Of a stretch of 64,000 nucleotides of DNA, positions 1 to 64,000 are shown piece after piece. The translations under genes and the position numbers were made by a program. The notes beneath the pieces are model-generated. The model had not been told where the DNA came from, did not search any database, and saw only the letters and a list, made by a program, of their open reading frames with translations. Each line of letters opens with the position of its first letter. The stretch's first letter is position 1. Source of the DNA: an uncultured Chloroflexia bacterium. GTDB lineage: Bacteria > Chloroflexota > Anaerolineae > JAAYZQ01. The DNA is taken from contig CAVOXA010000001.1 in NCBI GenBank assembly GCA_963700285.1, forward strand, positions 160,001 to 224,000, given 5' to 3'.

Positions 1-1371
1 GGTTTCTTCGTGCCCATCACCGTCCAGGTCGATCATGACCTCGCCGTGCTGGCTGCGGATGACCAACCCTGAGGCCGCGGCGGTGGCCCAGGATTCAGCT
101 AGACGGCAGCCAAGTCCCTTTTCCGGTGGCACAAAGTCGAGTGCGGCCCAGGCGCTGCCTTCTTCCCAGCCACCATGGGGACCACTTGTAAAGTACCATA
201 GCTCGCCTGGCGACCAGGGGAGGGCCAAGGACGGCTGGGTAGTATCGGCTGAGATAAGGGGCTCAATGGCATATTGATCCGGATCACCAAAGAGCCGGCG
301 ATAGGTGGCAGCAAAGCCCTCCGGGCCGTCGCCCAGCCATGTCTCCCATTGTTCTCTTCCAGCATTCTTGGAAAAAAAGCGTTGCAGGCCGGCGGTAGCC
401 GCATTCAGAGAAGGATCATAGTTGGTTGCCGTCTTGTCTCTCCAGACGATGGGCGTCATGCCCCTTCCTCGCCAGTCATAGTAACCTTTATTTAGCTCAT
501 CGGCTGCCCAAGCTAGCTGCCAATAGAGAAGCTCCCAGCCTCCGCCTTTGTAGCCCATGGGGAAGTCGCGTGCATCACTGACCGGGGTGGGGTTGGTCAG
601 CCAGCCACTCTTCATTTCCAAAATGGCTAGCAGCATCCTGGGGCCAACACTGTAATGTTGGGCGACAAGTGCAACGACTTCAGGCCCGGTTCGGACTTTG
701 CCGCTGATCTTCTCCGTGTGATTGGGCAGGTAACCACCCTGCTCCTGGGCAAAAGCCTCTATGTCAAAGTCAACGTAGGCCGGGCCATTGACAAATTCGC
801 TATTAGGCAACAACCAGGTGACTGGACCGGTTTCGGTCTGGCACGAGGCCAATTCGAGCCTTTGTCCTACCAGCAGGTTGTTGGCGTCATCGAGGCTGTT
901 TTCCGCAGCGAGTCCTTCCAAGTCGCAGCCAAAACGGCCGGCGATGCCACTCAAGGTATCACCCTTGCGCACAACATAGACCTGTGGCAGAGGGTTCGCT
1001 TCGGGCAGTGCGCCTGCATCAGGCAGGCCTGCAACGGCTGGGATGGCAACCTCGGCTTCAACAGTCTCCGCAACAGCCGTCGGTTTTTCAACAGGCGTTA
1101 AGGAAGCAGCCGGCTCTGTTGCCAGAACGACTACATCGATTGTCGCGGTGGGAGATCCAGATGACGGCTGACCACCGCAGCGGGTGAGAAGAGCCAGCAG
1201 CACGCCAACGGCTACGAGACCGCCGATCCACCAAGCCCGCCCCTGCGACAGGGGCCCCATTCCACGCTTTTTGCGTCTGCTCCGCCCGTTGCCACGCTCC
1301 CCAAGGCGAGTCCTTCGCCCTTGGTCAGGGCTTAGTTCTGGACCGGCAGAACGCTTGTTGGTAGTAAGCAT
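1..1371 (-). CDS. LysM + M23-type peptidase, membrane-anchored (runs off the window start)
   Basis: Manual translation from ATG at 1371 (absent from the ORF track because it has no stop in the window). TM segment WWIGGLVAVGVLLALL, LysM YVVRKGDTLSGIAGRFG..LAAENSL, then WYFTSGPHGGW..WAALDF and VMIDLDGDGHEET. Confidence 0.8.
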   Translation of the reverse strand, partial: MLTTNKRSAGPELSPDQGRRTRLGERGNGRSRRKKRGMGPLSQGRAWWIGGLVAVGVLLALLTRCGGQPSSGSPTATIDVVVLATEPAASLTPVEKPTAVAETVEAEVAIPAVAGLPDAGALPEANPLPQVYVVRKGDTLSGIAGRFGCDLEGLAAENSLDDANNLLVGQRLELASCQTETGPVTWLLPNSEFVNGPAYVDFDIEAFAQEQGGYLPNHTEKISGKVRTGPEVVALVAQHYSVGPRMLLAILEMKSGWLTNPTPVSDARDFPMGYKGGGWELLYWQLAWAADELNKGYYDWRGRGMTPIVWRDKTATNYDPSLNAATAGLQRFFSKNAGREQWETWLGDGPEGFAATYRRLFGDPDQYAIEPLISADTTQPSLALPWSPGELWYFTSGPHGGWEEGSAWAALDFVPPEKGLGCRLAESWATAAASGLVIRSQHGEVMIDLDGDGHEET

Positions 1372-1585
1372 GAACCTGTCTCAGACTTGACGTTTCAACC
1401 TTTGATAACCTATTATACCACAAATCATCGGAATCCGCCAAGTTTGACTGAGCCCATATCTGGCATGCTGAATATCAGCTAGTCATCAGGCCTCCGGGAC
1501 CGTGAGCCGGCCAGTGATGCCAATGTCTGCGCCGTGTGCGGCTTGGCATGACCGGCCAGTCCTGCCCGTAGGACTTTTGCGTCAG

Positions 1586-2326
1586 CTACTGGCCACTGGC
1601 TGCGTACCGGACGAGGAGATCGGGCCTCTTGTCTGCTACGTCTGCGTACAGACCACGGTATTCCGGCGGAAGCATGGCAGCCAGATGGTACATGATCTCG
1701 TCGGTGAAATCCCGGACTTCAGCAGCGCCAGCAATCTCTCCTGAGGGCAAAGGTGGGGGGGCAAAAGGTGGGCCGAACACGATGTGAATGCGCGCCCGGC
1801 GTAGTTTCTTGAGAGCGCCGATGGCGTACTCCTGGCCTGTCACGACGACAGGAACCACGCTAGCGCCAGTGCGATAGGCAAAGTAGGCTGCCCCACCGCG
1901 CCCCCGCTGCATGGCTCCAGTGTCGCTGCGAGTCCCTTCGGGTGCCAAGCCCAGCACGCCGCCCCCTTGGAGCACGGCCAAAGCTTGGCGCAACGCTTTG
2001 CGGTCAACCTCGCCTCGATGGACCCAAATAGCGTCCAGAGAACGAAAGAGCGGGCCAAGGAACCAGTGTTTCTCTCGCTTGGCAGCGGCAAAGACGTAAG
2101 CTCGATAGGGGAAGGCAGCCATCAAAGCAGGCGGGTCAAGCCAGTGCAGGTGGTTAGTGAGCAAGAGGTAGGGACCTTCGCCGGGCACATACTCCAGGCC
2201 CTCTACTTCAGTACGGGTCAGAAGCCAGAGCAAGAAGCGAAGAATTGTCCGGGCTACCCGATACCACCCCTGAACCTCCAGGGAATAAGCCTTTGGCTCA
2301 ACTGATTTGTCCCCGTCTGCGTCCAT
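1586..2326 (-). CDS. plsC: 1-acyl-sn-glycerol-3-phosphate acyltransferase (LPLAT family)
   Basis: NHLHWLD (HX4D), APEGTRS and VVPV motifs. Confidence 0.85.
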   Translation of the reverse strand: MDADGDKSVEPKAYSLEVQGWYRVARTILRFLLWLLTRTEVEGLEYVPGEGPYLLLTNHLHWLDPPALMAAFPYRAYVFAAAKREKHWFLGPLFRSLDAIWVHRGEVDRKALRQALAVLQGGGVLGLAPEGTRSDTGAMQRGRGGAAYFAYRTGASVVPVVVTGQEYAIGALKKLRRARIHIVFGPPFAPPPLPSGEIAGAAEVRDFTDEIMYHLAAMLPPEYRGLYADVADKRPDLLVRYAASGQ

Positions 2327-2433
2327 CCGCGCTCCTGCTCAATCCGGTCTCTGTCAGCGATAACACCGTCTGCTGACCAGGGATACGGCGCTTCCCCACA
2401 GGCCAACCAGTATCTATCGCCTCAAGTCCCGTT

Positions 2434-3489
2434 TCAGGGGGTAGCTGTCGCTGGTGGCGTGCCCGTGAATTCGGCTGTGGCTGTTGGCACCTGGTAGCCA
2501 ATCCACCAGCCCTGTACCTGAATATCGTAGCGGTCTACTGGCCCCATAGGCGTCAACGTTACCTCAAACGGGGCGATAGCTCCCGCGAGAAAGAACTCGG
2601 CTGCAATGTCCACAACCCGAGCCCCGACTACGTGCCCTTCCTCATTGTACAAGGTGATCACAATGGCGACCTGTTCGGCATCGGCCTCACCGGTATTATG
2701 CACCTTGCCCCGGATCTGATAGTTACGCTCGTCCAGCCAGCCGCCCCAATCCTCTGCGATCTCCAGATCGGGATAACGCGGCCCCAGATGGGTGCTGGGC
2801 ACGCCACTCAGCACCCGAGTCTGATACTGGGCAAAACTGGTAGGAGGTGCGGTAAATAGGAGGGAAAACGGCGCTCGCCCGCCGCTAGCCATGATATCGA
2901 GATGGGTGAACGCCGAACCTGAGGCCAACAACTGCCCCTGTTCGTCATGGAGCGAAACCTGAACCTGGACCTCTTCCGCAGGATCATCGGAGAGGTTGAT
3001 TACTTCACCCAGGCACCATAGACTATCGACAGGCGTCCAGTGAAAACCCAGCCCCTGGATCTGGAGGGCCACGGGCGTTGGCGTAGGCACCGTGGTCGGT
3101 TCACTGTTTTCCTGCTTCAGAGGAACAATGATCTCCTGGTTGATCCGCAGGCGACGGGGATCCGTGATCCCGTTGACCTCCTGGAGAGCCTGTACCGTGA
3201 CGCCAAACTGGCGCGCGATGGCCAGCAAGGTATCCCCTTTCTTTATGACATAGATGATCGGTGTAGGGGTGACGGTAGGAGTTGGCGTATCCGATGGTGT
3301 GGCTGGCACAGGCGTGAAGGTTGCCCGACGAGTAGCGGTCGGCATTGGCGTATTGGTGGGAGTGGCTGGAACGACCGCCACGGCAGTTGGTGTAGGCTGC
3401 TGAAGGATGCGGCCGCAACCAGCCAATATCAAGCTGCTCAGTACCGCCAGCCACACCACCGCCGCTCGACCAATACCCGACCTCTGCAA
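2434..3489 (-). CDS. LysM-domain lipoprotein with FxLYD/DUF3426-like Ig domains
   Basis: Lipobox LAGC, PT-rich linker, LysM YVIKKGDTLLAIARQFGV, two repeats ending VSLHD/ITLYN..G. Confidence 0.75.
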   Translation of the reverse strand: MQRSGIGRAAVVWLAVLSSLILAGCGRILQQPTPTAVAVVPATPTNTPMPTATRRATFTPVPATPSDTPTPTVTPTPIIYVIKKGDTLLAIARQFGVTVQALQEVNGITDPRRLRINQEIIVPLKQENSEPTTVPTPTPVALQIQGLGFHWTPVDSLWCLGEVINLSDDPAEEVQVQVSLHDEQGQLLASGSAFTHLDIMASGGRAPFSLLFTAPPTSFAQYQTRVLSGVPSTHLGPRYPDLEIAEDWGGWLDERNYQIRGKVHNTGEADAEQVAIVITLYNEEGHVVGARVVDIAAEFFLAGAIAPFEVTLTPMGPVDRYDIQVQGWWIGYQVPTATAEFTGTPPATATP

Positions 3490-3708
3490 TGATCCACTCC
3501 CTTGGTTTCACCTTGACTACGAGGTGTCTCCTGACACAGCGGCGCAGTGCCGGTCGCAGCGTCTGTAGACGGTAGGAATTGTAGCAAAGGTGAGTGGGAA
3601 AGTCAAACATCACTGCTACGGTGTGGCCCGTCAGCCAAGGCATTGTTCTTGAGGGACTGTCTGGATCGTGGTATAATTGGTCCAAGATCACCAAGAGAGG
3701 TGATGGCC

Positions 3709-5568
3709 ATGAAGCAATTGCTTTCAGGTAATGAAGCAGTAGCCCGAGGGGCATGGGAGGCCGGGGTTCAGGTAGCATCGGCCTATCCTGGAACCCCCAG
3801 CACCGAGATCCTCGAGGATTTTGCGCGGTTTCCCAACGTCTACGCCGAGTGGGCCCCCAATGAAAAGGTGGCGGTAGATGTAGCCGTGGGGGCAGCCTAC
3901 GCGGGCCGGCGGGCGATGGCAACCATGAAGCACGTGGGGGTCAATGTCGCCGCCGATTCTGTCTTTTACGCTTCAATGACAGGTATAGAAGCTGGCCTGA
4001 TCATCGTCACCGCCGACGATCCGGCGATGCATTCCTCACAGAACGAGCAGGACAACCGACGCTATGCCAAGTTCACTCGCATCCCCTGCCTGGAGCCGTC
4101 CGACAGCCAGGAAGCAAAGGACCTGGTCGGCGCGGCGATTGCCATCAGCGAGCAGTTTGATACGCCTGTTTTTTTGCGGCTGACCACGCGCATCTGCCAC
4201 TCCAGCACCCCCGTAGAGATGGGCGAGCGTGTACAAACACCTGCTCCGAACGCCAAGTTTCCCCGCAACCCGACAAAGTATGTGATGATACCGGCGCACG
4301 CCCGAAAGAAGCATCCGGTCATCGAGGAACGGATCCAGAAATTGGCTGATTTCGCTGAGACTTTTCCCTTCAACCGGGTGGAATGGGGTGAGTCAGAGGG
4401 GGAGGAATCTCCCTTTGGCATCGTGACCTGTGGCGTGGCCTACCAGTACGTCAAAGAGATCTTGCCCAACGCACCCATACTGCGATTGGGGATGACCTAT
4501 CCCTTGCCTCCCAAGCTGGTCCATACCTTTGCGGCCAAAGTCAAGCGTCTCATCGTCGTCGAGGAACTGGACCCCTTCTTGGAGGAAGAGATCAAGCTGA
4601 TGGGGGTTGCATGCGAGGGTAAGAGTATCTTTCCCCTGTGCGGTGAGTTCGACCCCCGCGTGGTACGCGAAAGCGCCATCGAGGCTGGTTTGCTGCCGCA
4701 GTCGGCCCGTATACCGATAGGTTTGCGACAGATCGAAGGATTGGACGAGCCAGAGATTCCGCCCCGTCCGCCAGTTCTCTGTCCCGGCTGTCCCCATCGG
4801 GCTGTGTTTCACATATTGAGCAAGCGACGAGTGCCGGTAACAGGTGATATTGGCTGCTATACGCTGGGCCTCGTGCCACCTCTGTCGGCTATCCACACCT
4901 GTGGCTGCATGGGCGCTGGCATCGGCGTGGCCCACGGTGCCGCTCAAGCAGGCATTGGCGAGCGGATGGTGGCCGTCATCGGTGACTCGACTTTTTTTCA
5001 CACCGGGTTGCCGGCTCTGGCCAACGTGGCCTACAACCGCAGCAACGTGGTAACCATCATCCTCGACAACCGCATCACAGGTATGACTGGGCACCAGCAC
5101 AACCCCGGCACCGGATACACCCTTCAGTTGCAGGAGACAACGCCCGTGGACCTTGAACCGGTGGTCCGGGCGTTGGGTATTGAGCGGGTCAAGACAGTAC
5201 CTGCCTTCGATGTCAAGGCTCTGGATGAAACCCTCACAGAGTACCTGAAAGCCGATGGCCCCAGCGTACTCATTGCCCGGGACGAATGCGCACTTTTGCC
5301 GGAAGCTCGAAAACGGTGGCAGCCACTGGCGGTGATCGCCGACGAATGCAATGGCTGTACCATGTGCTTCCGCATTGGCTGTCCTGCCATTCTCAAGAGC
5401 GACGAGTTGGACGCAAAGACGCAGCGGCCCAAAGCGATCATCGATCCATTGCTCTGTACCGGCTGTGAGGTATGCGCCCAGGTGTGTCCCTGGCACGCAA
5501 TCCTGTTTCGGGATCAGATGGGGCCGGAGTACAGAGAAGATACTGCCCGGGCGGGCGAGGTGCCGTGA
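3709..5568 (+). CDS. iorA: Indolepyruvate:ferredoxin oxidoreductase alpha subunit
   Basis: LLSGNEAVARG, YPGTPSTE, MKHVGVNVAAD, LCPGCPH, GDSTFFH (TPP), two CxxCxxC ferredoxin motifs; RBS GAGAGG before ATG 3709. Confidence 0.92.
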   Translation: MKQLLSGNEAVARGAWEAGVQVASAYPGTPSTEILEDFARFPNVYAEWAPNEKVAVDVAVGAAYAGRRAMATMKHVGVNVAADSVFYASMTGIEAGLIIVTADDPAMHSSQNEQDNRRYAKFTRIPCLEPSDSQEAKDLVGAAIAISEQFDTPVFLRLTTRICHSSTPVEMGERVQTPAPNAKFPRNPTKYVMIPAHARKKHPVIEERIQKLADFAETFPFNRVEWGESEGEESPFGIVTCGVAYQYVKEILPNAPILRLGMTYPLPPKLVHTFAAKVKRLIVVEELDPFLEEEIKLMGVACEGKSIFPLCGEFDPRVVRESAIEAGLLPQSARIPIGLRQIEGLDEPEIPPRPPVLCPGCPHRAVFHILSKRRVPVTGDIGCYTLGLVPPLSAIHTCGCMGAGIGVAHGAAQAGIGERMVAVIGDSTFFHTGLPALANVAYNRSNVVTIILDNRITGMTGHQHNPGTGYTLQLQETTPVDLEPVVRALGIERVKTVPAFDVKALDETLTEYLKADGPSVLIARDECALLPEARKRWQPLAVIADECNGCTMCFRIGCPAILKSDELDAKTQRPKAIIDPLLCTGCEVCAQVCPWHAILFRDQMGPEYREDTARAGEVP

Positions 5569-5569
5569 C

Positions 5570-6163
5570 ATGACCACGAACTATAACTTTTTGCTGGCCG
5601 GCGTCGGCGGTCAAGGGACCCTTCTGGCCAGCAATGTGATGTCCGAGGTAGCATTAGAGGCAGGGTACGACGTGAAAAAGTCAGAGGTCCATGGCATGGC
5701 CCAACGGGGCGGCAGTGTGAATACCCACGTCCGCTGGAACGTTGAGCGGGTTTACTCACCCTTGATCGGCCTAGGTGAGGCAGATTTCTTGCTTGCCTTT
5801 GAGCTGGCCGAAGCGCTCCGCTATGCCAAGTTCCTGAAACCAGGTGGCATCGCTATCGTCAACCAGTATACCATCGAGCCGATCACGGTCACCTCGGGTG
5901 GGGCCCACTACCCGACGGAGAAAGAGCTGCACACACTGTTCGACGCGGTGACTGACCAACTCCACGTCGTACCGGGGACCGAAATTGCCAAGGAACTGGG
6001 CAATGTGCGCACAGCGAATGTCGTACTTTTGGGCGCACTTTCCACGTTCTTGGACGTACCGGAACAGGCTTGGCTGTGCGTCATTGAAGAACGCGTGCCG
6101 CCCAGATTTGTGGCATTGAATCATCAGGCTTTCTCCAAGGGACGGCAGGCGATATCTGGCTAG
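5570..6163 (+). CDS. iorB: Indolepyruvate oxidoreductase beta subunit
   Basis: GVGGQG, SEVHGMAQRGGSV; directly follows iorA. Confidence 0.92.
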   Translation: MTTNYNFLLAGVGGQGTLLASNVMSEVALEAGYDVKKSEVHGMAQRGGSVNTHVRWNVERVYSPLIGLGEADFLLAFELAEALRYAKFLKPGGIAIVNQYTIEPITVTSGGAHYPTEKELHTLFDAVTDQLHVVPGTEIAKELGNVRTANVVLLGALSTFLDVPEQAWLCVIEERVPPRFVALNHQAFSKGRQAISG

Positions 6164-6292
6164 GGCTCAGACCGAGACGATCATCAAAAGTATCGGAGAT
6201 GGGAGTGGGCTGGGGATTGATTTCGCCGACGTAGGCTCCGAGCTGCAGGGCCACTGGCGGGAGCGACGCCGCTTTCTATTCAATGGCTTGAT

Positions 6293-6321
6293 TTGACGTC
6301 CCAGAAGATCTGTGTTATCAT
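6293..6321 (+). promoter_or_regulatory. Sigma70-type promoter upstream of rho
   Basis: TTGACG-N17-TATCAT with TG extension. Confidence 0.55.
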
Positions 6322-6769
6322 GGTATGGCCTGAGGGTTATGGGCGTTCCCCAGCGGGAGTCACCGCGTGTTCCAATGTTTTCCTTCGATGCACTCCTGAT
6401 CAGCTTGGGATCTATTTGGCGCCAGGCCCATTGTTCCGGGGCTTGACAAAAGGCATTCTATGAGGTCAGGCCTTTCCCGACAGTCGATCTTACTCCTAGG
6501 ATAACAGTTCTTTGGCGACATTGGAATAGTCTCCAGGTCAGAGTCCAAAGAACTCCAGGGACAACTCTGCCTCTGAGCAATTCAGCCTTGAACGCGGGTT
6601 CCACACCAATTCTTAAAAGTCCGATGTCTTAACCGAACACCCTGGCTTGCAGGAGTGAGAGCTTGCCGAAAGGTGCGATGGCAGTATCACCTTTGCCACG
6701 CCGGGCAGTTGGCTAGGCTACCTGACCAAAGCTGTGTAGCCCCCAAATCACTGCACGTGGAGAGAAGAA

Positions 6770-8020
6770 GTGAATATCGTTGAACTTGAAACCAAGACAC
6801 TAAGCGACTTGCAGGAGATGGCTCGCGAGCAGGACATCACCGGATACAGCCGGCTCAAGAAGCATGACCTGGCAATGCGCCTATTGGAGGCCCAGGCAGA
6901 GAAACAAGGGCTTCTTTTTGGAGGTGGGATCCTCGATATTGTCTCTGAAAGTATCGGATTCCTCCGTTCCGGCGACCTCCTGCCCAATGCCGATGACATC
7001 TATGTCTCCCAGTCTCAGATCAGGCGCTTTGGCTTGCGGGCTGGCGACACGGTGATTGGCCAGGTCCGGCCGCCCAAAGAGAACGAAAAGTACTTTGGGC
7101 TACTACGGGTTGAAGCGGTTAATAGTGTGGACCCGGAGCAGGCCAAACGTCGGCCATGGTTTGATGGGCTGACGCCTATCTTCCCGTTGGAGCAACTGCA
7201 TCTCGAAACTGGACAGTATCCCCTGTCCACGCGCTTGCTTGATCTGTTGGCGCCCATCGGGCGCGGGCAACGTGGTTTGATCGTGTCGCCGCCCAAAGCA
7301 GGCAAGACGACCATCCTGAAGCAGATCGCCAATGGGCTCACAACCAACTACAGTGACCTGCACCTGATGGTTGTACTCATTGGAGAGCGCCCGGAGGAGG
7401 TGACGGACATGGCCCGTTCGGTGGAAGCCGAGGTGATGGCTGCCACCTTTGACGAGCCGGTGCAGCACCACGTGCGCGTCGCCGAGATGGCGCTTGATCG
7501 GGCCAAGCGTTTGGTCGAGATGGGGCGAGACGTTGTCATTCTTGCAGACTCGATCACCCGTCTGGCGCGGGCCTATAACCTGGTTGTGCCTCCCAGTGGG
7601 CGGACGCTATCTGGTGGTATAGACCCAGCAGCGCTTTATCCGCCCAAGCGCTTCTTTGGCGCGGCACGCAACATCGAGGAGGGAGGTAGCCTCACGATTG
7701 TTGCGACCTGCCTGGTGGATACAGGCAGCCGCATGGATGACGTAATCTATGAGGAGTTCAAAGGCACGGGCAACATGGAGATGCAGCTCAACCGCAAGCT
7801 GGCTGATCGGCGCCTGTTCCCAGCCATTGACGTTGAGCGTTCCAGCACACGGCGGGAGGAACTGCTCCTGAGCAAGGAGACTCTCTCCCGGGTTTGGACC
7901 CTGCGGCGCATGATCGATGCCCTGGGTGGTGGAGCCGAGGCTGTAGAGCCAGTGCTAGATCGCCTGCGCAAAACGCAGAGCAATGCCAAGTTCCTGGCCA
8001 CATTGAACCGTGACGCCTAG
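6770..8020 (+). CDS. rho: Transcription termination factor Rho
   Basis: [53 protein letters not shown]. Confidence 0.97.
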
Positions 8021-8231
8021 CACTTGCATATCTTATGCGAGGACTTGAGCAATAAGGCCACTTGCCAACAGAAAAGGAAGGATTCTAGCCAGGCCCCTGT
8101 ATACTTTTGTATAGAAAGAGTCCATTCCCGAGTTGCTTGCCGCCAGAAATTTGGCGGCAACGTTCTTCTGTGGTACAATGGCCGACGTCGCGAGCCATAT
8201 CCATATGGCGTAATCCTTGTGGAGTGCATGC

Positions 8232-9503
8232 ATGATTGAATCGCAAACCGAACTCCCTGCGCAGGAGGGGGGCCAGGCCAATATCTGGGAAAGAAGCCGC
8301 CAGATTATGGCCTCCGTAGCGAGTCAAGTCGGTGACAAGACTCGAGCGCTGCCAGGGAATGGCGGGGTGCAGTTCTCAGAGAGCGTTGGTTCTCTCTTCG
8401 ATAGGGTTAAAGCGCGATCTTTGCTCCAGATCTCTCGGGATGGCATGTCCCACTGGCTCCGTACCGATGCCAGCGACGGTTCTGTCCTTCGCCGCTTTTC
8501 CCTGCATCTGGTCGTTGTCCTATTGGCCCTGAGCGTGCTGGCTGTCAGTCAAATCAGCATCCCGGCCCTCGATTTCCGCCTGGATGCGCCATCCCTGAGC
8601 AAGGCTGACGGTCTGGACCCGACACCGGAACAGAGTGATCCAGCCGTTGGGGTATCTCTCAGCAACCGGGGGGGCGGCCGTTTCGTCGCCAACAATACGG
8701 GTCTCTTTCAAGCACCAGTACCCCATACAATTATCCCCGAACGGGATAGGATGGAGATCATTACCTATACCGTTCAGGCCAACGACAACGTGTGGTCCAT
8801 TGCCACAGGTTTCGGCCTGGAAGTCGAAACGGTCGTTTGGGCCAACCCGGCGGTGGAAAACGCGCCCGATCTGCTAAGTGTGGGTCAGGTTCTTTCCATC
8901 CTGCCCGTGGATGGCATTTACTATACCGTTCAGGCTGGCGACACCGTGGCCAAGCTAGCCAAGGACTTTAAGGCCGAACCGGAAAAGATAACGGCCTTTG
9001 TACTCAATGGGTTGGAGGAGCCCTATGCCTTGACCCCTGGTCAGAAGGTCGTGATTCCTGGTGGCCGGAAAAAGATTGTGGTTGCAAGCAATTACTATCC
9101 GATGACAAGTGTTGGCAAGGCACCCGCCGGTGCGACCAAAGGTTCTGGGAGTTTTGCATGGCCGGCCCAAGGTTGGCTTACTCAGGCATTCTGGAGCGGC
9201 CATCAAGGGATCGACATCGCCAGTCGTACCGGGACGCCAATCCTTGCAGCAGACGCTGGCTACGTTGTGATGTCCGGGCGTGATACCTGGGGCTATGGGA
9301 ATCAGGTCCTCATAGACCACGGCAATGGCTATGTCAGCCGCTATGCCCATCTGCATACCATCGGCGTCAAAGCAGGTATGTCAGTGAACAGGAACCAGCA
9401 GATTGGCACCATGGGCAGTACCGGCCGCTCCACCGGGCCCCATTTGCACTTTGAGATCATTCAGGGACAGGCGCGGCGAAACCCCTTGGGCTTTTTGCCC
9501 TAA
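8232..9503 (+). CDS. LysM x2 + M23 peptidase
   Basis: TM segment, two LysM repeats, HQGIDIA (HxxxD), YAHL, STGPHLHFE. Confidence 0.9.
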   Translation: MIESQTELPAQEGGQANIWERSRQIMASVASQVGDKTRALPGNGGVQFSESVGSLFDRVKARSLLQISRDGMSHWLRTDASDGSVLRRFSLHLVVVLLALSVLAVSQISIPALDFRLDAPSLSKADGLDPTPEQSDPAVGVSLSNRGGGRFVANNTGLFQAPVPHTIIPERDRMEIITYTVQANDNVWSIATGFGLEVETVVWANPAVENAPDLLSVGQVLSILPVDGIYYTVQAGDTVAKLAKDFKAEPEKITAFVLNGLEEPYALTPGQKVVIPGGRKKIVVASNYYPMTSVGKAPAGATKGSGSFAWPAQGWLTQAFWSGHQGIDIASRTGTPILAADAGYVVMSGRDTWGYGNQVLIDHGNGYVSRYAHLHTIGVKAGMSVNRNQQIGTMGSTGRSTGPHLHFEIIQGQARRNPLGFLP

Positions 9504-9517
9504 CATTCTCAAACAGG

Positions 9518-9552
9518 AAAACGGGCGCGAGATTGTATCTCGCGCCCGTTTT
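9518..9552. terminator. Bidirectional intrinsic terminator
   Basis: AAAACGGGCGCGAGAT-tgt-ATCTCGCGCCCGTTTT between convergent genes. Confidence 0.85.
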
Positions 9553-9599
9553 GATTTCTGGATTGCCTGAACGGCGAGGCAGTTCGCCGAAGCTTCCTG

Positions 9600-10856
9600 C
9601 TAGACCCAGCCGCGCAGCCTCATAGCCTCGGCCACGCGAGCGACCGACACGATGTAGGCCCCCATCCGGGTATTGACCTCGTACTGCTGGGTTGCGTCGT
9701 GCACCGCGTGGAAGGCGGCAGTCATCTTTTTGTCCAGCTTCTCATGAACTTCTTCGATCTCCCAGTAGAAATCATAGGCATTCTGGACTTGCTCAAAGTA
9801 GGAGACGGTCACGCCGCCGGCGTTGCACAAAAAGTCGGGAATCACATAGACGCCGTTTTTGTGCAGAATATCATCAGCCTCGGGCGTCGTAGGGCCATTG
9901 GCCAACTCGGCCACGATCTTGGCCGTGACTTTGTCGGCGTTCCACGGGCCGATCTGGTTCTCCAGGGCAGCAGGGATGAGGATGTCGACGTCTAGTTCCA
10001 ACAGTTCCTCGTTGCTGACCTTCTTGGTACCCTCGCAGCACTCGTAGGTGGCAACGGTACCTTCTTGCTGCTTCCACTCCATTACCTTGTCAAAGTCCAG
10101 ACCATGGTCATCGTATACTCCGCCCTTGGAGTCGGAGACAGCGACAACCTTGGAACCGAACATCTCGGTGACAAGCTGGTGAGCAAACTGCCCGGCATTG
10201 CCATAGCCCTGGATGGCGACCGTGGCCTTGGTCAGGTCGATGCCCAAAATCTTGGCAGCCTCGCGGATGGTGTACATGCCGCCCCGTGCCGTCGCGTCGC
10301 CGCGCCCTGCAGATCCACCCAGGGGCAGCGGCTTGCCGGTGATCATCCCAGGCACGTTGTAGCCGCGCATCACGGCGTATTCATCCATCATCCAGGCCAT
10401 GATCTGGGGAGTGGTATAGACATCGGGCGCTGGTACGTCAGTCTCTTCACCGATATAGTGGCCAATGGCCCGCATATAGGCACGGCTCAGACGCTCCAGC
10501 TCACCCATCGACATCTCTTTTGGGTTGCAGATGATGCCGCCCTTGCCGCCACCCAGCGGGATGTCCACCACAGATGTCTTCCAGGTCATCCATGCCGCGA
10601 GAGCCCGAACCGTGTCAATCGTCTCGTCGGGATGGAAACGAAGGCCGCCCTTCGTGGGCCCCCTCGCATCATTGTACTGTACCCGGAACGCGTGAAAAAC
10701 CTTGGTGGTACCATCGTCCATCTTGACCGCAAGGGTCACGTGGAATTCGCGCAGCGGCCAGCGCAGCAATTCGTGGACCGCGGGATCCAGATCCATGATT
10801 TCTGCCGCTTCGGCCAGTTGTGCCTGCGCGATCTTGAAGGGATTCAACTCACTCAT
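9600..10856 (-). CDS. gdhA: Glu/Leu/Phe/Val dehydrogenase (glutamate dehydrogenase)
   Basis: [36 protein letters not shown]. Confidence 0.92.
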
Positions 10857-11102
10857 TGTTTTGTACTCCTCTGTTGTGATCTAGGAAAAAGAACTGGGCC
10901 GCCATGGAGACAATGGCCCGCTGGCTTGCATGTGGTCTTGCTAGCCGCACAAAAAAACACACCCGAAGTGTCACCTCCTCGCGCGCGGGCATACCTTGAG
11001 ACAAGAAATTGCCGCGCTGCAATCCACTATTGAACTAAATCCAAGGTCGGAACCAACCCTGGCCTAGTTTGCGCATTATAGCACAAGCACGATCCGAAAG
11101 CA

Positions 11103-11138
11103 AAACCGGATGGGGTTGCGGCAATTCCCATCCGGTTT
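11103..11138 (-). terminator. Intrinsic terminator after gatB
   Basis: AAACCGGATGGG...CCCATCCGGTTT inverted repeat. Confidence 0.75.
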
Positions 11139-11163
11139 GACCTCACTGTAGACAATCGCCTTA

Positions 11164-12618
11164 CTACGGCTCCAACTTTTCCTCCAGCAGGGTTGTGACG
11201 ATTTTGGGGTTAGCCTTCCCCTGCGTGGCCCGCATTACCTGCCCCAGAAACCATTGCAGCAGAGTCTCTTTCCCATCCCGGTACCTGGCCACCTGTTCTG
11301 GATTGGCGGCAAGCACATCGTCGATGATTTCTCCCAACGCATCGTGGTCTGAAACCTGGGCCAAGCCCTTTTCTGTGACGATCTCGTCCGCAGACCGGCC
11401 CGTAGCAAGCATCTCACCCATCACTGCCTTGCCACTATTGGTGGTGATCGTCCCCCTTTCAACCAGGGCGACAAGCCCCACCAGCGCTGCGGGATCTACT
11501 GGCACCTGTCCAATTTCGGCATCCTCGGCTTTCAGCAAGCGAAACATCTCACCGATTATCCAGTTGCTCACTGTCTTTGGAGGAATGTCCCTGGCCAGGC
11601 CGGCAGCTACAGCTGTCTCAAAATAGACAGCCACATCGCGATCCTCCGTTAGAACTTTGGCGTCGGCCGGCGACAGTCCATATACAGACATGAAACGATC
11701 CCGCTTGGCATCTGGCAGTTCGGGTTGGGCTGCCCCGATCTCTTTGACCCACGCTCGTGGGATGCGCAGTGGTGGCAGGTCTGGCTCAGGAAAGTACCGG
11801 TAGTCGTCTGATTCTTCCTTGACGCGCTGTTCGACGGTACGTCCGCGCTGTTCGTCCCAGCCCATCGTCACCTGGTGGATCTCCCCTCCGCTGTCCTGCG
11901 TCCGGGCTTGGCGCTCGATCTCGTAGGCCAACGCCTGCTTGACCGACCGGAACGAGTTGAGGTTTTTCACCTCCACTTTGGTACCCAAGGCATCTGCGCC
12001 AGCTTGCCGGATCGAGACGTTGGGCTCGCAACGCATCGCCCCCTTTTCCATGTCCCCGGTAGATACGCCCAGATAACGCAGGATCGTGCGTAGTTTGGCC
12101 AAATACTGCCGCGCTTCCTCTGGCGTCCGGATGTCAGGCTCGGTGACAATCTCGATGAGGGGCAGACCAGCGCGGTTGAAATCCACCAGGCTGTGGTCTC
12201 CAACGTGGAACGATTTGGCGGTTTCCTCCTCCAGGTGTACCCGCCGGATGCCTATGTGCCTCATGGCGCCTTCTGGCCCATCCTGATTCTCGATTTCCAG
12301 CCACCCATCCTGGCAAAGGGGAAAATCGTACATGCTGATCTGGTAGGCCTTGGGCAGGTCGGGATAAAAGTAGTTCTTGCGGGAAAAAACAGCCGTTTCG
12401 GCAATCTGGCAGTTGAGGGCCAAGCCAACCATGATCGTCTGTTCGATGGCACGCTGGTTGAGAACAGGCAACACGCCCGGCATGCCCAGGCACACCGGAC
12501 AGACGTGGGTGTTCGGATCTGTGCCAAACACCCTGGCATCACAACTGCAAAAAAGCTTGGATTGGGTCAACAGTTGGGCATGGACCTCCATGCCTATGAT
12601 GGCTTCGTAGTTGGACAT
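11164..12618 (-). CDS. gatB: Asp/Glu-tRNA amidotransferase subunit B
   Basis: [39 protein letters not shown]; start MSNYEA at 12618. Confidence 0.96.
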
Positions 12619-12719
12619 AGGTAGCTCTTTTGTCAATCCTCTCAGTTGACCAAGACTCGGTGCCATTATAGCACATCTCCTCCAGGCCAACAACCTGATG
12701 GTGCACGACACCGGGTAGT

Positions 12720-12748
12720 TTGACCTTTTGATCCCTTTCGAGTATACT
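12720..12748 (+). promoter_or_regulatory. Sigma70 promoter of tRNA-Pro
   Basis: TTGACC-N17-TATACT ending 8 nt before the tRNA. Confidence 0.65.
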
Positions 12749-12756
12749 AGGCTGGA

Positions 12757-12833
<77 letters not shown>

Positions 12834-12868
12834 GTGGCCAGAGACAAGCTCCAAAAGTTAGGATCCAA

Positions 12869-12896
12869 AAAGGGAGGAGCTGGTGCCCCTCCCTTT
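12869..12896. terminator. Bidirectional terminator between tRNA-Pro and rpoB
   Basis: AAAGGGAGG...CCTCCCTTT. Confidence 0.7.
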
Positions 12897-12926
12897 GTCT
12901 TTCAGAATGCCAGGCATTGGGCGCGA

Positions 12927-15900
12927 TCAGATGTTCAGCATATCCAGGCCCAGCCCCAGGTCAGGCAAATGTTCTTCCTCTTGGTCCTTGCCAAAGTAAA
13001 GTCTCTCTTCCTCTTCGTCCAGAACCTCCACGGACAAGCCCAGTGATTGCAGCTCTTTGACCAGCACTCGGAACGACTCGGGCACGCCCGGCTCGACAAT
13101 TTCCTCACCCTTGACGATGGCCTCGTAGGTCTTGGTTCTGCCCGTCACATCATCGGACTTGACTGTCAGCATCTCCTGCAGTATGTGCGCTGCCCCGTAT
13201 GCCTCCAGCGCCCATACCTCCATCTCACCAAAGCGCTGACCACCAAACTGAGCCTTGCCGCCCAAGGGCTGTTGCGTCACCAGCGAGTAGGGTCCAGTAG
13301 ACCGGGCGTGGACCTTGTCTTCCACCAGGTGAGCCAACTTCATCATCGAGATCACGCCAACCGTCACCGGCTGGTCAAAAGGTTCGCCAGTTTTGCCATC
13401 GTAGAGGATCATCTTGCCGGTCGTGGGCATCGGGTAACCGGTCTGCAGGCTGAGCTGGATCGCCATCGCCTGCATATCCTCGTCGGATTCAGGGACCGGC
13501 GGTCCATCGCTGGTCCAGGGCCGGCCCTCTCCCTCGAGCTTTTCCTGCATGGCAATGAGCCATTCTCTCAGGCAAACGATCCGCGCTCGTTCCTGTCTCC
13601 TGGTACGCTCGCTCATTGGCGAGTGTTCAAAGCTAAAGGCTATGAGCTGGTCCGGATCATAGCCTCGCTCTCGCAGCCACTCCAACAAGACGATCTGGCG
13701 GGCGTAGACGTGATCCCGGATCAGTCTTTCTTCGTCATAGGACCCGCCGCTCAACCAGTCGAGCAGGTAGAAGCCCAGTACTTCCTCTTCGGTCACATCC
13801 TCGGGCTCGATCTCCATCTCTCTGGCCCAGGTCCAGGCCCGTTCGGTAAACACCTCCCAGGCCCGCTCCAACAGCCACGCGCGCGACAGCTCCGCCTGGA
13901 TCTCTATTTCGTCAGCGCCGTCAAAGACGGGCGAAATCGCCTTGAATCCCAAACGATTAGCGGCCCAACCCAGATGCGTTTCCAAGATCTGACCGATGTT
14001 CATGCGAGCCGGTACGCCCAATGGATTGAGGATCAACTCAACCGGCGTCCCATCAGCCATGTAGGGCACATCCTCAATGGGAACGACCTGGCTGATAACC
14101 CCCTTGTTTCCGTGACGGCCGGCCATCTTGTCACCCTCAGTCAACTTGCGGCGCTGGGCAACCATCACCCGTACCGTCTGCTCTACACCGGCTTTCATGT
14201 CCCGGTGCTCCTCACGCGTGAACTCTTTGACGTCGACTACGATCCCGTGTTCCCCGTGGGGCAAGCGCAAGCTGGAATCCTTGACCTCGCGCGCCTTCTC
14301 ACCGAAAATGGCCCGAAGGAGTTTTTCTTCGGGTGTTAGCTCTGTCTCACCCTTGGGTGTGATCTTGCCCACCAGGACGTCGCCCGGTCCCACCTCGGCG
14401 CCCGTGCGGATAACACCCGTCTCATCCAGATCCTTTAAGGCATCTTCTCCCACATTTGGGATATCACGGGTGATCTCTTCTGGGCCGAGTTTGGTGTCGC
14501 GCGCCTCGATCTCGTGCTTTTCGATGTGGATGGAGGTAAACTTGTCATCACGGACCACCTGCTCACTTACCAGGACTGCATCCTCGTAATTGCCTCCTTC
14601 CCAACTCATAAAGGCCACGAGCACGTTCTGGCCCAACGCCAGCTCACCCATTTCGGTAGACGACGAGTCAGCCAGAACGTCACCGGTCTCGACTCTCTGC
14701 CCCCTGTGCACAATAGGTTTCTGATCCAGGCAGGTGCTCTGGTTGGTGCGTTGGAACCGTCGCAGATTGTAGACTCGGCGGCCGTTTTCTCCCTGAACCA
14801 CAACATCATCACCCGTGATGCTGACAACCTCACCAGGCTCTTCAGCAATGACGATCTGTCCCGAGTCGATAGCAACCTGCGATTCGATGCCGGTGCCCAC
14901 CAGGGGTGCTTCTGGCTGGACCAAGGGTACGGCTTGGCGCTGCATATTAGATCCCATTAGGGCACGGTTGGCATCGTCGTGCTCCAGGAAAGGGATGAGT
15001 GCAGCCGTGACGCCCACGATCTGTTTGGGCGACACGTCCATATAATCCACCTTGATTGCCGATTCTTCCAAGAACTCTTGCATGCGCCGCACTGACACCC
15101 GGTCTTTGACGAATTGCCCCTGCTCGTCCAGTTCTGCGTTGGCCTGGGCAATGGTGAATTGGTCCTCTTCATCAGCCGGCAGATAGATGATCTGGTTGAT
15201 GGCCATCGGCCGGATCTTGATCTCTGGCACCCGGTCCGTTAGAGCTTCCAAGCGCTTTGCGGTCGCTTCATCCACCTGCTGGTTGGCCTCGGCAATGACC
15301 TCACCGCTATCGGGATCGACATACCGCTCCCGGATTGTCTTGCCCACCACCCTGTCCATCCGGTTGGGTACAGAGTGAATCACCTTGCGATAGGGGGTTT
15401 CGATGAAGCCAAAATCGTTGATCCGGCCGTAGGTGCCCAGCGAACCAATGAGTCCAATATTGGGTCCTTCAGGTGTCTCAATGGGACAAATGCGGCCATA
15501 GTGGGAGTGGTGCACATCACGCACGTCAAAGCCTGCCCGCTCGCGCCGCAAGCCGCCAGGTCCCAGAGCACTGAGCCGCCGTTTGTGGGTCAGTTCGTCA
15601 AGCGGATTCGTCTGCTGCATGAACTGCGAAAGCTGGCTGCCACCAAAGAATTCTCGCGTGGACGCCACAACAGGGCGGACATTGACGAGCGAGATGGGCG
15701 TCATCTGCTCGGGCTCGCGGATGCTCATGCGCTCACGTACCACGCGCTCCATGCGCAAGAGACCGATACGCAACTGATTTTGGATCAGCTCGCCCATAGT
15801 CTTGACGCGGCGGTTGCCCAGATGATCGATATCATCTGGTCCCTCGATCCCATTGTTCACCTGGATCACTCGCTCGACGACCCGGACCAAGTCCTCTGGC

Positions 15901-16808
15901 GTAAGGGTACGCGTCTGCAATGGAACTTCGAGACCCAGACGCTTGTTCAGCTTGTGGCGCCCCACCCGTCCCAGGTCGTAGCGGCGAGCGGTAAACAGCA
16001 ACGACTGCATAAAGCTCTTGGCATTGTCGAGTGTAGGTGGATCGCCTGGCCGTAGCTTTTTGTAAAAGTCGACCAAGGCTTCGTCGGTTGTTTTGGTCGG
16101 ATCCTTTTCAATCGTTGCCTGGATGTAGGGATGCTCGGGCATGATATCGGCCTTCTCAAAAAGGCTGTACAGTTCTTCATCGGTGCCATAACCCACAGCG
16201 CGCAGCAGGATTGTAACCGGCAACCTGCGCTTGCGATCTACCTTGACCGACAGGACATCTCGCTTGGCCGTCTCAAACTCCAACCAGGCCCCCCGATTGG
16301 GGATAAGCTTGGCCATGCACATCTCTCGTCCCGTGATACGGTCCTCCTCGACCGTGTAGTATATGCCAGGCGACCGGATAAGCTGGCTGACCACGACGCG
16401 CTCTGCCCCGTTAATGATAAAAGTCCCGTTTGCGGTCATCAACGGAAAGTCGCCCATAAAGACATCCTGGGTCGTCCATTCGTCACTATCTTTGTTCCAT
16501 AGGGCTACCCGGACGTACAATGGAGCAGCATAGGTCATGTCGCGGTCAAGACAGTCCTGCTGTGTATACTTGGGTTCCTCAAAACGATAGTCCAGCCCAA
16601 GCTTCTCATTGATCTCCTCGTTCAGCCCTGGCAGATGAAGCTCCAAGTTTCCATTAAAGCTCTCAATCGGCGAAATCTCGTCAAAGAGCTCCTGCAGGCC
16701 CTCTGTCTGAAACCAGCGGTAAGACTCTAACTGGACCTGGATCAGATGTGGTAGGGGTAGAATATCAGGAATACGCGCGTACGACTTGCGTCGCAATCGG
16801 TTAGGCAT
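12927..16808 (-). CDS. rpoB: RNA polymerase beta subunit
   Basis: [50 protein letters not shown]. Confidence 0.98.
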
Positions 16809-17004
16809 TCGTTACACTCCTTGGCAATTGGCCAGACAAAGACTTGTGAGTCTTCCTGGCTCTGAGTCGGCAAGTGCGCCCGAGGCCGGAAAAGGGGAGA
16901 CTGCCCGGCCAGTGAGGCAAGGACAATTACTGGATTCTGGCATCAAAATTCAACTCATAAAGGCGCATAAAACCATCCGCGGTCGACAGAAACCGCAAAT
17001 GAAC

Positions 17005-17033
17005 ATTATATTCAGGGGGTTACTATTTGTCAA
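17005..17033 (-). promoter_or_regulatory. Consensus sigma70 promoter of rpoB
   Basis: Minus strand TTGACA-N17-TATAAT, about 200 nt upstream of the rpoB start. Confidence 0.75.
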
Positions 17034-17083
17034 ATTGCAGGCAGGGGATGAACAAACTCCGAGGCTTTTGTGGTGGGTAAGAT

Positions 17084-18274
17084 TTAGACAGCGACATTAG
17101 CCATTGCCCCATGTCCTAAACCCCAGAGCACCCGGTACAGATTCAGGGCCGCCCCCGCGTCAGCTACAGAAAACAACATGACCATCACCAGGACAACGAT
17201 GGCAACCAGGATAACGACCAGGGCAACCTTGATCCAGCTAATCGGCGCCTGACCCTGTACCTCACCTGTCTGGCCGTTTACCAAAAAGTGGTACACCTTG
17301 TCCCGATAGCGGTAGGAGGCAATCCACACCGGAAAGAGCACGTGTTTGTAGGTCATGTTGGAAAAAGCGGTATCCACGTGCAGGTTGCGCTGGGTGTCAC
17401 CAGGCACCTGGCGCGCGCACGCTTCCCAGACCTCTCTCTCAATGATCTCTTGTCCCGTCTTCCATGCCTCCCTGAGATCTACGGTGTAGGCTTCCGCACC
17501 CCATCCGGATAGGAATCCTGGATCATAGGGCACCAAGGACTTGGTATCAAAGGGGTAGATGTGCTCGACCATGTCCCGCTCGATGCTAGTCGTAGCGGGC
17601 ACAAGCACTTCATCAAAGGAGAGGGGCAGAAAGCCTGAAGTTGGCTCCCAGCGGACCCTCTGGACCTGCCGGGTACGGTGTTCTTGATTGCCACGCTCGT
17701 CAGTCGCCCAATAGCTTTCGGTCTCGTAATAATAGTAGCCTGCGTCAGCCCGCCAGTGCGAAGAGGCATAGGCATCAAAGGTCCAAAAGGGAAGGTACAC
17801 CCCTTGAACTCCAGCCCGGGCATCCTTGGCGATCTTTTTCACCCGATTTGGCCGGAAGAAGCCTCTTCCTAGCCACTGGCGGAAGAGGGCTACAGCCCCA
17901 TCCTGGTCCACTTGGAAGGGAAGCAGCGATTCAGGTTTGATCACCTGGGCCACCTGCTCCTGGGATACTACCTGGTTCGAGCCGCAAAAGGCACACTCGG
18001 TGGAGATGACGTTGGCATCCAGAGTATTCACCGCACCGCAGCTCTCGCATTTGATGGAGCGCTTGTCCTCGCCATAGCCTGTTTCATGGGGGGCAGCGAC
18101 CATCTCCTGGAGGGCAGCCTCCAGGTCGTACTCTAGGATCTCTTGTTCGGTAACGGGAACGGGCGTGGTGTGACCGCAGTAGGCACAGACCAGGGCGCCC
18201 TGCTCTGCGTCAAAGTCGATCTCTGCCCCGCACTTGGGACAGGGAAACTTTTTCACCAGTTCTCCCGACGTCAT
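17084..18274 (-). CDS. Multi-zinc-ribbon membrane protein of unknown function
   Basis: CPKC/CAYC/CESC/CAFC, GVYLPFWTFD, VNGQTGEVQG, C-terminal TM helix. Confidence 0.75.
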   Translation of the reverse strand: MTSGELVKKFPCPKCGAEIDFDAEQGALVCAYCGHTTPVPVTEQEILEYDLEAALQEMVAAPHETGYGEDKRSIKCESCGAVNTLDANVISTECAFCGSNQVVSQEQVAQVIKPESLLPFQVDQDGAVALFRQWLGRGFFRPNRVKKIAKDARAGVQGVYLPFWTFDAYASSHWRADAGYYYYETESYWATDERGNQEHRTRQVQRVRWEPTSGFLPLSFDEVLVPATTSIERDMVEHIYPFDTKSLVPYDPGFLSGWGAEAYTVDLREAWKTGQEIIEREVWEACARQVPGDTQRNLHVDTAFSNMTYKHVLFPVWIASYRYRDKVYHFLVNGQTGEVQGQAPISWIKVALVVILVAIVVLVMVMLFSVADAGAALNLYRVLWGLGHGAMANVAV

Positions 18275-18461
18275 TCTACCTCCATCTGACATGTTCACCC
18301 AGCCCGATTTTACCATATCAAGTGCAAAAGGACAATTGCCCAGAGGAGTGGGCCTCTATGCCGGATCCGTTCCATGCACCAGCCAACCCTGAGAAATTTT
18401 GGCCATTGAAAACATCTTTACCCATTCGCTCCCAACCCGATCCCAGGGACAGATCCAATCT

Positions 18462-18490
18462 TTGACACCCATCCCTGCATCAGGTACAAT
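18462..18490 (+). promoter_or_regulatory. Sigma70 promoter of radC operon
   Basis: TTGACA-N17-TACAAT. Confidence 0.6.
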
Positions 18491-18547
18491 GAATGACAAG
18501 ATGTGCTGGCCCTCGTCCTGAACTGGAGCAGACAAGGAGACAGAATC

Positions 18548-19252
18548 ATGAGCGCCGAGGCTGGATACCACCCCACTATCATGGAACTACCCAGCAATGA
18601 ACGTCCTCGCGAACGCCTGCTTAACTACGGGGCCAATGCAGTCTCTAACGCCGAACTGCTGGCCATCATTCTTCGGGTTGGCGCCCCTGACCAAAATGTA
18701 ATCCTTGTAGCGCAGGCGCTCCTGTCGAGATTCGGCAGCTTGACCGGTATAGCGAAGGCGAGCACAGCAGAGCTTGCGGAAACAAGGGGCGTAGGCACGG
18801 CCAAGGTGGCCCAACTCAAGGCTGCGCTGGAATTAGGCCGGCGGTTGTTGATTGAATCACCCGATGAGCGCCCTCAGATCCGTTCTCCAGCCGATGCCGC
18901 CAACCTGGTGATGTCCGATATGGGCTTGCTGGAACAGGAGCATCTGCGCACAATGCTGCTGGATACCAAGAATCGCGTGCTGGAAACAACGACTGTCTAC
19001 CAGGGCTCATTGAACACCAGCCTGATCCGGGTAGGAGAGCTGTTTCGGGCAGCCATCCGCGCCAACTGTGCCTCGCTCATCGTCCTGCACAACCATCCTT
19101 CCGGCGATCCAACTCCTAGCCCGGAGGATGTGGCCGTCACCAGGCAGATCGTTGAAGCAGGAAAACTTCTGGACGTGGAAGTGCTGGACCACCTGATCAT
19201 CGGCCGGCAACGATTTGTGAGTCTGAAAGAACGGGGACTAGGATTTGGATAA
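18548..19252 (+). CDS. radC: RadC/UPF0758 JAB-domain protein
   Basis: [35 protein letters not shown]. Confidence 0.93.
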
Positions 19253-19946
19253 TGGGTTAGCCCATACAGCGGCCTTTTTCGATTTCGACGGTACACTCTA
19301 TGACGGCCACATCTGGCAGGATCTGGCGCGGCACCACTGGAGCACCAGGCGCCATCGCCGCTGGGTCATGGCCTACGTGGCCCGCAACATGGCTCCCTTC
19401 CCTCTCTACAAGTTGGGGCTCCTAAGCCAGGTGGATTTCTATCGTACCTGGGGCGAAACCATGGCCTGGCTGCTGCGCGGCTGGTCTGTCGATGAGGGCC
19501 TGGCCCTCTTTGAGCGCCTGACCGACGAGCAGGTCATCCCTAGCCTACACGAGCAGGTGCTAGACCTCGTCCGCCAACATCAGAGCCAGGGCCATCTGGT
19601 TGCCCTGGTATCGGGCCTCTTTACTCCCTGGCTGGAGACGGTTGCCCAGCGATTGGAGATCGCCCACGCCATTGGCACGCCACTGGAAGTGCGCGATGGA
19701 CACTATACGGGTCGTACCCTTCGCCCCTTGTGCCAGGGTCCCGGCAAATTTGAGAGGGCAGAAACCTATCTCACCCAACGGGACCTGCCAGTGAACTGGG
19801 TGGCCAGCTTTGCCTATGGCGACAGTGGAACAGACGTCGCCCTGTTGAGCCGGGTTGGCCGTCCTGTAGCTGTGTACCCCGACGAGAAGCTGCTGGCTGA
19901 AGCCAAGGTTCAAGGTTGGCCAGTGCTGGGAGAGGATGGCTTGTGA
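19245..19946 (+). CDS. HAD-IB family hydrolase
   Basis: [21 protein letters not shown]. Confidence 0.85.
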
Positions 19947-20122
19947 AACGTCGTCGTGACTTGATCGTAACGAATATAGTGGCTCTGATGGTGCTGGTTG
20001 TGGCCTTGCTGGCTGGCTGGCAGGAAGCGGCGGTCTTTGGCCTGGCCCTGCTGGTGGTATTGAACTTGATCGTACTCATCAGAGAGCATCAAGCCCGTTC
20101 GGAGGATGATCCAGAAGAATGA
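19943..20122 (+). CDS. Small two-TM membrane protein
   Basis: GTG start overlapping the HAD stop; two hydrophobic helices. Confidence 0.6.
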   Translation: MKRRRDLIVTNIVALMVLVVALLAGWQEAAVFGLALLVVLNLIVLIREHQARSEDDPEE

Positions 20123-21128
20123 CGACGATCAGACAATGACCAAGACAAAGCTACCGGCCAGCATGCTGGAGATCCGACGCCTGTTCGATGCCCTCGACTG
20201 GACGGACTTGACCCGACAGGTTGAGGCGGAGGCGCGTACCCGGGTGGCCATCGTGGGTCCAGTCAACTCGGGCAAGTCCACCCTGTTCAATACGCTCAAG
20301 GGCCGTGAGGTCTCGGCCGTGGCAGCTGTGCCAGGCACCACTCGGGAGCTGCTCCACGAACAATGGGAACCCTTTACCCTCACTGACACCCCAGGCTTTG
20401 GCGAGGTGGGTGGCGTGGACCGGGCAGATATCGCCCTGGATGCAGTCCAGGCTGCTGACGTCATCGTCCTGGTACTGGATGCCGTCGCCGGGGTACGTCA
20501 AGCCGACCATAGCCTGCTCCAGCAACTCAAATCCACGGAAAAACCAGTGGTCGTAGCCCTAAACAAGATCGACTTGTTAGGGGATGCCCGGGAAGCCGTG
20601 GCCGATGATGCTCGCCGGAAACTGGGAGAGCCGGCTTTGGTCCCCATTTCGGCCAAACGGGGGACCAACGTAGCCACGCTGCTTCTGCCCCGGATCGTCG
20701 ATGCCCACCCATCTTTGGTGGTGGCTCTTGGGTGTGCCCTGCCGGGTTACCGCCGGCAGGCCGCCAGCCGCATCATCCGCAATGCCTCACTGCTCAACGC
20801 CCTCGTGGGCTCAGAACCGATCCCAGGGCTGGCCATCCCCTTCCTGTTGGCGATCCAGGCGCGGATGGTCCTGCGGATTGCGGCTATCTACGGCGAGCCC
20901 ATGGGTGTCGAACATGCCAAGACGCTTGTGGCCACCATTGCCGGTGGGTTGAGCCTGCGCTACCTGGCCATCGCCGGGGCAAAGTTCGTCCCCGGTCCCG
21001 GCTGGGTCGTAGCCGGAGCGATTGCAGGGATAGGTACCTGGGGCATTGGCCAGGCAGCCGTCCGCTATTTTCAGCGCAGCGAAGCTCCGAGGCAAGAAAT
21101 GGTACCCCTTCTTGCCGAGATCTCATAA
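20106..21128 (+). CDS. Era-like GTPase with C-terminal DUF697/YcjF-like membrane domain (start may be 20136)
   Basis: GPVNSGKST, PGTT, DTPG, NKID, ISA; hydrophobic C-terminus PIPG..Q..M..IA.IYG. Confidence 0.75.
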   Translation: MIQKNDDDQTMTKTKLPASMLEIRRLFDALDWTDLTRQVEAEARTRVAIVGPVNSGKSTLFNTLKGREVSAVAAVPGTTRELLHEQWEPFTLTDTPGFGEVGGVDRADIALDAVQAADVIVLVLDAVAGVRQADHSLLQQLKSTEKPVVVALNKIDLLGDAREAVADDARRKLGEPALVPISAKRGTNVATLLLPRIVDAHPSLVVALGCALPGYRRQAASRIIRNASLLNALVGSEPIPGLAIPFLLAIQARMVLRIAAIYGEPMGVEHAKTLVATIAGGLSLRYLAIAGAKFVPGPGWVVAGAIAGIGTWGIGQAAVRYFQRSEAPRQEMVPLLAEIS

Positions 21129-21216
21129 CAGTGCCTCGATGGCTGGGTACGACAGGCAGCAAGAGGCCGCAAGACAGAAGCGCCAAAGAGGCATACGGAT
21201 CAGGAAAGCAGGAACC

Positions 21217-21435
21217 ATGAGCCACGAATTGCCAGAGCTATGTTATAAAGAGGTCTATGCAGCCTATGAGGCCGGGCAAAAGCTTCATTTGGACGGCCGA
21301 ACGTATCTGGTACGCTCTGTGCCAAGGAATGCAGGGGAAGGACCGGTGCTGTGGGTGACGGATGAACGTACCTTGGGCGACTACGGTCTGCTCCTGTTTC
21401 CGGACGGAAGGGTAGAGGCAAAGCAGGTCAGGTAA
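21217..21435 (+). CDS. Hypothetical protein (72 aa)
   Basis: AGGA RBS before ATG 21217; globular-looking composition. Confidence 0.55.
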   Translation: MSHELPELCYKEVYAAYEAGQKLHLDGRTYLVRSVPRNAGEGPVLWVTDERTLGDYGLLLFPDGRVEAKQVR

Positions 21436-21580
21436 CCGTCCGAAAGGAGTCGTTTTCAAGTCCTTGACTGTACCCTTGAATGTGTTAGAATGGTACCAGA
21501 AGTCGCCACCGAATGAAGGCCCATTTGTGCTCAGCCGCAGAGTGGGTTGGGATCAACGGCTGGTATAGAAGGACGGCGCC

Positions 21581-22819
21581 ATGAAAAAACTCGTAGGACA
21601 GCTCAAAGCCGGCTACAAGGCGCTACAGCTCGAAGCGCAGGAACAGGGTATTGTCGTGTACAGCGGTCAGGAGCCTGGTACAAAGCAGACTGTAGCCATC
21701 AAGGTCTTGCCCCATCTATTGGGCAGTGATCCGCAGATTGCCGCCCGCTTCCGGGATCTGGCCCAGGGCATCCGCCAGCTCAATCACCCCAACATCACGT
21801 CCATCCACAAAGTAGGCGAAGAGTCGGGCCTGCCCTATCTCGTCACCCGGGCGCTGGAAAAGGGTCACTCCCTGGCCACCAGATTGGACCAACCCTGGGC
21901 CGTCGACGCAGCCGCTGACGTTGTGATGCAGGTGGGCCAGGCACTCGATCACGCCTACCGCAAGGGCGTCACCCACGGATCGCTCTCACCGGAAAAGATT
22001 GTGGTGCAGGATGATGGCCGGGTGCAGGTTGACGATCTTGGCCTGGCTGAACTGCAGAGGCTCGTGGGCGCGCAGATCGACGAGCCGGTATCTCCGTACC
22101 TGGCTCCAGAACGCGCTGCTGGCCAGGCGCCCGATGCTCAGGGCGACGTTTATGCCCTCGGCGCAGTACTCTATAACCTGCTTGCCAAGCGGAATCCCCA
22201 GGTGGTCCAGGGACAGGTCCTGCCTCCCAGCCGCTTCAATTCCGAGGTTCCACCTGCGATGGACGCCGTGGTTGTCAAAGCCCTGGCTAGCGACCCTCAG
22301 GCGCGCTATCCCGATGCCAGGTCATTTCTGGCTGCATTGGGGGCGGTTACACTGGCGCCAATGGTCAAGCCTCGGGCCTCAGGGAAAAGCGCCCCCTGTC
22401 CCCAGTGCGGAGCCGAGGGCCAGACCGGTCGCTACTGCCGCAAGTGCGGCGCTCAGTTGGAACAAGCGGGCTCGATCCTGGACGAACCAATCCAGATCAC
22501 CAAAATCGACGTAGGACACGTGGAGGTGGGCAAGGGAGTAGAAATGCACCCGGAGATCATTGCTCACCCGATGCCCGTTGCCAGTGGCGGTCTCACTGAC
22601 CTGTTTCCGAAGCCATTGGAGATGCCCGAATTGGACTATACCAGTCTGTGGCCAACCACGAGTGGCCAGGGCCAGGAACCCAAAGAGCAAGGTTCGTCGG
22701 GAGATACTGCATCCGTGATTGCCATGCCGGAGCCACCAGCCATGCCTATCATCGACTGGGCCGAAGTTGCCCCGCCCATGCCCGACGTACCCGTCATCGA
22801 GGATGGGGGGATAGGCTAG
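21581..22819 (+). CDS. Ser/Thr kinase-like protein (probable pseudokinase) with zinc ribbon and Pro-rich tail
   Basis: VAIK, HPNI, YLAPE and DVYALG retained; catalytic loop reads HGSLSPEK, DFG reads DLG; CPQC..YCRKC. Confidence 0.8.
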   Translation: MKKLVGQLKAGYKALQLEAQEQGIVVYSGQEPGTKQTVAIKVLPHLLGSDPQIAARFRDLAQGIRQLNHPNITSIHKVGEESGLPYLVTRALEKGHSLATRLDQPWAVDAAADVVMQVGQALDHAYRKGVTHGSLSPEKIVVQDDGRVQVDDLGLAELQRLVGAQIDEPVSPYLAPERAAGQAPDAQGDVYALGAVLYNLLAKRNPQVVQGQVLPPSRFNSEVPPAMDAVVVKALASDPQARYPDARSFLAALGAVTLAPMVKPRASGKSAPCPQCGAEGQTGRYCRKCGAQLEQAGSILDEPIQITKIDVGHVEVGKGVEMHPEIIAHPMPVASGGLTDLFPKPLEMPELDYTSLWPTTSGQGQEPKEQGSSGDTASVIAMPEPPAMPIIDWAEVAPPMPDVPVIEDGGIG

Positions 22820-22896
22820 GGTACTGGGAATAAGCCTCCAACGGGGCAATTGTGGTATACTAGCCTGGCCGGGAGTGTCAGATCGGAGAATATACC

Positions 22897-23535
22897 ATGG
22901 AGATTACCTGGTACGGCCATGCCTGTTTTCGTTTGAGCGAGCGCAATATCGTTGCTGTCACCGACCCATTTCATGAGGATCTGGGCCTTACCCGCCCCCG
23001 CATTCGCGCCGACCTTGTGACCGTCAGCCACGATCATCCCGGGCATGACAATCGGATCGGCTTTCGCGGCGGGCCCCGGTTTTTTGATGGGCCGGGGGAG
23101 TACGAGGTCAAGGGCGTGTTTGTCACCGGCATTGCAACCTATCATGACGGGCGCAGCGGTGCGACACGGGGAGGCAATATCGTATTCCTCTTTGATTTCA
23201 ACGGCCTGACCGTCTGTCACCTGGGTGATTTGGGCCACGTGCCGACCCAATCACAGGTTGAGGCCCTGAGCGATGTGGACGTACTGCTGATCCCTGTGGG
23301 TGGGGTACACACCATCGACGCTCCAATGGCGACGGAGGTGATCAGCCTCATTGAACCAAAGCTCGTGATTCCTATGCACTACAAAACACCCGAAGAGAAA
23401 GCCCGGCTGCACACGGTGACCGGGTTCTTCAAGGCGATGGGATTGGCCCCTATTTCCCCCGTGCCAGAGCTAAGAGTCACCAGATCCTCACTACCAACTG
23501 AAACGCAGATAGTCCTACTCGATCACAAACATTGA
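22897..23535 (+). CDS. MBL-fold metallo-hydrolase
   Basis: WYGHACF, SHDHPGH, HLGDLGH, IPMHY. Confidence 0.85.
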   Translation: MEITWYGHACFRLSERNIVAVTDPFHEDLGLTRPRIRADLVTVSHDHPGHDNRIGFRGGPRFFDGPGEYEVKGVFVTGIATYHDGRSGATRGGNIVFLFDFNGLTVCHLGDLGHVPTQSQVEALSDVDVLLIPVGGVHTIDAPMATEVISLIEPKLVIPMHYKTPEEKARLHTVTGFFKAMGLAPISPVPELRVTRSSLPTETQIVLLDHKH

Positions 23536-23574
23536 GAATGTTGCTAGGGTGAATTCAGGACCAGCGGGTCGCCC

Positions 23575-24953
23575 CTAGGACACGAGTGAGGCGCCATCCA
23601 AGCCCGCCGGGTGCGACACGTCCATCAGATCCAGGATGGTGGGCATCACGTTCAGCACCGAGAAGCGCGTCTGTGGGATCTGGCGTCCGCCCACGTAGAG
23701 CATGGCGTCGTCAAAGGTGTGCATGCCCACCAACTCGTCACCCTTGTAGGTGAGCGTCTCTTTGTAGAGCGGACCCTTGGGATCGTAGCCGTCGTAGGGA
23801 GCCAGGATCAGATCGGCCGCCTGCTCCAAGATAGGGGCCGTGGTACAGCTCCTCGCGCTTGAAGACGGCCTGAAAGATCGGCTCGCCGCTGTCGGGATCG
23901 CGCAGCTCCAGGGCAGCGGCGGCTATCTCGTCGCGAAGCGCTTCGTACTCGGCGCCCGGCGCCACACAGCCCTCCTTCTCCCGGCCCTGCACGCGGATGA
24001 CCACCCGACCCGGATCCAGGCTGTAGGCCACAGAGCTGGGATCGATCTCGTCCAGCCCCTTTTTGCGGTCGGGCGGCACGTTGCGCAGCTTGAGCCAGCC
24101 ATGGTCCATCAGCCAGCGATTGACGTAGACCTCTTTCTTGATGGTGCAAAAGCCATGGTCGGCCATCCACATCAGGGTCGTGCTGTCGTCCAGCTTGGCG
24201 GCCAGCTTGGCCCAGCATGTCGTCGATGCGCCGGTAAAAATCGTAGAAGGCCGGTGCATAGATAGGGTCGTCCTCGTCCATCTGCTGCCAGAGAAAGTGG
24301 TGCAGGCGGTCGGTCTCCATGACGTGGACGTGCAGATAATCCCATTCCTCATTGTCGAACAGGTGGAACAGGGTGCGGATGCGGGCATCCAGCGCGGCGT
24401 TGACCTCTTGCAGCGCCAGGTCCTTCGACTCGCGGGCCTTCCAGGGATCGGCGTCCACGATGTAGCCCAGCGACTTGAGGGTCGGCAGATAGGAGGCGGG
24501 ATAGACGGCCTTGTCCAGGCTGGGGCTGAGAAAGCCGCCCACCAGGATGCCGTTGACCTGGCGGGGCGGATAGGTGACCGGCACGTTGACGACGACCACC
24601 CGCTTGCCGGCGTCGCTCAGCACCTCCCACAGGGTCTTGGCCTTCATGTGGCGCGAGGTGGGGATGAACTGCTTGTAGGTGGCCGGATCGCGGTCGATGA
24701 AGCCAAAGATGTTGTGCTTGGCCGGGTTGACGCCGGTCATCATCGTGCTCCAGGCCACCGACGACACCCAGGGCCACATCGAGTCCATGCGCAGCAGGCT
24801 GCCCTGCTCGGCCAGCCGGGCAGCATTGGGCGCCCGGCCCTCGGCGATCAGGCGCTGCAGAAAGGTATAGGGCGTGCCGTCCAGGCCGATAAAGACGACT
24901 CGCTGCGGCTTTGCCTTTTCCCTTGCCGACGCAGTTTGCCAAACAAGTCCCAT
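23575..24953 (-). CDS. AlkP-superfamily (nucleotide pyrophosphatase/phosphodiesterase-like) protein, split by apparent indel errors
   Basis: FIGLDG, PWVSSVAW, TGVNPAKHNIFGF, DRLHH, ADHGF, GMH spread over ORFs 23808-24953, 23738-24388 and 23575-23829. Confidence 0.8.
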
Positions 24954-24999
24954 TTCTGGACCGCCTTTCTATCCGCTTTGTACTACCGATCCATACGGA

Positions 25000-25612
25000 C
25001 TACAGATAGCCCAGCGCCGCCAGCCGCGCCTCGATCTCTGCCTCTTCGTCGGCGGTGTAGGCGTCGTTCTCCTCCGCGGCAGGGGCACGTAGCCCAGCTC
25101 TTCCAGCTTGCGTCAGGATCTTGGCCAGGCTCTCCTCGATGCGTCTCGGTGCTGGAGTCGATGGTCACGTCCGGGTTCTCCGGCGCCTCGTAGGGATCCG
25201 AGATGCCGGTAAAGTTCTTGATCTCACCGGCAAGGGCCTTCTTGTACAGCCCCTTGACATCTCGCTCGATGAGCGTCTCCAGCGGCGCGTAGCAATAGAC
25301 CTCGACAAAATTGCCGACCTCTTCGCGCACCTTGGCCCGCACCGCGCGGTAGGGCGAGATAAAGGAGCAGAGCACGGCCACGCCGTTGCGCGTCAGCAGC
25401 TTGGCCACAAAGGTGACCCGCTCGATGTTCTTGTCGCGATCCTCTTTGGAGAAGCCCAGGTCGCGGGTCAGGCTCTGGCGCACGATGTCGCCGTCCAGCC
25501 GCTCGACCTTGAGGCCGCGCTTTCGCAGTTCTTCTTCCAAAGGGATGGCCAGGGCGGTCTTGCCCGCGCCCGACATTCCCGTAAACCAGATGGTTACACC
25601 TTTTTGTTCCAT
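25000..25612 (-). CDS. cysC: Adenylyl-sulfate kinase with C-terminal extension (indels near the C-terminus)
   Basis: WFTGMSGAGKT, LDGDIVR, RDVKGLY, FTGISDPYEAP; corrected C-terminus ..EARLAALGYL* ends at 25000. Confidence 0.9.
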
Positions 25613-25688
25613 GGTATTGTCTCCTTGTCATGCATCTCGCGCACTGCAAAGTGCTGTATGCGTGAGTCGCGTTGCGCGCTAGCGTGCT

Positions 25689-27076
25689 CTAGCTGGCAAA
25701 CGATTGTCCCTGCATATCTGCCGGAGACCGGCACGCCCATCAGATCCAGGATCGTCGGGGCCACGTCCATCAGGTGGCGCCTGGGACCAGCGCCCTGGCC
25801 CTGGCGTCCTGGGGTCGTAGAAGATGTACAGCCCCTCCTGGGCATGGTTGGCGTCGTCGGGGCCGGTGTCGTTCTCAAAGGTATGGATGCTGTTCAAGCC
25901 CCAGGCTGCCCACCGACCGCCAGCCCAGGTCCCCAAAATAGACGATCAGGTCGGGGGCGATGTTGTTGACCTGTCTGATAGATCTCTTCCGGCTTGTAGG
26001 CCACCGAGCCGATGTTGTTGCCCTCTGGGTCGGTGATGGCCGCGATCCGCTCCGCCAGCTCGTCCCGGACCTTCTCATAGTCGGCGGGATCGATGACGCC
26101 CTCGGGCTCGCGGCCCTTGACGTTCAGGAAGAGCCGGGCATAGTAGCCGCCCGACCCCCAGGCCATCGTCCGGCCCCAGTCCACCTCGCATTTTTCCAGG
26201 GGGACGATGCCCTCCGGCTGGTACTCCAGCACCAGGTAGCCCTCCTGCTTCAGCCATTCGTTGAAGCAGATGCCGCCCATCATCGGCTTGGCCGCCGTGG
26301 TCCGAGACGACCAGCACCACCGTGTCGTCGTCCAGCAGAGCCAGCCGCTCGCCAATCTGGCGGTCGAGGTGGATATAGTAGTCGCGGATGGCATTTTCGT
26401 AGGGGTTGCCCGGCTCGTACAGGGGGTGGCGCTCGTCAAAGTACTTCCAGAAGCCATGGTGGATGCGATCCACGCCCATGTCCACGTGCATGAAAAAGTC
26501 CCAGGGCTTGGTCGTCATCAGGTGCTTGACCAGCTGGTGGTGCTGATCGGCCAGCTCGTAGATCTGCTCCAGCAGGTGGTCCTTGTTCTCGGTGCGGAAC
26601 TGGGGCACGTCGAACATGTATTCGCCACCCACCAGGCCCTGCGATCTCGTGCTTGAGTGCTGCCGGGTAGGTGTACTGGCTGTGGGTGCTGGGCGTCAGA
26701 AAGCTGGAGATCATGCAGCCGTTGACCGGCTTGACCGGGATAGGTCTGGGGCACGCCTGCCACGACCACCTTCTTGCCCGCCCGCGACAGGATATCCCAC
26801 ACCCGGTCGGCCTTGACCGATCGCGACGTGGCGATGGTCATCCGCTCGTAGCTATGGTCGGCCCGGTTGCGAAAGCCGTAGAAGCCAAGCTGGCCGGGGT
26901 CCTTGCTGCTGAGCATCGAAGCCCAGGCCGGCACGGTGATGGCCGGGATGGTGCTGGTCAGCTCGCCATAGGTGCCGCCCTCCATCAAGCGGCTGCAGGT
27001 TGGGCAGATGCTCGCCGCCAGCGGTCAAAGACCAGCGTCGGCTCGGCGCAGTCCAGCCCGATGACAAAGACCTTGG

Positions 27077-27080
<4 letters not shown>
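25689..27080 (-). CDS. Second AlkP-superfamily protein, split by apparent indel errors
   Basis: VIGLDCA, STIPAITVPAW, GFYGFRNR, DRIHHGFW, SDHG, NDTGPDDANHA, DVAPTIL. Confidence 0.8.
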
Positions 27081-28277
<1,197 letters not shown>

Positions 28278-28402
28278 GAATTCTCTCCTTGTGATTGCTA
28301 TGGCTCTGCAGCACCAGTTCGAGCCAAAATAAAAGCATGAACCGCATGACCGGGCCGGATTCATGCCGGGGGATTCTAACAAAAAGGAGTGCCTTTGTCA
28401 AT

Positions 28403-29780
28403 TCAGTGGACGATGCGCATGGGGTATTGGGGCCTGAATTCATCGATGATCACACGCAATGTGCTGGATACCCTGTCTCAGATCTTCCAGGCGGATGTTC
28501 TCGTTGGGCGAGTGCCCCCGCGATCCGGTCCAGCCGACTCCCGCCCCGGCGGCCGGCAGGCCCCAGCGCTGGCAGAGTTCGTACATCGGCCCGGTGCCAG
28601 CCATGAGCGGCTTGACCACCGGCTCGTTGCCGTAGGCACGGCTGCGGCCGAGTCGACCACGGCCTCCACCAGCGGATCGCCGGGGTCGGTGCGGGCCGGA
28701 AACTCGGGGCCTTCGACCTCGATCTCGACGTCGGCAAAGCCTTCGTCGTCCAGGTGGGCGCGCAGTTTGTCCAAGATGTCGTACGGATCCTGGTCGGGCA
28801 CCAGGCGAAAGTCGAGCTTGGCCAACGCTTCCGCGGGCAGCACGGTCTTGACACCGGGACCACCGTAGCCGGTGTGAAAGCCACAGATGTTGCAGGTCGG
28901 CTGGAAGAGGAACTTTTCCTTCAGCGCCTCGCCGCTCAGTCCGAGCACAAACTGGTCCGCGCCAAACTCGGCCAGTTCGCCCGCCTCGTCAAAGTCCCAG
29001 GCGGCGAGCATGGCCCGATCGCGGTCGTCGGGCGGGCGCACGTCGTCGTAGAAGCCGGGGATGCAGGATCCGCTCGTCCGGGCCCTTGAGGCTGTTCAGC
29101 GCCCAGATCAGGCGCCAGGCCGGGCTCTCGACGATGGCCGCGTTGGCCGAGTGCAGGTCACGATTAGCGTCCGCGACACGCAGGTCCACGGCCAGGATGC
29201 CCTTGACCCCCAGCGAGATCTCGCAGCCGGTCCTTGGTGTCCTTGTAGCCCGACTCCCAGATGCAGCCATCGGGCCGCAGCTTGTCGCGATGTTCTCCTC
29301 GGCAAAGCGGCCCAGGTTGGGGCTGCCGATCTCTTCCTCACCCTCGACGACAAAGAGGACGTTGAGGGGCAGCTCGCCGCGCACCGCCAGCCAGGCCTCG
29401 ACCGCCGCCAGCCGGGCGACCAGGTTGCCCTTGTTGTCGGCCACACCCCGGGCGTAGAGGTGCCCGTCGCGGATCTCGGCGGCGAAGGGTGGGCTGTCCC
29501 ACAGATCCAGCGGCTCGGGCGGCTGGACGTCGTAGTGGTTGTAGAACATCAGCGTCTTGGATCCGGCACCCGCAAAAGCGCCCCACTGACGACGGGATAG
29601 CCGGCCTGGGCACCAACTCGACCGCGGCGCCGGCCTGCGGCCAGCGTGCACACGCACCAATTCGGCCATCTCGGCCATGCCCACTCCCTGGGCGGCGATG
29701 CTCGGCTGGCGGCAGAAGGCCTGCAGCCGGGCGATGGTGTCCTCCATGTGGCTCTCGATGTAGGCCAAGACGTCGTCCAT
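28403..29780 (-). CDS. M20 family dipeptidase/deacylase, split by apparent indel errors
   Basis: YNHYDVQP, RGVADNKG, EGEEEIGS, DLHS, KTVLP, DFRLVP. Confidence 0.82.
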
Positions 29781-29855
29781 GAGCCCCTCCCGTGTGTTTG
29801 CGCCCATTGTAATCCAGCTACCAGCAAAAGTCAACGAAAGGCGTATTTCCGAACT

Positions 29856-29928
29856 CCATTCTGCACCCATTTGCACCCCAAATTGCACCCCTGGGACGGT
29901 AGCGCCCTGCGTGAAACTATGGTATACT
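29856..29928 (+). promoter_or_regulatory. Island promoter motif copy 1
   Basis: TGCACCC at 29862, 29872, 29884; TAGCGC at 29900; TATACT at 29923. Confidence 0.75.
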
Positions 29929-30100
29929 GGTTACGATGAAGATACTGTCTGCGGGCACTCTGACCTTCGATGGCCCAGCTAGATGCCAGATTGATGTACG
30001 AAGGCCGGTCAATTCTAGATTCTCTATCAGAACCATCTGCCGGCGCCTTCGGCAGAGCCCTCAACCAGAAAGAACCGAAAGAACACAGGGGAGGAATTCG

Positions 30101-30346
30101 ATGGCTGTCCATCAGGTTGAGAACCGGTCGAAACAGGCGAAAGTGGACACCTCTGTGTGGGACTTGGACAAGATGGCTGGTGAGCTTTGGCAGGATTTCC
30201 AGGGGACGGTAAGCCTGCAAATGATCCGGCAGGTACTCACCAGTGTCTCGTTGAGGTATCAGGAGGCGCGCGTCCAGACCTATGTGCCCATCTTTGTGCG
30301 CCAGCGTGCGGTGGACATCCTGCGCCGGGAGATGGACGAATACTGA
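30101..30346 (+). CDS. Small three-helix-bundle protein (DUF3562 / ArsC N-terminal-like)
   Basis: RBS GGGGAGG; motif YQEARVQTYVPIFVRQRA. Confidence 0.65.
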   Translation: MAVHQVENRSKQAKVDTSVWDLDKMAGELWQDFQGTVSLQMIRQVLTSVSLRYQEARVQTYVPIFVRQRAVDILRREMDEY

Positions 30347-30636
30347 GCGATTGGCACGCAAAGCGCTCGACTATACACAGGAGCTGCGTCAGTGCCGAAC
30401 TGTCGGTCAAGGATCAAGACGACACCGTGTCGGCAGTGGACACGCGCGAATTCGCCCCCAAGAGGAGATGCGTGCTGGCGGGGGCGTGGCCCCGGTCAGT
30501 GGCCGGCTCGATGGCCGGCCAGGAGGGGTTCGCCATCCAGCAGACGCCGACCGCCACGTTGGTTGAGGACTTGGGCGCCAGCGGAGACGACGAGTTGCCG
30601 TCGTTGGCACGCCAGATGGGAGTCTGCCGGGCCTAG
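30347..30636 (+). pseudogene. DUF1269-like gene remnant, copy A
   Basis: RLARKALDYTQEL..VKDQDDTV; no start; nucleotide similarity to 31728-31835. Confidence 0.4.
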
Positions 30637-30693
30637 TTGTCAAGGGAAGATGCGTTGGCATCTTCCCTTCATAGAATACGAGGAGGGATGCTC

Positions 30694-31608
30694 ATGACAA
30701 AACAAACGTGGCGTTCAATGTGGTTGATCTTTGTGGTCGCCGTACTGCTCGCGCTGGCTGCGGGCTGCGGGATGTCCGAGCCGGAACCGACTCCCGGCCC
30801 GGTCGAGGCCGGAGCAACGGCGGTAGGTGCAGTGGAGGAGCTCGTGGCCGCCTATCCGCTTGCCGCTACTGCGTGGGACTTGGACTACTTTGGCCCGCCA
30901 GAACAGCCCTTGCCCATACTCCCGGATACACGGGCGACGGTGATCTATTTCTGGGAGCGCTATGCCGGCTTTGACGGCTGCAACTGGTTTCTGGGCGTCT
31001 ACGAGGCGACCGCCGAGGGCGAACTGCGCAACATGACGCCGGCGCGCACGCTCAATCTGTGTGGGCCTGAGGAACTCTACCAGCAGACGGGGATGTTTGT
31101 CTCGAGTCTGCTGAACGTGACCGAATACCAGCTCGAGGGCGAGCAACTGATCCAGAATACCACGGACGACCAGCGGCTCCTCACCCTCAATCCGGCAAAG
31201 CCCGTGCCGATGCCGGGTACGGAGTGGGGACTCGGGTTCTGGTGGCAGGCAGACCGTGAGCAGTGGGCTCCCGTCGTTCCCACCTCGAGGACGACCATTA
31301 CCTTTGGCGAGGGCGGGGAAGCGTCCGGCTCCGGCGGCTGTAACAACTATACGGTGAGCTATGAAGGGGATCTCCAGGTCGAGAAGGTGATGGAAGCAAC
31401 CGACACCTATGCCGAACTGCCCACGTTAACCTTCGGGCCGGTTGCCACACAAATGGTCGCATGCGCCGAACCTGAAGGCATCATGGACCAGGAGCAGGGC
31501 TACTTCACAGTGCTTACCTCGGTCGCCTACTACTTTAAGCTGGGCGGCATGCTGATGATGCTGGACGCCGAAGGCGCTCCTTTGTTGGTGTTTGGCGCCT
31601 ATAACTGA
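30694..31608 (+). CDS. Lipoprotein with two META (HslJ-like) domains
   Basis: Lipobox LAAGC; GFDGCNWF and GSGGCNNY..T.VAC..MDQE. Confidence 0.8.
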   Translation: MTKQTWRSMWLIFVVAVLLALAAGCGMSEPEPTPGPVEAGATAVGAVEELVAAYPLAATAWDLDYFGPPEQPLPILPDTRATVIYFWERYAGFDGCNWFLGVYEATAEGELRNMTPARTLNLCGPEELYQQTGMFVSSLLNVTEYQLEGEQLIQNTTDDQRLLTLNPAKPVPMPGTEWGLGFWWQADREQWAPVVPTSRTTITFGEGGEASGSGGCNNYTVSYEGDLQVEKVMEATDTYAELPTLTFGPVATQMVACAEPEGIMDQEQGYFTVLTSVAYYFKLGGMLMMLDAEGAPLLVFGAYN

Positions 31609-31727
31609 TCACGGCCATGGGGTACCCTTCGGGCGATGAGCGCGTTTGCCAGGGAGTCCCTTCTTCCTGGCGCGCGTCTCTCGCCGTGCTGTCTCTACCA
31701 GGGGACGGCCAAGGCGGGCGTGGAACC

Positions 31728-31835
31728 AGCGATTGGCGCGCAAAGCGCTGGACCAGGCACAGGATCTGCACCAGCGCGGCACTGTCAAGCTCTTCAACGC
31801 TGCCCTGTTGGTCAAAGACCGGGACGGCACCGTTG
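31728..31835 (+). pseudogene. DUF1269-like gene remnant, copy B
   Basis: RLARKALDQAQDLHQRGTVKLFNAALLVKDRDGTV, ending at promoter motif copy 2. Confidence 0.45.
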
Positions 31836-31905
31836 TTCTACACCCTTTTGCACCCAGAATTGCACCCCCTCGGGGCTATCGCTCCCAGCGCAACCGAGTT
31901 ATCAT
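31836..31905 (+). promoter_or_regulatory. Island promoter motif copy 2
   Basis: TACACCC 31839, TGCACCC 31849 and 31861; TATCGC 31877; TATCAT 31900. Confidence 0.75.
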
Positions 31906-31964
31906 GTGGAGGATGGAGGATCCCGACCGTATGAGCCTGGAAAGACGTAGCCCGAGGTGAACCC

Positions 31965-33230
31965 ATGTTTGGTGTCAATTCCGAGGTTGGCCAACTGCGC
32001 AAGGTGATCGTGCACCGTCCGGGCCTTGAACTCAAGCGTCTGACGCCATCGAATCACGATGACCTGCTGTTCGACGATGTGTTATGGGTCGAACGCGCCC
32101 AATGGGAGCATGATCAGTTCGTCAAGGTGATGCGCGAGCGTGGGATCGAGGTATACGACCACCAGGAACTGCTGGCCGAAGCCCTGGCTGCATCTGAGGA
32201 GGCCCGCAAAAAGGTCATCGATCTGGTTGCCTCAGAGTATACGGTCGGCTGGTCGATCGTGGATGAGGTCCGAGATGTCCTATGGACCCTGAGACCGGGC
32301 GCGCTGGCCAGGCACCTGGTCGGCGGGTTGACCGTCGGCGAGTTGGAGATCTTGGGCTTTGATCTGGCAAGATTCAGGCAGGTCTCCCTGGCTGTGGCTG
32401 CGCTGGATGATCCGGGCTTTTTTGTGCTGCCTCCGGCGCCGAACACACTCTTTCAACGAGACCCTTCGTGCTGGATCTATAACGGCGTCACGGTCAACCC
32501 GATGTACTGGCCGGCCCGCCGCCGGGAAGCGCTGAATATGCTCGCCATCTACCGCTACCACCCCATGTTCAGGGAAGCTGACTTTGAGTTCTGGTACCCG
32601 GAGCAGGGCGATGACGGCCGATTCAACGTCCATGATTTTGGGCGGGCCTCGCTCGAAGGCGGCGATGTAATGCCCATCGGCAATGGTACGGTGCTCATCG
32701 GCATGAGCGAGCGTACCCAGGGGCGCATGATCGAACAGGTGGCCAGGGCGCTCTTTGAGAAGGGCGCCGCCGAACGGGTGATCGCCGCTGTGATGACCAA
32801 GGATCGCGCCCACATGCACCTGGACACCGTCTTTACCCTGCTCGACCGCGACATCGCGACCGCCTTTCCCAGCGTGGTCAACAATATCCGGGCCATCAGC
32901 CTGCGTCCAGGCAAGAAGCCGGGAGACTTTTGCGTTACGGAAGAAGAGAGCTTCCTTTCGGCGGTGGCCGATGCGCTCCAGGTCAAAAAGCTTACCATCG
33001 TCGAGACGGGTGGTGATGAGTACCAGATGCAGCGCGAGCAGTGGGATGACGCCAACAACACCGTCGCCTTGGAGCCGGGTGTGGTCGTGTCCTACGAGCG
33101 CAACACCTACACCATAACCAAGATGCGCCAGGCCGGCGTTAAAGTGATCGCCATTGCCGGATTCGAGCTGGGTAAGGGGCGCGGCGGCGGGCACTGCATG
33201 ACCTGTCCCATACTGCGTGATGGGATTTGA
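31965..33230 (+). CDS. arcA: Arginine deiminase 1
   Basis: [45 protein letters not shown]. Confidence 0.95.
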
Positions 33231-33533
33231 GGGGACATGCCAGGAAGGTTGGGAGCGGCCTTGCGGCGGAGGGCGGTCTCCTTCTCTGAGAGCGACCGGC
33301 CCAGTGACCGACGGGGTGCAGCAGCACGAGCACCGCCGGAAGCCAGGCAGCCGGCTCAGGCACGGCCATTTTCACCGGCACGCTGCCCGACAGAATCCAA
33401 GAGCGTGGCCGGGTCCATCAACGGAATCGTACCCTATGCGCCACGCAGGGCGTAACGCGGATGGTTTCCAGCAGGCAGATGGCTCGTGTGGAAACCACGG
33501 AACAAAAGTCGAATTAGTGACAAGGGAGGCACC

Positions 33534-34340
33534 ATGGCAAAGAAAAAGAACAAAGAGAAGGACAAGAACAAGATAGAGCGCAAGGAGTTCGAAAAAGAAC
33601 TGGAAAAGTTCCAGGTCGAGCTGGTCAAGATGCAGGAATGGGTCAAGGTCAGTGGGGCCAAAATCTGCGTGATCTTTGAAGGGCGCGATACCGCCGGCAA
33701 GGGCGGAGTCATCAAGCGCATCACCGAGCGGGTCAGCCCGCGCGTCTTCCGTGTGGTCGCTTTGTCCGCGCCGACAGAACGGGAGAAATCGCAGATGTAC
33801 TTCCAACGCTACATGCCCCATCTGCCGGCCGCCGGCGAAGTAGTGCTCTTTGACCGTAGCTGGTACAACCGGGCCGGCGTCGAACGGGTGATGGGCTTCG
33901 CCACCGAGGAGCAGGTCGAGACCTTCCTCAGGTACGTCCCAGCCGTCGAACAGGCGATCATCGGCTCGGGCATCATCCTGATCAAGTACTGGCTGGAAGT
34001 TGACATGGATGAGCAGGCCAAGCGATTCAAAGAGCGCAACGTGGACTATCGCAAGATCTGGAAGCTCAGCCCAATGGACCTGGAAGCCCAGCACCGGTGG
34101 TACGACTATTCTCGGGCGCGTGACGCCATGTTCGCGGCGACGGACACCCCGGAAAGCCCCTGGTATGTGGTGCCCTCCAACGACCAGCGCCGGGCGCGAT
34201 TGAACTGCATCGCGCACTTCTTGAGCCTGATCCCGTATGAAGAGGTGCCGCGCACACCGATCGAGTTCCCGGAGCGCCAGGCGAGGGGGGACTATGTGGA
34301 ACCCGATTATCCCTACCACTACGTCCCAGAGAAGTATTGA
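33534..34340 (+). CDS. ppk2: Polyphosphate kinase 2 (single domain)
   Basis: FEGRDTAGKGG, FDRSWYNRAGVERVMGF, WKLSPMD. Confidence 0.95.
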   Translation: MAKKKNKEKDKNKIERKEFEKELEKFQVELVKMQEWVKVSGAKICVIFEGRDTAGKGGVIKRITERVSPRVFRVVALSAPTEREKSQMYFQRYMPHLPAAGEVVLFDRSWYNRAGVERVMGFATEEQVETFLRYVPAVEQAIIGSGIILIKYWLEVDMDEQAKRFKERNVDYRKIWKLSPMDLEAQHRWYDYSRARDAMFAATDTPESPWYVVPSNDQRRARLNCIAHFLSLIPYEEVPRTPIEFPERQARGDYVEPDYPYHYVPEKY

Positions 34341-34352
34341 CAGGAGGAAAAG

Positions 34353-37158
<2,806 letters not shown>

Positions 37159-37180
37159 ATCAGATCTAGAGGAGACAGAA

Positions 37181-37981
37181 ATGACAGAAGAAACCTGGAA
37201 TGAAGAAGAGGAATTGGCCTTGGATCTTGGGGTTGCCGCCGAAATCACGGCTATGGACGGCCTGGACGATCTGGCCGATGCCGCGGACATGATGGCCGCT
37301 GCCGAGGACGCTGCCACGGTGGCGGCCGTCGCCGAAGCGGCCGCCGTCGAGGATCTCACCCGGGCGGTGGATGCCGAGATCGTGGCCGTACGGCTGGCGC
37401 AGTTGAGCGAAGTAGTGGCCGATGCGGGCATCGTGGACGTGGCCCAGGGGGCGGCGATGCTGGCCGCCTCCGACGACATCCAGGCCATCAGCGCCGCAGT
37501 GGGGCTCATGAGCGCCGAGGACCTGGAGACCGGCATGGAGGTGGCCAGGACGGCCGGCGAGCTGTGGGCCGTGAGCGACGTGGTCGACCTGCTGGAGATG
37601 CCGGTGCTGGCCGCCTTCCTGGAGTCACGCGGCGAGCGGCTGCAGACTGTGGCCGTGGACATGATCCTGCGAGCGGCGGGCACGCGGGCGCTGTCGCGGG
37701 TGCTGGCTGCAGAGGGCGATGCGGTGGCCGACCTGGGCGCCGAGGAGGTGGTCGAAGGCATGGTGCGCGCCGCAGCCTCGGAGGCCATGGCCGAACGGAG
37801 CGAAGAGCTGGCCGTCGCCGGCGTCATGCTGGCGGACCGGGGCATGGCCGAGGCGGAAGTGGCCGGATTGGCAGCCGACGTTGCCGCGGAGCTGGCCCAG
37901 GACAGCCTCGCCACAGCAGCCGTGGGCGGCGCCGAGCTGGGCGCCGCAGATGTGATGGACGCCGCTGCCAAAGAACGCTAA
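37181..37981 (+). CDS. Ala/Asp/Glu-rich hypothetical protein
   Basis: RBS GAGGAG; GC3-rich codon use; repetitive acidic helical composition. Confidence 0.75.
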   Translation: MTEETWNEEEELALDLGVAAEITAMDGLDDLADAADMMAAAEDAATVAAVAEAAAVEDLTRAVDAEIVAVRLAQLSEVVADAGIVDVAQGAAMLAASDDIQAISAAVGLMSAEDLETGMEVARTAGELWAVSDVVDLLEMPVLAAFLESRGERLQTVAVDMILRAAGTRALSRVLAAEGDAVADLGAEEVVEGMVRAAASEAMAERSEELAVAGVMLADRGMAEAEVAGLAADVAAELAQDSLATAAVGGAELGAADVMDAAAKER

Positions 37982-38007
37982 GAAGCATCAAGATAGCAGA
38001 TCTGAGG

Positions 38008-38042
38008 GTGGCTGGCGCCGCCATGATTGGCGCGCCAGCCAC
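38008..38042 (+). terminator. Hairpin after the Ala-rich gene
   Basis: GTGGCTGGCGC...GCGCCAGCCAC; no U-tract. Confidence 0.4.
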
Positions 38043-38277
38043 TACTGATACTACAACGAATGGAGAAATCAACGAATTGTCCTGCACTGCGGCCCTTCGT
38101 TTCTTTCTAAATTCGGTGTAGTATCCCAAGTCAACCACTTACAGATTCCCTCTGCCGATCCCCGGCTCCCCTTCGAACTAGACGGCGCTTCTACCGCTCG
38201 TTTGCGGCAGCCGAAGGCCCTCGTTGAACCCTCGTTCAAACGGCTTTGTCACCCTTGCCGTACTTATTCTCCCCCAG

Positions 38278-38306
38278 TTGCTTTTTGGGCCAAACTCGTG
38301 TAAAAT
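38278..38306 (+). promoter_or_regulatory. Sigma70 promoter of the MalT-like regulator
   Basis: TTGCTT-N17-TAAAAT. Confidence 0.5.
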
Positions 38307-38359
38307 CTCGGGCAGGGTTTTGCTCCAACTGTAAGTCAAGGAACTCTGCAGGTATAGCT

Positions 38360-41143
38360 GTGACGGCATCGGACACCGAGATACCTACAATCGAACCCAT
38401 AATCATCCTAAAGGCCAAGCTAAACCGGCCCAGCGTAACGCGCGAGCTACTTGTCCGTCCGCGCCTGCTGGATCTGCTCAACAGCGGCCTCCACCGCCGG
38501 CTGACCGTGGTCTCTGCTCCGGCTGGCTTTGGCAAGACGACCCTCGTCAGCTCGTGGCTCGACGGCATGGCCGCAACCAATGAGGGGGATCCTGCATCCC
38601 TGCCTGCGGTGTGGCTGTCGCTGGACGAACACGACAGCGACCTGGCCATCTTTCTGTCCTACTTGATTGCCGCCCTCCGCCAACCCTTCCCCAGCGCGGC
38701 TTCAGAGACCCTGGCGCTCTTGCAGGCGCCGCAGCAACCGCCCACGGGAATGCTCTTCACTACGCTCAACAACGAGATAGAGGCCCTCCCCAGGGAGTTT
38801 GTGCTGGTGCTGGACGACTACCATCTCCTGAGCGGTCAGGATGTCCATGACTTCACCGATAGTCTGGTGCGCTATTGCCCGCGCCCCCTGCATCTGGTGT
38901 TGATTTCGCGCGTCGATCCTCCACTTCCACTGGTGAGCCTGCAAGCCAGGGCCAAGATCAGCATGATACGCACAGCAGACTTGAGGTTCAATAGCGAGGA
39001 GATAGCCACATACCTTGATCGGGCGCTCGAAATACCGCTCGGCCAGCAGGACCGTGCCCTGTTGGGGCAGCGAACCGGGGGGTGGATCGCCGCCCTACGG
39101 CTGGCCACGCTGTCGCTGCGCAGTACCATCGATGTCGAAGGCGTTCCGCACATTCTGGCGCGCACTGGAAGGAGCATTTCCGACTATTTGCAGGATGAGA
39201 TTCTTGAGCAGCAGGTACCCGCAATCCAGACCTTCCTGCTCAAAAGCTCCATCCTGGAACCTTTCTGTCCTTCGCTGTGCGAAGCGGTCGTCGGGCCGAG
39301 CGACCCGGCATGGAGCGTTCACGCATGCGTCGATTGGCTCGAACGCGCAGACCTCTTGGTTTCCTACCAGGATGAGCGCAGGACATGGTATCGCTATCAC
39401 GCGCTGTTGCGTGACTTTCTCCGGGAGAGACTGCGAACCAGACTCGGGGAAGAAGTGGCGGCCGGCTTGCACCACAAGGCTGCGACCTGGTTCGCACAAG
39501 AAGGCATGCTGCACGAAGCCGTGCGGCACGCGCTGGAGGGCAGGAATCACGACCTGGCTGCCTCACTCATCGAAGAAAGGCTGAGCGACGAAATCAGCCA
39601 TGAGGACCAGGCCAGGCTGGAACACTGGCTGGCCGTACTGCCGGAAGAGATTGTCGAGCGCCGGCCCTCGCTCCTGATGTTGAAGGCGTGGGCTTTGGAA
39701 CACTCATGGCAACTCGGCAGACAGTCGAAGGTGGTGTCTCAAGTGGAAGCGCTGATAGAGGAGGACGGCGGAGCAGCTTTATCGCCGGAGGAGGTGCGCC
39801 TCCTGCGCGGGCAAGTCCTGGCACTCCAAGGCCAGTACGCGTACCTTAGCAACGAAGCGGCCCGCTGCGTGGCCTGTTGCGAAGAGGCGCTGGCACTCCT
39901 GCCAACCTCCTGGACATACCCGCGCGCTGGCGCCATGCTCTTCTGGGGCATGGGTATGGGAGCCATGGGTCAGGACCAGGCAGCCGAGCGCGTGCTGCTC
40001 GACGAGTACGAGTCTCTGGACGACAAGCTGACCGGCTATGCACTCCGTATCCTGGTGGCTCAGTGCTTCAACTACTTCAACACCGGCCACCTCGAGCTGA
40101 CCCGTCAAACCGCCCAGGTGCTGCTCCAACAGGCTATCCGCGGCGGGTTGGTAGTTATCCGAGGGTGGGCCCACATGTTATTGGGCATCGTGTCCTATCA
40201 GTGGAACGATCTGGATCGAGCCGGTTCGCACTTGGCAGACATCGTCGGCCAGCGCTACCTGGGCCAAGCCCTCACCGCGTACCATGGCATGGCATGCCTG
40301 GCGTTGGTCCATCAGGCCCGTGGCGAGAGCGCCGAGGCCTGGCGGCTGGTGGAACTCCTCAGTGGCTTTCAGGTGGAGCAGAGGGGGTATGAACAGGACG
40401 ACACCCGCTCCCTGCGCGCCAGGCTGATGCTCGCCCAGGGCGATCGGGAAGGGGCGTTCCGCTGGGCGGATGTATTCACCGCTGCAGTGCCAGATGGACC
40501 GCTGTGGTGGGTAGAGGTGCCGCACATCACCAGGGCACGCATCCTGTTGGCGCGGAATCGTGCGGACGACGTGCGTTTGGCGCTGCAGATCCTGGCTGAG
40601 CTCCTCGAGATTGCCGAACGAACCCATAATACGCGTGCCAAAATCACCATCTTGGCACTGCGTGCGCTGGCGCTGGACGCCCAAGGGCAGACTGAGGACG
40701 CCTTTCTTGCGCTGCGAGAGGCTGTCGACTTGGCGCGACCCGGTGGCTTCCTTCGGGTCTTTGTCGACCTGGGCCCGCCTATGGAGGAGCTGCTGGGCCA
40801 GCTTGCCGGACAAGGCTCTGCCGCAGAGCCCGTGCGTCGAATTCTGGCTGCCTTCCCGGGCGACACACCGGCGGTGACCGGCGATATACAAGCGCCACCC
40901 CGGCAGAGCGACGGTTCGGCATCCAGCATTCCGGGTCTCATCGAACCCTTGACCCCCCGCGAACTGGAGGTCCTGGCGCTGCTGCGTGAGCCCATGTCGC
41001 CCCAGGAGATCGCTCGCCAGCTCGACATCTCTTATTTGACCGTGAAACGCCATTCGATCAACCTTTACGGGAAGCTCGGCGTCAATGCGCGCTGGGACGC
41101 AATAAACAGGGCCATCGAGCTAAAGATCCTGCCTCCGCGCTAG
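38360..41143 (+). CDS. MalT-like ATP-dependent LuxR-family activator (STAND ATPase-TPR-HTH)
   Basis: KLNRP..RPRL, SAPAGFGKTT, WLSLDEHD, LVLDDYH, DLRF, GW, WYRYHAL; C-terminal EPLTPRELEVL..IARQL.IS..TVKRH..NLYGKLGV. Confidence 0.92.
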   Translation: MTASDTEIPTIEPIIILKAKLNRPSVTRELLVRPRLLDLLNSGLHRRLTVVSAPAGFGKTTLVSSWLDGMAATNEGDPASLPAVWLSLDEHDSDLAIFLSYLIAALRQPFPSAASETLALLQAPQQPPTGMLFTTLNNEIEALPREFVLVLDDYHLLSGQDVHDFTDSLVRYCPRPLHLVLISRVDPPLPLVSLQARAKISMIRTADLRFNSEEIATYLDRALEIPLGQQDRALLGQRTGGWIAALRLATLSLRSTIDVEGVPHILARTGRSISDYLQDEILEQQVPAIQTFLLKSSILEPFCPSLCEAVVGPSDPAWSVHACVDWLERADLLVSYQDERRTWYRYHALLRDFLRERLRTRLGEEVAAGLHHKAATWFAQEGMLHEAVRHALEGRNHDLAASLIEERLSDEISHEDQARLEHWLAVLPEEIVERRPSLLMLKAWALEHSWQLGRQSKVVSQVEALIEEDGGAALSPEEVRLLRGQVLALQGQYAYLSNEAARCVACCEEALALLPTSWTYPRAGAMLFWGMGMGAMGQDQAAERVLLDEYESLDDKLTGYALRILVAQCFNYFNTGHLELTRQTAQVLLQQAIRGGLVVIRGWAHMLLGIVSYQWNDLDRAGSHLADIVGQRYLGQALTAYHGMACLALVHQARGESAEAWRLVELLSGFQVEQRGYEQDDTRSLRARLMLAQGDREGAFRWADVFTAAVPDGPLWWVEVPHITRARILLARNRADDVRLALQILAELLEIAERTHNTRAKITILALRALALDAQGQTEDAFLALREAVDLARPGGFLRVFVDLGPPMEELLGQLAGQGSAAEPVRRILAAFPGDTPAVTGDIQAPPRQSDGSASSIPGLIEPLTPRELEVLALLREPMSPQEIARQLDISYLTVKRHSINLYGKLGVNARWDAINRAIELKILPPR

Positions 41144-41196
41144 CCTCACTGCACCTTTCTGCGGCCCACAGGCAGCCCCCGGGTCGCAGCGAAATA

Positions 41197-41269
41197 CCAT
41201 TCTACACCCTTTTGCACCCCAAATTGCACCTTCTCGATGGTATCGCCCTGCGCGCGACCAAGATATACT
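41197..41269 (+). promoter_or_regulatory. Island promoter motif copy 3
   Basis: TACACCC 41203, TGCACCC 41213, TGCACCT 41225; TATCGC 41241; TATACT 41264. Confidence 0.75.
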
Positions 41270-41308
41270 CTATGCTATGGATCACCAAAACCGACGAGTT
41301 GGCTCACA

Positions 41309-41365
41309 GGTGTGCTGACCGATGAAGAGTTCGGGGCTGCCAAGCAACAAATGCTGGCGGGCTGA
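41309..41365 (+). pseudogene. SHOCT-domain remnant
   Basis: GVLTDEEFGAAKQQMLAG* with no suitable start. Confidence 0.5.
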
Positions 41366-41406
41366 GGGGTTAGGACTTCCACACCGGTTGCTGAAAGGGA
41401 TTTAAG

Positions 41407-41523
41407 ATGATCGAAGCTGGAACGATCCTCATTGCAGCAGGCTACCTGGCACTTGTGTTGGTGGCAGGCCTGCTGGCCAGGCGACCGGCTCGTGTGCCTG
41501 TTGCCGCTAAAATTCGAAAATAA
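41407..41523 (+). CDS. 38-aa single-TM small protein
   Basis: RBS AAAGGGA 6 nt upstream; MIEAGTILIAAGYLALVLVAGLLARRPARVPVAAKIRK*. Confidence 0.55.
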   Translation: MIEAGTILIAAGYLALVLVAGLLARRPARVPVAAKIRK

Positions 41524-41723
41524 AGGCAACGAGCCAATTCGCGCGGGCGGCCTCTGTCGTCTTGCCACTGATCTTGATTCCGACCGCGCCGATTGGGTAG
41601 AAGCAGCGATGCCGTGGCAGCAGACGCGGCAGATGTGCCAGCGTCCTGAAGTGCTCGAGATTGATAGCATATGGTCACGGAAACCTGGGGGTTCAAACCA
41701 AAATAGAGATAAGGGGAAGGTGT

Positions 41724-41975
41724 ATGACCATCAGTCAATATGAGTTTGACTCGCCGGGCACGTACCGGATCCAGGTTAGTGGAACCTTGGACAGTGCATG
41801 GTCCGATCGGCTGGGGGGCATGACCATCACCACCGGGAACGAGGGGGACGATCCACCCGTGACCACGCTGTACGGCGAGTTGGCGGACGAGGCCGCCCTG
41901 GCCGGCGTGCTGAGCGCCCTCTATAACCTGGGCTGCTCGTTGCAGTCGATGAAAAAGATCAAGGAGAAGCGATAG
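41724..41975 (+). CDS. Small conserved hypothetical protein (ACT/ferredoxin-like pattern)
   Basis: RBS AAGGGGAAGG; YRIQVSGTLDSAWSDRLGGM..TTLYGELADEAALAGVL..LYNLG. Confidence 0.75.
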   Translation: MTISQYEFDSPGTYRIQVSGTLDSAWSDRLGGMTITTGNEGDDPPVTTLYGELADEAALAGVLSALYNLGCSLQSMKKIKEKR

Positions 41976-42069
41976 ATCGGAAAGGAGATGCGCGCCATCA
42001 CCGAAGCGGCGCAGCAAATGTATCCAAGGGTGTCGGAAACTGAATCGCATCAGAAGGGAGAGTTTTAGC

Positions 42070-43557
42070 ATGTCAGAAGAGAAAAAGGGTTTCAGGTTCC
42101 CAACCGCCTACACCATCCTGTTCCTCCTGATCATCATCGTGGTCATTGCCACCTGGGTGGTTCCAGCCGGGCAGTACGAGCGGAACGAAGATGGGGAGCC
42201 GATCCCGGGCACCTACCACCAGGTGGAGTCCAACCCGCAGAAGATCATTGCCGATGGCCTGATGGCGCCCATCAACGGGATGTACGGCCTCCAGGGGGAG
42301 GACGGCAGCGTCAGCGTCTACAACGCTGGCGACCTCTACGGAGCCATCGACGTGGCCCTCTTTGTCCTGGTTATCGGCGGCTTTTTGGCCATCACCATGG
42401 CTACCGGCGCCATTGACGCCGGCATCGGCAAGATCACCGTCGCGCTGAAGGGCAAAGAAAAGTGGATGATCGCCATCCTGATGGCTGTTTTTGCCACCGG
42501 CGGCACCACATACGGCATGGCCGAGGAGACACTGGCCTTCTATGGCCTGATCATCGCGGTCATGATCGCGGCCGGCTATGATGCCGTGGTGGGCGTGGCC
42601 ACTGTCATGCTGGGCGCCGGCATCGGCACCCTGGCCTCAACGGTAAACCCCTTTGCCACCGGTGTGGCCTCGGCCTTTGCCGGCATATCGGTCGCAGATG
42701 GCCTGGTGTCGAGGCTGTTCATTCTCATCGTTGGTACCATCATCGGCATCATCTTTGTCACCCGTTACGCTGAAAAGGTGCGCAAGGATCCCTCCAAGTC
42801 GCTCGTCTATGACAAAAAGGAGGAGAACGAGAAGCACTTTTTGAAGAGCATGGGCACTGAGGCGATGCCCGAGTTTACGGGCCGGCGCAAGGTGGCATTG
42901 GGTCTCTTTGGCCTGGCCTTCCTGGTTATGATCTTTGGCGTCATCCCCTGGAATGACCTGGGGATCCCCCTCCCGCAGTTGAATTGGTGGTTCGGCGAAT
43001 TCGCGGCCATCTTTTTGGGTTTTGCCATCGTCATCGGCTACGTAGGCAAGGTTGGCGGCGAGGCGAAAATCTCCGAGATCTTTATCAACGGCGCCCGCGA
43101 TATGCTGGGTGTGGCCCTGATCATCGGCGTCGCCCGCGGCGTGAGCGTGATCATGAACAACGGCCTGATCGTCGACACGGTGCTGTCCTGGGCCGAAGCG
43201 GCTCTATCGAACGCAGGTGGCGTGGTATTTATCAACTTTACCCACCTGCTCTACCTGCCCCTCGGCTTTCTGATCCCCTCCTCGTCTGGCCTGGCCACGG
43301 TGACGATGCCCATCATGTCGCCCCTGGCGGATTTTGCCTCCGTAGATCGCAGCCTGGTCGTCACCGCCTTCCAGTCTGCCAGCGGTTTGCTCAATCTGGT
43401 CAATCCCACCTTTGCGGTGGTGATGGGCGGCCTGGCGCTGGGCCGGGTGGGCTATGACAAGTGGCTGCGCTTTACCCTGCCGCTGTTGATCATCCTTTTG
43501 ATCGTATACGCCGTCGTTTTGAGCATCGGCGTATTCCTGCCGGGTCAGATTTTCTAG
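42070..43557 (+). CDS. YfcC/ArcD-type basic amino acid antiporter
   Basis: FPTAYTILF, TWVVPAGQY, GTTYGMAEE, IPSSSG..MPI; many TMs; upstream of arcB. Confidence 0.85.
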   Translation: MSEEKKGFRFPTAYTILFLLIIIVVIATWVVPAGQYERNEDGEPIPGTYHQVESNPQKIIADGLMAPINGMYGLQGEDGSVSVYNAGDLYGAIDVALFVLVIGGFLAITMATGAIDAGIGKITVALKGKEKWMIAILMAVFATGGTTYGMAEETLAFYGLIIAVMIAAGYDAVVGVATVMLGAGIGTLASTVNPFATGVASAFAGISVADGLVSRLFILIVGTIIGIIFVTRYAEKVRKDPSKSLVYDKKEENEKHFLKSMGTEAMPEFTGRRKVALGLFGLAFLVMIFGVIPWNDLGIPLPQLNWWFGEFAAIFLGFAIVIGYVGKVGGEAKISEIFINGARDMLGVALIIGVARGVSVIMNNGLIVDTVLSWAEAALSNAGGVVFINFTHLLYLPLGFLIPSSSGLATVTMPIMSPLADFASVDRSLVVTAFQSASGLLNLVNPTFAVVMGGLALGRVGYDKWLRFTLPLLIILLIVYAVVLSIGVFLPGQIF

Positions 43558-43738
43558 CCAGGTACTCAACTTTGGGAGGAGGGCGTGTATGCTTCGAAGC
43601 CCACCGGAGTGACGATGGACCCTTCGACTGCGCTCCCCTCGGCAGCCCGGGGCAGGCAGGGCATGCGATGGACGAAACACGCAACACGAATGACAAAGGC
43701 TCATAGACCATTTTTTGACATTGAAAGGGAGGTTTGAA

Positions 43739-44740
43739 ATGGCATTCAATCTGCGCAACCGGAGTTTCCTGAAACTGCTGGACTTTACGCCCGAGGAGAT
43801 CAAGTTCCTCCTCAAGCTGTCGGCGGACCTCAAGGCGGCCAAGTACGGCGGCTACGAGGTGCCAACCTTGACGGGCAAGAACATTGCCCTCATCTTTGAA
43901 AAGTCGTCGACCCGCACCCGAACCTCTTTCGAGGTGGCGGCCTACGACCAGGGCGCCAACGTGACCTACCTGGGGCCGGGGGGCTCGCACATCGGCCACA
44001 AAGAGACGATGAAGGATACGGCCCGGGTGCTGGGCAGAACCTACGATGGCATCGAGTACCGGGGCTTTGCCCAGAAAACCGTCGAGACCCTGGCCGAGTA
44101 TGCCGGCGTGCCGGTGTGGAACGGCCTGACCGACGAGTTCCACCCCACCCAGATCCTGGCCGACGTGCTGACCATGACCGAACATACCTACAAGAACCTG
44201 CCCGAGATTGCCTACTGTTTCCTGGGCGACGCACGCAACAATATGGGCAACAGCCTGATGGTAGGCGGCTGCAAGCTGGGCATGGATGTGCGCTTGTGCG
44301 GCCCCAAGCACCTGTGGCCGGCGGAAGAACTCGTCGCCCAGTGCCGCGAGATTGCGGCCGAAACCGGCGCGCGGCTGACCCTGGCCGACGACGTGGCCGA
44401 GGCCGTCAAGGGCGCCGACTATCTCTACACCGACGTGTGGGTCTCCATGGGCGAGCCCGATTCCGTCTGGGAAGAGCGGGTCAAACTGCTCAAGCCCTAC
44501 CAGGTCAACGCCAAGGCCATGGAGCTAACCGGCAATCCCGACGCCAAGTTTATGCACTGCCTGCCGGCCTTCCACAACACCGAGACCGAGGTTGGCAAAG
44601 AGATGTACGAAAAGTTCGGGCTCGAGGGCATGGAGGTCACCGAAGAGGTCTTTGAATCCGCGGCCTCCATCGTCTTTGACGAGGCCGAAAACCGGATGCA
44701 CACCATCAAAGCCATCATGGTCGCTACGCTAGGAGACTAG
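43739..44740 (+). CDS. arcB: Ornithine carbamoyltransferase (catabolic context)
   Basis: [30 protein letters not shown]. Confidence 0.93.
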
Positions 44741-44743
44741 CGG

Positions 44744-45109
44744 ATGATCAAGATCCTTCCTCAATCCTCACAGTCGTGCATTGGTGTGCTGGTGAGCGGC
44801 AGCATGACATCAGAAGATTACAAAGCATTGCTGCCCCTCCTGGACAAGGCCATCGCCGCATCTGGCAGGGTGAACCTGCTGGTCATGATGCGGGACTTTG
44901 AGGGCTGGGCGGGGCTGGAGCCGCTCACAACTGATTTCGAGCTTGGCGCAAACCAGTACCGGCAGGTAGAAAAGGCTGCTTTTGTCAGCAAACAGAAGTG
45001 GCTCGAGTGGGCGGTTTGGATCATGGACCCCGTTACCCGCCGCACCCACCAACGTTTTTTCAGCCCTGCCCAGCTTGAGGAAGCCTGGAAGTGGATCGAG
45101 GAAGAGTAG
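44744..45109 (+). CDS. SpoIIAA-like (STAS/SEC14) protein
   Basis: [22 protein letters not shown]...LEEAWKWI. Confidence 0.75.
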
Positions 45110-45123
45110 GAAGGAGAATGCTC

Positions 45124-46035
45124 ATGCGTGTCGTAGTTGCGCTGGGAGGCAATGCCCTGCTCAAGCGGGGAGAACCGATGACAGCCGATGTGCAGCGGGC
45201 CAATGTCCAAGTGGCCGCCCGGGCCCTGGCGCCCGTGGCCACCGAACACCAGCTTGTCCTCTCACACGGCAACGGGCCCCAGGTGGGCCTCCTGGCCTTG
45301 CAAGGGGCGGCCTTCAAAGAGGTGGAAGCCTACCCGCTGGATGTACTGGGCGCCCAGACCGAGGGCATGATCGGCTACATGATCGAGCAAGAGCTGGGCA
45401 ACCTCCTGCCCTTCGAGGTGCCCTTTGCCACCATTCTGACCATGGTCGAGGTGGATGCGGAGGACCCGGCCTTCAAAGACCCTACCAAGTTCGTCGGGCC
45501 GGTCTACGAGGAAGGGGAGGCCAAGAGGCTGGCCGCTGAGAAGGGCTGGGTCGTCAAGCCAGACGGCAAGATGTGGCGCCGGGTGGTGCCCTCTCCGCTG
45601 CCCAAACGGATCTTTGAGCTGCGGCCCATCAAGTGGCTGCTGGAAAAGGGGACCGTCGTGGTCTGCGCCGGGGGCGGCGGCATTCCGGTCATGTACAAGA
45701 AGGGCGCTGATCGGGTCCTGGTCGGGGTCGAGGCCGTCATCGACAAGGACCGGGCCACAGAGCTGCTGGCCCGCGAACTGGAGGCCGATATGTACATTAT
45801 GGCCACCGACGTGGACGGCGTCTATGTCGACTGGGGCACGCCGCAGGCGCGGCGCATCCACCGCGCCACGCCCGCGGAGATGGATTCCTACGAGTTCGCC
45901 GCGGGTTCGATGGGGCCCAAGGTCGAAGCGGCCTGCACCTTTGTGCGCGAGACTGGCAAACTGGCCGCCATCGGTTCGCTAGCCGACATCGAGGCCATCG
46001 TGAAGGGTGAGGCGGGAACGATTGTGCAGCCATAA
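45124..46035 (+). CDS. arcC: Carbamate kinase
   Basis: [43 protein letters not shown]. Confidence 0.95.
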
Positions 46036-46133
46036 AGCCTGGCCAAGGATGGTGCGCCAGAATACTGGCGGCGCATAACACGCTGCGTCACAAGACCTTT
46101 CGTCCTTGGTCTCCAATTGAAAGGAGCCTGAGA

Positions 46134-47366
46134 ATGGCAAACGAATTTGGAGTACACTCAGAAGTAGGGAAACTACGCAAAGTCATCGTCCATCGCCCGG
46201 GGCTGGAGATGCGGCGTTTGACGCCGAGCAACTGCCAGGAGCTCTTGTTCGACGACGTGATCTGGGCGCGCAAGGCGCGAGGGGAACACGATGCCTTTGT
46301 GGACCTGATGCGGGCGGAATTCGGCGTCGACGTCATGCGCGTCCACGAACTGCTCCAGGGCGTCGTGGACGACCCCGAGGGCCGGGCCTATATCCTGGAC
46401 CGCAAGCTGGTGCCGAACGAGGTAGGACCGGGCGGAGCGGTCGAGCTGCGGGCCTGGATGGACGAGATGGACTCGGCCAAGCTGGTCGCCCACCTCATCG
46501 GCGGCGTGACCGTGGCCGAACTGCCCGAGGATTTTCGCAGACTGGCCGAGAAGGCTTACACCGGCACGGAATTCGTGCTGCCGCCGCTGCCCAACCAGCT
46601 CTTCACCCGCGACAGCTCGTGCTGGATCTACAACGGGGTGACGGTCAATCCCATGTTCTGGCCCGCCCGCCGCAAAGAGACGCTGCACCTGACGGCCATC
46701 TACAAGTACCACCCCAGCTTCAAGGGCGGCGATTTCACCATCTGGTGGGGTGACCCTGATGTGGACCACGGCAGCGCCAGCCTCGAGGGCGGCGATGTGA
46801 TGCCCATCGGCAAGGGCGTGGTCCTCATCGGCATGGGCGAGCGGACCACCTACCAGGCCGTCGGCCAGGTGGCCCAGCAGTTGTTCAAGCACAACGGGGC
46901 AGAGCGCGTCATCGCGGCCAAGATGCCGCCCGACCGCGCTAGCATGCACCTGGACACCATCTTTACCTTCTGCGACCGGGACCTGGTGACAATCTATGAG
47001 CCGGTGGTCAACAACATCACGCCTATCAGCTATCGGCCCGGCGACGCCGAGGGCGCACTGGATGTGACCGTCGAGGAGAAGGGCTGGCTGGACGTGGTGC
47101 AAGAGGCGCTGGGTCTCAAGGAACTGCGCGTCGTGCCCACCGGCGGTGACGCCTTTGAGCAGGAACGCGAGCAGTGGGACGACGGCAACAATGTGGTCGC
47201 GCTGCAGCCCGGCCTGGTGGTGGCCTACAATCGCAACGAGTGGACCAATGCCCGGCTGCGCAGGGCCGGCATCACCGTGATGGAGATCGACGGTTCTGAG
47301 CTGGGACGCGGCCGTGGCGGCGGTCACTGCATGACCTGCCCCGTGTTGCGCGATCCGGTCTTCTAG
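46134..47366 (+). CDS. arcA: Arginine deiminase 2
   Basis: [43 protein letters not shown]. Confidence 0.95.
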   Translation: MANEFGVHSEVGKLRKVIVHRPGLEMRRLTPSNCQELLFDDVIWARKARGEHDAFVDLMRAEFGVDVMRVHELLQGVVDDPEGRAYILDRKLVPNEVGPGGAVELRAWMDEMDSAKLVAHLIGGVTVAELPEDFRRLAEKAYTGTEFVLPPLPNQLFTRDSSCWIYNGVTVNPMFWPARRKETLHLTAIYKYHPSFKGGDFTIWWGDPDVDHGSASLEGGDVMPIGKGVVLIGMGERTTYQAVGQVAQQLFKHNGAERVIAAKMPPDRASMHLDTIFTFCDRDLVTIYEPVVNNITPISYRPGDAEGALDVTVEEKGWLDVVQEALGLKELRVVPTGGDAFEQEREQWDDGNNVVALQPGLVVAYNRNEWTNARLRRAGITVMEIDGSELGRGRGGGHCMTCPVLRDPVF

Positions 47367-47508
47367 CGTGGCTGGAGAAGGACTGGCAGTGCAAGCAACC
47401 GAGGTTGCCGACTGCCAGTCCTATTCTGAGGTTAGCACACTTTCGCCCATCCCAAGTACGCGAGGCCTTGGCGTTTCGCGAGAAACGCTGAAGGTAAGGA
47501 GGAGAGAG

Positions 47509-49059
47509 ATGTCTGAAGAGAAAGAACGTACAGTCAGGTCACCATCCTTCTTCGATGCGTTGATTCCCATTATCGCCCTGGTCATCCTGCTGGTACTCGC
47601 CATCGGTCTATACGGAGACGAAGGCATCTCCGGACCGATCCAGGTGGCATTGATCCTGAGCATGTTGGTGGCGGGGCTGGTTGGCCTCAAGAACGGCCAC
47701 AGCTGGGCGGACATGGGCAAAGCCGCCGTGGAGGGGATCTCGACCGCCATGGGGGCTATCTTTATCCTGCTGGCGGTGGGCGCGCTGGTTGGCACCTGGA
47801 GCATGTCGGGCACGGTGGTCACTATCGTGCACTTGGGGGTCCAGTTCTTGAGCGCGAGTTGGTACTACCTGGCTGCGGCCTTGATCTGTGCCGTATTGGC
47901 GCTCAGCATCGGCAGCGCCTGGACGGTGGCCGGTACCCTGGGAGTGGGCCTCATCGGCATCGCCGAAGCGCTTGGCGTGTCGACAGAGATCACGGCCGGA
48001 GCCGTCATTTCGGGCGCATACTTTGGCGACAAGATGTCGCCCCTCTCAGAGACAACCAACCTGGCGCCAGCCGTGGCCGGCACCGATCTATATACCCATA
48101 TCAAGGGCATGATCTGGACCACGCTGCCCTCGATCCTGCTCGCCCTGGTCATCTTTGGCGTTCTTGGCTACACCGGGGAGTACACGGTTCCCCTGGACCT
48201 TACCGAGGTGCTGAAAGCGATCGAGAGCGTCTTCTATGTAGGCTTCTGGACGTTGATTCCCCTGCTTCTGGTTCTGGTCCTGTCGCTGTTAAGATTTCCC
48301 GCTTTTCCGACCATCATGCTTGGCGCTCTGGTGGGCGGGCTCACGGCCATAGTCCTGCAGCCGGACGTGGTCCTGGCCTTTGTCAATGACCCCAGTCTCA
48401 GTACACCAGTCGCAATGCTCAAGGGCATCTGGTCGGCGATGGCCACGGGCTTTGAACTGGACACCGGGTACGAAGGCTTGAATACCTTGCTGAACCGGGG
48501 CGGAATGTCCAGCATGCTGGAGACGGTGTGGCTGATCCTCAGCGCCATGGCCTTTGGCGGCGTGATGGAGTACACGGGGTTGCTCGCCCGCCTGATCCAG
48601 CCGGTCGTAGAATGGGCCAAAGGAGACAGGCGACTTGTCGCGGCCACAGGTCTGACGTCCATCGGCACAAACATAATAGCCGGCGACCAGTACATGGCCA
48701 TCGTGCTGCCGGGTAGGATGTATCGAGAGATCTACCAGGAAAGAGGCATCGCCCCGGAGACACTCTCGCGCGAGATAGAGGATACCGGCACCATCACCTC
48801 GCCGTTAGTCCCGTGGAACAGTTGCGGGGCTTACATGTCCGCGACGTTGGGCATCGCCACCATGGCCTACCTGCCTTTCTGTTTCTTTAACCTGATCAAC
48901 GTGCTGGTCTCGTTCCTCTATGCCATCCTGGGCTTCCAGATCAAGCACGTAGAGCCGGAGCAAGTGCTTGAAGAACCACCGGAAGAAGCCACCTGGCGGG
49001 CCATCGGTGGACGAAGGGTGGAGCCCACCGAGCACGAGGCGGCAGTCAGGGGAGGTTGA
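47509..49059 (+). CDS. nhaC: NhaC-family antiporter
   Basis: GSAWTVAGTLG, SGAYFGDKMSPLSETTNL, RGGMSSM, EDTGT..PLVPWN. Confidence 0.85.
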   Translation: MSEEKERTVRSPSFFDALIPIIALVILLVLAIGLYGDEGISGPIQVALILSMLVAGLVGLKNGHSWADMGKAAVEGISTAMGAIFILLAVGALVGTWSMSGTVVTIVHLGVQFLSASWYYLAAALICAVLALSIGSAWTVAGTLGVGLIGIAEALGVSTEITAGAVISGAYFGDKMSPLSETTNLAPAVAGTDLYTHIKGMIWTTLPSILLALVIFGVLGYTGEYTVPLDLTEVLKAIESVFYVGFWTLIPLLLVLVLSLLRFPAFPTIMLGALVGGLTAIVLQPDVVLAFVNDPSLSTPVAMLKGIWSAMATGFELDTGYEGLNTLLNRGGMSSMLETVWLILSAMAFGGVMEYTGLLARLIQPVVEWAKGDRRLVAATGLTSIGTNIIAGDQYMAIVLPGRMYREIYQERGIAPETLSREIEDTGTITSPLVPWNSCGAYMSATLGIATMAYLPFCFFNLINVLVSFLYAILGFQIKHVEPEQVLEEPPEEATWRAIGGRRVEPTEHEAAVRGG

Positions 49060-49084
49060 TCGGGATACGGTCTGATATGTCCCG

Positions 49085-49230
49085 ATGAACAGGTCGGTGC
49101 AGAACATCATCCAGCCGCGGATGATGGGCGAGCAGCTGCAGTTCTCACCGGAGTTGTGTTTGTCTCCCGCTTTGTCAGGGTTGGCTACTGGGCAGCATCG
49201 GCGCCATCCTGGCCGGGCCCATGACCAACG
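49085..49230 (+). pseudogene. AI-2E family transporter C-terminal remnant
   Basis: NIIQPRMMGEQLQFSP, then shifted frames VVFVS and GWLLGSIGAILAGPMT. Confidence 0.55.
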
Positions 49231-49250
49231 CCGGATTCTCTTCGTCACCT

Positions 49251-49279
49251 TTGACAAAAGCTCACTGTGGTGCTAGAAT
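49251..49279 (+). promoter_or_regulatory. Sigma70 promoter, probably leaderless transcript
   Basis: TTGACA-N17-TAGAAT; ATG begins 7 nt after the -10 end. Confidence 0.65.
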
Positions 49280-49285
49280 CGGCTC

Positions 49286-50435
49286 ATGAGCGCGGACAGC
49301 CTACCCTTATTGATCATGACCGGTGTCAGCGAGGGCAGCGAGCCGGAACGGATGGTGAGCGAGGCCAGGCAGGCCGCAACGTTGGACCTGGTAGAGAGGG
49401 CGATGGCGATACCCAGCCTGAAACCGATCGTCGTCTCTACCAATTCGCCGGCCTTTGCCCGCAGGCTGGCCGAGTTTCCCATTGACGTTGAGCTGGACCC
49501 GCCGGGCGAGCCCTTTCATTTCGGAGAGCGGCTCACAGCGTTGATCGCGCGCTATGGCATGGACCGCTGCTTCTACATGGGTGGCGGCGCCGGCCCGCTG
49601 CTGCCGGCCGCCGACATGGCCGCCATCGCTCAGGATCTACTGGCCGCCGAGCGGCTGCTGATCACCAACAACTTTTACTCGGCCGATTTCGCCGCCTTTC
49701 GCCCTACTTCGGTGCTGCTGGACCAGCCCTTGCCTGACAAGGACAACGAGCTAGGCTGGCTGCTGGGCGAGGATGCGGGCCTGCCCATCCGTGAGCTGCC
49801 CCGCAGCGGCGCCACCCAGTTCGACATAGACACCCCGATGGATCTGCTCACGCTGGCCATCCACCCTGACGCCGGCCCCCACGCCCGTGCCTGCCTGGAT
49901 AGCTTGACGCTGGATACCTCCGCCCTGGAGTCGGCCCTACCCTTGATGCTCGACCGCGATGCGACCATTCTCATCGCCGGCCGGGTGGGCTCGGCCACCT
50001 GGCACTATTTGGAGCGGGAGACCGCCTGCAGCACGCGGGTCATCTCTGAGGAACGGGGCATGCGGGCCAGCGGGCGACAGGCCCGGGGCGAGGTACGCAG
50101 CCTGCTGGGTTACTATTTGGATGCGGTGGGCTTGGAGCGTTTCTTTCAAGCTCTGGCCACGATGGGCCAAGCGGTGTTCCTGGATAACCGCGTGATCTTG
50201 GCCCATCAGGGCCTGTGGCCCTCGGCCGCCGACCGCTTCCACTCCGACCTGCGCCAGCCGGCCCAGATCTACCGACCCCTTTCTGCGAGCGCTGACCGAG
50301 GCGGCCATGGCCGCGCCGGTGCCGGTCATCATGGGCGGCCATTCGCTGGTGTCAGGGGGCATGTACGCCCTGGTCGAGGCAGCCTGGGCGCGGGGCCACG
50401 ACGTGCCGCGGCATGTAGTGCCTCAAGCAGACTGA
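49286..50435 (+). CDS. CofC-like nucleotidyltransferase-fold protein (one apparent indel near 50270)
   Basis: FDIDTPMDL, NNFYSAD, SEERGMRA; corrected C-terminus IMGGHSLVSGG...PQAD*. Confidence 0.6.
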
Positions 50436-50564
50436 GCACAGTTCCAACCTTCGATGTACACAAAGGCAACTAGCCAATTGGCAGTTGCGACGCGAACCGT
50501 TCGGTGATACAATTGGCGGCAACCACCAAACTCTATAGCGAACCAACACAAAGGAGTGTCTTCT

Positions 50565-53500
50565 ATGCCAAATGAAGAATACTGGGACGCTTATCTCGGG
50601 GTCGACCTGGAACAGGTGGACCCCGACATCGATCTGATCATCGACTTTGAGGAGGAGCGCCAGGCCCGCAAGCTGATCATGATCCCCTCCGAGTCGATGG
50701 CGCCCAAAGCGGTGCGCGACGGCGCTGGGCAGCGTTTTCAACAACGTCTACGCCGAGGGCTATCCCCCCCTGCGCATGACGCGCGACGACGGAAGCCCTG
50801 CTGCTCGACATGGCCCACCAACTGGCCTACTACCGCCGCTACGCCGACCGCCGCTTCTACAAGGGTGTGGACTATGTCCACTTTGTCGAGACGCTGGCCC
50901 AGCGCCGCGGCCGCGGACTGTTTTGCCAACGAGCGGGTGGGGTCCAGCGACATCTATGTCAACGTCCAGCCCCTCTCCGGCGCGGCGGCCAACCTGGCCG
51001 TCTATGACACGCGTGGTCGACGTGGGCGACGTGGTCATGGGCATGGACCTCTACCAGGGCGGCCACCTGACCCACGGCAGCGAGTTCAACTTTTCCGGCA
51101 AGCGCTACCACGTGGTCAGCTATGGCGTCAGCAAACGCACCGGCAAGCTGGACTATGACGAGATCCGCGACCTGGCCCGCGAGCACAAGCCCAAGATGAT
51201 CATCGCCGGCTTCACCTCCTACACCTGGGCGCCCGATTGGGAGGCATTTGCCGACATCGCCCACGAGGTGGGCGCCATGCTTCTGGCCGACATCAGCCAC
51301 CCGGCCGGCATGGCCATCGCCGGCGCCTTCCCCAGCCCGGTGGGCATCGCCGACGTGATCACCTTTACCACCCACAAGACCCTCTGCGGCCCGCGCGGCG
51401 CCGTGATCATGATGCACCGACGAGGATCTGGCCAACCGCATCGACATGGCCGTCTTTCCCGGCGAGCAGGGCGGCCCGCACACCCAGAAGTTCGCGGCCA
51501 TGGCCGTGGCCTTCAAGATCGCCCAGATCCGAGCCGTTCAAGCGGCTCCAGTGGCAAGATCAAGGAGAACGCCGCCGCCCTGGCCGAGGGTCTGCGAGAA
51601 GCGCGGCCTGACGCTGGCCTACGGCGGCACCGACACCCATTTCTGCATGCTCGATCTGAACGGCGTCAAGACCGACACCGGCTTTCCCCTGCGCGGCGAG
51701 CCGGCGGTGCGCATCCTGGACATGGCCGGCATCGTGGCCAACAAGAACACCATCCCCGGCGACGAGGAGACGGCCCTGGCCATGGGCATCCGCCTGGGCA
51801 CGCCCTGGCTCACCCAGCGCGGCTTTGGCCCGGCCGAGATGGACGAGGTGGCCCGCCTGATCCACAAGACGGTGACCAACATCCAGCCCTTCAGCTACAT
51901 CGGCCTGGCCGGCGAGCTGCCGCGCGGCAAGATCGACCTGGATCTGTTCGAGGAGATCAAGCACGAGGTGGCGGATCTGGCGGCCCAGGGGCGTCGCCGA
52001 GACGGAGGACAGGGGCAGCGAATACCCCCACTACTACGAGCTGGTCAACACCGCACCCGGCCCCTATCCGGGCCTGCAACCGGCCGACGGCCCCGGCCTG
52101 GAGGCCGAGCTGGAGGCCGCCCGCACGGGCGCTGCCCTGCTTCGACCTGAGCGACTGCGGCCTGCTGCATGGTGGACGGGCGACCGGGCCGAGCCTCCCT
52201 GCAGCAGATCCTGACCAGCGACGTGTCGGCGCCTGGCGCCGGGCGAATGCCAGGCTCGGCTTTCATGCTGGACGAAGACGCCCAGGTGATCGACGACGTT
52301 TCGATCCTGCGCCTGCCGCCCGACGACCTCGGCCGCGACCGCTACCTGCTCCTGCACCAACCCGGAGAACCACGAGCGGGTCAAGGCCTGGCTGCGGGCC
52401 CTGGGCGATGGCTACACCCTCTTTGACCAGGAGGACCTGTTCCGCAAGGTGGAAGGCCCCCTCATCGTCGAGGACCTGCGCCAGGTGGAGCAGGCCCAGT
52501 GCACTGTGGCCCTCGGCCTGCGGGGGCCCAAGGGCAGCTCAGATCGTCGGACTCTGTCGGCGAGATGCCCGGCTGCCAGTTCCGCCTCGGCGACGAATCA
52601 CGTCGAGCTGGCAGTACCGGCCGGCCAAGTCCAGGCAGTGTACGACCGGCTGCTCGAGGCCGGCGCCACCCCGGCCAGCCGGGAGGCGCGGCAGGGCCCT
52701 GCGCACCGAGGCCGGCCTGCCCGACTACAGCCTGTATCCGGGCTACGGGCCCGATTCGGGGCGGCCCACGGGCCTGGACCTGTACAGGGCCGGCCACCAG
52801 GAGCGCTTTGAGCTGCGCGTGCCCTACTTTGTCGGCTGCCGCAACCTGGATCCCGGTGCGCACCGACCCCGAATCTGCCCGAGTTCCAGTGGGAGGATCC
52901 GGAGGACGCCCCACTGCAGCGCACGCCCCTCTACGAGTGGCACAAGGCCCACACCCGCAAGGTCATCCCCTTTGCCGGCTGGGAGATGCCGGTCTGGTAC
53001 ACGGGCGTCCTCGACGAGCACAACGCCGTCCGCAAGGCGGCCGGCCTGTTCGACGTGGCCCACATGGGCGTGTTTGAGATCAGCGGCCCCCACGCCACCG
53101 AGTTCCTGGACCTGGTGCTGCACCAACTATGTCCGCTGGTTCGCGCCGGGCGAGAGCTTCTACAGCTACCTGCTCGACCCCGACGGCCAGCGTCATCGAC
53201 GACCTGATGGTCTACCGCCGCGGCCAGGACCTCTACCTGATGGTGGTCAACGCCGCCAACGCCGACAAGGACTGGGCCTGGCTCAACGCCGTCAACGACG
53301 GCGAGGTGCTGATCGACCGCGCAGCGACCCGACCTGCGGGTGCTGCGCCCGGCCACGCTGCGCAACCTGAAGGATCCCGCCTGCGGCGCCGACATGCGCG
53401 TCGACCTGGCGCTCCAGGGCCCGGCCTCGCTGGCCATCCTGCAGAGCCTGACCGACGACTGCGCGGCTGCAGGACCGGCTGGCCCGCGTGCCCAAGACCG

Positions 53501-54223
53501 GCCTGATCGAGTGCGAGCTGGGCCTGGCCGGACGTTTGACCTGGTCATCGCCCGCACCGGCTACACCGGCGAGGACATCGGCTACGAGATCTTTGTCCAC
53601 CCCGACCGGGCGGTGGCCTTCTGGGAGACGCTGCTGGAGGCGGGCGAGCCCTTTGGCCTGCAGCCCTGCGGCCTGGCCTGCCGCGACTCGACGCGCACCG
53701 AGGCCGGCCTGCCCCTCTACGGCCACGAGCTGGCCGGCCCGTTCGACATCTCGCCGGCCGGGCGCCGGGTTCGGCTCCTACGTCAAGCTGCACAAGCCCT
53801 ACTTTATCGGCCGCGCGGCGCTACCTCGAGCGGCGAAAAGACGCGCGACGATGGAGATCGCCCGCTTCCGCATGAACGAGCAAGGGCGTGCGCATGCCCA
53901 AGACCGGCGACCCGGTGGTCAACCGCAAGGGCCGGGCCATCGGCTGGGTGACCAGCGCCGCCGTGGACGTGGATGGACGGATCCTGGGCCTGGCCTACAT
54001 CGAGAGCCGCTACCACCGCGAGGGCGACGAGATTGGCATCTTTAGCCTGCCGGCGCGCCCGGTCGTGGAGAAGGAGGACAAGGCCGACCTGGAGCCCGGC
54101 GACACGATCCAGCTGCCCGACGCGGCCACGATCCTGACGCGCTTCCCCGACGACGACGAGCGCTCCCACTGGCGTGGCGAAAAGGTGGAATCCGCACCCA
54201 GATTCCTGCCGGCGGGTGAATAG
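50565..54223 (+). CDS. glyA: Serine hydroxymethyltransferase fused to tandem GcvT (aminomethyltransferase) domains; many apparent indels
   Basis: [41 protein letters not shown]; then FDLS..IDD..LRTEAGL; then [43 protein letters not shown]. Confidence 0.8.
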
Positions 54224-54242
54224 GGACACTTTATTGCACAAG

Positions 54243-54272
54243 AGAAAGCCCCTCCCACGGGAGGGGCTTTCT
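54243..54272. terminator. Bidirectional intrinsic terminator
   Basis: AGAAAGCCCCTCCC-ac-GGGAGGGGCTTTCT. Confidence 0.85.
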
Positions 54273-54351
54273 TTGCAGATCTAACCAATCGACAGTACTT
54301 GCACCAATCGAGTACGGTGCAATCTGAGCCAAGGCCAAAGGGATGGACCGG

Positions 54352-55194
54352 CTATTCTCCCTCTTTTGCTGACAGTTCCTTTGCTACATCCCCCATCCGA
54401 GCAAAGCGAGCGGTGCCCTCATCGAGAACATGCTGGATGAATCGCTCCAGAAGCGCCATCCGGTGGCCGCGTCCGATCACCTGGGGGTGCATGGTCAGGG
54501 TAAAGACCCCGTCCTCCTCGTGCTTGACCATATAGTCAAAGTCACCGGCCCAGATCTCAAAGACCTTGGACGGAGCAGAGAGCCCCACCCGCAGCGGATC
54601 AAAGTTGAAGGTAAAGTGGGGCCAGTCGTCCAAGCAAAAGTCCACGGGGAACTCCCAGAGGTCCACCTCTTGCCCCATCCGCAGCGGCTCCGTGATGCCC
54701 ACCCGATCCCCAAGGCGGGGGTGGTAAGGATGGTAGTCTTCGGCAAAGAGGCTGGAATCGTAGAGGAATCCATACTCCACCAGCAGGGGTAGGGTAGCGG
54801 TGCTATAGTCCCAGGAGGGGGAGCGATAGCCCAGGGGCGGCCCATCCAGGAACCGTTCCAGGACGGCCAAGCCCCACTCCAGGCTGCGTCGCTCTTCGTC
54901 CGGGCTCTGTGCGCCGGGGTTCTCGTGCCCGTAGCCGTGATGGGCCACCTCGTGACCGGCTTTCAGGATCTCGTCGACCGTGCCGGGGAAGGATTCGGCG
55001 GTGTGCCCGGGGACGAAAAAAGTGGCTGGCAGGTCGTGGGCGGCCAGCAGATCCAGGATACGGGGTACGGCGATCCGCGCCCCATATTCACCCCGTGACT
55101 GCATCGCCGGCGTGGCCGGGTGATAGCTGCTCAGCCAAACACTGAGCGCGTCAAAGTCAAAGGTCAGGCAGATGGTATAAGGCTTGGTATCCAT
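54352..55194 (-). CDS. Polysaccharide deacetylase family (CE4, PgdA/PuuE-like) protein
   Basis: TFDFDA, ATFFVPG, HHGYGH, GYRSP, LYDSS, MHPQVIGRGHR. Confidence 0.85.
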   Translation of the reverse strand: MDTKPYTICLTFDFDALSVWLSSYHPATPAMQSRGEYGARIAVPRILDLLAAHDLPATFFVPGHTAESFPGTVDEILKAGHEVAHHGYGHENPGAQSPDEERRSLEWGLAVLERFLDGPPLGYRSPSWDYSTATLPLLVEYGFLYDSSLFAEDYHPYHPRLGDRVGITEPLRMGQEVDLWEFPVDFCLDDWPHFTFNFDPLRVGLSAPSKVFEIWAGDFDYMVKHEEDGVFTLTMHPQVIGRGHRMALLERFIQHVLDEGTARFARMGDVAKELSAKEGE

Positions 55195-55499
55195 AGATTC
55201 CCTCCACTCACGGTGCGGTTCTTATTGGATCGATTGACGACGAGCAAACGCCTCTGTTGCGGCGTTCCAGCCTCACACAGTTCGGAGTAGGTTCGCAGGA
55301 CCGCAACGGGCCCGCTATCGCGCCTGCTGCCGCAATGCGCTAGTCACGGACCAGCCTGGAGCGCTGGATTGCCGTCTACAGAGTATATCATGGCCCCTGC
55401 GCATGGTCAATCCAGAAGGAGGCACGTTTCGTTGCCCCCTGCAGATGGCCACGAGACAGTCAAAAGCAAGCTGCTGAGCCCAGGGCGATTTCGCTCAAG

Positions 55500-55528
55500 T
55501 TGACAAATTCGGGAACAGGCTGTATAAT
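55500..55528 (+). promoter_or_regulatory. Consensus sigma70 promoter of the ABC operon
   Basis: TTGACA-N17-TATAAT. Confidence 0.75.
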
Positions 55529-55705
55529 GATTGTGCTGTGAATCGAATAGGGTCCTCACTTGATCTCCTGACGCAGTCGGGTTGCCGCATGCTGGACGTG
55601 GGTGAACAGCAGACTCTGCCATTGTCTGAGTGGCTAGACTCGGCTGTTATGCATTTTGGTGTATCACTGTCGACTGTACCGGAATAGATGAAAGGGAGGA
55701 AAAAG

Positions 55706-57556
55706 ATGGCAGACAAGGTGAACCCTGAAGAACTGGAGTGGGCCTTTGACTATGATCCCAGCGATCCAATGCTTGGACTGAGCGGCAGGGATCTGAGTGG
55801 GCCCAAGGTGAGCCGCAGGACCGTCCTGCGGCTACTCGCTGCCGCCGGTGCGCTATCGGCGGCGAACGTGTTGGCCGCCTGTGGCCCTGCTGCTGCACCA
55901 GAGCCCACGGCCGCACCGGCGGAGGAGAAGGCAGCCGAAGCTGCCACCGCCGCGCCAGAGCCCACCATGGCGCCAGAGCCCACGGCTGTTCCAGAGCCAG
56001 TGGGGGGTGGGGAACTGACCGCCGGTTGGGCGGGCACGCCCGAGATCACCACCCTCGATCCGGCCCAGATCAACCAGGTCCTCCAGTTCCAGATCGCGTC
56101 CATGGTACTCGGCGGCCTGACGCACATCAACGCCGACCTGGTTGCCGAACCTGACCTGGCAGAATCCTGGGAGGTTTCGGACGACGGCAAGGAGTGGACC
56201 TTCCACCTGCGCCAGGGGGTGACCTGGCACAACGGCGACCCCTTTACCGCCGACGATGTGATCTTTACCTTCAACCGCTCCAAGGACCCGGAACAGTCGA
56301 TCCATTCCGCGATACTGGCCAACGTCAGTAGTGCCGAAAAGATCGACGACCACACGGTCAAGTTCATCCTGGAAGCGCCCCAGGCATCGTTCCTGACCAA
56401 GACGACGGAGCGCGCCAGCGGCCGGGCCCTGACCATCGTCAATCAGCGCGCCCTGGAGGAGATGGGCCCCGAGGAGTATGGCCTGATGCCTGTGGGGACC
56501 GGGCCCTACAAGGTGGTCGAGCACCAGTTGGGCCAGGGCGTGGTCCTGGAAAAGTTTGCGGATTACTACGATTCCGAGCGCCCCATCCTGGACAAAATCA
56601 CCTACATCCCCATCCCCGAACCGGAACCACTGGCGGCGGCCATCGAAGCGGGCGACATCCAGATCATCGGCGGCAACGCCCCCGCGGCCGAGCTCATCGA
56701 CCGCTTTGTGGCCAACTCGGACCTGACAGTTTCGGAGGTCCCTGGGCCTGGCTTCCAGGCGCTGTGGATGAACCCCTGGCGCGATCCCTTTAAGGTGCCC
56801 GACTTTGACAAGCCCATCGAGGAGCTCAAGCAGGAGCCGGGCTTTATGGTGCGGCTGGCCATCGCCAAGGCCATCGACCGCGAGGACCTGATCAACCGGG
56901 CTCTCTTTGGACGGGGCGTACCCGCCTTTGGCACCATCAACCCGGCCATGCGCTACTTTTTCGACACCGGGATCAACGACACCAGCGAGCAGCGCTTTGA
57001 CGTTGAGGAGGCGCAGCGCCTGCTGGCCGAGGCTGGCTTCCCCAATGGCGAGGGGTTCCCCACGCTCAAGTTGCTCATTACGCCCGCTGGCAAGCGCGAG
57101 GGTGAGATCATTGCCGACATCCTGAAAAAGAATCTCAACATCGACGTCGAGCTGGACATCAAGGACTGGACGGTGCTGGTCGAGCTCAACAACACCATGG
57201 ACTTTGACATGCTGCGCATCGGTAGCGGCGGCGACTATGACCCCGACGATGGCTTGGTCGACTGGATGATGACGACTTCCAAGTTCAATGGGCCGGATCG
57301 CCCGGCCGACATGGCCTTTGGCACGCACTCCATCGCCGAGGTCGACGACCTGATCGAACAGGAGCGCGTCGAGACCGACCTCGAGAAACGCAAGGAGTTG
57401 GTGCAAAAGGCCAACAAGCTCACTTCCGACAAGGTGGCAGCGGCCTTCCTGTTCCATCCGACGGACATACTCGTCTACCGCAACGAGGTGGGCTACCCGG
57501 ACGTGAGCCGTATTCCAGGTTTGGTCGACCTGGACCGGACGACCATCGAACAATAG
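55706..57556 (+). CDS. Peptide/nickel-type ABC substrate-binding lipoprotein (family 5), Tat signal
   Basis: SRRTVL, LAAC lipobox, EPTAAP linker, LAESWEVS..WTFHLRQGVTWHNG, GTGPY. Confidence 0.9.
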   Translation: MADKVNPEELEWAFDYDPSDPMLGLSGRDLSGPKVSRRTVLRLLAAAGALSAANVLAACGPAAAPEPTAAPAEEKAAEAATAAPEPTMAPEPTAVPEPVGGGELTAGWAGTPEITTLDPAQINQVLQFQIASMVLGGLTHINADLVAEPDLAESWEVSDDGKEWTFHLRQGVTWHNGDPFTADDVIFTFNRSKDPEQSIHSAILANVSSAEKIDDHTVKFILEAPQASFLTKTTERASGRALTIVNQRALEEMGPEEYGLMPVGTGPYKVVEHQLGQGVVLEKFADYYDSERPILDKITYIPIPEPEPLAAAIEAGDIQIIGGNAPAAELIDRFVANSDLTVSEVPGPGFQALWMNPWRDPFKVPDFDKPIEELKQEPGFMVRLAIAKAIDREDLINRALFGRGVPAFGTINPAMRYFFDTGINDTSEQRFDVEEAQRLLAEAGFPNGEGFPTLKLLITPAGKREGEIIADILKKNLNIDVELDIKDWTVLVELNNTMDFDMLRIGSGGDYDPDDGLVDWMMTTSKFNGPDRPADMAFGTHSIAEVDDLIEQERVETDLEKRKELVQKANKLTSDKVAAAFLFHPTDILVYRNEVGYPDVSRIPGLVDLDRTTIEQ

Positions 57557-57663
57557 GACTGAGAACCGCTTGCTGCAAGAAAGCAGAGCCTCCTCCCCAC
57601 ACGGAGACAGCTCTCTGGGGGGGAGGCCCTCTGTTGTGAGAGCCAGGGGAACAGGACCCTTCT

Positions 57664-58611
57664 ATGACGCGCTATCTGATCCAACGGGTGCTGCACGCCT
57701 TTGTCGTGATCTGGTTGGTGGTCACGTTGGTGTTCTTTCTCCTGCGCGCCGTGCCCGGCGACCCCTTTGCCGCCATGCTGGCCGACGTCGACCCTGAGGC
57801 CGCCGAAGCGCTCAAGGCAAAATGGGGCTACGACCAGCCCGTCTACGTCCAGTATTACCTCTGGATGGGGAATCTGCTGCAGGGTGATCTGGGTAATTCC
57901 ATCTATGGCAGCAACGTGTCCGTCAGCCGCATCATCGGCGAGGCGATCCCCCGGACGCTGTCCCTGGCCTTCCTCTCTTTCACCATCGCCCTGAGCATCT
58001 CGCTCGCGGCCGGCATCATCTCGGCCATTAGAAGATACTCCCTGCTGGATCACGGGGTGACGATCACAGCCTTTATGGGCCTGAGTATGCCCGACTTTTG
58101 GCTGGGTATTCTCCTGATCATCGTCTTTGCCGTCAAGCTGGGCTGGCTGCCGGCCATCGGCTACAAGCCCATCTCGGACGGGTTCTGGCCCTGGCTCTCG
58201 CACCTGATCCTGCCGGCCATCGCCGCCGGGACCGCCTTTGCGGCCATCATTACCCGTATGACACGCTCTGCTATGCTGGAAGTGCTTCAGTCGGACTATA
58301 TCAAGGTAGCGCGAGCCAAGGGCCTGAGTGAGAACACAGTCGTCCTCGTCCATGCCTTCAAGAATGCCCTGATCCCCGTGATCACGGTCATGGGCATTGC
58401 CTTTGCCCTCTTGATGTCCGGCACGGTGATTATCGAAAATGTCTTTGCCATCAAAGGCCTGGGGCGCGTGCTCATCCAGAGCATCCTCAACCGGGATTAT
58501 CCGGTGGTCCAGGGAGCGATCCTGGTCGTCTCGGTTCTCTTTGTCTTTAGCAATCTGGTGGTCGACGTGCTCTACACCGTCATCGACCCCCGCATCCGCT
58601 ACACGGACTGA
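57664..58611 (+). CDS. ABC permease (DppB/OppB-like)
   Basis: PGDP, GDLGNS, YIKVARAKGL, RDYPVVQG. Confidence 0.9.
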   Translation: MTRYLIQRVLHAFVVIWLVVTLVFFLLRAVPGDPFAAMLADVDPEAAEALKAKWGYDQPVYVQYYLWMGNLLQGDLGNSIYGSNVSVSRIIGEAIPRTLSLAFLSFTIALSISLAAGIISAIRRYSLLDHGVTITAFMGLSMPDFWLGILLIIVFAVKLGWLPAIGYKPISDGFWPWLSHLILPAIAAGTAFAAIITRMTRSAMLEVLQSDYIKVARAKGLSENTVVLVHAFKNALIPVITVMGIAFALLMSGTVIIENVFAIKGLGRVLIQSILNRDYPVVQGAILVVSVLFVFSNLVVDVLYTVIDPRIRYTD

Positions 58612-58614
58612 ACC

Positions 58615-59538
58615 ATGGCAGAACCAGCCAAGGCTGTCACCAGGATTGGGCCCAGCAGCATTACCGACGGTGGCGAGGTCAGAGAGAGGAGCAAGTGGCT
58701 CTGGGTCCGCTATCTCTGGCTGGACAAGAAAGCGGTCATTGGCGTGGTAATCCTCACAGTTATGGTCCTCGCTGCCATCTTTGCCCCCATCGTCGCTCCT
58801 TATGACCCCAACGAGCAAACCGCCGATTTCCTTCTGCCCCCCTCCCTGGAGCACTATATGGGCACGGACGACCTGGGGCGCGACCTTTTCAGCCGCATCG
58901 TCTATGGCGCCCGGGTCTCGCTCTTTGTCGGCGTTTCGACCGTCCTGATCGCCGCGGTTATCGGCATCTCTATGGGGCTGGTGGCCGGGTATCGTGGCGG
59001 CTGGGTCGATAGCATCATCATGCGCTACATCGACCTGCAATGGGCCTTCCCCAACTTTATCATCGCCGTCTATCTGGTGGCGGTGTTTGGTACCGGGCTG
59101 CTGAACGTGGTCATTGCCATCAGCCTGGCATTCCTGGATGACTTTGCCCGCGTCGTGCGGGCCATGGTACTGACACTCCGCGAGCAGGAGTTTGTGCTAG
59201 CAGCGCGGGCCATCGGCGCCTCTGACGGCCGTATCCAGAGGCAGCACATTCTGCCCAACACCATGGCGCCGGTGATCGTGCAGGCGACCGTAAGCGTCTC
59301 CTACGCGATCCTGGCCGAGGCGGGGCTCTCCTTCCTGGGCCTGGGCGTGGAACCTTCCACGCCGACCTGGGGGTTGATCCTGAGCGATGCGCGCTCCTTC
59401 ATCTCCCGCGCCTGGTGGCTGGCCGTGTTCCCCGGTCTGGCCATCACCCTCACCGTCCTCAGCATCAATTTCGTCGGCGATGCCATGCGCGATATCCTGG
59501 ATGTACGCGATCAATCGAGGGAGGAGGCACCCCACTGA
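58615..59538 (+). CDS. ABC permease (DppC/OppC-like)
   Basis: GTDDLGRD, EFVLAARAIGA, HILPN, EAGLSFLGLG. Confidence 0.9.
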   Translation: MAEPAKAVTRIGPSSITDGGEVRERSKWLWVRYLWLDKKAVIGVVILTVMVLAAIFAPIVAPYDPNEQTADFLLPPSLEHYMGTDDLGRDLFSRIVYGARVSLFVGVSTVLIAAVIGISMGLVAGYRGGWVDSIIMRYIDLQWAFPNFIIAVYLVAVFGTGLLNVVIAISLAFLDDFARVVRAMVLTLREQEFVLAARAIGASDGRIQRQHILPNTMAPVIVQATVSVSYAILAEAGLSFLGLGVEPSTPTWGLILSDARSFISRAWWLAVFPGLAITLTVLSINFVGDAMRDILDVRDQSREEAPH

Positions 59539-60209
59539 TGGATCTTCATACTTTTTCTATTGCAGCCCGTAGCCCGGAAGAAGGCAGTTTTGGTGTGGCC
59601 GTCTCAACGGCCCGTCCCTGTGTGGGTACCCTCGTTCCTTTTGTCAGCCTCCAAGGCGCCATCGCCACCCAAGCCAGGGTGAACACCGATCTAGGCCGCC
59701 AAGGACTAGCGCTGCTGGCGGCGGACATTGGGATCGAAATGGCCCTGAGCACGTTATTGGAAGCTGATGAGGATCGGGACATCCGCCAGCTCCACGGCGT
59801 CGATGCTGAGAAGACCTTTGCCTTTACGGGCGAGCGCTGCGTCGAATGGGCAGGGCATCTGATTGGCGCAGACTATACGGTCGCGGGGAACATGCTGGCG
59901 GGTCCCCAGGTGATCGAGGCCATGGCCGCGACCTTTGAAGAAAGCCTTGGCCTGGAGCTGAGCGAGCGTCTTGTCAGGGCCCTGGAAGCCGGCCAGCAGG
60001 CAGGTGGCGACAAGCGCGGTAAACAGTCGGCGGCGCTCCTGGTCGCCAGCCCCGATCCCCGCGGGTACCACAACCTGCGCGTGGACGATCATGTAGAACC
60101 CGTGGCCGAACTGCGGCGCATCTACGACCTGGTAGTCGACCACTCGAAGCAGATTGAAAGAGAATATGGGCTAGAGGGCCTGAGGCTATTTAGCCGCATC
60201 AAGACCTGA
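59538..60209 (+). CDS. DUF1028 (Ntn-hydrolase-like) protein
   Basis: HTFSIAA, GAIATQA, VAGNML, GGDKRGKQSAAL, LRVDDH..PVAEL. Confidence 0.85.
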   Translation: MDLHTFSIAARSPEEGSFGVAVSTARPCVGTLVPFVSLQGAIATQARVNTDLGRQGLALLAADIGIEMALSTLLEADEDRDIRQLHGVDAEKTFAFTGERCVEWAGHLIGADYTVAGNMLAGPQVIEAMAATFEESLGLELSERLVRALEAGQQAGGDKRGKQSAALLVASPDPRGYHNLRVDDHVEPVAELRRIYDLVVDHSKQIEREYGLEGLRLFSRIKT

Positions 60210-60230
60210 GTCGAGTCCCCCATGAAACCC

Positions 60231-60258
60231 AAACGCCCCCTTGTCCAAGGGGGCATTT
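60231..60258. terminator. Bidirectional terminator
   Basis: AAACGCCCCCTTG-tc-CAAGGGGGCATTT. Confidence 0.7.
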
Positions 60259-60280
60259 GTCATGAATCAAGAAAGCAGGG

Positions 60281-61267
60281 TTATGTTACAGCCAACTCTG
60301 ATCCCAAGCCCATCGCCATGGCCTTTTCCAGAGCCAGTGAGGCGATAGCTGCGTCCTGTACCCCCACACCGGTCAGGTCACAGACGGTGATCTGGTCGTC
60401 GGACGTCCGCCCCGGCGCCCGGCCGATGATCAGGTCACCCAACTCTCCGGCCACGTCATCAAGATCGAGGATACCCGCCGCCACCGCGTGATGGATCTCA
60501 CCCAACCGTGAGCACTGGTTCAGCCGATCAGCAATGACAATGTCAGCCCGGGCCAGCACGGAGACATTGAGTTCCTGCTTGTCCGGTGCATCCGAGCCAA
60601 CGGCGTTGATGTGCACACCTCGCGACAACCACGCAGCTTCGATCAGCGGCTCGCGGCTGGGAGTCGTGGTGATCACCAGGCCGGCGTTGCGCAGGGCAAC
60701 CTCGACATCGGGGGCGACACCCACGTCTATGTCCAGTTCAGCCACCATCTCACGGGCGTAGGTCTCCGCATGCTCGCGATCCCGGCTCCACACGGCGACA
60801 CGACCCTCGAGCTGCCGGATATGGGCCACGGCCCGCAACTGGTAGCGGGCCTGCACCCCTGAGCCTATGATCGCCACCTTCTCTACCACTGGGTTGGCCA
60901 GGTAGTTGGCCGCCACCCCGCCGGCCGCCCCCGTGCGCAGGTCGGTCAGATAGCCATTCTCCAGCAGCAGCGCCGCGGGAAATCCTGTGGTCGCATCAAA
61001 GGCGATCATCAAGCCAGAACTGGTGGGCAGCCCTCGGGCCGGGTTCGCCCAAAAGCCCGAAGCTACTTTAAAGACAGCATAAGGGGCTCCCTGGAGATGG
61101 GCGCCCTTGACATGAAACTCCCCGTCGAATTCTGGGATCTCCAGTCCGATCACGTCGGGCAGCCGGGCCTCACCCCGGGCCAAAGCGGCAAACGCCTCTT
61201 CCACAACGGCCATCGCTTCAGGCATGGATACTGCTTGGCGGATCTCCTGTTCAGTCAAAACCAACAT
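60281..61267 (-). CDS. Ornithine cyclodeaminase/mu-crystallin family protein
   Basis: LTDLRTGAAG, IGSGVQA, HINAVGSD, DLTGVGVQD. Confidence 0.88.
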   Translation of the reverse strand: MLVLTEQEIRQAVSMPEAMAVVEEAFAALARGEARLPDVIGLEIPEFDGEFHVKGAHLQGAPYAVFKVASGFWANPARGLPTSSGLMIAFDATTGFPAALLLENGYLTDLRTGAAGGVAANYLANPVVEKVAIIGSGVQARYQLRAVAHIRQLEGRVAVWSRDREHAETYAREMVAELDIDVGVAPDVEVALRNAGLVITTTPSREPLIEAAWLSRGVHINAVGSDAPDKQELNVSVLARADIVIADRLNQCSRLGEIHHAVAAGILDLDDVAGELGDLIIGRAPGRTSDDQITVCDLTGVGVQDAAIASLALEKAMAMGLGSELAVT

Positions 61268-61333
61268 GGGCTATTCCCCCCTGTTTTCTCCACAGGCTCG
61301 CTGGCCACAGACTCAGACCTCGGACTGTTGTAT

Positions 61334-62269
61334 TTACTCAGGCAATAGATAGCGCTTGGCGATGCTGGCGCCCACCGTATAGTTGGGGTCGACCATGTTG
61401 CCCAGGCGTACCTTGCCGATCTGGGTCAGGAGCATGTACGCCTCCCACCGATCAAAGTCGTAGCTGTCGACCATCCAGTGCACCAGGTCGGCATAGGCGA
61501 TGCGGGCCGCATCTTCCATGGGGCGTGCGCTGCCAATGCTCATGATGAACTGCTCATTTTCGAGGCGCGGCCAGCTCAGCGTCCAACCCTTGACCAGATC
61601 GAGCGTCATGGTGGTCCTCATCGCGATCTCTATGGCCACCCCACACACCTCGCCGTCACCCTGGACGGCGTGCCCATCGCCCAGGTATAACAGTGCCCCC
61701 TCCGTGCGCACGGGCAGGTAAAGCGTGCACCCCGGGCCGACGTCGGGCAGATCCATGTTGCCCCCGTGGCTATCCGGTGTGAGGGAGTTGATGGAATCGA
61801 TCTCTGGCGCGGTGCCAATGGTACCGATAAAGGGTTCGTAGGGCAAGGTGATCCGCTCGCTCCACTCGACCCCCTCCTCTGTAACATTCACCTTGCGCAC
61901 AATCTCGGGGAGCGGATCCTGAAGGGTCGCCGTAGTGCCTGTGCTGGTCAGTCCGCCGAAATAGGGCACCAGACAGGTCGTCCCCCGGGGTTGCGACCCT
62001 ATGGGCTCGATGGCATGGATGTGGACCGCCAGAGCATCGCCCTTCTCCGCCCCTTCCACATAGATGGGGCCCATCTGCGGGTTGAGATAGGGAAACTCGA
62101 GCACAGCCGAGGACATGGTGTCCTTGGTGAGTATTTTCCCTTCAAAAGCGTCCTGAGTCTCGACGATGACCGTATCCCCTGGCCTGACGGACAGTACCGG
62201 TTGAGCGTAGGGGCCAATGGTATAGTGATACTTTTTCTGTTCAGCGTCGGTAAGCTGGTGTTCTGACAT
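61334..62269 (-). CDS. Acetamidase/formamidase family protein
   Basis: NPQMGPIYVEGA..GD, HGGNMD, GDGHAVQGDGE. Confidence 0.88.
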   Translation of the reverse strand: MSEHQLTDAEQKKYHYTIGPYAQPVLSVRPGDTVIVETQDAFEGKILTKDTMSSAVLEFPYLNPQMGPIYVEGAEKGDALAVHIHAIEPIGSQPRGTTCLVPYFGGLTSTGTTATLQDPLPEIVRKVNVTEEGVEWSERITLPYEPFIGTIGTAPEIDSINSLTPDSHGGNMDLPDVGPGCTLYLPVRTEGALLYLGDGHAVQGDGEVCGVAIEIAMRTTMTLDLVKGWTLSWPRLENEQFIMSIGSARPMEDAARIAYADLVHWMVDSYDFDRWEAYMLLTQIGKVRLGNMVDPNYTVGASIAKRYLLPE

Positions 62270-62294
62270 TCTTTTACCCCCTTGTCTCAGTTCT

Positions 62295-63044
62295 CTATCC
62301 ATCTATTGCAAAGATCCGCAGGGCATTGGAGCCCCACAGCTTTTGCTTCTGCAACTCGCTGAGATGGGCAAAGCGCACGCGGGCCATCTCAAATTCCTGG
62401 TCATAGACTGGGCTGCGGCTGGCAAAGAGCACCCGCCCCTCGCCTACTTCCGTGGTGATCTCTTCGACAAAGTCCTCGCGGTAGGTACCAGCCGTCTGGA
62501 TGACAACGTTGGGGCAGGCTTCGAGCATCTGCCTGGCCTCACGCTGCAGCATGCCGCTGATGTTGATCTGCCCCCCGTTGCAGGCCACGAACTGCAGGTC
62601 CGGGAAACGGGCAATGATATCTCGGACTTGAGTTGGGTGCGATAGCCGCAGATGACCGGCATTGATCACGACCGGCCTGCTGTAGCGACCGGCTGCCTCC
62701 AACACCGGCACCACGATGTCGTCATTGGCCTGAAAGTTCTCCTCCCAGGGGTCCAGGTACAGACCGCAGGCGCCAAGTTCTTCGAAACCCCGCCGTACTT
62801 CGGCGACCGCGGCATCGCCCTGCCACGGATCGACCCTGCACAGGCCCCAGAAGCGCTCAGGATGCTCCTGGACGCTTTTGCCCACAAGGTCGTTCGCAGG
62901 ACCGAGGTGGTACTCGGGTGGCCTGACGGGAGCCAGTACAGCCCTATCGATCTCCAACCGGTCCATGCTGGCCAGGATTTCGGCCTGCGACTGCCCATAG
63001 CCGAACAAGCATTGCCCCAGGTAGACCTGTGCATCGACGATCAT
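62295..63044 (-). CDS. Amidohydrolase_2-fold protein with degenerate metal ligands
   Basis: Colinear with the neighbouring gene, but DAQVY, LYLDP, INAG, CNGG, FASR. Confidence 0.75.
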   Translation of the reverse strand: MIVDAQVYLGQCLFGYGQSQAEILASMDRLEIDRAVLAPVRPPEYHLGPANDLVGKSVQEHPERFWGLCRVDPWQGDAAVAEVRRGFEELGACGLYLDPWEENFQANDDIVVPVLEAAGRYSRPVVINAGHLRLSHPTQVRDIIARFPDLQFVACNGGQINISGMLQREARQMLEACPNVVIQTAGTYREDFVEEITTEVGEGRVLFASRSPVYDQEFEMARVRFAHLSELQKQKLWGSNALRIFAIDG

Positions 63045-63787
63045 GGCTGATCCCCCTCTGTCGTCACGCCGTCCAGGATGGCCGCGATGTTGTCGTAGAA
63101 CAGCGCCTCCTGCTCCTCCGCAGTCAGACCAGCCATCCGGACCTTGTGGAGCTCGATGGTTGGGTCGCAGCCGGGACCATCGCTGGCATAGAGCACCCGA
63201 GAGGCCCCCACGCGCTCCACCGACTCCTTGATGAACTGAGGATAGGGCATGGCCGAGGTTTCAAGGACAATGTTGGGATACCGCTCTGCCACACGGAGCG
63301 CGTCGTTGGTATGAAAGTAGCCACCAGAATGCCCCAGGATGATGGTCGCCTCTGGGCAGGCCGCAGCCGCCTGGGCAATCTGAAGGGGCAGTGTCAATTC
63401 CTCATCGCCACAATGAAACAAGACGGGAGCATTGTACCGGACGGCCTGGCGAATCAGATCAAGGGTTTCCTGGCCTCCCGGATGGCACAGGTTGCCCACT
63501 GGGTGCAATTTCAGGCCCTTGAATCCATAGTCCTCCATCGCCTTTTCGAAAAGCCGGTGGGCGATCTCACCCCGGCGGGGATTGATGCGCGCATAAGCGA
63601 TCAACCGCTCAGGGTATTTCTGAACGGACTCGGCCATGTATTCGAGGGCCCCTTCCGAGTCGGGCGCATCCCGGTAGGTCATGATGATGCTCTTGTCGAT
63701 GCCGGCCTCGTCCATCAGGCGGAGGATAGTCTCTGGTGGATCGTACCAGCCAACCCGATCAACGTGCGTATGAGAATCGATGATCAT
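63041..63787 (-). CDS. Amidohydrolase_2 family metal-dependent hydrolase
   Basis: DSHTH, GLKLHP, FHCG, LGHSG, YASDGP. Confidence 0.88.
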   Translation of the reverse strand: MIIDSHTHVDRVGWYDPPETILRLMDEAGIDKSIIMTYRDAPDSEGALEYMAESVQKYPERLIAYARINPRRGEIAHRLFEKAMEDYGFKGLKLHPVGNLCHPGGQETLDLIRQAVRYNAPVLFHCGDEELTLPLQIAQAAAACPEATIILGHSGGYFHTNDALRVAERYPNIVLETSAMPYPQFIKESVERVGASRVLYASDGPGCDPTIELHKVRMAGLTAEEQEALFYDNIAAILDGVTTEGDQP

Positions 63788-64000
63788 CTCGGCACTCCTC
63801 TGTGGGAATGCATCCCACGCGGTCAAAGAGGCTCTCGCCGCTCGCCGGCGGGCCTCCAGGTACCAGGCCAAGCATAACTGTATCACGGGTTGCAACTGTT
63901 GTCAAGGCTGGCTGAGAACACTCGAAATTCCTGTTCGCTGCTCAGGCGGCGCGACGTGAGGCCGTCCAGGAACAGTCATGGTTTCCCTCGAGCTCAGATA

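Follow-up and report, generated by a model that had tools for sequence, protein, structure and literature searches.

Three copies of one promoter-like cassette are found in a 64,000-nt stretch of DNA from an uncultured Chloroflexia bacterium (hereafter the window), all within 11.4 kb of the gene of the MalT-like STAND regulator P0001 and one immediately behind it, which raises the question of what these cassettes are and which protein reads them. Judging from sequence analysis, we consider them to be activator-dependent sigma-70 promoters to which the adjoining P0001 is predicted to bind as an oligomer, by which it would activate the genes of the island (probability about 0.85). The features of the locus are collected in Table 1.

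Table 1. Positions of the cassettes, the regulator and the neighbouring genes, numbered from the first letter of the window.
Feature	Position	Strand	Details	Basis or remark
Sigma-70-like promoter site	29806..29834	-	TTGACT-17-TACAAT; diverges from cassette 1, towards M20 peptidase gene	consensus-like
Cassette 1	29856..29928	+	direct boxes 29862, 29872, 29884; -10 TATACT 29923-29928	sequence
Cassette 1, proximal part	29895-29901; 29900-29905	+	degenerate inverted box GACGGTA; TAGCGC
Three-helix-bundle protein (MSMEG_6209 N-terminal type)	30101..30346	+	first gene behind cassette 1	NF046112, 31.6 bits (cut-off 25)
PRC-barrel/DUF1269 gene remnant	30339..30582	+	decayed	tblastn
META-domain protein	30694..31608	+	signal-like N terminus
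Second PRC/DUF1269 remnant	31724..31834	+	ends where cassette 2 begins
Cassette 2	31836..31905	+	direct boxes 31839, 31849, 31861; -10 TATCAT 31900-31905	sequence
Cassette 2, proximal part	31872-31878; 31877-31882	+	inverted box GGGGCTA; TATCGC
arcA1, arginine deiminase	31965..33230	+	first gene behind cassette 2
ppk2, polyphosphate kinase 2	33534..34340	+
P-type ATPase	34353..37158	+	several frames	named from DKTGTLT motif by reading alone
Ala-rich protein	37181..37981	+		no Pfam or NCBIfam match
P0001, MalT-like STAND regulator	38360..41143	+	927 aa, intact frame; NOD, TPR_MalT sensor, LuxR HTH
Cassette 3	41197..41269	+	direct boxes 41203, 41213, 41225; -10 TATACT 41264-41269	sequence
Cassette 3, proximal part	41236-41242; 41241-41246	+	inverted box GATGGTA; TATCGC
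SHOCT-domain remnant	41309..41365	+	behind cassette 3	weak match, E 0.0066
P0002, unnamed family	41724..41975	+	83 aa; predicted ferredoxin-like (ACT/RAM-type) fold
YfcC-like antiporter, arcB, SpoIIAA-like, arcC, arcA2, NhaC/ArcD-like transporter	42070..49059	+		arcB and arcC named by reading translations

The first-pass annotation had described three direct boxes T(A/G)CACC spaced by 10 and then 12 nt, and these are present in all three cassettes, as is a -10 element (TATACT/TATCAT/TATACT) 39 nt from the start of box 3 behind a 17-nt spacer (3/3). The hexamer TA(T/G)CGC also lies at the claimed 16 nt when the count begins at the start of box 3. It had been taken for a non-consensus -35; the position stands, and on the letters the hexamer is better read as a weak -35 into which a degenerate fourth box, in inverted orientation, extends with its end, which is the layout known for MalT (E. 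coli malPp; Actinoplanes). The pattern G-x-Y-G-S-T-A, 5 nt past box 3 in all copies, overlaps the hexamer and stands at the place expected for an inverted box in 11/11 full copies from three organisms, as a poor match to GGTGYA. Other promoter-like sites between 9500 and 49300 use TTGACN (17033, 18462, 29834, 49251), just as had been stated.

Only 3 places in the 7.05-Mb assembly match the three-box pattern exactly, although single boxes number 2743. When the assembly was scanned with a weight matrix, the three cassettes scored 53.1-55.6 bits and the next-best site 17.6; left-out cassettes still reached 42.3-45.4 bits versus 18.6-20.0 for the next sites, and no further cassette was found above 17.6 bits (3-site matrix) or 10.8 bits (8-site matrix) in this genome. 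Between cassettes 47-58 of 73 positions are identical inside and 16-23 of 60 in the flanks, so that the likeness ends at the cassette edges. By parts, the boxes (17-18/18) are conserved far more strongly than the spacer (7-11/17) or the flanks, and the linkers are fairly conserved too. Each copy points at a downstream gene, and the first box of cassette 3 lies 60 nt past the stop of the regulator gene. Seven RNA runs contained 5-15% of the sampled words; the four which were examined consist of contigs of depth 2-4, of which some run across the cassette, and neither start site nor level can be read from contigs.

In P0001 the TPR_MalT (147.9 bits) and GerE (48.4 bits) profiles are matched over their cut-offs in one open 927-aa frame. 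In its NOD, APAGFGKTT, LVLDDYH, ISR, GWIAAL and WYRYHALL supply the Walker A, the Walker B, the sensor-I Arg, the GW motif and the WHD His, and all five line up with E. coli MalT, to which P0001 is 28% identical over 935 columns; the recognition helix reads S891-YLTVK-R897-HSINL. P0001 was not classified as MalT proper, because its score against PRK04841, the NCBIfam MalT equivalog, is 367.7 bits and under the cut-off of 537, its box is T(A/G)CACC rather than GGA(T/G)GA, and arc, ppk2, META and other genes instead of maltodextrin genes lie behind the cassettes.

Judged by its gene content, the island may serve to draw energy from arginine and polyphosphate. One DUF1269 remnant lies behind cassette 1 and one just before cassette 2, and the Ala-rich protein has a homolog directly behind a cassette in another genome (G019). 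Behind cassette 3 small proteins had been announced, of which the 83-aa P0002 is a real gene and the other is the SHOCT remnant. The predicted topology of P0002 fits the beta-alpha-beta-beta-alpha-beta of an ACT domain (pLDDT 83.7). Its best Z of 7.7 in a VIA fold search is common to many ferredoxin-like folds and to no specific family; Foldseek gave no match at E<=0.001, the PDB sequence profile and Pfam were empty, and the ESM Atlas returned hypothetical Chloroflexota clusters only. P0002-type genes adjoin many malT-like genes on the 3' side. A complex prediction with P0002 and the P0001 alignment of residues 1-830 gave no answer (score 0.00).

The cassette was further tracked in related genomes. 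The P0001 orthologs of G019 and L182 (68% identity each) both carry the helix SYLTVKRH. In G019, where the regulator gene is inverted, 5 exact cassettes and one with three mismatches are spread across 4 contigs; L182 has 3, two of them on the opposite strand. In all, 11 full copies are known from three organisms, with the -10 at 17 nt in 10 and without it in one. Some copies in G019 and L182 stand away from the HTH-coding end, on the other strand or on other contigs. The gene sets behind cassettes vary between genomes and overlap in ACT-like-yfcC, PRC/DUF1269 and META in all three, with Ala-rich and SHOCT genes as targets in G019 also; the contig with the arcA1 ortholog of G019 carries none. 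G001 (same genus, best match 41%) and G009 lack the cassette and gave no notable arcA match. Among 400 genomes of the class without an ortholog, one weak match with 2 mismatches was seen, and a single HTH reached E<=1e-22 (L181), which is followed by a two-box version, TACATC-4-TGCACC-5-GGTGGT. In the genomes searched, the full cassette is confined to ortholog-carrying organisms with one weak exception, and it is not scattered independently of MalT-like genes. This recurrence with the P0001 HTH, the two-box version behind the closest HTH and the different box behind each paralog support the earlier proposal of a candidate operator of the MalT-like regulator, as far as sequence can tell.

The three cassettes are, by sequence, one instance of a layout found around malT-like genes across the family. 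A promoter with its own repeat array stands behind 68 of 88 malT-like genes and 3 of 500 controls by a self-trained score, and an untrained repeat score is positive in 41% of the 88 loci versus 2% of 488 controls. Many paralogs carry clear inverted boxes, and a small ferredoxin-fold gene often follows the array. The second base of the box changes with one residue of the recognition helix: Arg goes with a purine in 14/14 and Ser/Thr with C in 19/22, this rule being post hoc, with the trait picked after the data were seen and a box called in 55/134 rows. Two separately placed R-to-S rows within one clade carry TCCACC, and E. coli MalT (Thr; TCATCC/TCCTCC) fits as well. After correction for the tree, five pairs give p 0.0625, short of significance; a matrix-based trait on tree pairs gave no support (p 0.625), and the strict two-box test was passed by 12/28 KRH loci. 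We give slightly better than even odds to a self-addressed module, expanded in Anaerolineae and their kin, in which a regulator is followed by its own operator-promoter and a small ferredoxin-fold partner, and a one-residue helix-to-box code separates the paralogs.

If the cassettes are activator promoters, they could still be read by another factor, such as an unrelated regulator, an alternative sigma factor or the sensor-less NOD-HTH protein at C6:34617-35967, whose helix APGTVKRHSNNI is the only other K-R-H (C6:35770) among 24 parsed of 40 HTH matches. We think this improbable: that gene is on another contig with no cassette behind it, its helix differs from that of P0001 at 5/12 positions, and in three organisms the cassette follows the P0001 ortholog. 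To our knowledge the boxes are also unlike the palindromes of ArgR, Crp/Fnr or DosR. There is just as little to be expected from duplicated constitutive promoters, or from P0001 as a repressor, with the co-variation of box and helix coming from inheritance beside the HTH-coding end. Most paralogs do have the cassette immediately behind that end, the linkers are fairly conserved, and cassette similarity follows the helix (rho 0.27) less than it does the remainder of the HTH (rho 0.36), as linkage would give likewise; however, G019 and L182 keep matching cassettes elsewhere, the boxes outlast spacer and flanks, the -35 is poor where other promoters are near consensus, and both studied homologs, the MalT proteins of E. 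coli and Actinoplanes, are activators.

Least probable of all is that the repeats are mobile-element ends, iterons or recombination sites which shuffle the island genes. Bare three-box arrays do occur in 58 unrelated GTDB loci, the genes behind cassettes vary, and cassette 2 begins where a broken DUF1269 gene stops. None of the 59 matches in these loci, however, has TAKCG, G-x-x-G-x-TA or TAnnnT at the fixed distance, none of the loci has a malT-like match, viral contigs gave no match and each copy faces a gene. Gene shuffling at cassettes may be a side effect. The bare pattern was rejected as diagnostic, as 58 of the 62 GTDB loci are unrelated.

With P0001 as the preferred reader, its action may be modelled on E. 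coli MalT. An inducer would bind the TPR sensor, ADP would be exchanged for ATP and the protein would then multimerise. Its HTH domains would sit on the three direct boxes, centred near -70, -60 and -48 from the assumed start, and on the degenerate inverted box that borders the -35, and would recruit RNA polymerase to a promoter whose -10 is good but whose -35 is poor, switching on the arginine deiminase, polyphosphate kinase and membrane-protein genes of the island. Arg897 would be the residue that prefers a purine as the second base of the box, and through this choice the P0001 regulon is proposed to be kept apart from those of other MalT-like paralogs.

Few MalT-like regulators have a known operator. 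Our literature search, which covered few subscription journals, found no paper on the box, the family-wide cassette, the residue-base rule or the small protein. Each paralog appears to have its own operator adjoining, which provides dozens of natural protein-DNA pairs, and the rule offers a one-residue swap open to a quick reporter test. Since the box changes with one helix residue, targets of relatives would be predictable; if the module reading is true, sequence would be enough to tell the operators and regulons of STAND regulators that are uncharacterised today, in their hundreds, and the 83-aa orphan family, pointed to as the likely partner of the regulon, would be a dedicated feedback or ligand-sensing protein.

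Among known systems, the Streptomyces SARP-LAL regulators likewise are STAND-type activators on phased heptameric direct repeats upstream of the promoter; they carry a SARP domain, whereas P0001 binds DNA by a C-terminal LuxR HTH (available part of PMC5930380). E. coli MalT shares the NOD-TPR-LuxR architecture. Its malPp (K-12 sequence) has TCATCC and TCCTCC 13 nt apart, against 10 and 12 nt in the window, followed by GGATGA in inverted orientation; malPp800, the model promoter, is described with four sites in the available parts of PMC10427625 and PMC4381067. The E. coli helix has Thr with C in the box, P0001 has Arg with a purine. Unlike the maltose regulon, no maltose genes lie behind the cassettes, and no MalK, MalY or Aes equivalents were identified.

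The closest known system is the MalT island of Actinoplanes sp. SE50/110, a large maltose-regulated genomic region in which, according to the available part of the paper, deletion and overexpression of MalT (ACSP50_3915) show control through a -35 motif; 17 promoters have this motif, its 3' end is 34.4 nt from the start, and gene order is shuffled between genomes (PMC7567727). That part reports a palindrome only, where the window has three direct boxes and a degenerate inverted one. The box is TCATCC there and T(A/G)CACC here; TCATCC-5-GGATGA occurs exactly behind paralogs with the helix SLPTVKSHTRNI (L113, L116). The window has three putative promoters and comes from a different phylum, its source genome has 8 TPR-bearing paralogs, and the likeness is one of genes and promoter layout. 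Both islands have a MalT-like gene among promoters of its own motif, repeated at the -35 edge. The Actinoplanes island holds arginine deiminase, OTC, carbamate kinase, amino-acid permeases, a dipeptidase, SHOCT and DUF1269, with ppk2 in relatives (PMC7567727, same part); the ADI pathway, ppk2, SHOCT and DUF1269 recur in the window or its relatives, compared by family names and not by sequence. With this, islands of the type are known from two phyla and with two different boxes, which points to an energy or stress regulon that recurs.

The window carries three intergenic promoter-like elements, here called cassettes, each made of three T(A/G)CACC boxes, a TA(T/G)CGC hexamer and a -10, and reading of the sequence confirmed the spacings of the first-pass annotation (10, 12, 16 and 39 nt, with a 17-nt spacer) in all three. 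The full exact pattern has three occurrences in the 7.05-Mb, 22-contig assembly, in which single boxes number 2743. The proposed PWM scan of this genome was performed and gave 53–56 bits for the cassettes against 17.6 for the next-best site; in the leave-one-out form each omitted copy was found again at 42–45 bits and all else stayed at or below 20. Pairwise identity among the cassettes is at background level beyond 73 nt and at its maximum within the boxes, hence the cassette is a conserved element and not a duplicated segment. The remaining promoter-like sites in 9500-49300 are close to TTGACA, as had been claimed for the other promoters. We consider the observation real and the reading of the cassettes as predicted promoters under the MalT-like regulator supported, with a probability of about 0.85.

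The regulator shares 28% identity with E. coli MalT and scores under the MalT equivalog cut-off. No cassette was found upstream of its gene; by eye, TTGCTT-17-TAAAAT with TG preceding the -10 (38278-38306) is a candidate promoter of the regulator gene itself.

Features of the window and of its genome (contigs C6 to C21 lie in the same assembly)
Feature	Location	Status	Description
Cassettes 1, 2 and 3	start at 29856, 31836, 41197
MalT-like regulator (P0001)	38360-41143	927 aa, intact	all NOD motifs, TPR_MalT sensor, LuxR HTH
PRC/DUF1269 and SHOCT genes	30339-30582, 31724-31834, 41309-41365	remnants
MalT-like protein without TPR sensor	C6:34617-35967	intact, NOD fused to HTH	helix of K-R-H type; gene not followed by a cassette
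Further copies of the own cassette of the C14:81156 paralog	C14:70161, C21:160, C18:8		each preceding a small P0002-family gene

Among 40 relatives an ortholog of the regulator was found in one (G019, same family, 68%), where the gene is oriented opposite to those around it with two matching cassettes upstream on the other strand, and that genome holds five exact cassettes and one with three mismatches over four contigs, plus one more degenerate copy. A cassette in G019 also lies directly 3' of a short malT-like TPR-region fragment (L178 451-646). No cassette was found for the G019 arcA1 ortholog on its 7.6-kb contig, which counts against the reading; the gene may be part of a longer operon spanning the contig break. 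Two other genomes, G001 (90% complete) and G009 (94% complete), have no ortholog, cassette or real arcA match. In 400 genomes of the class the fuller pattern gave a single match with two mismatches and the HTH a single one at E 1e-22 (G408, 66%), 3' of which stand TACATC-4-TGCACC-5-GGTGGT, a -10-like site and a small gene of the type of P0002 (an 83-aa protein of the window). A metagenome search with three HTHs as queries returned 80 loci, the nearest of which, L182, has three full cassettes within 6 kb. Eleven full copies from the window, G019 and L182 were aligned, with the -10 at 17 nt in 10 of them. Target types common to these three organisms are the small gene with yfcC, PRC/DUF1269 (the DUF1269 gene as remnants only in the window) and META; Ala-rich, SHOCT and RDD genes are also among the G019 targets.

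A motif scattered independently of MalT-like genes had been named as the contrary case; in the scans made, the full cassette did not behave in this way. The bare three-box pattern, without the hexamer and -10 letters, does occur at unrelated loci. A GTDB-wide scan for it gave 62 loci, of which four are Anaerolineae records with cassette letters identical to G019 and were pooled with it as one; they also supplied the class assignment of the window. At the other 58, none of the 59 matches has TAKCG, a G-x-x-G-x-TA site or TAnnnT at the fixed distance, and no locus has a malT-like match. Bare TGCACC arrays recur in groups among unrelated genomes (L024, L030, L046, L056, L080; L031, L055, L082; L035, L042, L063, L064), often preceding an AT-rich tract or inverted copy, and our guess is that they resemble replication-origin or mobile-element repeats.

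The promoter reading extends to the family. Each of the eight TPR-bearing paralogs of the genome is followed, about 80–160 nt past the stop, by a repeat array of its own and a -10, and the ninth, sensor-less, has no repeat array behind it. This genome and 82 fetched regions provided 95 gene ends, of which 88 were kept after leaving out seven with a broken HTH or short flank. An untrained repeat score of at least 11.5 was reached by 41% of the 88; the share was 0.2% among random ends (n = 600) and 2% among ends containing a -10 (n = 488). A self-trained model called a cassette at 68/88 malT-like gene ends versus 3/500 controls. Typically, direct boxes, two or three in number and 11–13 nt apart, are followed by an inverted box 3–5 nt on, TGACA-like bases at -35 and then TATACT; a small P0002-type gene lies within 600 nt downstream in 40 of the 95. 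The hexamer is present 16 nt on as described, but its start is better read otherwise: the window's subgroup carries G-x-Y-G-S-T-A where other paralogs have the inverted box, so we infer from sequence that the hexamer opens with the tail of a degenerate inverted box. In 7/66 regions (1/396 cross controls) a paralog has further copies of its own cassette nearby, thus multi-promoter regulons such as that of the window are a minority; judged by sequence, the three extra C14-type cassettes would be a second private regulon. A sister regulator with helix SYQTVKRHTVNI (L022, 3' of 6369, and L183) has a decayed cassette directly behind and, further on, a second array of 10-nt period preceding LURP-one and DUF6325 genes.

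Over 68 loci, cassette similarity grows with identity of the HTH recognition helix (partial r 0.17, controlled for protein body and other HTH; label permutation p 0.001, kinship ignored), and other HTH positions correlate at least as well. A residue-base trait, picked after inspecting the data, was scored on 134 dereplicated MalT-like rows with a box called in 55: for the residue after T-x-K/R, Arg goes with a purine at the second box base in 14/14 and Ser/Thr with C in 19/22 (Fisher 1.8e-7). On the tree, five independent pairs gave 4.7 in the same direction and 0 opposite (p 0.0625; an earlier PWM-based version, p 0.625). In the window's 22-row clade, the boxes are of T(A/G)CA type in Arg rows and read TCCTAC in two Lys-Gly-Tyr rows. 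Two Ser rows, each placed beside a different sister (support 86 and 90), have TCCACC together with an exact inverted match, GGTGGA. E. coli MalT, with Thr and boxes TCATCC/TCCTCC, is consistent with the rule. The K-R-H helix of the sensor-less protein could cross-read the window boxes.

In E. coli MalT, inducer binding leads to nucleotide exchange and oligomerisation, and the oligomer binds cooperatively at several sites and recruits polymerase (PMC10427625, PMC4381067). By analogy P0001 would pass through the same steps, probably contacting three direct boxes and one inverted box per cassette. With operon limits taken from gene order, the predicted targets are the three-helix and META genes for cassette 1, arcA1-ppk2-ATPase-Ala-rich for cassette 2, and the small gene, yfcC, arcB, arcC, arcA2 and nhaC for cassette 3. 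P0002 has a modelled, ferredoxin-like predicted fold, and from its gene position we guess that it is the regulator's partner. Spacer sequences pair the three cassettes of the window with those of L182, which precede different genes, so the island was reshuffled behind its promoters. Many window genes are frameshifted (M20 peptidase 28989-29888, P-type ATPase 34353-37158, a long gene 50776-54045); assembly errors are the likely cause, and gene decay may be another.

In the literature, with most subscription papers outside coverage, no match was found for the box, paralog-private cassettes, the residue-base rule or the partner family. The kind of system is already known, because the MalT island of Actinoplanes has a motif at -35 ahead of 17 start sites and activation demonstrated via deletion and overexpression (PMC7567727). 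Its genes include arginine deiminase, OTC, carbamate kinase, permeases, dipeptidase, SHOCT and DUF1269, with ppk2 in relatives (PMC7567727). It is the nearest known system to the window's island, and its motif TCATCC-5-GGATGA has an exact copy behind two Ser-helix paralogs of this survey.
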